Program-made: the position numbers and the translations under genes
IMG/VR virus record: IMGVR_UViG_3300048917_000230
Span: 1 to 24,036 of that record
Reading direction: 5' to 3' (one strand)
Source: a virus
DNA length: 24,036 bases
The notes under the pieces: model-generated
Databases searched by the model: none
Told to the model about the DNA's origin: nothing
Seen by the model: only the letters and a program-made list of their open reading frames with translations
In this document: positions 1 to 24,036 of the stretch, piece by piece
Layout: the number at the start of each line of letters is the position of its first letter
How positions within the stretch are numbered: position 1 is the stretch's first letter

Positions 1-78
1 CATTAGGCGTATGCTGCTAGGTGATGGCCCGCTTGTTTACGCGGGCGATCCGGCCGCCCGATCCTGAGATCCCGAACG
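1..78. repeat. Left copy of the exact 78-bp terminal direct repeat (identical to 23959..24036)
   Basis: Base-for-base identity read directly. The repeat spans the TerL-portal intergenic region and the first 58 nt of the portal ORF. Confidence 0.95.
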
Positions 79-1280
79 GGAACGACCCGGTGACCGCCGC
101 CCCAGGAACGGTCGGCCCGCCGAACGTCAACCCCGGCGATCCGCACGGGGTCACGGTTGAGGGTGAGGATCTGCCGTGGCAGCCGCCACCGAGGATCGTC
201 CCGTCGGCGTGGTCGGGGTGGCCTGCGGAGTGGCCGACGCCGAACTGGGGCGGACAGATCACGGCGTTGACCGACACGGCCTGGATGTGCATCGACCTCA
301 ACTCGTCGCTGCTCTCGACGATGCCGCCGTACCTCGTCGGCGCCGCCCCGTCTCTCAGCTCGGACTGGCTGAACAACCCGCAGCCCGAGACGTATGCGTC
401 GTGGGAAGAGTTCATGAAGCAGCTCGCGTGGGACTACCAGCTCGGCGAAGCGTTCGTGCTCGCCACATCCCGCTATTCGACCGGAATGCCGTCGCGATTC
501 CACGTGGTGCCGCCGTGGCTCGTGAACGTCGAGATCATGGAGGGCGTCCGCACCTACCGCATCGGCAACAGAGATGTGACCGACGACATGCTGCACATCC
601 GCTACCAGTCCAACGTCAGTGACGCGCACGGCCACGGCCCGCTCGAGGCCGGCCAGGGGAGGCTTGTGGCCGCGCAGGTGCTCTCGCGGTACGCGACGAC
701 GCTTGCGGCCGGCGGAGGGATCCCGTCGTCGGTGCTCGAGCACCCCGACGAGCTCTCCGCGGAGCAGTCCGAGTTGTTGAAGGCGCAGTGGGTGCAGGCC
801 CGGATGTCGTCGATCGGCGAACCCGCCGTCCTCTCCGGCGGCGTCAAATGGACCGCCACCCAGCTCGACCCCGAGAAGATGGCGCTCCTCGACCTCTCAC
901 AGTGGAACGAATCCCGGATCGCGCTCATGCTCGGCGTCCCACCCTTCTTGGTCGGCCTCCCCTCGGGCGGCGACTCGATGACGTACTCGAACGTCACCAG
1001 CCTGTTCTCGTACCACTGGCGGGCCTACCTCCGGCCGCGTGCGCAGACCGTCATGTCGGCGCTGTCCGGGTGGCTGCTCCCCAGAGGCACACGGATCGAG
1101 GTCAACCGCGACGCGTACATCGAGCCCGAGCCGTTGCAGCGGGCGCAGACCGCCCAGATCCTGAACGGCATCGTCGACCCGGTCACCGGCCAGCAGGCGT
1201 TGACGGTCGCCGAGATCCGCGACACGGAACGGATCGACGACTCGACCCCCGAACCCTTGTCGGCAGGAGTGCTGAAATGA
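21..1280 (+). CDS. Portal protein (HK97-family type)
   Basis: A 419-codon ORF directly downstream of TerL across the circular junction and upstream of the protease. Size and position are typical of a portal. Its stop overlaps the protease start (ATGA at 1277-1280). The start is uncertain: GTG 21, ATG 24 or in-frame TTG 33, with AGGTGA at 18-23. Confidence 0.8.
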   Translation: MMARLFTRAIRPPDPEIPNGNDPVTAAPGTVGPPNVNPGDPHGVTVEGEDLPWQPPPRIVPSAWSGWPAEWPTPNWGGQITALTDTAWMCIDLNSSLLSTMPPYLVGAAPSLSSDWLNNPQPETYASWEEFMKQLAWDYQLGEAFVLATSRYSTGMPSRFHVVPPWLVNVEIMEGVRTYRIGNRDVTDDMLHIRYQSNVSDAHGHGPLEAGQGRLVAAQVLSRYATTLAAGGGIPSSVLEHPDELSAEQSELLKAQWVQARMSSIGEPAVLSGGVKWTATQLDPEKMALLDLSQWNESRIALMLGVPPFLVGLPSGGDSMTYSNVTSLFSYHWRAYLRPRAQTVMSALSGWLLPRGTRIEVNRDAYIEPEPLQRAQTAQILNGIVDPVTGQQALTVAEIRDTERIDDSTPEPLSAGVLK

Positions 1281-1861
1281 CCCAGCTCGAGATCGAAATC
1301 CGGAAGGTCGCAGACCAGCAGTTGGAGGTGTCGTTCCCGAAACGACAGATCGAACTCGTGGTGATGCCCTACGAGGTCGAGGCGCAGGTCGTCCACCGCG
1401 GCCGGATGATCCGCGAAATCGTCTCGCGCGGCGCGTTCGAGGGGATCGACGCGACCCGCCGCCGGATCGTCGTGAACCGCGAACATGTCCTCGACAAGGT
1501 CGTCGGGAAAGCGATCCGCTTCTACCCTTCGAGGGAGGAGGGGCTGGTTGCTGAGTTGCGGATCGCGCCGACCGAGCAGGGCGATGAAACGCTGGCGCTG
1601 GCGGATGAGGGTTTGTTGGATGCGTCGGCGGGGTTCGGTGTCCCGGACGGCGGCGAATCGTGGCCGGAACGCGGCCTGCGGCGCCTCTCGCGGCTCTGGT
1701 TGGACCACATCGCGATGACCCACTCGCCGGCCTATCAGGGCACGAACGTGCTCGCCGTCCGCGACAAAGACCCCGCCGTCGCCGTGCCGGCGGCGGCCCG
1801 GCCGAACCTCGAAATCGTCCGGGGCTGGCGTCTAGCCGACCGTTACGCTTTAATCGAATAG
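1277..1861 (+). CDS. Prohead maturation protease, HK97 family (S78/U35 type)
   Basis: Internal ATG of ORF 788..1861, coupled to the portal stop. Motifs IVVNREH (His) and LLDASAGFGV (Ser) fit the HK97 prohead protease layout. It lies between the portal and capsid genes. Confidence 0.85.
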   Translation: MTQLEIEIRKVADQQLEVSFPKRQIELVVMPYEVEAQVVHRGRMIREIVSRGAFEGIDATRRRIVVNREHVLDKVVGKAIRFYPSREEGLVAELRIAPTEQGDETLALADEGLLDASAGFGVPDGGESWPERGLRRLSRLWLDHIAMTHSPAYQGTNVLAVRDKDPAVAVPAAARPNLEIVRGWRLADRYALIE

Positions 1862-1937
1862 ACCACCAACACATATCCCCGTTGATGGCCCGTGGGGCGC
1901 CGGGGTTCCCGTGGGGTGAGGTGGACGCACGCAGCTG

Positions 1938-1958
1938 CGAAACGACAACCTCGTTTCG
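1938..1958 (+). promoter_or_regulatory. Perfect 8-bp stem / 5-nt loop hairpin (CGAAACGA-CAACC-TCGTTTCG) abutting the capsid RBS
   Basis: Read directly. The stem ends at 1958, AAAGGA lies at 1959-1964 and the capsid ATG at 1969. It sits in the only sizeable gap (107 nt) of the late operon. Confidence 0.6.
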
Positions 1959-1968
1959 AAAGGATGAC

Positions 1969-3192
1969 ATGCGTACCACCGACCAGATGCTCTCGCGGCT
2001 CGCCGCCGAGATCGAAGAGAAGCAAACGTTCATTGACGGGATCGTCGAGGACGCCGAGAAAGAGGGACGCGACCTCAACAGCCAGGAAATGGAGATGGCG
2101 ACCCGGGCCCGCACCCGTGTCGGCGAGCTGCAGCCGCAGCTCGACCAGCTGATCGACCTGCGCCGGATGGGCTCCGAGTCCCGCGCGAAGATCGCCGAGC
2201 TCGCGCCGTTCATGCGTGAGCAGCCAGCGGCTCCGAAGGAGATCGAGTACCGCTCCGCGGGCGAGTACGCGATGGATCAGTGGCGGGCCGGGCTCGGCGA
2301 CAGCGACGCCCGCCAGCGGCTCGAGATCTACAACCGCGCGGCCGCCCACCAGAAAACCAGTGATAACCCGGGTTTGATCCCGGCGCCGATCCTCGGCCCC
2401 GTCGTCAACTTCGTTGATTCGAACCGGCCGCTGGTGTCCGCGCTCGGCCCACGGGATCTGCCTGGGCAGACCTGGGGCCGGCCGAAGGTCACCCAGCACA
2501 CCTCGGTTGGGTTGCAGCCGTCCGCCGGCGATGCGGCGGCAGAAAAGGCCGAGCTCGTGTCGCAGAAGATGACGATCACGAAGCTGACAGCGACCGCTAT
2601 CACGTATGGCGGCTACGTCAACGTCAGCCGCCAGGACATCGACTTCACCACGCCCGGCGTGATGGACATCATCATCGGTGACCTCGCGGCGCAGTACGCG
2701 ATTCAGACCGAAGCTGCCGCGGCGACCGCGTTCGCGGCCGCCGCAACCGCCGGCACCACGTTGCCGACGGGTGCGAACACCGCCGACCAGATCGCCGGTG
2801 CGTTGTGGGCCGCGGCGGCGTCGATCTACGCCGGCACCAAGGGCGTCGGCCGTGTCTTCGCGGTCGTCCCGACAGGTCTGCTGGGTGCGTGGGGTGCGCT
2901 GTTCGCGCCGTACGGGCCGATGAATCAGCAGGGGCAGGGGTTCTCGGCGGCGGACTTCTCGACCGGCCTCGCCGGCGTCATCGCCGGCATCCCCGTTTAC
3001 GTCTCTGCCGCGATCACCGCGAACACCGCCCTCGTCATGTCGTCCGCGGCGGCCGAGGTGTACGAACAGCGGATCGGGTCACTGTCCGTCGTCGAGCCCA
3101 GCGTCCTGGGTGTGCAGGTCGCGTACGCGGGCTACTTCACGCCGATGGTGATCGAGGCGACCGGGATCATCAAGATCACCAAGACGCCATGA
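1969..3192 (+). CDS. Major capsid protein, HK97 fold, with N-terminal coiled-coil delta/scaffold-like domain
   Basis: ATG 1969 is preceded by AAAGGA. The N-terminus is a charged helical region (LAAEIEEKQTFIDGIVEDAEKEGRDL...QLDQLIDL). It is followed by an Ala/Gly/Thr-rich capsid-like body (KLTATAITYGGYVNVSRQDIDF). Its position after the protease fits. Confidence 0.9.
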   Translation: MRTTDQMLSRLAAEIEEKQTFIDGIVEDAEKEGRDLNSQEMEMATRARTRVGELQPQLDQLIDLRRMGSESRAKIAELAPFMREQPAAPKEIEYRSAGEYAMDQWRAGLGDSDARQRLEIYNRAAAHQKTSDNPGLIPAPILGPVVNFVDSNRPLVSALGPRDLPGQTWGRPKVTQHTSVGLQPSAGDAAAEKAELVSQKMTITKLTATAITYGGYVNVSRQDIDFTTPGVMDIIIGDLAAQYAIQTEAAAATAFAAAATAGTTLPTGANTADQIAGALWAAAASIYAGTKGVGRVFAVVPTGLLGAWGALFAPYGPMNQQGQGFSAADFSTGLAGVIAGIPVYVSAAITANTALVMSSAAAEVYEQRIGSLSVVEPSVLGVQVAYAGYFTPMVIEATGIIKITKTP

Positions 3193-3479
3193 CCGACGAG
3201 CCCACACCCGAGAATGCGGGCGGCACCGTCTTCGACGACCCGAACCGGGAAGCAGTCGGCCTGGAGCCGGCGTGGGTCGAGGGCACTGGCGGCACACCCG
3301 GCGAAGTCACCCCGACCGGGGAATCCGACGCGGACACCAGCGGCGGCAAAGACCAGCTCGACCAGATGACGAAAGCCGACCTGCTCGCCCTCGCCAAGGA
3401 CCGGGGTGTCAGCCCGGCGAACAACGACATGACGAAACAGGAGCTGATCGACGCCATCCGGGCGGCCGGGCAGGCCTGA
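3189..3479 (+). CDS. Small head-associated protein with C-terminal HeH / Rho_N-like motif
   Basis: ATGA overlap with the capsid stop. The N-terminal half is acidic and disordered. The C-terminus reads MTKADLLALAKDRGVSPANNDMTKQELIDAIRAAG, a helix-extended-helix pattern. Confidence 0.65.
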   Translation: MTDEPTPENAGGTVFDDPNREAVGLEPAWVEGTGGTPGEVTPTGESDADTSGGKDQLDQMTKADLLALAKDRGVSPANNDMTKQELIDAIRAAGQA

Positions 3480-3480
3480 G

Positions 3481-3819
3481 ATGGCGTACGCGGACGTCAC
3501 GGAACTCGCGATGCTGTTGAGGCTCGACGCCCCGACAGCCCAGCAGACCGCGGCGATGCAACGCGCCCTCGACGAGGCGGCGGAGGAGATCGACTGGGAG
3601 CTCGGCTACACCGCCGACCTCCCGGCCCCCTCGCCTCCGCCCGCCCTCGTCGTCGGCGTCAACCTGAACCGGGCCGTCGAGCACTGGCGGCAGTCCTACA
3701 GCCCGTTCGGGGTGATCGGCGTCGGCTCCGAGTCCGAGCCGATCATCACCGCCAGAGATTCCTGGTACAGGCACGCTCGTACGCTTGCCCCGCTGAAGAC
3801 GAGTTACGGGGTCGCCTGA
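3481..3819 (+). CDS. Head-tail connector/adaptor (phage gp6-like)
   Basis: 112 aa. The N-terminus ADVTELAMLLRLD...QQTAAMQRALDEAAEEI is typical of gp6-like connector proteins. Its position after the capsid module fits. Confidence 0.7.
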   Translation: MAYADVTELAMLLRLDAPTAQQTAAMQRALDEAAEEIDWELGYTADLPAPSPPPALVVGVNLNRAVEHWRQSYSPFGVIGVGSESEPIITARDSWYRHARTLAPLKTSYGVA

Positions 3820-3820
3820 A

Positions 3821-4240
3821 ATGTCGGCTGCGACCTGGACGCTGGCGGAGGCGCAGGCCGCGATCGCCGACAGCCTGCAACCCCTCACGATCATCGTCGA
3901 GGGGTTGCAGGTGTACGGGTTCATGAACACCAACCCGACCCCGCCGTCGCTGGACGTCTTCCCGGGTGATCCGTTCCAGACCGGCGCGGGGTTCGGCGTC
4001 GGCTCGACGCAGGTCTGGTTCACCGTCCGAGCTCGCGTCTCGACCGCCGACCAGGAAGCCGGCCAAAAGCTGCTGCTGCGCCTGCTCGATACGCATGACC
4101 CGGCGTCCGTCGAGGCGGCCCTCTGGGACGCCGGGGTCGTCTCTCCCGAGGGTGTGTCCGGGTTCCGCGAGTACCTCGAGGACACCGCAACAGACGGCCG
4201 GCTGCTCGGCTGCGAATGGAGAGTGAGCCTGTTCCTATGA
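3821..4240 (+). CDS. Putative neck / tail-completion protein
   Basis: 139 aa, located in the neck gene block. VYGF...PTPPSLDVFPGDP loosely resembles tail-completion (DUF3168-like) proteins. The function is inferred from position only. Confidence 0.4.
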   Translation: MSAATWTLAEAQAAIADSLQPLTIIVEGLQVYGFMNTNPTPPSLDVFPGDPFQTGAGFGVGSTQVWFTVRARVSTADQEAGQKLLLRLLDTHDPASVEAALWDAGVVSPEGVSGFREYLEDTATDGRLLGCEWRVSLFL

Positions 4241-4398
4241 CCACCTACAAAGTCACCGGGCCGACCGCGTTCCAGGGCCACAAGCCGGGCGAACAGTTCG
4301 ACGCCGACCTCGACGAGAACGTCGAGCGGCGGGCGATCGCGAGAGGCTCGATCAAGAAGACCACCGCCAAGAAGAAGGAGGACGACAGCGATGCCTAA
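4237..4398 (+). CDS. Hypothetical small structural-module protein (53 aa, Lys-rich C-terminus)
   Basis: ATGA overlap with the upstream stop and an 8-nt overlap with the next gene. No motif recognised. Confidence 0.5.
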   Translation: MTTYKVTGPTAFQGHKPGEQFDADLDENVERRAIARGSIKKTTAKKKEDDSDA

Positions 4399-4822
4399 GC
4401 GGATCGCCCTGAAAGACTCGGTCGAGGTCGACTCGGTCGACCTCAGCGATTTCGCCCGGTCGGTCCGGTTCACGTCCGAGCACGAACAGGTCGACGTGTC
4501 CGGCTTCAACCCGACCGGCGCGAACGAATACCTGGCCGGCACCACCACCCAGAACGTCACCGTCGAGTTCTTCGGCTCCTACGGGACCGGCGAGGTGCAC
4601 GCGACGCTGTACCCGATCCACAAAGACCGCGAGGTCGTCCCGTTCGCGTGGCGGCCCGACCAGACCACGCCGGCTTCGGCGACGAACCCGGAGCTGCGCG
4701 GCAACGTGCAGATGCTGTCGTACGGCCCCGGCGGAACGAGAGGCGACGTCGACACGTTCGAGGCGACGTTCATCACCGCCGACGCCGCCGGCCTCGTCTT
4801 CGAAACCACCCCGCTCCCCTAG
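4391..4822 (+). CDS. Major tail (tube) protein
   Basis: 143 aa and beta-rich. EQVDVSGFNPTGANEYLAGTTTQNVTVEFFGSY and GNVQMLSYGPGGTRGDVDTFEATF match the usual tail-tube protein pattern. It lies upstream of the chaperone and tape measure genes. Confidence 0.6.
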   Translation: MPKRIALKDSVEVDSVDLSDFARSVRFTSEHEQVDVSGFNPTGANEYLAGTTTQNVTVEFFGSYGTGEVHATLYPIHKDREVVPFAWRPDQTTPASATNPELRGNVQMLSYGPGGTRGDVDTFEATFITADAAGLVFETTPLP

Positions 4823-4826
4823 CGCT

Positions 4827-5198
4827 TTGCCGGAGTACGTCGTCCACTACCGCGAACTGATCCGTGGGCTGAAGCAGCTCGAGGCGGCCGAGCGCCGCAA
4901 CGTCCGCGTCGAACTACGGCACATCGGTGATGCCGTCAAGAACGACGCCGCCGGCCGGATCGCCCCCAAGTCCGCCAAAACCGCCGCCGGCTTCAAAGTC
5001 TCCGTCAGCCAGCGGTCGGTTGCGGTCTACCAGTCGTTGAAGAAGACGACCGGGAAACACCCGGAGTGGGGCGGCTACCAGATCCGTCACGCCCTGCTGC
5101 CCGCCCGCCGCGACAACGAGGTCGAGACCCATGTTGCGTTGGAGCGGGCGTTGGACAAAGCGGCGTCGGCGTTCAACCGGGCAGGCATCGGTGGCTGA
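4827..5198 (+). CDS. Structural protein with weak HK97 gp10-like (neck/tail component) resemblance
   Basis: TTG start, 123 aa. ELIRGLKQLE...IGDAVKNDAAGRIAPKS...LLPA...ALERALDKAA resembles the gp10-family layout. The position after the tube gene is atypical. Confidence 0.4.
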   Translation: MPEYVVHYRELIRGLKQLEAAERRNVRVELRHIGDAVKNDAAGRIAPKSAKTAAGFKVSVSQRSVAVYQSLKKTTGKHPEWGGYQIRHALLPARRDNEVETHVALERALDKAASAFNRAGIGG

Positions 5199-5646
5199 CT
5201 TCGTCGTCGTCGAAGGCCTGAAGCCGTGGGACGGCACCTACCCGTTGGACATCGACGAGGCGCCGCTGACAACGAGGGAGTGGGGGTGGATCAAACGCCT
5301 GACCGGCTACCTGCCGGCCGACTTCACCCTCAACGACCCCGAGGTGATCTGTGCGCTGGCCGTGGTCGCGATGCACCGCGCCGGACGCGTCACGACCGTA
5401 GAGGTGCCCGCCACCTTCGAACGGATCGTCGACGCCCCCTTCGGCCCGACGATCCGCCTCGAGGCAACCGACGAGGCGGGTGATGCCGACGACCCCCCAC
5501 ACCCAGCCGGCGCGACCGGCTCGAACGCGACCTCTTCTGGAAACGGTTTAGCGCCGAGCTCGGAGACCTCGGGCCCCGCCCGGAGCAGCACTGGGATCCC
5601 CGCCTCGGCTTCTTCGGTCTCCGACCCGGAGACGTTGGTGACATGA
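5191..5646 (+). CDS. Tail assembly chaperone, zero-frame product (G-like)
   Basis: GTG 5191 overlaps the upstream stop. It lies immediately upstream of the tape measure gene. The zero-frame C-terminus after 5500 is Ser/Thr/Gly/Pro low-complexity and looks off-frame. Confidence 0.6.
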   Translation: MADFVVVEGLKPWDGTYPLDIDEAPLTTREWGWIKRLTGYLPADFTLNDPEVICALAVVAMHRAGRVTTVEVPATFERIVDAPFGPTIRLEATDEAGDADDPPHPAGATGSNATSSGNGLAPSSETSGPARSSTGIPASASSVSDPETLVT

Positions 5647-5705
5647 CACCCGACCAGCTCCTCGGCTGCGTCGACCTGTTCGCCGCCTTGCACGGGGGCG
5701 GCTGA
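5191..5705 (+). CDS. Tail assembly chaperone G-T type fusion made by -1 frameshift at 5493-5499
   Basis: The -1 frame from 5499 to 5705 reads TPSRRDRLERDLFWKRFSAELGDLGPRPEQHWDPRLGFFGLRPGDVGDMTPDQLLGCVDLFAALHGGG. It is protein-like, GC3-rich, and ends 3 nt before the tape measure start. Confidence 0.6.
5493..5499 (+). promoter_or_regulatory. Candidate -1 programmed frameshift heptamer C CCC CCA
   Basis: Fits the X XXY YYZ pattern in the zero frame of the chaperone gene (codons CCC 5494-5496 and CCA 5497-5499). The -1 frame opens after a stop at 5481-5483. It has no start codon until 5643. Confidence 0.6.
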
Positions 5706-5708
5706 CAG

Positions 5709-7733
5709 TTGGCGAAGTCGGTCCGCGTTGATGTTGTCGCGGATGTCGCCCAGTACGAGCGGGCGTTGCGGAAGGCGGCGGCCGATACCAAGAAGTTCGA
5801 GCGGGCCGTCTCGCGGTCAACTCGGGAGGCGCAGGCCAGCACGGGTGCGTTCAAGGGGCTAGGGAAAACGATCACGGCGACGGCGGCCGGGTTCTTCGCG
5901 TTCCAGTCCGGCACCGAGATCCTCAGCGGCGCCGTCAACGCGCTCCGCACCTCGATCAGCGCGGCCCGCGACGCCCAGGTCACGCAACGCCAGCTTGCGA
6001 CCCAGCTGGCCGACGTCGGCGTCCAGTTCGGGGTTGTCCAGGACAAGATCGAGAAATCAAACTCGGCCTTGTCGAAGCTGTCCGGGTTCAACGTCGACGA
6101 GCTCGAGCAGTCACTCACCTTGTTGGTCAGGTCGACCGGTGACGTCAACGCCTCCCTAAAGCTGAACCAGGTGGCCGTCAACGTCGCCCGCGGCACCCAC
6201 AAAAGCCTGACTGTGGCCGCGAACGCGCTCGCGAAGGCGTACAACGGCCAGACCGGGGCGCTGAAACGGCTCGGTGTGACTCTGCCGCCAAATGTGAAAG
6301 GGATGCGGGCGATCACCTTCGTCGCGCAGAAGTTCGCCGGGCAGGCCGCCGCGAGCACAACCAGCACGCAGAGCTTCCAGGGGTCGCTGCACGACGTCGA
6401 GATCACGATCGGGACCGCGCTGCTGCCGCTGATGGACAAACTCGCCAAGAAAGCGACCGAGGTCACCGACAGCTTCAACAAGTTCGCGGAGAAGGCGAAA
6501 CAGCCCGGCACCCCGCAACACACGGAGGTGTCGAACCTGCGGGCGCTCGGGACGGCGTTCGGGTTCGTCGCAGGGCAAATCGACAAGGCGGTCGGTGCGG
6601 CGGGCGGCTGGATGCAGGTGCTGCCCGGCCTGAAGCAGCTCAGCGGTGCCGGATCGCTGCTGAGCCTGTTCGGTGTCAGCGGCGGCAGCAACGTGCCGCC
6701 ACCGCACTCCGATGTCGGGTTCCGCGACCCCGACCTGACCGCCCGGCTGAAACGGGCAGCAGACCAGCAGCAGGCGCGGAAAGCTCTTTCGGTCAAGCAG
6801 CGAAACGCCTGGTTCGACGCGATGATCGGCCGTCTGCAACTGAGGGCCGGTGTGACGACGGACCTCGACAAACAACTCGCGATCTACCGGGAGATCGCGG
6901 CGAAGCTGCAGGCGAGGATCAAAGTCACCAACGACATCACCCGGCTGCACAAGCTCGAAGACGAGGCGTTGCAGGTGCAGGCGCAGATCGCCGCCGACGT
7001 CGCCCAGAAACGCCAGCAGGCGATGGAGAACCTGCTGGGCGGCGCCGACATCGCGCTCCTGCAAGCCGACCTGACGAAAGGGCTGACCGACAACCTGGCC
7101 GCATTGGAGCTGCAACGACAACTGATCGTCAAAGCAATCCAGAAATACGGCGCCACGAAAGAACTGCAGCTGAAGCTGATCCAGAACCAGATCGACAGCC
7201 AAGGCCTCCACGAGCAGATGGCGGAACAGGCCAGGGAAGCGGCCGAACAGGCAAGGCAGGAGAAGATCGGCTGGATGGAGTTCGCGTACGAACGCGCCCA
7301 GGCAACCAAGACGGTCGCCGACGACCTGAAAAGGGCGAAGGCCCTGTTGGCGTACTGGCAGAAACAGGCTGCGACCGGGAAACGCACCCTGGAAGAGGCG
7401 CAGCAGGTGTGGCACTGGCAGCAGGAGATCGCGAACCTGCGGAAGAAGAGCGACGACCAGTTCGCGAAGTTCAAGCCGGTCGACGCCTCCAAGTTCGTCG
7501 CCGGGCTCGGCCTGAACCTGACGCCGGCGCAGACACGCAACCTGATCGGCGCGGTCGCCGGGATCAGCCGCGGCGGCAAACTCCCGCCCTCCCGCACGGC
7601 GGCGTTCGCCGGGGCGGGTGGGGTGACGATCCACAACGCGAACTTCTACGGCGTCCAGAACATCAAGCAGCTGGAGGAGGAGTCGCTGAAACGCGCCAAG
7701 GCTCGCCCGCAGCCGCGTCGCGGAGCCCGCTAG
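5709..7733 (+). CDS. Tape measure protein
   Basis: 674 aa with a TTG start. The sequence is long, Ala/Gln/Lys/Leu-rich and helical. Its position between the chaperone and distal tail genes fits. Confidence 0.85.
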   Translation: MAKSVRVDVVADVAQYERALRKAAADTKKFERAVSRSTREAQASTGAFKGLGKTITATAAGFFAFQSGTEILSGAVNALRTSISAARDAQVTQRQLATQLADVGVQFGVVQDKIEKSNSALSKLSGFNVDELEQSLTLLVRSTGDVNASLKLNQVAVNVARGTHKSLTVAANALAKAYNGQTGALKRLGVTLPPNVKGMRAITFVAQKFAGQAAASTTSTQSFQGSLHDVEITIGTALLPLMDKLAKKATEVTDSFNKFAEKAKQPGTPQHTEVSNLRALGTAFGFVAGQIDKAVGAAGGWMQVLPGLKQLSGAGSLLSLFGVSGGSNVPPPHSDVGFRDPDLTARLKRAADQQQARKALSVKQRNAWFDAMIGRLQLRAGVTTDLDKQLAIYREIAAKLQARIKVTNDITRLHKLEDEALQVQAQIAADVAQKRQQAMENLLGGADIALLQADLTKGLTDNLAALELQRQLIVKAIQKYGATKELQLKLIQNQIDSQGLHEQMAEQAREAAEQARQEKIGWMEFAYERAQATKTVADDLKRAKALLAYWQKQAATGKRTLEEAQQVWHWQQEIANLRKKSDDQFAKFKPVDASKFVAGLGLNLTPAQTRNLIGAVAGISRGGKLPPSRTAAFAGAGGVTIHNANFYGVQNIKQLEEESLKRAKARPQPRRGAR

Positions 7734-9137
7734 ATGCCACCCCCGGCCGGCAGGTTCCTGGTCGCGTTCGACGACCCCACCCTGGAATGGTCACCAACCT
7801 GGACCGCGTTGGACCAGGCGCACCCGTCGCTGGTCACCAGTTACACGATCGACCGGGGCCGCCAATACGAACTCGACCGCACCGACACCGGCAGGGCGAC
7901 CGTCGAGCTCAGGGACCGCGACGGCATCCTCGACCCGACCAACTCGAGCAGCCCGTATTACGGGAAGTTGGAGCCGTTGTTGCAGGCGATGATCGGCCGG
8001 CTCAACCCGATGGACGACGTCTGGTACACGCGTTACCGCGGTTTCATCGAAGACTTCGACTATTCGTTTGACCGGTCGCAACGGGTGAACATGCTGACCG
8101 TTCAACTGGTCGACCTGTTCGAGATCTTGGCGTCGATCGAGCTGCAACCCGGCCAGGCCGGCCAGACACCACCCTTGCAGTCGGAGGGCAACATCTTTTT
8201 CGAGCCCGACATGGTGAACGACCGCATCACCGGCATCCTCGGACCGACGCCACCATCAGGCGCGGGTGTTGGGATCCCCGCCGAGTACTGGGTGGTGTTC
8301 TCCGGCAACGTCGAGGTGTACCAGACCGTCTATAGCCCGGGCGAGAACGTCCTCTCCGTGATTCAGGAGGCGGCCGACGCCGAGTTTCCCGGCGCACCCT
8401 CCAACGTGTACGTCGACCGTTTCGGCCGGCTGGCGTTCCACGGCCGCTACAGCAAGTTCGACCCGGTCGGCGTCCACTCCGGCCTGTCGGATCCGTCGCT
8501 GTGGGAGTTCGTGCAGTGGAAGGTCGGCGACCGCGCCGCCGTCCTGGCGGCGCCGCCAGACCAGATGGCGCAGCTGCGGCGGTTCGCGTTCAACCGCGGC
8601 CTCTCGAAGGTGATCAACCAGGCCACGTCCACCCCGACCGAAGCGCCCCGCGGCACAGCGCTCACCCAGACGGAACTGGCCGCCCAGGTTGTCCAAGACC
8701 TGACGTCACAGGCCAAGTACGGGATCCGGTCCTGGTCGGCGCAGGAGCTGCTGACGCGCCGCCATAAGACAGGCGGCAACACCGACCTGCAGGAGACCAG
8801 GAAGTTCGCCGAGTACTACGTCGCGAACTACGCCCAACCGAGGAACCGGGTGACCGACATCGGGTTTCGCACCGTCCGGCCCGGCGCCGCCGGCGCAGGC
8901 GAAACCTGGGACCTGCTCTCCAGGATGGACATCAGCCATTCCGTGGCGATCACGATCGCGTCACCGGGCGGTGGTGGGTTCAACGCGGAGCCGTTCTTCG
9001 TCGAGGGCGTCCACGAAAACTGCCAGCCATTGGGCCCCGCCTACGACGACGTCACCATGACCTTGGATCTGTCGCCGAAGGCCTATTACGACGAGCCCGG
9101 CAAGTCAATCTTCGACGACGACACGGCCCCCGGCTGA
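7734..9137 (+). CDS. Distal tail protein / phage tail family minor tail protein
   Basis: 467 aa, directly after the tape measure gene. The N-terminus FLVAFDDPTLEWSPTWTAL...YTIDRGRQYELDRTDTGRATVELRDRDG is typical of siphovirus distal tail proteins. Confidence 0.7.
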   Translation: MPPPAGRFLVAFDDPTLEWSPTWTALDQAHPSLVTSYTIDRGRQYELDRTDTGRATVELRDRDGILDPTNSSSPYYGKLEPLLQAMIGRLNPMDDVWYTRYRGFIEDFDYSFDRSQRVNMLTVQLVDLFEILASIELQPGQAGQTPPLQSEGNIFFEPDMVNDRITGILGPTPPSGAGVGIPAEYWVVFSGNVEVYQTVYSPGENVLSVIQEAADAEFPGAPSNVYVDRFGRLAFHGRYSKFDPVGVHSGLSDPSLWEFVQWKVGDRAAVLAAPPDQMAQLRRFAFNRGLSKVINQATSTPTEAPRGTALTQTELAAQVVQDLTSQAKYGIRSWSAQELLTRRHKTGGNTDLQETRKFAEYYVANYAQPRNRVTDIGFRTVRPGAAGAGETWDLLSRMDISHSVAITIASPGGGGFNAEPFFVEGVHENCQPLGPAYDDVTMTLDLSPKAYYDEPGKSIFDDDTAPG

Positions 9138-11014
9138 TGAAGGCTACGAAGCCGATCCTGCACGGCCGCGACCACGTCCCCGGTGGCGCCGACCCGGTGC
9201 CGGGGATGCTGCCCGGCACATCGAGCGACTACCCCGGCTTCGTCCGCGGCAAAGCCAGCCTGCTCGGCTACTGGCGGCTCGGCGAAACCTCGCCGGGCCC
9301 GTTCGCCGACAGCAGCGGCGTCGGCGAACCGGCCGACGCCACCCGGACCACCCCCGGCGCCGTCGCACCCACCTACCACGTGACCGGGGCGCTGACCGAC
9401 AACGACGACGGCGCCTGGCAGCAGAACCACGCCGGCACGTTCGGCGGCCCCTCGGCGAACACTCAGTCGGACTGGTTCGTGACGGCCGCCAGCGTCGACT
9501 CGAAACACAACTTCGCGAGCGGCGAGTCGTACAGCGTCGTGGTGTGGGTGAAGCCGTTCGCGTCCACCTCTGTGTTTCAGGGCGGCATCATCGGCCGCGT
9601 CGCGACGGTTGCGGGCACCCCCGACTTCGAGGGCGGCTGGATCCTGAAGATGTCGTGGCCCGACCTGATCCTGGTCTGGGAACGCGGAACCCAGGCCGAC
9701 GGCGTGAAGACGGTGGCGTCGCCGTCCGGGCTTGCCCCGGACACGTGGGCGTTCGTCGCCGCCACCCACGACGGTGCCGCCCACACACTGAACCTGTACA
9801 TCAACGGCACCCTGGTCGCGACCGGGAGCGCCGGCACCGGCGACATCCCCTACCTGAACCTGGGGGCGCTCGACCTCGGCTCCGGCTACATGGACGCCGT
9901 GCTCGGCACCCCGGCCGGGGCGGCCGCCTACCAGGGGTCGTTCTACGGTGTCCTCGACGAGGCCGCGACGTTCCAGGGTGCCCTCACCCTCGAGGAGGTG
10001 CAGCAGCTGTACGCCGCCGCCCTCTCCGGTGGCGGCCCCGGCGACGTGCTCGGGATCGGCGACGACGGCAACCCGGCCTGGCAGCCGCCCGGCGTCGAGG
10101 TCGAACACGGCGGCGGCGTCCCCGAAGAGAACCCGGTCACGACACCGGGGTTTGCCTATGCGGGGTTTCCGGCCAACCCGTCCGGCTGGCATTACGCCGC
10201 CCACACCGAAACCGCCGTCCTCTACGACTCGGCGCCGGGCCGTTTCGACGTTCCGTCGATGAAGTGGGTGCGGACACCGTTCGACACCGTCCGTATTCAG
10301 CGCCGCTGGGAACTGACCGTCGGCGGGTCGTTCCGGGACGCCTGGCTGCCCGACGACCGCGGCCTGACCGAACACGCCCGCGACGGGCTGTTGCACATCA
10401 CCGCCGACATGGTGTCCGACACCGTCAAGCACATCATCAACGGGTTCTTCGCGATCGAATACCCGGTGCTCGACTATCAGGGTTTGCCGGACTTCACCGG
10501 CGGCGGCATCACAGCCCCCGACGACTACACCCGCGCCGGCCGTGTCCTGAACGCCTCGACCGGGGTTGTTCTGCGTCGGCTGCCCGGCTCTGCGCAGCGG
10601 CGGTTCATGCAGTGGGAGTGGTTCAACGACGCCGACGGGATGGCCGTCAGCGTCCTCTACACCGTCGACAACCCCTACCCGCTCTACCCCGCCTGGCCGG
10701 AGAGGCCGCTGACGTTGCCGCAACCCTATCCGCAGCTCTCCCCGACCGACTCGCTCGCCTACTACACAACCCCGGCCGGCAACCCCGGCTTCAACGACGG
10801 CACCTTCGAGCTCGAGCAGAACCTCGTCGCGGGCGACAACCTCTGTCTGCAGGCCTGGCAGGACTCGCCGTGGCTGCTGCGGTTCAGCACCGACCACTTC
10901 CCGAACTACACCCCGTTCCCGACCGTCGAGGTGTGGCGCCGCCGCCCGTTCCTGGCCGTCACCTACACCTACGACCCCGACAGCGTCGACCACGCCACCG
11001 GAAGGCTCCTCTGA
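9137..11014 (+). CDS. Minor tail protein with LamG/concanavalin-like lectin domain (candidate receptor-binding or tip protein)
   Basis: The N-terminal HGRDHVPGGADP motif is common in actinophage minor tail proteins. Residues ~40-295 (about nt 9254-10020) read LLGYWRLGE...SVVVWVKP...WAFVAATHDGAAHTLNLYINGTLV...FYGVLDEAATFQGALTLEEVQQLY, a LamG_3-like pattern. Confidence 0.7.
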   Translation: MKATKPILHGRDHVPGGADPVPGMLPGTSSDYPGFVRGKASLLGYWRLGETSPGPFADSSGVGEPADATRTTPGAVAPTYHVTGALTDNDDGAWQQNHAGTFGGPSANTQSDWFVTAASVDSKHNFASGESYSVVVWVKPFASTSVFQGGIIGRVATVAGTPDFEGGWILKMSWPDLILVWERGTQADGVKTVASPSGLAPDTWAFVAATHDGAAHTLNLYINGTLVATGSAGTGDIPYLNLGALDLGSGYMDAVLGTPAGAAAYQGSFYGVLDEAATFQGALTLEEVQQLYAAALSGGGPGDVLGIGDDGNPAWQPPGVEVEHGGGVPEENPVTTPGFAYAGFPANPSGWHYAAHTETAVLYDSAPGRFDVPSMKWVRTPFDTVRIQRRWELTVGGSFRDAWLPDDRGLTEHARDGLLHITADMVSDTVKHIINGFFAIEYPVLDYQGLPDFTGGGITAPDDYTRAGRVLNASTGVVLRRLPGSAQRRFMQWEWFNDADGMAVSVLYTVDNPYPLYPAWPERPLTLPQPYPQLSPTDSLAYYTTPAGNPGFNDGTFELEQNLVAGDNLCLQAWQDSPWLLRFSTDHFPNYTPFPTVEVWRRRPFLAVTYTYDPDSVDHATGRLL

Positions 11015-11400
11015 TGGAGCAGGGGATCGTTGAGATCGTCCGGCTGTACCTGGGGCGGGGTTTGCGCGGCGAACCGTTCGGCGTCGACGACGAGAAACTC
11101 GAGATGTCCGTCGACCTCCTGGATCTCGGCGAAGAGCTCGACGTCGCGCTCGACTACCTCGGCCACCACCTGACCGGCACCCTGGCCGCCAGGCCTGCCG
11201 CCGGGCTCGTCCCTATCGGGGCCCTGTACGCGGCCGACGACGGCAACATCTACCAGTCCGACGGCGCCGCCTGGACCGTCTGGACGACAGCCGGCAACCC
11301 GGCCAACGACAGCCAGGTCTGGATGCCGCTCGTCGACAGCGACGGCACCTGCGTCCTCGACAACACCGGCCTGATCCCAACCCTGATCACGCTCGCCTAA
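11014..11400 (+). CDS. Minor tail protein (128 aa)
   Basis: The ATG overlaps the upstream stop by 1 nt. It carries the RPAAG...GALY...DGNIYQSDGAAWTVW motif shared with the next fibre gene. Confidence 0.6.
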   Translation: MEQGIVEIVRLYLGRGLRGEPFGVDDEKLEMSVDLLDLGEELDVALDYLGHHLTGTLAARPAAGLVPIGALYAADDGNIYQSDGAAWTVWTTAGNPANDSQVWMPLVDSDGTCVLDNTGLIPTLITLA

Positions 11401-11411
11401 AGGAGCCCGCG

Positions 11412-12416
11412 ATGACAGCGACGACGTTCATAGGGCATTTCCTCGGCCCCGACGTCCACGCCTCCAGGCCAGCCGCCGCCGGGCTGCCCGAAGGAACGAT
11501 GTACGTTTGCACCACCCACGCCAAGATCGAACGCATCGTCACCGGTAGCTGGGTCGACTACGCCAGCCTCGCCGGAACCGAAACGCTGCCCGCCTCGATC
11601 CTCGACGCCAAAGGCGACCTGATCGCCGCCTCCGCCGCCGACACCGCCGCAAGGTTGCCCGTCGGTAGCAACAACCAGGTGCTGACCGCCGACTCAGCCC
11701 AAACCCTTGGCGTCAAGTGGGCGACCCCCGCCACCGCCCCCGGTGTGACGGCCGACACGATCTGGGACACCAAAGGCGACCTGGCCGTCGCAACCGCCGC
11801 CGACACCGCCGCGAAGCTGCCGGTCGGCAGCAACGGCCAGGTGCTGACCGCCGACTCGACACAGACGACCGGTGTCAAATGGGCTGCCGCCGCCGGGGCC
11901 TCGGGCGGGATGACGAAGCTGTTCGACTCCACCCTGGGCGCCGACGCCGCCACGATCGACACCGGCGCCGGCGGTGTCGCCGCCGGAAACGCCGCCCTGC
12001 AGATCCTCATCTACGCCCGCGTCACCACCGCCGGCCTCCCGAACGACCCGATCGGGATCAGGTTCAACAACGACACCTCAGGCAACTACCGGTACAGCTA
12101 CATCCGCAACAACTTCAACGCCATCACCGGCAACACCGGGTCAGGAACCTACTGGGAGCTGCTCGCCCCGGCCGCGACAGCGTCCGCCGGCGTGTTCGCG
12201 TCCTACCAGATCAGCATCCCGAACTACGCCAACACCAGCTTCCGCAAAGCGATCCAGTGCCAGGACGGCTTCGCGGACTCGGGCGGGTACGGCTGGGTGT
12301 TCTCCCGCACCTGCATGTGGGAGAACACGGCGGCGCTCAGCCGGGTCGCCGTCTACGTCCCCGGCGGCGCCAACCTGGCCGCCGGCTCCCGCATGACGAT
12401 CTTCGGACTCAACTAG
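11412..12416 (+). CDS. Tail fibre protein with two 40-aa internal repeats
   Basis: AAAGGAG RBS upstream. It has two copies of D(A/T)KGDL...AADTAA(R/K)LPVGSN.QVLTADS.QT.GVKWA. It is the last gene of the tail module, just before the lysin. Confidence 0.75.
   Translation: MTATTFIGHFLGPDVHASRPAAAGLPEGTMYVCTTHAKIERIVTGSWVDYASLAGTETLPASILDAKGDLIAASAADTAARLPVGSNNQVLTADSAQTLGVKWATPATAPGVTADTIWDTKGDLAVATAADTAAKLPVGSNGQVLTADSTQTTGVKWAAAAGASGGMTKLFDSTLGADAATIDTGAGGVAAGNAALQILIYARVTTAGLPNDPIGIRFNNDTSGNYRYSYIRNNFNAITGNTGSGTYWELLAPAATASAGVFASYQISIPNYANTSFRKAIQCQDGFADSGGYGWVFSRTCMWENTAALSRVAVYVPGGANLAAGSRMTIFGLN
11604..11723 (+). repeat. Fibre coding repeat, copy 1 (120 nt / 40 aa)
   Basis: Aligned by eye with 11766..11885. 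31 of 40 residues are identical. Confidence 0.9.
11766..11885 (+). repeat. Fibre coding repeat, copy 2 (120 nt / 40 aa)
   Basis: In frame, 162 nt downstream of copy 1. Confidence 0.9.
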
Positions 12417-13339
12417 TGAACTGGTGGGAGACCGGCTACCCGGGCGCACCGATGGTCAAGGTCGCCGGCTTCCCCCGACCGCTCTACCCCCCAGATGCGG
12501 CCCGGTACGGCAAACGCCCGTCGATTGACGGCCCTGACGTCGAAGCGTACAAACGCACCGTCAGCCGTGCCGGGCGTTGGCGGTGGCAGCAATTCGACGA
12601 CTCCTACTCGAACAGCTTCGCGCACGGTAAGGCGGGCGGGCATGTCGCCGACACCGGCATCGCAGGTGTGCAACGGCAGCAGAAGATCGACGACACCGGA
12701 TGGGTCGGCAAAACCACCTTCAACACGTTGCGCTCGATCCTGATCCCCGACGAGCTGCCGCACGCGGGCGAGCCCGCGATGGACGCGGTGGCGGTCGAGT
12801 TGATCGCCGAAGCATGGGCGAGGTTCGAAGGTCACGAGCCCGCACCGCCCTCCATGGGCACCGTCAGGGGGGCGGCGCTCGAGCGGGCCAACACGCAGAT
12901 CGGTGTCACCGAGCAGCCACCCAACTCCAACCAGTGCCTCTACACCGACTGGTACGGGATGGTCGGCCCGTGGTGCGCCATGTTCGCCACCTGGTGCTTC
13001 GAGCTGGGCGCGAACGACATAGGGGAAGACTCCCCGTCCTTCGTCCGCGGCCAACGCTACGCCTACGTGCCGTACATCGTCGCCGACGCCCGCGACGGCC
13101 TCCACGGCCTCACCACCACCGACGACCCCCGCCCAGGCGACCTGGTCTGCTTCGACTGGGCGTGGGACACCGTCTACGACCACGTCGGCCTCTTCGAAAG
13201 CTGGCTCGAAACAGGGCTGTTCTCCACGATCGAGGGGAACACCAGCCACGCCGACCAGTCGAACGGCGGCGAAGTCATGCGCCGCCAACGCTCCCTCGGC
13301 ACTCAGGGAACGGTGTTCGTCAGGGTCGCCGAACCATGA
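12416..13339 (+). CDS. Endolysin: N-terminal peptidoglycan-binding-like domain plus C-terminal CHAP peptidase/amidase
   Basis: CHAP-type motifs GPWCAMFATWCF (Cys), PGDLVCFDW...DHVGLFES (His) and TIEGNTS. The N-terminal part GPDVEAYKRTVSRAG...GVQRQQKIDDTGWVGKTTFNTL resembles PG_binding_1. The start is GTG 12416 or ATG 12452. Confidence 0.8.
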   Translation: MNWWETGYPGAPMVKVAGFPRPLYPPDAARYGKRPSIDGPDVEAYKRTVSRAGRWRWQQFDDSYSNSFAHGKAGGHVADTGIAGVQRQQKIDDTGWVGKTTFNTLRSILIPDELPHAGEPAMDAVAVELIAEAWARFEGHEPAPPSMGTVRGAALERANTQIGVTEQPPNSNQCLYTDWYGMVGPWCAMFATWCFELGANDIGEDSPSFVRGQRYAYVPYIVADARDGLHGLTTTDDPRPGDLVCFDWAWDTVYDHVGLFESWLETGLFSTIEGNTSHADQSNGGEVMRRQRSLGTQGTVFVRVAEP

Positions 13340-13500
13340 TCCCGATCGGGGTGACGACGATCCCCGACGAGGCGCTGATCACGATCAACAGCCTCGAGAT
13401 CCTCGGCATCATCTACCTCGCCGTCGCCGTCTCCAAGCTGCGGGAACGGATCGCCCGCATCGAAGGCAAAACCGAGCAACGAGAACGCGACCAGCTGTGA
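13336..13500 (+). CDS. Holin-like small membrane protein (54 aa)
   Basis: ATGA overlap with the endolysin stop. It has one hydrophobic helix (LEILGIIYLAVAV) and a charged C-terminus. Confidence 0.6.
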   Translation: MIPIGVTTIPDEALITINSLEILGIIYLAVAVSKLRERIARIEGKTEQRERDQL

Positions 13501-13691
13501 TCGCCTACTTCGACACCGTCGAAACGATCACCTCAGGTGTCGTCGTGTTCTTCGCGCTGATCGCGTTGATCACGATCATCCGGATCATCCTGCGGCGTGA
13601 GGAGACGTCGTGGCGGGGCATCCGCGTCGGGTTCTTCATCGAACGACACGGACACCCCCGCCACGACACCGATGAAGACGGCGAGCTCTAG
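13497..13691 (+). CDS. Holin-like small membrane protein (64 aa)
   Basis: GTGA overlap with the upstream stop. It has one helix (VVVFFALIALITIIRIIL) and a charged, acidic C-terminus. Confidence 0.6.
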   Translation: MIAYFDTVETITSGVVVFFALIALITIIRIILRREETSWRGIRVGFFIERHGHPRHDTDEDGEL

Positions 13692-13813
13692 CGGCTCAAG
13701 TGCCAATCGCGGAAGACATACACGGCTGTCCACGCGGCCAACGTCAGCCAGACCCAACCGATGATCCACTGCATGTGGTGGGCGGCCAACCACAGCAGAA
13801 CCGTAAGCGTCAT
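13688..13813 (-). CDS. 41-aa Trp-rich membrane peptide (below the ORF-track size cutoff)
   Basis: Hand translation gives MTLTVLLWLAAHHMQWIIGWVWLTLAAWTAVYVFRDWHLSR. The ATG overlaps the upstream TAA by 1 nt (TAATG). GC3 is high. Its stop overlaps the convergent holin-like gene stop. Confidence 0.55.
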   Translation of the reverse strand: MTLTVLLWLAAHHMQWIIGWVWLTLAAWTAVYVFRDWHLSR

Positions 13814-14163
13814 TAGAAGATCCTCGTCCAGCCCGACTTGCGCAGGCTCTTGGCGAGCAGCGGACAGGCGACCGCCCCGTACACCGCGTTAGGCGACCTG
13901 ACCGTCGCGACCGCGGCGCCGCTGCCGTACTCGAACCCGCATCTGGCGGCGCCCCGTGGACTGGTGTAGATCCGGACGAGCGAGCCCTTCGCGCCGACCC
14001 CGACCTCGTCGCAGGCAACCCGGGCGGCGGCACCGGTCATCGTCATGTAGATCGGAAAGCCGGTCATCTTGTAAGTGCAGCCGGCGCCAGCCGATGCGGC
14101 CGGTGCGGCCGACACGGCGATCAGGGCAGCGACGGCCACGGCAAGGATTGCGAGGTACTTCAT
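13813..14163 (-). CDS. Secreted small protein with four Cys (signal peptide, 116 aa); moron candidate
   Basis: The internal ATG at 14163 is preceded by AAAGGAG. The N-terminus MKYLAILAVAVAALIAVSAAPAASA-GAGC is a Sec-type signal. The mature part has 4 Cys. I recognised no family. Confidence 0.7.
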   Translation of the reverse strand: MKYLAILAVAVAALIAVSAAPAASAGAGCTYKMTGFPIYMTMTGAAARVACDEVGVGAKGSLVRIYTSPRGAARCGFEYGSGAAVATVRSPNAVYGAVACPLLAKSLRKSGWTRIF

Positions 14164-14327
14164 GGTGCTCCTTTGTCCCAGTTCCCGCCGGCCTCCATGC
14201 CGACGGTTCACCGGCCACAGTAGACGAGCCCGCCGGCGGAATGACCTACCGAAACGTCTAAACCGTGACGGGCTACTCTGCCGGTTCGGCCTGGCCGCCG
14301 TGCGTCCCAGTACGGCGCCGGGCCGAC

Positions 14328-14624
14328 CTACTCGTCGTTCTTGTTGTTGTGCGCGGCGAGTTCCTCACGGATGATCTCCCGCAGCCGCTGCTCGCCGACG
14401 CCGCCGACGGTCTGGTCGCCGTACAGAAACCATTCCTCCGGCTTGTTCATCAGGCGGCCTAGCTCCCGTAGGTGGCGGTAGGGGATAGTGGTGCCGGCCT
14501 CGTAGTCCTGCAGTGACCGTTTCGAGAACGACGCCATCGCGGCCAACTCGTCCTGAGTCAGCCCGCGCTCGTTTCTGGCCTGCCTGATCCGGGCGCCGAT
14601 CGCGTCGGCGTCGAACTGCTGCAT
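14328..14624 (-). CDS. XRE-family HTH repressor (CI-like), no peptidase domain
   Basis: IGARIRQARNERGLTQDELAAMASFSKRSLQDYEAGTTIP is a classic HTH_XRE motif. It is divergent from a Cro-like gene. The start is taken at Met27 of ORF 14328..14702; the longer start remains possible. Confidence 0.8.
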   Translation of the reverse strand: MQQFDADAIGARIRQARNERGLTQDELAAMASFSKRSLQDYEAGTTIPYRHLRELGRLMNKPEEWFLYGDQTVGGVGEQRLREIIREELAAHNNKNDE

Positions 14625-14754
14625 GAGCAGAAATCTGCGGAAGTTGCGCCCGTTTGTCGCCGCAGATACTTGCGCCGCCCGAGTTCTGCGCTTACCCTGC
14701 ATCTTTGCTGCATATCAATACCGCCGCAGCTTTTCTGCGTCAAGGGTGGGGACG
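14625..14754. promoter_or_regulatory. Divergent immunity-switch region with three GCAG-N4/5-CTGC-type imperfect palindromes
   Basis: AGCAGAAATCTGCG (14626-14639), CGCAGATACTTGCG (14661-14674) and CGCAGCTTTTCTGCG (14725-14739) have A/T-rich centres. There is an AT-rich core, CATATCAATA, at 14711-14720. I could not assign promoters with confidence. Confidence 0.5.
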
Positions 14755-14973
14755 ATGACGTTGATGGGCTTCACCGAGGAACTAGGCAAGCGCGTCAAGG
14801 CGCGACGCGTCAGCCTGCACCTCAGCCAACGCGAAGCCGCCCAGCAACTCGGGATCTCCGAACGCACCCTGCAGAACTGGGAAGCCGGCACGACGATCCC
14901 CTGGCCGAAACACCGGCGGCTGCTCGAGCGGTTCCTCCAGGAAGACCCACCCGCCGAGGTGTCGCACGGCTAG
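14755..14973 (+). CDS. Cro-like XRE-family HTH protein (72 aa)
   Basis: Internal ATG 14755 of ORF 14623..14973. LGKRVKARRVSLHLSQREAAQQLGISERTLQNWEAGTTIP is an HTH_XRE motif. The gene is divergent from the repressor. Confidence 0.75.
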   Translation: MTLMGFTEELGKRVKARRVSLHLSQREAAQQLGISERTLQNWEAGTTIPWPKHRRLLERFLQEDPPAEVSHG

Positions 14974-15002
14974 ACCATGCAAGCCGTCGTCACGACCCGT
15001 TC

Positions 15003-15062
15003 GGGCTATTTACCTCCACCCCGCTGGACGACTACCATCCATGCCGACAACACAAATAGCCC
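15003..15062. repeat. Inverted repeat GGGCTATTT ... AAATAGCCC (9 bp arms, 42-bp spacer) between cro-like gene and int
   Basis: Read directly. The segment is AT-richer and contains a TTA codon if read as coding. A third copy of the motif lies at 16497-16507. Confidence 0.7.
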
Positions 15063-15138
15063 CCGCACCGCAGCAACGGCCGGGGGCAGGCACAGAAGGG
15101 TTGATCTTCCATGCGCCAACGATCTTACGACGCAGCTC

Positions 15139-16050
15139 ATGCAGCTCGTCGAGGCCTACCTACCCGCGGTGGTCGACATGCCGCGTGACCTGCGCCACCA
15201 CCAGGCCGCGGCGTTCGACAAGCTGGCCGCCTGGCTCGACTGGCTCGACCTCGAGGGCAAACGGCCCCGCACCATCCACAACTACGAACGCTGCGTTGCC
15301 GTCCTGCTGCGCCTCTACCCCGGCGTGCCGTTCGACGAGTTCACATCGGAGATGGTCAACCGGGCTTTGCGGATGGTGCCGCAACGGTCTCGGTATATCA
15401 GCCGCTCGGTCTACAACCAGTGGTTCGAATGGGGCGAACGGTACGACCACATTCCCCGCACCCCGATGATCAAGGTGCCGAAGATGAAAGCCGGGCCACG
15501 CCGCCCCACCGGTCTGTTCCAGGAGGCCGAGGTGGCGCTGCTGACCGGGCTGCCGGTGCAGGACGGTGCCCTCTTCGCGCTCCTCTTCGGAGCCCTCCTC
15601 CGCCGCGAGGACGCCATCAAGCTGCAACGCCGGCACATCGACCTCGACCATCTGCGGGTGATGATCTACGACGGCAAGGGCGGCAAAGACGCGATCATCC
15701 CGATTACCCCCCAGACCGCCGCCGCCGTCGCCGACCACGACCTCCTGCTCCGCCTCGACCCTGACGATCACCTCTGGTACCGGGCCAAGCTCAACAAGAG
15801 CAGGAAGACGGGGATCAGCTCGAGCGAGTTCTCCCGCTGGTACTACCGCTGCATCGCCGCCGCCGGCGTCCGCGACCTGAAGCCCCACACCACCCGGCAC
15901 ACCGGCCACTGGATCCTCAAGCACGTCGAGAAGCTCGACCTCGAGGAGCGCAGGCTGGTGCTCCGCCATGAGTCGTCGGAGACGACGGTGCGGCAGTACC
16001 CGGTGACCGACATCGAAGACGTCGCCCGCAAACGAGCAGGGGTGACCTGA
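15139..16050 (+). CDS. int: Tyrosine recombinase / phage integrase
   Basis: Catalytic layout: LLRREDA (Arg), GKGGKDAIIP (Lys), HTTRHTG (HxxR), LRHESSETTVRQY (His...Tyr). The start is taken at Met55. The upstream 54 codons of ORF 14977..16050 have poor GC3. Confidence 0.8.
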   Translation: MQLVEAYLPAVVDMPRDLRHHQAAAFDKLAAWLDWLDLEGKRPRTIHNYERCVAVLLRLYPGVPFDEFTSEMVNRALRMVPQRSRYISRSVYNQWFEWGERYDHIPRTPMIKVPKMKAGPRRPTGLFQEAEVALLTGLPVQDGALFALLFGALLRREDAIKLQRRHIDLDHLRVMIYDGKGGKDAIIPITPQTAAAVADHDLLLRLDPDDHLWYRAKLNKSRKTGISSSEFSRWYYRCIAAAGVRDLKPHTTRHTGHWILKHVEKLDLEERRLVLRHESSETTVRQYPVTDIEDVARKRAGVT

Positions 16051-16250
16051 TGGAACCGCTCACCTGGACATGCCACGTCTGCGGCCGCGAGAGGCCCGAC
16101 GAGCGGATCTCCGTCTACTCACGCCACGTCACGCTCGGCGGCGGGGTCGTCGCGAAAGAGAACGTCCGCTACTGCAACGACCGGCCTGCCTGCGCAGCCG
16201 GGGCGATCGAGAAGCGCTGGCTTCAGCCGGCCCCCGAAGGTGAGGCGTAA
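16050..16250 (+). CDS. Small Cys-pair (zinc-ribbon-like) protein, 66 aa
   Basis: The ATG overlaps the int stop by 1 nt. It has CHVCG ... YCNDRPAC. Confidence 0.55.
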   Translation: MEPLTWTCHVCGRERPDERISVYSRHVTLGGGVVAKENVRYCNDRPACAAGAIEKRWLQPAPEGEA

Positions 16251-16564
16251 GCCGTGAGGGCAACTGGCCGCCCGAACGGGGTAGAACGGCTGACGGGGGA
16301 GGGGGGCGTAAACGAGTCGTCCCCTGCTAGACGGTCAGCAGATGTCACCTCTGGCGGCGTTCATTCGCTGCCAAGTACGTCGCCCCCCGCCGTGAGTCGT
16401 TCTCTGGTCTCGAGCCCGTCAGCTTGGCGGACAACGGCCCGCCCAACTGGTTTCGCTCAACGGTGCGGGATAGGCGGACGCTGGAACGCTTTAGGCGTAA
16501 ATAGCCCAACGGGCCGTTTTGCGGGGGTTCCGCCCAACTCCCTGCAACGCCGGAGGATCGTAGC
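16251..16564. other. 314-bp non-coding island rich in short direct repeats (candidate attP, early promoter or origin)
   Basis: Repeats present: GAACGG x2 (16274, 16284), CAACGG x3 (16432, 16458, 16507), CCGCCCAACT x2 (16439, 16530), GGCGTAAA x2 (16305, 16494) and GAGTCGT x2 (16314, 16394). The only ORF here translates to Ser/Pro/Arg/Gly low-complexity sequence. Confidence 0.6.
16497..16507 (+). repeat. Third copy of the AT-rich motif GTAAATAGCCC
   Basis: The 11-mer is identical to the reverse complement of 15003-15013 and shares AAATAGCCC with 15054-15062. Confidence 0.7.
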
Positions 16565-16741
16565 GTGACCGTCGGGCCGCGCACCGACCGGCCGTATCTC
16601 GTTTGCGACAGCTGCGGCCACCTCTGGACGGTCTGGAACCAGCCCACCGCCTGCGACGTCTGCGGCAGCAAAGCCCTCTGGATGTTCCCGACCAGGGACA
16701 GGGCGCTCGACCAGTCCAGGTTGGTGAGGGGCCGGCGATGA
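16565..16741 (+). CDS. Zinc-ribbon microprotein (58 aa; below ORF-track cutoff)
   Basis: The GTG is preceded by GGAGGA at 16552-16557. Translation: VTVGPRTDRPYLVCDSCGHLWTVWNQPTACDVCGSKALWMFPTRDRALDQSRLVRGRR, with CxxC...CxxC. GC3 is very high. Confidence 0.65.
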   Translation: MTVGPRTDRPYLVCDSCGHLWTVWNQPTACDVCGSKALWMFPTRDRALDQSRLVRGRR

Positions 16742-17112
16742 ATCGTCCGGGACGCCAATCCTCCCCGGACAAGGGCGGCGCCGTGGGCCACGACCTGCGG
16801 GCCGTAACAGGTGATTCTGTGCGGCGCCGCCCGCAACGGCTTCAAGGATCGGAAGGGGTGGGTGAACGGTCGTCGCCGGAGAGCAGTAGCGACGCGTCAG
16901 GGGCGGTTATCCGGCCGCCCCTGCCCCTTCCGGAACGTCGCGTTGAGCTGGTTGACGCGCTCTACCACCAGAACTCGGCGGTGGCGGAGCTGCTCGCCGG
17001 CATGGAATCCGTCTGCGCGGATCTGGACGACGACACCCTGTCCGGCGGGCTGTGGTCGTTGCAGCAGGCGTGTTTGCGGTTCGACCGGGATCTGCGGGTG
17101 AGACGCCGGTGA
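16738..17112 (+). CDS. Hypothetical early protein (124 aa)
   Basis: ATGA overlap with the upstream stop. The C-terminal half (VELVDALYHQNSAVAELLAGMESVCADLDDDTLSGGLWSLQQACLRF) looks structured; the N-terminal half is low complexity. The start is uncertain. Confidence 0.5.
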   Translation: MNRPGRQSSPDKGGAVGHDLRAVTGDSVRRRPQRLQGSEGVGERSSPESSSDASGAVIRPPLPLPERRVELVDALYHQNSAVAELLAGMESVCADLDDDTLSGGLWSLQQACLRFDRDLRVRRR

Positions 17113-17213
17113 CGGCGGCGGCGATCCTGTTTCTGCTCGGCCTCGCGATCGGTTTGGTGGTCGGGATGATGGTGCAGGACGCGCTCGGCTATCGCGGCTG
17201 GTACCGCCAATGA
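17109..17213 (+). CDS. 34-aa single-helix membrane peptide
   Basis: GTGA overlap with the upstream stop. Translation: VTAAAILFLLGLAIGLVVGMMVQDALGYRGWYRQ. GC3 is high. Confidence 0.4.
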   Translation: MTAAAILFLLGLAIGLVVGMMVQDALGYRGWYRQ

Positions 17214-17350
17214 CCCGCCGCGCCGTCGCCATGTGCGCATGCGGACGGGTAGCCGTGTCGGTCACGCCCGGCGCCCCGTTCGTGTTCGTCAGCCTCAGAT
17301 GTTCGTTCTGTCCGCCGCCTCCACCCCAGCCGAAGCTGAGGTTGGTTTGA
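17210..17350 (+). CDS. 46-aa Cys-pair microprotein starting MTRRAVA
   Basis: ATGA overlap with the upstream stop. Its GC3 is higher than that of the overlapping 87-aa ORF frame. Its first 7 codons are nucleotide-identical to the start of the transglycosylase gene. It has CAC...CSFC followed by a PPPPP run. Confidence 0.4.
   Translation: MTRRAVAMCACGRVAVSVTPGAPFVFVSLRCSFCPPPPPQPKLRLV
17211..17230 (+). repeat. 20-bp direct repeat TGACCCGCCGCGCCGTCGCC, copy 1
   Basis: Identical to 17499-17518. Both copies span an upstream stop/start junction plus the codons TRRAVA. Confidence 0.9.
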
Positions 17351-17496
17351 GTCCCCCTTGCGCTGTGTGCGGCGAACCCATCTCCGGTGAGGCGCTTATG
17401 CCGTACCCGCCGAACGGTGACCGCGTGCATCCCGAATGCGTCGAGCGGTACTGGGACGCACCCGGCGAAGCGGGGCTTATCGAGGAGTCGTGGTGA
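17347..17496 (+). CDS. 49-aa Cys/His zinc-binding-like microprotein
   Basis: The TTG start overlaps the upstream TGA (TTGA). It has CAVCG ... HPEC. This is the C-terminal, better-coding part of ORF 17233..17496. An alternative start is ATG 17299. Confidence 0.4.
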   Translation: MSPPCAVCGEPISGEALMPYPPNGDRVHPECVERYWDAPGEAGLIEESW

Positions 17497-17497
17497 C

Positions 17498-17989
17498 GTG
17501 ACCCGCCGCGCCGTCGCCCTGGCAGCACTCGTCCCTGTGGGTGCTGTCCCCGCTGCCGCGGTGAGTCATGGTGACGGCCATCACCGCACCGTCGTAGACG
17601 GGCATCAGGTTCGGTTCGACGGGCTCGGCCCTGAGCGGTGGGCGGCTCGTTGGCGTCGAGAGCACCGAATGGTCGTTCAGTTGCGCCGGCGGATCGTCCG
17701 GCAGCGCTACATCGTGTTGCACCGCCGGGACGTGACGGAGGCGATCAACCTCGCCGGCGCCACCTACGGGAACGCCTCGACGCTGTGGCGCAAGGCACGC
17801 TGCGAGTCGGGGCTTAATACACGCTCGGTTAATAGCGGCTCTTCCGCGTCCGGCTTATTTCAATTTCTGCCGTCGACTTGGAATAGCACCCCGTACGCGG
17901 GCTTCTCGATCTTCGACCCGTTCGCGAACGCGTTGGCGGCCGGCTGGATGCACGCGCACGGCCGCGGCGGCGAATGGGTCTGCCGGTGA
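17498..17989 (+). CDS. Secreted transglycosylase-like protein (SLT/Rpf-like catalytic motif) with RR-containing signal peptide
   Basis: GTG 17498. The N-terminus TRRAVALAALVPVGAVPAAAV is signal-like. The C-terminus RCESGLNTRSVNSGSSASGLFQFLPSTW matches the Glu-Ser...GLxQF...TW transglycosylase pattern. Confidence 0.7.
   Translation: MTRRAVALAALVPVGAVPAAAVSHGDGHHRTVVDGHQVRFDGLGPERWAARWRREHRMVVQLRRRIVRQRYIVLHRRDVTEAINLAGATYGNASTLWRKARCESGLNTRSVNSGSSASGLFQFLPSTWNSTPYAGFSIFDPFANALAAGWMHAHGRGGEWVCR
17499..17518 (+). repeat. 20-bp direct repeat TGACCCGCCGCGCCGTCGCC, copy 2
   Basis: Identical to 17211-17230. Confidence 0.9.
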
Positions 17990-17990
17990 C

Positions 17991-18662
17991 ATGAGACCGC
18001 GTTTGCTGGATTTGTTCTGCGGCGCCGGCGGGGCGGCGGTCGGTTATCACCGTGCCGGCTTCGAGGTGGTTGGCGTCGACATCGTCAGGCAGCCGAACTA
18101 CCCGTTCGAGTTCGTCCAGGATGACGCGCTTGCGCTGCTCTCCACCTTCACCCCGTCGGTGAACGGCTGGTGGGATGAGCCGCCGTTCGACGCGATCCAT
18201 GCGTCGCCGCCGTGTCAGGAGTACAGCTCGGCAGGCAAGGCCAACAAAGTTACGCTCGGCACGGTCTACGTCGACCTTTACGAGGCGACGCGGACGCTGC
18301 TCGAGCAGACCGGCCTTCCCTGGGTGATCGAGAACGTGACTGCGGCACCGTCGCGGTCGGGGATGGTGCTTTGCGGCTCGATGTTCGGACTCCCGATCCG
18401 GCGTCACCGGACATTCGAGAGTTCTCACCTGATGCTCTGTCCGGCGCATTGTGATCACAAGCCGGACGCAATCACAGTTACGGGACATTCCCCGCAACGC
18501 TGGCTTAGCGGTGCTCGCAAGACGGTCACTCGAGACGAATACGAGCGGGCAATGGGCATCGACTGGATGACGACCGCCGAGCTCGTGCAGGCGATCCCGC
18601 CCGTCTACACCGAGCTGATCGGCCACCAACTGATGCAGCACATCCGGGTGAGGGCGGCGTGA
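17991..18662 (+). CDS. DNA (cytosine-5) methyltransferase, compact (223 aa), orphan
   Basis: Motif I DLFCGAGG, motif IV SPPCQEYS, motif VI VIENV, motif VIII-like RRHRTF, and C-terminal QAIPPVYTELIG. No adjacent restriction endonuclease candidate. Confidence 0.85.
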   Translation: MRPRLLDLFCGAGGAAVGYHRAGFEVVGVDIVRQPNYPFEFVQDDALALLSTFTPSVNGWWDEPPFDAIHASPPCQEYSSAGKANKVTLGTVYVDLYEATRTLLEQTGLPWVIENVTAAPSRSGMVLCGSMFGLPIRRHRTFESSHLMLCPAHCDHKPDAITVTGHSPQRWLSGARKTVTRDEYERAMGIDWMTTAELVQAIPPVYTELIGHQLMQHIRVRAA

Positions 18663-18724
18663 CGTTGTTGTTGTTCGTGTTCGCGCTGGCCGTTTTGGCG
18701 GTGGTGTGGCGGGCGTTGCGGTGA
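18659..18724 (+). CDS. 21-aa hydrophobic micro-ORF
   Basis: GTGA overlap with the MTase stop. Translation: VTLLLFVFALAVLAVVWRALR. It ends 2 nt before the next ATG. It may be only a coupling ORF. Confidence 0.3.
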   Translation: MTLLLFVFALAVLAVVWRALR

Positions 18725-18726
18725 GC

Positions 18727-19125
18727 ATGGAACGCCAAACCGTCCTGCTCGAGGGCGGCCCGCTCGACGGCGAGCGCAGGTTGGTGCATCCCGACAGCGG
18801 ACGGTATTTCGAGGAGTGGGACGACGGCCCCGCCGAACACTGGCTGCCGCCCGCCCGGAAAGTCAACTGTGCGACCTACCGCCGCGTCGACGCCACCACG
18901 TTCGCGTACGCGGCAACCCAGACAGCGATGGGTTCGCCTAACCCCGATTTCTACAAGGAGGAACCAGAGATGTCCGAGACCGCAACCCCGCAGCCGCCGG
19001 CGCAGCCTGTGCCGCCCGTCCAAGAACCCGAGCCCGCCGAGGAGCCTGACCAGGACGACGACAACGACGCCGAGTCGGTGACCACCACAGAGACGACGAC
19101 GGAAACGACGGAGGTGGAGTTCTGA
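18727..19125 (+). CDS. Hypothetical protein with GGPLDG N-domain and long acidic/Thr-rich tail ending EVEF
   Basis: Internal ATG of ORF 18706..19125. The C-terminus reads PEPAEEPDQDDDNDAESVTTTETTTETTEVEF. It lies immediately upstream of recT. Confidence 0.6.
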   Translation: MERQTVLLEGGPLDGERRLVHPDSGRYFEEWDDGPAEHWLPPARKVNCATYRRVDATTFAYAATQTAMGSPNPDFYKEEPEMSETATPQPPAQPVPPVQEPEPAEEPDQDDDNDAESVTTTETTTETTEVEF

Positions 19126-19815
19126 ATGGCCGAAACCGTGAACAGCACCCTGCCCGCAGTCCGTGAGAGCCGCTTGGACGACCTGGCCCGGTTGGGCACA
19201 TGGCTCGCCCTGTCCGAGTCGGGCAGCGACAGCGAAAAAGCAAAAGGGGCAGCAGCCGCCCTTCGCCTGTACTACGCCTCCGAGCTCGGGCTGCCGCCGT
19301 TGGCCGCGGCCGAGCTGTCGGTGATCCACGGCCGCCTCTTCGTCTCCGCCCAACTCCTACGGGCGCTGGCGGAACGCCACGGCTACCGCATCCAACGCGT
19401 CGACGACAGCGACACCGCCGCAACCGCCGTGCTCACCAAGGGCGACGTCGAGCTCGGCCGGTCAACGTTCACGATCGAAGACGCCAAACGCGCCGGCCTC
19501 GTCCGCGCACGGTCACCGTGGGAAACCCACCCGGCCCGCATGTGCTGGGCCAGGGCATCCAAGAACGTGATCCAGGACTACGCCCCCGGCGTCGCGTTGG
19601 GGCTCTCACTCGACGACGAGGCAGCCGAATACACCAGCACCCGTCGTAGCGAAGAGCCGATCGTCGTTCACGCGACCTACGTCGACGCTGACGACCCTGT
19701 CGAGCCCGCCGACGAAGAGGAGTCGAAATACGTGGCGCCCGCTTCGGTGCGTCAGGCGAACGAGCAGCGGGTCGAGGAAGAACTAGCCAAACACGCAGAC
19801 CTCGTCGAGGAGTAA
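19126..19815 (+). CDS. recT: RecT-family single-strand annealing protein
   Basis: ASELGLPPLAAAELSVIHGRLFVSAQLLRALAERHGY...FTIEDAKRAGL...SPWETHPARMCWARASKNVIQDYAP fits the RecT layout as I recognise it. No profile search was run. Confidence 0.65.
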   Translation: MAETVNSTLPAVRESRLDDLARLGTWLALSESGSDSEKAKGAAAALRLYYASELGLPPLAAAELSVIHGRLFVSAQLLRALAERHGYRIQRVDDSDTAATAVLTKGDVELGRSTFTIEDAKRAGLVRARSPWETHPARMCWARASKNVIQDYAPGVALGLSLDDEAAEYTSTRRSEEPIVVHATYVDADDPVEPADEEESKYVAPASVRQANEQRVEEELAKHADLVEE

Positions 19816-19819
19816 AACA

Positions 19820-20323
19820 ATGGGTTCCTTCCGCTGGAGAAACTGGGATGAGCTAAACCAATGGCTCGAGCAGAAACAGTGTCAATGGTGCGGCCACATC
19901 GGACTCGACTTCGTCGGGCTCGGGAAACGCCCTAACTTCTCAGCGCTGATCTGCCCGGACCCCGACTGCGGCCGACACAACGGCTGGATGCCGGCACCGT
20001 TCGGCGAGATCCAAGCCTCACCACGAAGACGAGCGATCCGACAGCATCGTCTCGATGAAGACCGCTGCCACATTTGCCTCCGAACCCGAACGCAGGCACA
20101 CGCAGCCGGAACTGACCTCCAGAAACACCATCTGCATGACCGGGCACGTCTCGTCGACAGCGGTGCCGAGCTCGACGACCTCCGCTACCTCTCATGGATC
20201 TGCGGAACGCCCTGCCATTCGATCATCACCGCCTTGCGACATGCCTACGGTCGTGACCTCACCATCGAGATCGAGATCCCCAACGATGACGACGTCGGCG
20301 ACGTCGACCAGGCTGCTAGTTGA
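19820..20323 (+). CDS. HNH endonuclease with N-terminal zinc-ribbon
   Basis: GAGGAG RBS upstream. It has CQWCGH...CPDPDCGRH followed by CHICL...HHLH...CGTPCH (HNH pattern). Confidence 0.65.
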   Translation: MGSFRWRNWDELNQWLEQKQCQWCGHIGLDFVGLGKRPNFSALICPDPDCGRHNGWMPAPFGEIQASPRRRAIRQHRLDEDRCHICLRTRTQAHAAGTDLQKHHLHDRARLVDSGAELDDLRYLSWICGTPCHSIITALRHAYGRDLTIEIEIPNDDDVGDVDQAAS

Positions 20324-20871
20324 TGAGCAACGACTGGATGATCGTCCCGAACTGGGAACGCTTCCAGCACTACGGGCTCGCCCGGCGGCCACTGTGGATC
20401 AAGAACTACATAACGCTGCTGCACAAAGACGACTACCTCGATCTGCCGTTCGCGGCCCGTGGATTACTCCATGGAATCTGGCTCGCTTACGCTGACCGTG
20501 ATGGGCAGCTACGCCGATCAGACCTCGCATCGGCGTTACAGGGACGTGTCATCGACGCGCACCTTGCTTCGCTCAACCATGCGGGTTTGATCCTAAGTTC
20601 TGCTAGCAAGCCTCTACATCTAAGTACTAAAGAAGAAACGCCTCCCGATCTCGGCGTGCCGCCGACGAACATCCGGGTTGTCCACAACCAGAAACGCGAA
20701 CGTCTCCACGACCAACTCCTAGCTGCTGCACGTCGTTACGCAGCTGATTGGCATGGCGGTACGAGCGACGCTTTCGACGCCGGCCTTGACGAGCTCGAGC
20801 ACCTCACCGGTTCACGCCTTGGAGCCGGCGATCGCTACCGCCTCTGGGATCAGGCGTTCCACCATCAGTGA
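20323..20871 (+). CDS. Putative replisome organizer / winged-helix DNA-binding protein
   Basis: The N-terminus WMIVPNWERFQHYGLARRPLWIKNYITLLHKDDYLDLPFAARGLLHGIWLAY resembles phage replisome-organizer N-domains. It contains an internal AT-rich segment. Confidence 0.4.
   Translation: MSNDWMIVPNWERFQHYGLARRPLWIKNYITLLHKDDYLDLPFAARGLLHGIWLAYADRDGQLRRSDLASALQGRVIDAHLASLNHAGLILSSASKPLHLSTKEETPPDLGVPPTNIRVVHNQKRERLHDQLLAAARRYAADWHGGTSDAFDAGLDELEHLTGSRLGAGDRYRLWDQAFHHQ
20586..20640. other. AT-rich island (21 of 55 bases G/C by hand count) inside the organizer-like gene
   Basis: The sequence is TTTGATCCTAAGTTCTGCTAGCAAGCCTCTACATCTAAGTACTAAAGAAGAAACG. CTAAGT occurs twice, at 20593 and 20619. Confidence 0.6.
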
Positions 20872-21056
20872 TGGCGAAGGGAAGTCACGTAACGAGAGGT
20901 GGGTGGGAGCCGAAGACGTGCTCGAGCTGCGGCCAGCCGATCGTCATCACACGCCAGTCCTGCACCAACTACATGGACGACACGACCAACACCGCCTACG
21001 CCTGGCACACAACCTGCTCGAGACCCGTCACACTGAACACGGGAGGTGCCCGATGA
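20871..21056 (+). CDS. Small Cys/His zinc-binding-like protein (61 aa)
   Basis: The ATG overlaps the upstream stop by 1 nt. It has CSSCGQP ... HTTC. Confidence 0.5.
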   Translation: MAKGSHVTRGGWEPKTCSSCGQPIVITRQSCTNYMDDTTNTAYAWHTTCSRPVTLNTGGAR

Positions 21057-21142
21057 ACTACCGCACCGTCACGATCGGCGAAATAGCGTTGGTCATCATC
21101 GCGATCTTCATCGCGCTCGCCTACTTCAACGGCTGGGGCTAG
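21053..21142 (+). CDS. 29-aa single-helix membrane peptide
   Basis: ATGA overlap with the upstream stop. Translation: MNYRTVTIGEIALVIIAIFIALAYFNGWG. Confidence 0.4.
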   Translation: MNYRTVTIGEIALVIIAIFIALAYFNGWG

Positions 21143-21144
21143 AG

Positions 21145-21480
21145 GTGACCATCAACGTCAACCAAACCACCGAGCCCGTGAACCTGACCTGGTATCAGGG
21201 CGACAGCAGCGTCCAGACGTTTCGGTTCCTCACCGCACCCGACCAACCATGGGACCTGTCGCATGTGTTCGTCCGCAGCACAGCCCGCTCCACGTTGGGC
21301 GACAGTGTCGAGCTGACCGTGCACATCGACGACCCCACCACGGGCCTGGTCAGCATCTACCCGCCCCTCGCCGGGCTGCAGCCGGACCTGTACGACTACG
21401 ACGTGCAGTTCAACGACGGCCAACGCACCGCAACCTGGATCCACGGCCGCATCCAAGTCCGAAAGGACGTCACCACATGA
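21145..21480 (+). CDS. Ig-like (BppU_N-like) small structural protein
   Basis: GTG 21145. VNLTWYQGDSSVQTFRFL...WDLSHVFVRSTARS...VELTVHIDDPTTGLVSIY...LYDYDVQFNDGQRTATWIHGRIQVRKDV matches the baseplate-upper-protein N-terminal Ig-like pattern. Confidence 0.55.
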   Translation: MTINVNQTTEPVNLTWYQGDSSVQTFRFLTAPDQPWDLSHVFVRSTARSTLGDSVELTVHIDDPTTGLVSIYPPLAGLQPDLYDYDVQFNDGQRTATWIHGRIQVRKDVTT

Positions 21481-22130
21481 CCATCACCACACAGGGTGGC
21501 CCGCCGCAAATCATCGAAGTCCAGATCCCGTCCGGCCCACCAGGCCCACAAGGACCGGCCGGCCCAGCAGGCGCCCCAGGTGCGAGCTCGCTCACCGACC
21601 TGACCGACGTCACCGGTGCAGGCGGCTACGGCCAATCACCCGTCGACGACGGCTCCTCCACTTTCCCGCTCACACGGGTCACCACACAGGAAGACCTGCA
21701 GGCTGTGCTCGCATCCGTCGCCGCCGTCACATGGCACGACATCGGTGCTGCGGGTGAGCCCGCATTCCAATCAAGCTTCCGCAACATCGGCGACCCATGG
21801 TCACCCGCACGGTTCCGCATCCTCGCCAACAGCACGGTGCGTATGCAGGGCACCGTTACGTGCGACGACCCCACCATCGCCGATGCGAACTGGATCCCCA
21901 TCTTCACCCTCCCACCCGAAGCACGCCCCGACTACAACCTCGAGTTCATGGCGCTCACCAACGACAACGCCATCAGCAAGCTCTACGTCTGGGACGACGG
22001 CACCGTCGTCTGGGCCGGCTACGCCATCGGCACCCACGCCCCGATCACCCGCCTCCCACTCAACTTCCTCTCCTGGTCAACGACAGGGCCAGCGACGATG
22101 CTCGCCGACGCCATGGCTGCGAGGCCGTGA
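21477..22130 (+). CDS. Collagen-like repeat fibre protein with globular C-terminal domain
   Basis: ATGA overlap with the upstream stop. There are six G-X-Y triplets (GPPGPQGPAGPAGAPGAS, nt 21534-21587), followed by a beta-rich C-terminal domain. Confidence 0.7.
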   Translation: MTITTQGGPPQIIEVQIPSGPPGPQGPAGPAGAPGASSLTDLTDVTGAGGYGQSPVDDGSSTFPLTRVTTQEDLQAVLASVAAVTWHDIGAAGEPAFQSSFRNIGDPWSPARFRILANSTVRMQGTVTCDDPTIADANWIPIFTLPPEARPDYNLEFMALTNDNAISKLYVWDDGTVVWAGYAIGTHAPITRLPLNFLSWSTTGPATMLADAMAARP

Positions 22131-22193
22131 GTTTTTTTGTGCGGTGATGACCCGCCCGCCGCTGCAGTCAGATTTTTCCCCGTGTGAGCCGAG
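22131..22193. promoter_or_regulatory. T-tract-containing intergenic region upstream of TerL (candidate cos/pac or late-operon control region)
   Basis: T7 at 22132-22138 and T5 at 22173-22177 stand out in an otherwise GC-rich genome. This is the only gap between the fibre pair and the packaging gene. Confidence 0.4.
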
Positions 22194-23948
22194 ATGACGA
22201 GCTCGACGGCGGCTCGGGGCTATAGCGGGGCGCATCAGCGGATACGGAAAGAGTGGGCGCCGTTGGTGAAGGCGGGCAAGGTTGATTGCGCGAGGTGTGG
22301 CCGGCCGATCGGGGCGTTCGAGCCGTGGGATCTGGGGCATGTCGACGGCAGCCGTGTTCGGTATCAGGGGCCGGAGCATGTGCGGTGTAACCGGGCGACG
22401 TCGTCGCGTCGGCCTGGTGCCAGGTCTCGGCCCCGTCCGGTGCCGCCGGTTGCGCCGCCGGCGCCGGTGTTGGAGCGGCCGGGGTTGTTGGCTTCGGATG
22501 AGCGGTGGCGTGTTCCGTGGTTGCGTGGGTTGCGGAGGGTGCCGAAGGACGCGACGTGGCCGAGGTTGATGACGGTTCCGCACCCTTCTGCGGTGGGGTC
22601 GTTGGGGCCGCAGTTCATCCGGTGGGCTGAGGCACGGGAGGGCAGGCCGTTGCGGTGGTGGCAGCGGCTTGTCGCGACGAGGCTGCTCGAGGTCGACGGC
22701 GACGGGTCGTTGCTGTGGGAGACGATGGTGTTGTCGATGGCCCGCCAGCTCGGGAAGTCGTGGCTGCTCCGCGAGTTGTTGTTGTGGCGGATCCATCAGG
22801 GAGACCGGTTCGGCGAGCCGCAGGACTGTCTCCACACGGGCAAAGACATCGCGGTTTGCAAAGAGATCCAGCGGCCCGCCCGGTTGTGGGCGCGTGCGCA
22901 GCCGGACCTGTACAAGGTGCGTGAGGTCAACGGGCAGGAGTCGATCGAGTACCTCGCCGACGGGTCGAGGTGGATGCTGAAGGCGAAGGGCGCCCCGTAC
23001 GGCTACGGGGTATCGCTTGCCGTCGTCGATGAGGCGTGGAAGGTGAAGCAGGAAGAGGTCGACGACGGGGTGGCGCCGACGCTGGTTGAGCGGCTGCAGA
23101 CGCAGACGCTGCTGGTCTCGACGGCGCACCGGCTCGCGGAAGGGTTGATGGTGAACAGCCGCCGGCTGGCGTTGGAGCAGCTCGAGCAGGGTGACGGTTC
23201 GCTGCTGATCGAATGGTCTGCGCCCGGGGACGCCAAGCTCGACGACGTGAAGACGTGGCGGTTCGCGTCGCCGCACTGGACGCCGAAACGGGAACGGCTG
23301 ATCGGCCAGCAGCTGCAGGCCGCCCAGTCCGGCGAGCTCAGAGACCCGGACGAGCCGGACCCGCTCGAGTCGTTCAAGGCGCAGTGGCTGAACCAGTGGC
23401 CGGCGAAACGGTTCAGCGGCGACCAACTGGTGCCGCCCGGACGGTGGGCACAACTCGTCGAGTCGGGGCTGCAGGAGTTCGGGCCGTTGTGGGTCGCGGT
23501 CGAAGACGCGCACGGCCACGGCGGCGCCGTCGCAGCCGCCGCACGCACCGAAGACGGAAGGATCGAGGTCGACGGGTGGACGTTCCAGGACTGGGACTCC
23601 GCGATCGACGCTGCTCTGCGGTTGGGGGAGCATCGGAAGATCCGGCAGCTACTCGTCGGCGCGTCGATGTTGTCGCGGGTAGCGCCAGGCACGGTCCCGG
23701 CTCCGATGCCCGCCGGAAGCAGGGAGCTGCGGCCGTGCCTGGCACTGCTCCGCGACCTCGCCGCATCCGGCGCCATCGTCCACGACCCCGCGACAGTCGA
23801 GCTCGACGAGGCTGTGGCGCAGGCCCGTGTCAGGGAGACGTCGTCGGGGTTGCAGTTGACGCTGCAAGAGAAGTCCCACCTCGTACGGGCGCTCGTCTGG
23901 GCGGTCGGCGCGGCGCACAAACCGGCGCCGATGCCGGTGATTCAGTAG
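22194..23948 (+). CDS. terL: Large terminase subunit with in-frame N-terminal HNH endonuclease domain
   Basis: Residues 8-68 read RGYSGAHQRIRKEWAPLVKAGKVDCARCGRPIGAFEPWDLGHVDGSRVRYQGPEHVRCNRA (HNH). An Arg/Pro linker follows. The TerL part has Walker A ARQLGKSW and Walker B-like SLAVVDEAW. The stop is 10 nt before the circular junction repeat. Confidence 0.85.
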   Translation: MTSSTAARGYSGAHQRIRKEWAPLVKAGKVDCARCGRPIGAFEPWDLGHVDGSRVRYQGPEHVRCNRATSSRRPGARSRPRPVPPVAPPAPVLERPGLLASDERWRVPWLRGLRRVPKDATWPRLMTVPHPSAVGSLGPQFIRWAEAREGRPLRWWQRLVATRLLEVDGDGSLLWETMVLSMARQLGKSWLLRELLLWRIHQGDRFGEPQDCLHTGKDIAVCKEIQRPARLWARAQPDLYKVREVNGQESIEYLADGSRWMLKAKGAPYGYGVSLAVVDEAWKVKQEEVDDGVAPTLVERLQTQTLLVSTAHRLAEGLMVNSRRLALEQLEQGDGSLLIEWSAPGDAKLDDVKTWRFASPHWTPKRERLIGQQLQAAQSGELRDPDEPDPLESFKAQWLNQWPAKRFSGDQLVPPGRWAQLVESGLQEFGPLWVAVEDAHGHGGAVAAAARTEDGRIEVDGWTFQDWDSAIDAALRLGEHRKIRQLLVGASMLSRVAPGTVPAPMPAGSRELRPCLALLRDLAASGAIVHDPATVELDEAVAQARVRETSSGLQLTLQEKSHLVRALVWAVGAAHKPAPMPVIQ

Positions 23949-23958
23949 CGCCGACTTG

Positions 23959-24036
23959 CATTAGGCGTATGCTGCTAGGTGATGGCCCGCTTGTTTACGC
24001 GGGCGATCCGGCCGCCCGATCCTGAGATCCCGAACG
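23959..24036. repeat. Right copy of the exact 78-bp terminal direct repeat (identical to 1..78)
   Basis: Base-for-base identity read directly. It contains a truncated duplicate of the portal 5' end. Confidence 0.95.

Follow-up and report, generated by a model that had tools for sequence, protein, structure and literature searches.

Accessory loci of temperate phages

Among the proteins that confer superinfection exclusion, Llp of phage T5 is a lipoprotein, and Imm of T4 and gp15 of HK97 are small membrane proteins. Ltp of Streptococcus phage TP-J34, a surface-acting superinfection-exclusion protein, is also a lipoprotein (PMC3952083). Morons are independent transcription units inserted between conserved phage genes (Hendrix; Cumby et al., PMC3594210).

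In lambda (cI-rexA-rexB) and in the Gordonia phage CarolAnn (genes 45-44-43), the accessory genes lie directly downstream of the repressor and are co-transcribed with it (PMC7542560, PMC6426606). RexB, gp43 of CarolAnn and gp31 of phage Sbash have four transmembrane (TM) segments, and RexA and gp44 carry the domain DUF4747. The cluster N mycobacteriophages possess a lysogenically expressed variable region, located between the lysis and immunity modules, the content of which varies between similar phages and includes small membrane proteins of no known family (PMC7542560, PMC6426606). According to the accounts given in the same two sources, which cite Dedrick et al. 2017, a single membrane protein encoded by the Charlie prophage keeps Che9c from injecting its DNA.

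The locus described here is of a kind already known, namely a prophage accessory slot with small envelope proteins. Judged against the libraries searched, its two protein families, its leader and the phage lineage that carries it appear to be new, with no described relatives.

Genome and position of the slot

The window analysed here is the whole 24,036-nucleotide stretch of the record IMGVR_UViG_3300048917_000230. The contig is closed, with identical first and last 78 nt, and the genome therefore measures about 23,958 bp, with 66.7% GC. By its gene layout, it is a small temperate siphovirus-type actinophage, uncultured and from soil. The following features frame the slot:

21–1280: portal protein, with about 50% identity to portals of mycobacteriophages and further matches in many Microbacterium phages
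1660–3192: major head protein
4391–4822: major tail protein
5709–7733: probable tape measure protein, assigned from position and size, without a PHROG match
11412–12416, plus strand: tail fibre
12416–13339, plus strand: CHAP endolysin
13336–13500, plus strand: first of two single-TM genes
13497–13691, plus strand: 64-residue single-TM protein with a charged C-terminus, the final gene of the lysis cassette, converging on the slot
13688–13813, minus strand: 41-residue Trp-rich membrane peptide
13813–14163, minus strand: 116-residue exported protein, with an ATG start
14164–14327, minus strand: slot leader
14328–14702, minus strand: HTH_3 immunity repressor (Pfam HTH_3, E = 1.4e-10; PHROG "transcriptional repressor" families)
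14755–14973, plus strand: Cro-like HTH protein of 72 residues, divergent from the repressor
14977–16050, plus strand: tyrosine integrase
16251–16564: non-coding stretch of 314 nt following the integrase operon
17991–18662: DNA methylase
19126–19815: RecT
22194–23948: terminase

The slot is thus bordered by the CHAP endolysin and holin-like genes on one side and by the repressor/Cro/integrase switch on the other. The repressor is encoded by an open reading frame (ORF) of 124 residues, for which public gene calls take a 98-residue form (14328–14624); it is co-oriented with the slot and lies directly upstream of it. The gene of the 64-residue TM protein forms the fixed right-hand boundary, and its homologues of 57–60 residues abut the cargo in all related loci. 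The original prediction, made from the sequence of the window, had described the two slot genes as the only minus-strand block besides the repressor, placed between the lysis and immunity modules with the repressor co-oriented. The gene calls on an identical contig (L006, from the slot rightwards) and the annotated neighbours agree with this description.

The same prediction assigned the region to a lysogeny-side slot of actinophages that holds a pair of genes. The layout does match the lysogenically expressed variable regions known from the literature, whereas the fixed pair has to be given up, as described below. The cluster N region is alike in its position, in its varying content and in its small membrane proteins of no known family. 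However, it has no sequence relationship to the slot, which is one short unit of one or two genes behind a conserved leader.

Searches of GenBank phages returned no match for the DNA of positions 11400–16100 or for the 116-residue and 41-residue proteins and a 61-residue protein of related loci, and IMG/VR contained no match for the 116-residue protein or for the alignment of the 41-residue peptide. The GTDB genomes gave no match for the 116-residue protein; with the endolysin as the query they gave only CHAP-domain matches of at most 44% identity, and therefore no host and no integrated copy were identified.

Interchangeable cargo

The slot was surveyed in 80 related metagenome loci, with the endolysin as the anchor. 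Phages whose endolysins are 96–98% identical differ in their cargo at one site, where six configurations are found:

the 116-residue gene alone
the 116-residue gene followed by the 41-residue gene
a 61-residue gene followed by the 41-residue gene
an 88-residue or 74-residue two-TM protein (L040, L044/45)
142-residue or 146-residue signal-anchored proteins with a common N-terminal anchor and differing Cys-containing ectodomains (L041/42, L043/46)
a 118-residue secreted protein (L050)

The more distant locus L049, with an 84% identical endolysin, carries a 61+41 version, and relatives with endolysins of at most 69% identity are organised differently and lack such a slot. A signal peptide or a TM segment is predicted in every cargo protein. 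None of these proteins belongs to a known family in Pfam, PHROGs, NCBIfam or PADLOC, and no defence or exclusion match was obtained.

The slot is hypervariable and modular. Its genes are present, absent or replaced at a fixed site between conserved genes, and this polymorphism among near-identical genomes, together with the prophage-side location, is what is seen for morons. A promoter-like element precedes the cargo and a hairpin follows it, a putative promoter and a putative terminator. Unlike in morons, the GC content does not clearly mark the cargo as foreign (68.7% and 60.3%, versus 66.7% for the genome).

The 116-residue and 41-residue genes had been regarded as a translationally coupled pair. 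Their coordinates and translations are correct, as are the ribosome-binding site AAAGGAG, the 164-nt gap (14164–14327) and the TAATG junction at 13811–13815, in which the TAA of the first gene and the ATG of the second have one base in common. Comparison with related loci nevertheless separates the two genes. The closest relatives of the 116-residue protein are 89–97% identical (P0002 on five contigs, P0008 and L048), and the small ORF is missing from every other locus reached through the 116-residue gene, that is, from three protein variants on seven contigs (L001–L005, L048, L120), where the stop codon of the convergent TM gene comes no more than 2 nt after the TAA. The usual upstream partner of the small ORF is instead an unrelated 61-residue membrane protein (L008–L013 and L049), to which it is joined by a TGATG of the same overlap geometry as TAATG; it is also carried by L047, a truncated contig with the upstream sequence missing. 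The 116+41 combination is a single haplotype, represented by the window and by L006 and L007, which are identical to it and come from the sister samples JGI 3300048901 and 3300048902. No similar small gene is called downstream of the distant members of the 116-residue family. The two genes are independent cargo modules and not an obligate pair.

The leader and the downstream repeat

The slot leader of about 165 nt (164 nt here) extends from the repressor stop codon to the ATG of the 116-residue gene. Its elements, and the repeat found beyond the other end of the cargo, are the following:

14286–14326: 15-bp GC-rich hairpin, starting 3 nt after the repressor stop codon
14245–14263: conserved block GTTTAGACGTTTCGGTAGG
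14217–14222: −10-like TACTGT
14185–14206: second hairpin
14168–14174: Shine-Dalgarno sequence AAAGGAG, 4 nt upstream of the ATG of the 116-residue gene
13607–13618 and 13656–13667: perfect 12-nt inverted repeat within the 3′-terminal part of the convergent TM gene

Conservation of the leader begins right at the stop codons of three different upstream regulators (an HTH_3 type of 98–124 residues, a type of 62–79 residues and one of 83 residues) and reaches the start codons of five different first cargo genes. The 15-bp hairpin is invariant, the divergent L049 included, and the stem of the second hairpin varies among the versions. The −10-like sequence represents a conserved TANNNT element, which reads TATCTT in L049 and TACTCT in L050. 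The leader homology of L050 ends just past TACTCT-GGCCGG and is followed by a different 5′ UTR, as would be expected if TACT(G/C)T were the −10 element of a promoter and the remainder were part of the transcribed cargo. A scan with the sigma-70 consensus over 13300–15100 found no promoter site. The predicted RNA fold of the leader has an energy of −81.4 kcal/mol (z = −2.1), and the covariation of its two hairpins is not significant, with 175 of 500 shuffles attaining the observed value. Rfam matched no family in the region or in the whole window, and the leader motif close to the ribosome-binding site is not repeated elsewhere in the genome.

As in lambda and CarolAnn, the cargo is located immediately downstream of the repressor and co-oriented with it, and one product is predicted in the membrane. 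The slot differs from these systems in that the conserved hairpin and the −10-like element lie between the repressor and the cargo, and the cargo may therefore be transcribed separately, read-through from the repressor being the alternative. It also lacks the combination required in RexAB-like systems, a four-TM protein with a cytoplasmic DUF4747 partner, neither of which is encoded here.

The inverted repeat lies 21 nt beyond the final stop codon in the slot and is GC-rich, without a T-run. Relatives contain a different inverted repeat in the equivalent place (CGGGGTGTTCTTCG-N10-CGAGGAACACCCCG). It is possible that the repeat serves as a shared terminator of the two convergent units.

The putatively secreted 116-residue protein

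The signal peptide of this protein comprises residues 1–25 (14089–14163), and the mature basic domain of 91 residues with four Cys is encoded by 13816–14088. The N-terminus contains a single hydrophobic stretch, residues 4–20, followed by A-S-A, with cleavage expected at ASA|GAG, in line with the Sec signal that had been proposed from the sequence. The 132-residue GTG-start ORF enclosing the gene has a GC3 of 0.83.

In 1.84 billion representative proteins, scanned exhaustively with HMMER, there were 20 matches, about 17 of which are true relatives of 104–118 residues each. P0013 and P0024 are repeat or low-complexity proteins and not members of the family, and P0021, a protein of 1,939 residues matching in multiple stretches, was excluded uninspected. 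The four Cys noted in the mature part turned out to be invariant in the family alignment (C29, C51, C75 and C100, together with G96), in which the motif C-T-Y-K-M-x-G-x-P-V-Y marks the start of the mature part. Every mature domain has exactly four Cys in 78–91 residues and is strongly basic, with a net charge of +4 to +11 and a pI of 9.0–10.5. The protein of this genome probably carries two disulfides.

An AxA-type cleavage site is found 3–6 residues before the first Cys, and the residue preceding this Cys is variable, often P, T, E or S. This variation indicates a type-I signal and not a lipobox, in which the Cys at +1 would follow G, A or S, and it rules out a lipoprotein. The protein thereby differs from Ltp and Llp, to which it shows no similarity.

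AlphaFold2 models the full-length protein with a pLDDT of 81, and the mature domain with a pLDDT of 88 and a pTM of 0.78. The mature domain is confidently predicted to adopt a β-β-α-β-β-β-α-β fold. Foldseek found nothing meaningful for the full-length model in PDB and BFVD or for the mature-domain model in PDB, the best E-value being 0.38 and the TM-scores at most 0.43. Pfam, PHROGs, NCBIfam and PADLOC contained no match, and a sequence-profile search of PDB was also blank. The original prediction did not recognise this protein, and structure prediction and family searches likewise related it to no housekeeping or virion family. The Streptomyces subtilisin inhibitor (SSI) is a secreted α+β protein with two disulfides; a resemblance to it was considered and dropped, there being no SSI entry among the Pfam and Foldseek matches listed.

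The distant members of the family are encoded on phage-like contigs of 44–57% GC, where small genes are arrayed in one orientation. PHROG 636/DUF6011 is among their neighbours, and one member is near a homolog of Tad4/PHROG 9822. They are not found beside repressors, and the function of the family is therefore not tied to lysogeny. Synthesis early in lytic growth, in addition to synthesis by prophages, is known for some superinfection-exclusion proteins and would be compatible with these arrays. The 116-residue proteins constitute an unannotated phage accessory family present across different hosts.

The Trp-rich 41-residue peptide

The ATG of the second gene is preceded at 7 nt by GAGGA, and at its other end its TAG and that of the convergent 64-residue gene overlap (CTAG, 13688–13691). 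The ORF is called, unnamed, by metagenome pipelines on the identical contig L006. It occurs in six distinct nucleotide versions and in a divergent 43-residue version in L049. All seven keep the ATG, the frame, the stop/start overlap with the upstream gene and the stop overlapping the convergent one, and all retain the six Trp residues, including the version that shows a non-synonymous divergence of 24% and two indels of 3 nt that keep the frame. The DNA of the gene is a clean 126-nt unit where it is present and is otherwise wholly missing. GC3 is 0.86 and GC2 is 0.45; dN/dS is 0.35–0.48, with one shifted frame scoring about equally. No homologue was found beyond this phage lineage in searches that included GenBank phages and IMG/VR. 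The ORF is almost certainly a real gene, as had been supposed, and it is probably translated through coupling to whichever gene lies upstream.

Residues 1–34 of the peptide are uncharged and are followed by the tail RDWHLSR. On the Wimley-White octanol scale the peptide scores +14 kcal/mol over 19 residues and exceeds the adjacent holin-like protein, and the membrane character noted earlier for this six-Trp peptide is borne out by the prediction that it is membrane-embedded. Most likely, it has one membrane span preceded by an interfacial N-terminal helix, and the basic C-terminus would be cytoplasmic.

Possible functions of the cargo

Both genes are real, and their products are predicted to be exported or located in the membrane. 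The best explanation, to which we give about even credence, is that the region is a moron-type cargo slot of a temperate actinophage with envelope-acting accessory genes, plausibly for superinfection exclusion. The leader would supply the hairpin, the −10-like TACTGT, the second hairpin and the strong Shine-Dalgarno sequence; the interchangeable cargo would come next and extend up to the stop codon at which the last lysis gene ends. Both products are most likely made by the lysogen and would act at the cell envelope, where they would most plausibly block adsorption or DNA entry of other phages. Such interference at the surface or membrane is the most likely role because all of the cargo is envelope-targeted. 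For the basic secreted protein, the uniform positive charge across its family suggests that it could bind to wall polymers that are anionic. That it stays on the cell is a guess from charge, since it lacks a lipobox, a TM anchor and any recognised domain for wall binding. The 41-residue peptide could act in the membrane. Ltp, Llp, Imm and gp15 are likewise small phage proteins that are exported to the envelope or embedded in it, although the peptide is shorter than any of them.

The main rival explanation, which we consider unlikely, places the cargo in bacterial competition or lysogenic conversion, with the 116-residue protein being bacteriocin-like or wall-active and the peptide perhaps a self-protection factor. 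A bacteriocin and its immunity gene classically show this arrangement, in which a secreted protein precedes a tiny hydrophobic peptide. The 116-residue family consists throughout of small secreted proteins that are strongly basic and have exactly four Cys, as fits a Sec-dependent bacteriocin, and nothing in the protein would hold it on the producer cell. The invariable linkage of toxin and immunity gene in such bacteriocins is not seen here, however: most loci would encode a toxin without its immunity gene, and the peptide is also paired with a partner that is not secreted. Moreover, the distant homologues are found among the small genes of phage-like contigs, and there is no similarity to any bacteriocin family.

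An obligate two-component envelope exclusion system, in which the 116-residue and 41-residue proteins are active only together, has a slim chance of being correct. It would account for the TAATG overlap with GAGGA before the second ATG and for the complementary predicted locations, one product being secreted and the other in the membrane, and it has precedents in the two-gene prophage defences of CarolAnn (43/44) and of Sbash or Butters (30/31). The distribution of the genes speaks against it, with the combination confined to one haplotype, no trace of the small gene next to the three other 116-residue variants or, by gene calls, the distant members, and the unrelated 61-residue protein upstream of the small gene in the remaining loci where upstream sequence exists.

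Even less probable is that both genes are part of the lysis module, the peptide being, for instance, an antiholin or a modulator of lysis timing for the adjacent single-TM proteins. The holin-like genes do adjoin the slot, with overlapping stop codons, and the one hydrophobic stretch and short basic tail of the peptide resemble those of small holins and antiholins. Holins and antiholins, however, belong to the late lysis operon and are conserved with the endolysin, while the slot genes are read from the opposite strand, behind the repressor and the conserved leader, and matched no holin family. Phages with 96–98% identical endolysins lack them or have other cargo, and therefore they are not needed for lysis. 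Finally, the 41-residue ORF could be a chance open frame in the GC-rich spacer between convergent genes, given its very short length, the failure of dN/dS to separate it from one shifted frame and its confinement to this lineage, but the conservation of its start, frame, overlap and Trp residues in seven versions, its high GC3 relative to GC2 and its all-or-nothing occurrence make this scarcely credible.

The preferred reading, a slot of envelope-acting accessory genes, can be extended to a bolder one, which we regard as a long shot. The leader and the stop codon of the lysis gene would together form a platform for exchange and expression, by which the lineage shuffles a private envelope repertoire. 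The cationic four-Cys protein would have a new fold and mask phage receptors by coating anionic wall polymers, and the 41-residue peptide would be a portable membrane module that blocks DNA entry independently, as a second barrier.

Implications

Whatever the function of the cargo, two independent modules that recombined recently can look like a "translationally coupled pair" in a single genome. The 41-residue peptide exemplifies the very small membrane proteins that annotation mostly leaves nameless. The 116-residue family is a cheap target for structure determination and localisation, as it is unannotated and has a confident model without a structural neighbour. If the proposed function is right, this lineage of soil actinophages of about 24 kb would offer a compact, naturally assembled library of genes for envelope-acting anti-phage or conversion functions; with one conserved leader ahead of all of the cargo, each gene could then be tested in an otherwise identical genetic setting.

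Genome closure and size

The window begins and ends with the same 78 nt (nt 1-78 and 23959-24036), and thus the contig is a closed circle of ~23,958 bp. It is a complete temperate actinophage genome of unusually small size, which runs from the terminase through the integrase, methylase and RecT.

Regulators and the leader hairpin

The gene at the repressor position, upstream of the conserved leader that precedes the variable cargo slot, differs between near-identical phages (L001, L003/L004, L040, L046 and L049), so that more than one immunity type, besides several cargo types, is apparently present in the phage lineage. The regulators in this position are of three types:

Type 1: 98-124 aa, HTH_3 type
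Type 2: 62-79 aa, with the motif …SGE(S/T)(I/V)RDIAP…
Type 3: 83 aa, with the sequence …IGVSTRRIAEAAGVAVSTVQTW…

The leader carries a GC-rich hairpin, which begins 3 nt past the repressor stop:

14286-14326, minus strand: hairpin of 15 bp

The hairpin is unchanged in all 11 leader versions, including that of L049, in which the 60 nt following it have diverged. It is not tied to one immunity type, since three different regulators stand before it. No T-run follows the hairpin, which could mark a boundary for recombination, serve as a site of RNA processing or act as a terminator that lacks the tail.

Many metagenome contigs of the lineage (L001-L013, among them L006 with its right end) stop at the slot or at most a few hundred nt away; strain differences at this site within one community would be expected to interrupt assembly in this way.

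At L022, a distant locus of the exported four-Cys protein family to which the 116-aa cargo protein belongs, a Tad4 homologue (1397-1759; Pfam PF25186, PHROG 9822, E = 1.3e-39) is encoded three genes downstream of the family member; the contig is phage-like, with 44% GC.

Lysis genes

The last lysis gene, which is convergent on the slot, contains an inverted repeat within the 3' end of its coding sequence:

Window 13607-13618 / 13656-13667
L009 1741-1778
L001 1097-1150
L046 1058-1095

The repeat covers the motif G-(V/F)-F-(L/I)-E-R...H-P, and its sequence in the window is unlike that of the relatives, while the position is the same. It may terminate transcription of the two convergent units from both directions. 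The window also contains an extra gene, placed after the endolysin and before the 64-aa single-TM gene:

13336-13500, plus strand: 54-aa single-TM gene

In the closest relatives the endolysin is followed by a single TM gene, and L071, a more distant locus, has a homologue of the 54-aa gene.

tRNA call and candidate attP

A tRNA-Ser(gct) called by ARAGORN at 9272-9343 (minus strand), within the 625-aa minor-tail ORF (9137-11014, plus strand), is probably a false positive, as Rfam reports no tRNA there at gathering score. After the integrase and a 66-aa gene lies a stretch of 314 nt without a gene call:

16251-16564: candidate attP region

This candidate attP is a possible handle for locating the host attB.

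Follow-up and report, generated by a model that had tools for sequence, protein, structure and literature searches.

Does a single open reading frame of an uncultured virus encode an HNH endonuclease joined to a large terminase (TerL), and could such an enzyme serve a phage that has no recognizable small terminase (TerS)? The HK97 packaging system, reportedly described by Kala et al. in 2014, comprises the HNH protein gp74, the TerS gp1 and the TerL gp2. How HNH proteins contribute to cos packaging in mechanistic terms is still unclear, and the assignment of the HK97 strands to enzymes is unsettled. A preliminary description of the DNA considered here had proposed that one 584-codon ORF combines an N-terminal HNH domain, an Arg/Pro linker and a complete TerL, with nothing resembling TerS nearby, and had called this architecture unusual.

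The window, which is the whole stretch of 24,036 nucleotides that was analyzed, is a circular assembly with a 78-bp terminal overlap that closes to a circle of ~23,958 bp. It is best explained as a complete genome, that of a small temperate siphovirus with a cos site, recovered from a soil-type metagenome. Its host is probably an actinobacterium; the sole match among GTDB genomes was a 2.5-kb contig in an Acidimicrobiales MAG. On the circle the portal gene lies directly downstream of the HNH-TerL gene (Table 1), and the TerL-portal order also occurs in relatives. The "fibre" gene upstream probably starts at 21477 (217 aa, collagen-like) rather than at 21249. Elsewhere in the window, the idea of a fused protease/scaffold-MCP gene with a missing protease was dropped upon finding an S78 protease homologue at ~1277-1861 in another frame.

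Table 1. Coordinates of the HNH-TerL gene, its parts and the flanking features, numbered along the window.
Feature	Position (nt)	Strand	Residues	Remarks
Portal gene	21..1280	+		phrog_12, E=1e-42; directly downstream of HNH-TerL on the circle
Terminator-like hairpin and T-run	22112..22139	+		closes the preceding tail-fibre-like gene, directly before the predicted cos
Predicted cos nicking site, GAC-N15-GTC	22149..22169	.		inverted half-sites: GAC 22149-51, spacer 22152-66, GTC 22167-69
Predicted 15-nt 3' cohesive overhang	22152..22166	+		CCGCCCGCCGCTGCA; from the GAC/GTC spacer rule
Predicted left end of virion DNA	22167..22182	+		GTCAGATTTTTCCCCG; GTC, T-run, C-run; candidate terminase recognition element
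HNH-TerL fusion ORF	22194..23948	+	584 aa	ATG start; first gene after the predicted cos
HNH (beta-beta-alpha-Me) endonuclease domain	22194..22400	+	1-69	HNH core ~8-68
HNH residue roles				zinc ligands C32, C35, H62, C65; catalytic H49; metal-binding N66
Flexible Arg/Pro-rich tether	22401..22472	+	70-93	
Conserved TerL N-terminal extension	22473..22598	+	94-135	ERxGL..RWRVPWL..WPRLMTVPH
TerL ATPase domain	22599..23465	+	~136-424	
Walker A	22740-22763	+	183-190	ARQLGKSW
Walker B	23016-23039	+	275-282	LAVVDEAW
TerL RNase H-like nuclease domain	23466..23945	+	~425-584	Foldseek, MAFFT and model secondary structure

The three-part layout held up in its coordinates, domains and motifs. An in-frame TGA at 22185-22187 sits just 5' of the ATG, so that ATG 22194 is the only start that takes in the N-terminal helix. 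The AlphaFold model of the protein has a mean pLDDT of 89.4. The Arg/Pro segment was predicted to be disordered, with pLDDT below 50 for residues 71-86, and the extension that follows it (residues 94-135) is modeled at pLDDT 96-98 and is highly conserved among homologues.

Residues ~8-68 had been likened to the small HNH endonucleases that lie beside terminase genes, and several lines of evidence agree with this. The PHROGs profile phrog_1808 ("HNH endonuclease") matches residues 3-73 (E=1e-11), the domain is 50-58% identical to the stand-alone HNH proteins encoded by the last genes of the cos actinophages Charlie, Shoya, Brujita and Eyre, and its best solved relative is the prophage HNH protein of PDB entry 4H9D (E=5e-5), in which the positions of the motifs line up. 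These motifs are C32-x2-C35, D46-L-G-H49 and H62-x2-C65-N66. C32, H49 and N66 do not vary across 63 homologues, in which C35 and H62 reach a conservation of 90% or more. The homologues carry two HNH subtypes, A and B, which alternate on closely related TerLs and align as one family; in both, C32, C35, H49, P60 and C65 are invariant and N66 is at least 90% conserved, while the position of H62 is a Cys in subtype B, for which there was no match among cultured phages. The model is confident here as well (pLDDT 85-92 for residues 11-60 and 82 for 61-70). With the class of HK97 gp74 and phrog_1808 the domain shares the catalytic-His motif, the zinc site and a position adjoining the predicted cos and the terminase; it departs from the free-standing ~100-130 aa form of that class in being joined to TerL. 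We place it in the cos-adjacent, terminase-associated HNH class; by analogy with its relatives (PMC3592412, PMC9410871) it would presumably nick DNA and stimulate cos cleavage.

The remainder of the ORF is a TerL, as proposed from its Walker A and Walker B-like motifs. The PHROGs profile phrog_9 ("terminase large subunit") matches residues 121-473 (E=1e-31), and the best fold match in the PDB is HK97 TerL (6Z6D; Foldseek E=2.7e-19), followed by the Sf6, D6E and T4 TerLs and the nuclease domains of P22, G20c and Sf6. K188 of Walker A and D279/E280 of Walker B are the aligned counterparts of HK97 K60 and D153/E154, and all 39 sequences compared retain them. Other searches returned less. The Pfam models TerL_ATPase and Terminase_6N stayed below cut-off whether the whole protein or its halves were searched (E=0.18-0.29), NCBIfam gave no match to the fusion protein, and the full-length profile found no matching sequence in the PDB. 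When the family profile was aligned by hhalign to the single HK97 TerL and gp74 sequences the probabilities were below 3%, and this comparison was used solely to confirm the Walker B register. Current curated models do not reach a TerL family as divergent as this one; Pfam and NCBIfam miss an abundant clade of soil-phage TerLs, which is consequently annotated as hypothetical.

The nuclease site of this TerL looks non-canonical. In an alignment of ~14% identity, whose mapping agrees with the strands and helices of the predicted model, the HK97 triad D302, D388 and D471 corresponds to E437(D438), G489 and H562, and the middle Asp appears to be missing. Among 39 aligned family sequences, position 489 is Gly in 37, and position 562 is His in 25 and Asp in 11; these 11 include the more distant representatives shown, with a single exception. 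An active metal site might nevertheless be built from E437, D438 and H562.

Residues 94-135 were considered as a possible remnant of TerS. This was rejected: the segment has little helix, lies against the ATPase domain in the predicted structure and is present in L083, the single related locus without an HNH domain. Because the extension is kept in this sole HNH-less relative, it belongs to TerL.

How common the joined form is bears directly on whether it is real. Homologues numbered 728, of which the best 120 are nearly all full length at 56-72% identity, and 453 cluster representatives came up in a deep search at E<=1e-30; diverse N-terminal HNH subtypes are carried by many of them. Among the 79 related metagenomic loci that extend far enough upstream of TerL, HNH is in frame with TerL in 78, and in none are the two split. 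"Short" TerL-only homologues (P0076, P0120 and others) that might have passed for split forms proved to be gene-calling artifacts with the HNH open in frame upstream. The stretch between the HNH CN motif and RWRVPW measures 26 to 40 aa in 65 distinct homologues; its sequence varies, and the frame is always kept. The fusion is therefore widespread in metagenomes, among hundreds of uncultured relatives. The architecture is already present, unannotated, in UniProt/BFVD. Among cultured phages it was found in 0 of 50,697 records, megablast against cultured phages gave no match, and we found no published description of an HNH-terminase fusion in the literature searched. The term "unusual" thus fits cultured phages and does not fit metagenomes.

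Such recurrence decides against an indel that merged two genes during sequencing or assembly. The window is a metagenomic assembly and its linker region combines high G+C with low sequence complexity, the kind of setting in which this error might be suspected. Nevertheless, the same in-frame layout recurs in 67 different N-terminal sequences, which stem from numerous independent samples and assemblers (JGI, ENA, Logan and NCBI). With 78 of 79 loci in frame, through a tether that always keeps the frame, an indel artifact is ruled out, and we give this explanation virtually no weight. The ORF is confirmed as a genuine HNH domain, disordered linker and complete HK97-like TerL rather than an artifact.

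A gene that is fused need not yield only a fused protein. Translation might also begin internally, near Met126, or the linker might be cut by a protease; either would yield free TerL alongside free or fused HNH, and the working enzyme would then resemble a classical two-protein system. Met126 lies at nt 22569, as the preliminary description gave it, and is invariant; in the window a GAGG stands just 5' of its ATG, and the linker is exposed and disordered. The GAGG, on the other hand, is not conserved among homologues, and for this reason an internal ribosome-binding site before Met126 was rejected: the R124 codon is CGG in 41, AGG in 15 and another codon in 20 sequences, which is the general Arg usage of the ORF. 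Residues 94-125 are strongly conserved as protein and confidently folded, and even the HNH-less L083 encodes the extension 5' of its WPRLM motif. The proposed internal start thus lacks sequence support, and two products from this gene appear improbable. That nearly every locus preserves the frame even though the tether varies in length speaks against them too, and for the same reason supports the view that the covalent link is maintained by selection.

The HNH domain might also be a selfish homing-endonuclease module lodged at the 5' end of terL with no part in packaging. HNH homing endonucleases often lie beside or inside terminase genes (PMC10448857), and the alternation of HNH subtypes on close TerLs could suggest mobility. 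Against this, the domain is orthologous to the cos-adjacent HNH class and not to homing families, its presence in all but one of the 79 loci differs from the sporadic occurrence of a mobile element, its catalytic residues are invariant, intein or intron features are absent, and subtypes A and B form one family. We regard a homing module as very improbable, and a packaging enzyme with its nuclease attached remains our preferred reading.

The 63 bp between the stop of the upstream gene (22130) and the ATG contain no ORF, in keeping with the earlier statement that nothing TerS-like lies there, and hold a terminator-like hairpin and a predicted cos. We predict that cos lies at GAC-N15-GTC, homologous to the sites of Charlie, Eyre and HK97, with fixed termini for which contig ends give indirect evidence. 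Of 75 contigs, 35 end within 150 bp upstream of the fusion gene, and about two dozen independent contigs start exactly at GTC. The GTC/T-run/C-run pattern was found at 18 of 80 related contig ends against a background of 0.8% (P=5e-21), and CTCTCTC-type variants also occur at some. In a contig of 25,081 bp the fusion gene is 27 bp from the end; at the right end of this contig the overhang was not directly readable. The left end of Charlie is GTCAAACATCCCTCCC, and the GAC-spacer-GTC layout of the junction is common to the window, Charlie, Shoya, Brujita, Eyre and HK97, with half-sites whose spacing in relatives ranges from 7 to 18 nt. For cluster N phages (PMC6544188) and for Eyre (PMC5255912), the 3' overhang given in the literature equals the GAC/GTC spacer, and on this basis a 15-nt 3' overhang is predicted here. 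Compared with the cultured relatives, cos has moved and lies directly upstream of the fused gene.

The sequence just 5' of the predicted cos deserves separate comment. Terminator-like sites in the search numbered 1, with 0.2 expected, and the same G+C hairpin with a T6-8 run lies at the equivalent position in relatives whose sequences read through the junction. This hairpin, together with the mere 24 nt that separate cos from the ATG, counts against our best explanation as far as transcription of the gene is concerned.

The claim that TerS is missing was pursued in several ways, and profile, similarity, synteny and family-core analyses all came back without a match. Profiles from PHROGs, Pfam and NCBIfam, the small ORFs included, identified no TerS in the window; the cognate TerS proteins of Charlie (gp1), Shoya and HK97 (gp1), used as tblastn queries against the window and 590 kb of relatives, gave a best E of 0.39; and across 22 large related loci that have this cos/TerL module in common, none of the small ORFs is conserved. 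The 24 nt between the predicted cos and terL leave no coding space for TerS, and the HNH coding sequence occupies the slot that TerS holds in cultured relatives (HNH / cos / TerS / TerL). The packaging module thus has no detectable TerS, and packaging may be independent of one. It is nonetheless possible, if on balance doubtful, that a TerS function has escaped recognition and that a divergent or non-homologous small DNA-binding protein encoded elsewhere, or a host factor, recruits HNH-TerL to cos; the enzyme would then not be self-sufficient. TerS families are very divergent (PMC9611059), in every cultured relative a small gene stands between cos and TerL (gp1 in Charlie, Brujita and Eyre, TerS in Shoya), and the window contains several small ORFs without an assigned role, such as 18706-19125 and 20320-20871. 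Each of the searches above, and the narrow slot between cos and TerL, weighs on the other side.

The account that we consider likely is that of a single-chain packaging enzyme, in which an HNH nickase domain of the HK97 gp74 type is connected by a ~25-residue tether to a complete HK97-type TerL, encoded by the first gene after cos. On concatemeric or circularized DNA, this enzyme would recognize GAC-N15-GTC together with the conserved T-run and C-run to its right. Each strand would be nicked 5' of GTC to leave a 15-nt 3' overhang, and the TerL ATPase would then move DNA into the prohead from the left end, beginning with the terminase gene itself. The tethered HNH domain would make one, or perhaps both, of these nicks. 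Characterized terminase-adjacent HNH proteins are strand-specific nickases that cut 5' of GT, for example at CG|GT and SG|GT (PMC3592412). Both deduced nick positions fit this N|GT specificity, and the RNase H-like site of TerL seems to lack its middle Asp; these two points are why we infer that HNH nicks at least one strand, although which domain would cut which strand is a matter of conjecture. Rather unlikely, in our estimate, is a further reading in which HNH-TerL is self-sufficient and TerS-independent, the HNH domain makes both staggered nicks, the RNase H-like domain is no longer a working nuclease and is only structural, and cos recognition resides in one polypeptide. If true, this would be a division of labor unlike that of every characterized tailed-phage terminase.

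The natural and widespread occurrence of the fusion is "Rosetta-stone" evidence that HNH and TerL act as one machine at the same DNA site, and structural or single-molecule studies could use it as a system contained in one polypeptide. With no TerS detected and a TerL site that looks non-canonical, two questions become directly testable: whether TerS is dispensable for site-specific recognition of cos, and whether HNH is the true cos nickase. The cos rule, in which nicks 5' of GTC within an inverted GAC...GTC leave the spacer as a 3' overhang, may also allow the termini of uncultured cos phages to be predicted from sequence.

Among known sequences, comparable in overall design are three proteins from uncultured Caudovirales in UniProt/BFVD, A0A6J5RK67 and A0A6J5QUV0 ("HNHc domain containing protein") and A0A6J5T5X6 ("Terminase large subunit"). 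They are full-length structural matches of 578-602 aa, which implies the same single-chain HNH and TerL architecture; they are 20-23% identical, were named automatically, and no description of them was found in the literature searched. The closest relatives of the HNH sequence are in the cluster N mycobacteriophages (Charlie), Arthrobacter phage Shoya, Mycobacterium phage Brujita and Gordonia phage Eyre, which are likewise actinobacterial siphoviruses of high G+C. Their gene order is HNH (last gene) | cos | small TerS-sized gene | TerL | portal, their TerLs are ~22-26% identical to that of the window over partial aligned regions, and their genomes measure 38-47 kb compared with 24 kb here. At cos, Charlie reads ACTGAC|CCCGCCGCAATGG|GTCAAAC where the window reads GATGAC|CCGCCCGCCGCTGCA|GTCAGAT.

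N.phiGamma and the Geobacter Gmet HNH protein of 4H9D (Xu & Gupta 2013, PMC3592412) have the same HNH subclass and zinc site, but are free-standing proteins of ~110-130 aa whose role at cos was not shown in that study. In staphylococcal cos phages, SaPIbov5 and the lactococcal Skunavirus (HrdP), an HNH protein encoded beside terS/terL is required for cos-type packaging or its completion (PMC5052747, PMC12967558). There the HNH protein is separate and TerS is present and essential, and in Skunavirus a stable HNH-TerL complex was not captured and the proteins did not co-elute (PMC12967558), whereas here HNH and TerL are covalently joined.

In HK97, gp74 stimulates cos cleavage and is reported as needed for it (PMC13595911, PMC9410871). 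As in HK97, an HNH nuclease would here cooperate with an HK97-fold TerL at a cos with 3' overhangs; the cos junction has the form TGAC-spacer-GT(C/T), and on the circular map the HNH gene adjoins cos and the terminase. The HK97 HNH is a separate protein of 119 aa encoded across cos, with the TerS gene between cos and terL and a canonical D302/D388/D471 triad in TerL. By comparison, the HNH domain in the window is joined to TerL downstream of cos, no TerS was found there, and the triad positions appear altered. We conclude that HNH-TerL is a variant of the HNH-assisted cos terminase that is new to the literature searched, and that the phage encoding it presents a well-studied packaging system in a minimal, naturally occurring form.

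A single 584-aa ORF on the plus strand encodes the HNH-TerL fusion, its coordinates (22194-23948) and length being exactly those of the preliminary description. An in-frame TGA at 22185-22187 lies just 5' of the ATG at 22194, which is therefore the sole start able to include the conserved N-terminal helix. In PHROGs, residues 3-73 match phrog_1808 'HNH endonuclease' (E=1e-11) and residues 121-473 match phrog_9 'terminase large subunit' (E=1e-31), which bears out the two-domain assignment first made from sequence. Pfam and NCBIfam scores for the fusion protein fall below threshold, and public sources consequently label these proteins 'hypothetical'. An AlphaFold2 model computed from an alignment of 63 sequences (mean pLDDT 89.4) has a folded N-terminal domain at about residues 10-68, a disordered segment at 71-86 (pLDDT <50), and a well-folded body from about residue 95 on. 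Among solved structures the HK97 large terminase (6Z6D) was the best match by a wide margin (E=2.7e-19), followed by the TerLs of Sf6, D6E and T4 and by isolated TerL nuclease domains.

The fusion is a property of a family. Among 5.8 billion proteins searched, 728 homologues were found. Of the top 120, almost all are full length (550-600 aa, 56-72% identical); they derive from assemblies of JGI, ENA, Logan and NCBI, with the longest contigs clustering at 20-28 kb. A few 'short' homologues that might pass for unfused TerLs are gene-calling artefacts, the HNH being open in frame 5' of the called start. Of 85 related loci, 79 reach far enough in the 5' direction; in 78 of these the HNH motif is in frame with TerL, and none of the 79 has an intervening stop. 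The tether, from the HNH 'CN' motif to the RWRVPWL motif, spans 26-40 residues in 65 distinct sequences, always in frame and with little sequence conservation; such a pattern is the mark of a selected, flexible element and not of an indel accident. An artefactual indel merging two genes thus has a negligible chance of explaining a fusion conserved family-wide. In L083, the only locus without an HNH, a T/C-rich leader close to the end of the contig precedes TerL (L083:1-330), which retains the conserved N-terminal extension (..PPDATWPRLMTGPH); this locus may represent a natural unfused state and so help to date the fusion.

When 1.84 billion cluster representatives were searched exhaustively with an HMM, 453 proteins scored E<=1e-30 and 2,272 scored E<=1e-10; many of these more distant TerLs have an N-terminal extension that includes an HNH domain, and several HNH subtypes are represented. 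BFVD holds full-length matches (578-602 aa) from uncultured Caudovirales, auto-named in UniProt 'HNHc domain containing protein' or 'Terminase large subunit'. No match spanning at least 80% of the fusion protein occurs in 50,697 cultured-phage records, and the single match among 185,579 GTDB species genomes is a 2.5-kb contig in an Acidimicrobiales MAG bin (L089, DATFRN010000104.1; 41% identity), which starts about 120 bp 5' of the gene. Genome assemblies seem to hold almost no members of the family, although it is common among the retrieved related metagenome contigs.

The two domains might nonetheless act as separate products, through internal initiation at Met126 or through proteolysis. The internal start raised in the preliminary description found no support, as relatives do not conserve the GAGG that the window has 5' of Met126 (R124 is encoded by CGG in 41 sequences, by AGG in 15 and by other codons in 20) and residues 94-125 are strongly conserved and confidently folded. 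We regard separate products as improbable.

Stand-alone HNH endonucleases of Mycobacterium (clusters N and I), Arthrobacter and Gordonia phages share 50-58% identity with residues 3-76; in nearly all those records the HNH gene comes last, with a few hundred bp between it and the right genome end. HK97 gp74 has the same arrangement, and a gp74-type HNH gene adjoins the terminase genes once the cos ends join (PMC13595911; Cluster AZ preprint). Two HNH subtypes occur on closely related TerLs, about 55-65% identical. Type A (window, L001, L004) reads CxxC...WDLGH...GPEHxxCN, with an H..C zinc half-site; type B (L003, L025, L029, L033 and others) reads CxHC...LDHDPPL...CCRLIPSCxxCN, with four Cys and a DHDPPL insert. 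A third variant, within type A, carries an insertion (GPEHRxxxDCxxGGN; L009, L031, L032). This alternation suggests domain exchange or rapid N-terminal divergence. Types A and B align as one family in which C32, C35, H49, P60 and C65 are invariant, N66 nearly so, and H62 of type A aligns with a Cys of type B; the conserved residues correspond to the zinc site, catalytic His and metal-binding Asn of a beta-beta-alpha-Me nuclease. The best solved relative of the HNH-domain profile is the Geobacter prophage HNH 4H9D (E=5e-5), with Cas9 HNH and T4 endonuclease VII next at marginal E-values, and Pfam HNH (PF01844) was matched by 2 of 23 alignment members (best E=3.3e-5). Homologues labelled 'terminase small subunit' (Eyre, NC_031122.1, gene 73) and 'polynucleotide kinase' (Faith5x5, MN585966.1, gene 71) are probably mis-annotated terminase-associated HNHs. 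That the domain is a selfish homing module is very unlikely, being contradicted both by its orthology to the cos-adjacent HNH class and by its near-universal presence.

An exact 78-bp direct terminal repeat indicates that the assembly closes into a circle of about 23,958 bp, such that the window ends are assembly artefacts and not physical ends. By its gene map, this is a small temperate siphovirus.

Features of the window
Feature	Coordinates	Strand	Remarks
Direct terminal repeat	1-78 and 23959-24036		exact, 78 bp
Portal	21-1280		
S78 head-maturation protease homologue	~1277-1861	+	other frame; overlaps portal ORF end and start of long 'MCP' ORF
Major capsid protein (MCP)	start near 1.9-2.0 kb		probable start, not 1660
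Adaptor, tail terminator, major tail protein, tape measure, distal tail proteins			
Fibre-like protein			
Repressor		-	
Integrase			
Lysin-like protein, DNA methyltransferase, RecT, replication-like protein			
Cys-rich ORF	19820-20323	+	167 aa; replication/recombination module
Tail-fibre-like gene	21046-21480	+	phrog_1084/BppU_N-like
Tail-fibre-like gene	21477-22130	+	collagen-like; just 5' of HNH-TerL
Terminator-like hairpin and T-run	22112-22139		
cos (predicted)	22149-22169		
HNH-TerL	22194-23948	+	

The two tail-fibre-like genes at the extreme right end (21046-22130), far from the main tail module, are also present in the related loci L007 and L021 and look like a mobile fibre cassette inserted beside cos. 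In three other loci (L009, L011, L013) the last gene before cos encodes a small membrane protein, with a window counterpart, MNYRTVTIGEIALVIIAIFIALAYFNGWG, at ~21053-21142. The Cys-rich ORF has the motifs CQWCGH..CPDPDCGRH and then CHIC..LQKHHLHD..ICGTPCH; it had no significant match in PHROGs, Pfam or NCBIfam, and by its motifs looks like a second HNH-type nuclease after a zinc ribbon.

Contig ends locate a candidate cos. In 35 of the 75 related contigs with an upstream contig end, that end lies within 150 bp of the projected start codon. The common contig-start motif is (G/C)TC, a few bases, a T-run and a C-run (e.g., GTCAGATTTTCCCCCC and GTCCGATTTCCCCCC); its strict form occurs in 18 of 80 contig ends (per-position background 0.8%; binomial P=5e-21), further contigs start with CTCTCTC-type variants, and window 22167-22182 is GTCAGATTTTTCCCCG. 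In one related contig of 25,081 bp, apparently a complete linear genome, 27 bp separate the fused gene from one of the ends. Once joined, the experimentally defined ends of cultured relatives match the architecture of the window's cos region.

Joined genome ends of cultured phages and the window junction
Genome (loci)	Left flank	Spacer	Right flank
Charlie (L085/L084)	ACTGAC	CCCGCCGCAATGG	GTCAAAC
Shoya (L093/L086)	CCTGAC	TCCGCCCGGTA	GTCATTT
Brujita (L095/L094)	CCTGAC	CCCACCCCTCA	GTCAGGA
Eyre (L097/L096)	GGCGAC	CCCTGCGCTGA	GTCGCCG
HK97 (L092/L091)	AATGAC	CGCCGCCAAA	GTTTGAA
Window	GATGAC	CCGCCCGCCGCTGCA	GTCAGAT

For cluster N phages and for Eyre, the GAC/GTC spacer is identical to the published 3' overhang (13 bases, CCCGCCGCAATGG, PMC6544188, and CCCTGCGCTGA, PMC5255912, respectively). 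GTC is the reverse complement of GAC, so the nick falls directly 5' of GTC on either strand, leaving the spacer as the 3' overhang. We accordingly predict a window cos with a 15-nt 3' overhang, CCGCCCGCCGCTGCA; spacers in relatives measure 7-18 nt. Contig starts at GTC in metagenomes are what one would expect after removal of 3' overhangs during library preparation. The same rule crosses families in the five cultured genomes, the junctions being given as TGAC(C/T)C-spacer-GT(C/T), and we found no statement in the literature searched of an inverted GAC...GTC pair nicked 5' of GTC. The terminator-like hairpin closes the upstream gene just before cos, the start codon lies 24 nt from the cos GTC, and window 22131-22193 contains no sigma-70-like promoter; transcription of the packaging operon might rely on read-through or antitermination where the cos ends join, or on a non-canonical promoter.

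Cultured relatives have the order HNH, cos, small TerS-sized gene, TerL, portal (Charlie: gp68, cos, gp1, gp2; Shoya: gp67, cos, TerS, TerL; likewise Brujita, Eyre and HK97), whereas the window and its family have a variable gene, terminator, cos, HNH-tether-TerL and portal. The HNH coding sequence thus fills the relatives' TerS slot, with cos upstream of the HNH and not downstream. As the preliminary description had it, no TerS was recognisable by any test run: PHROGs (30 ORFs), Pfam and NCBIfam (unassigned small ORFs), PDB sequence search (two TerS-sized unknowns), and tblastn, in which the small cognate proteins that Charlie, Shoya and HK97 encode reached at best E=0.39 across the window and some 590 kb of related loci. 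Across 22 large related loci the family is highly mosaic, conserving only HNH-TerL, portal, MCP and (mostly) adaptor, and no small non-structural window ORF travels with the cos/TerL module. Coding space is scant, with 24 nt from cos to the ATG and about 30 nt from TerL to the portal gene. The absence of TerS is negative evidence, and we infer TerS-independence; the main alternative, recognition by a non-homologous TerS or a host-encoded factor, is possible but on balance doubtful.

The Walker motifs are canonical in 39 of 39 sequences, with K188 equivalent to HK97 K60 and D279/E280 to D153/E154. For the nuclease, we aligned the family with the HK97, Charlie, Shoya, Brujita and Eyre TerLs and checked the result against the model's secondary structure (beta1 432-438, beta4 483-489, last helix from 561). 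In this alignment of about 14% identity, the HK97 triad D302/D388/D471 (PMC9410871) falls on E437 (D438 adjacent), G489 (Gly in 37 of 39) and H562 (His in 25, Asp in 11, Asp predominating in more distant fused relatives), which is suggestive of a family-wide absence of the mid-site nuclease Asp. The D302 column (beta1 catalytic Asp) is Tyr or Ala in the Charlie, Eyre and Brujita TerLs, which work with stand-alone HNHs and have an Asp at, or one residue before, the D388 column (beta4 end); the columns may be misaligned here, or non-canonical nuclease sites may be common among the TerLs of HNH-dependent systems. Characterised terminase-adjacent HNHs are strand-specific nickases that cut 5' of GT (CG/GT, SG/GT, YG/GTY; PMC3592412), and both deduced cos nicks fit this form (window: GCA/GTC on the top strand, CGG/GTC on the bottom).

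A single-chain cos terminase is the best-supported reading of these data. The tethered HNH would make one or possibly both staggered cos nicks, after which the TerL ATPase would package DNA from the left end; we infer the strand assignment and the overhang. The fusion provides Rosetta-stone evidence for an HNH-TerL machine and a simple system in which the nuclease that cuts cos could be identified, and it opens TerS-independent cos recognition to testing. HNH-assisted cos cleavage is already known from HK97, staphylococcal cos phages and SaPIs, and Skunavirus (PMC9410871; PMC5052747; PMC12967558). We found no description of an HNH-TerL fusion in the literature searched; the architecture is already present, unannotated, in UniProt and BFVD and is abundant in metagenomes. 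With known systems it shares the HK97-type TerL fold, the gp74-type HNH, and a GAC-N-GTC cos with a (predicted) 3' overhang; it differs from them in the covalent fusion, in a cos moved 5' of the HNH, in lacking any detectable TerS, and in a TerL nuclease site that appears non-canonical.
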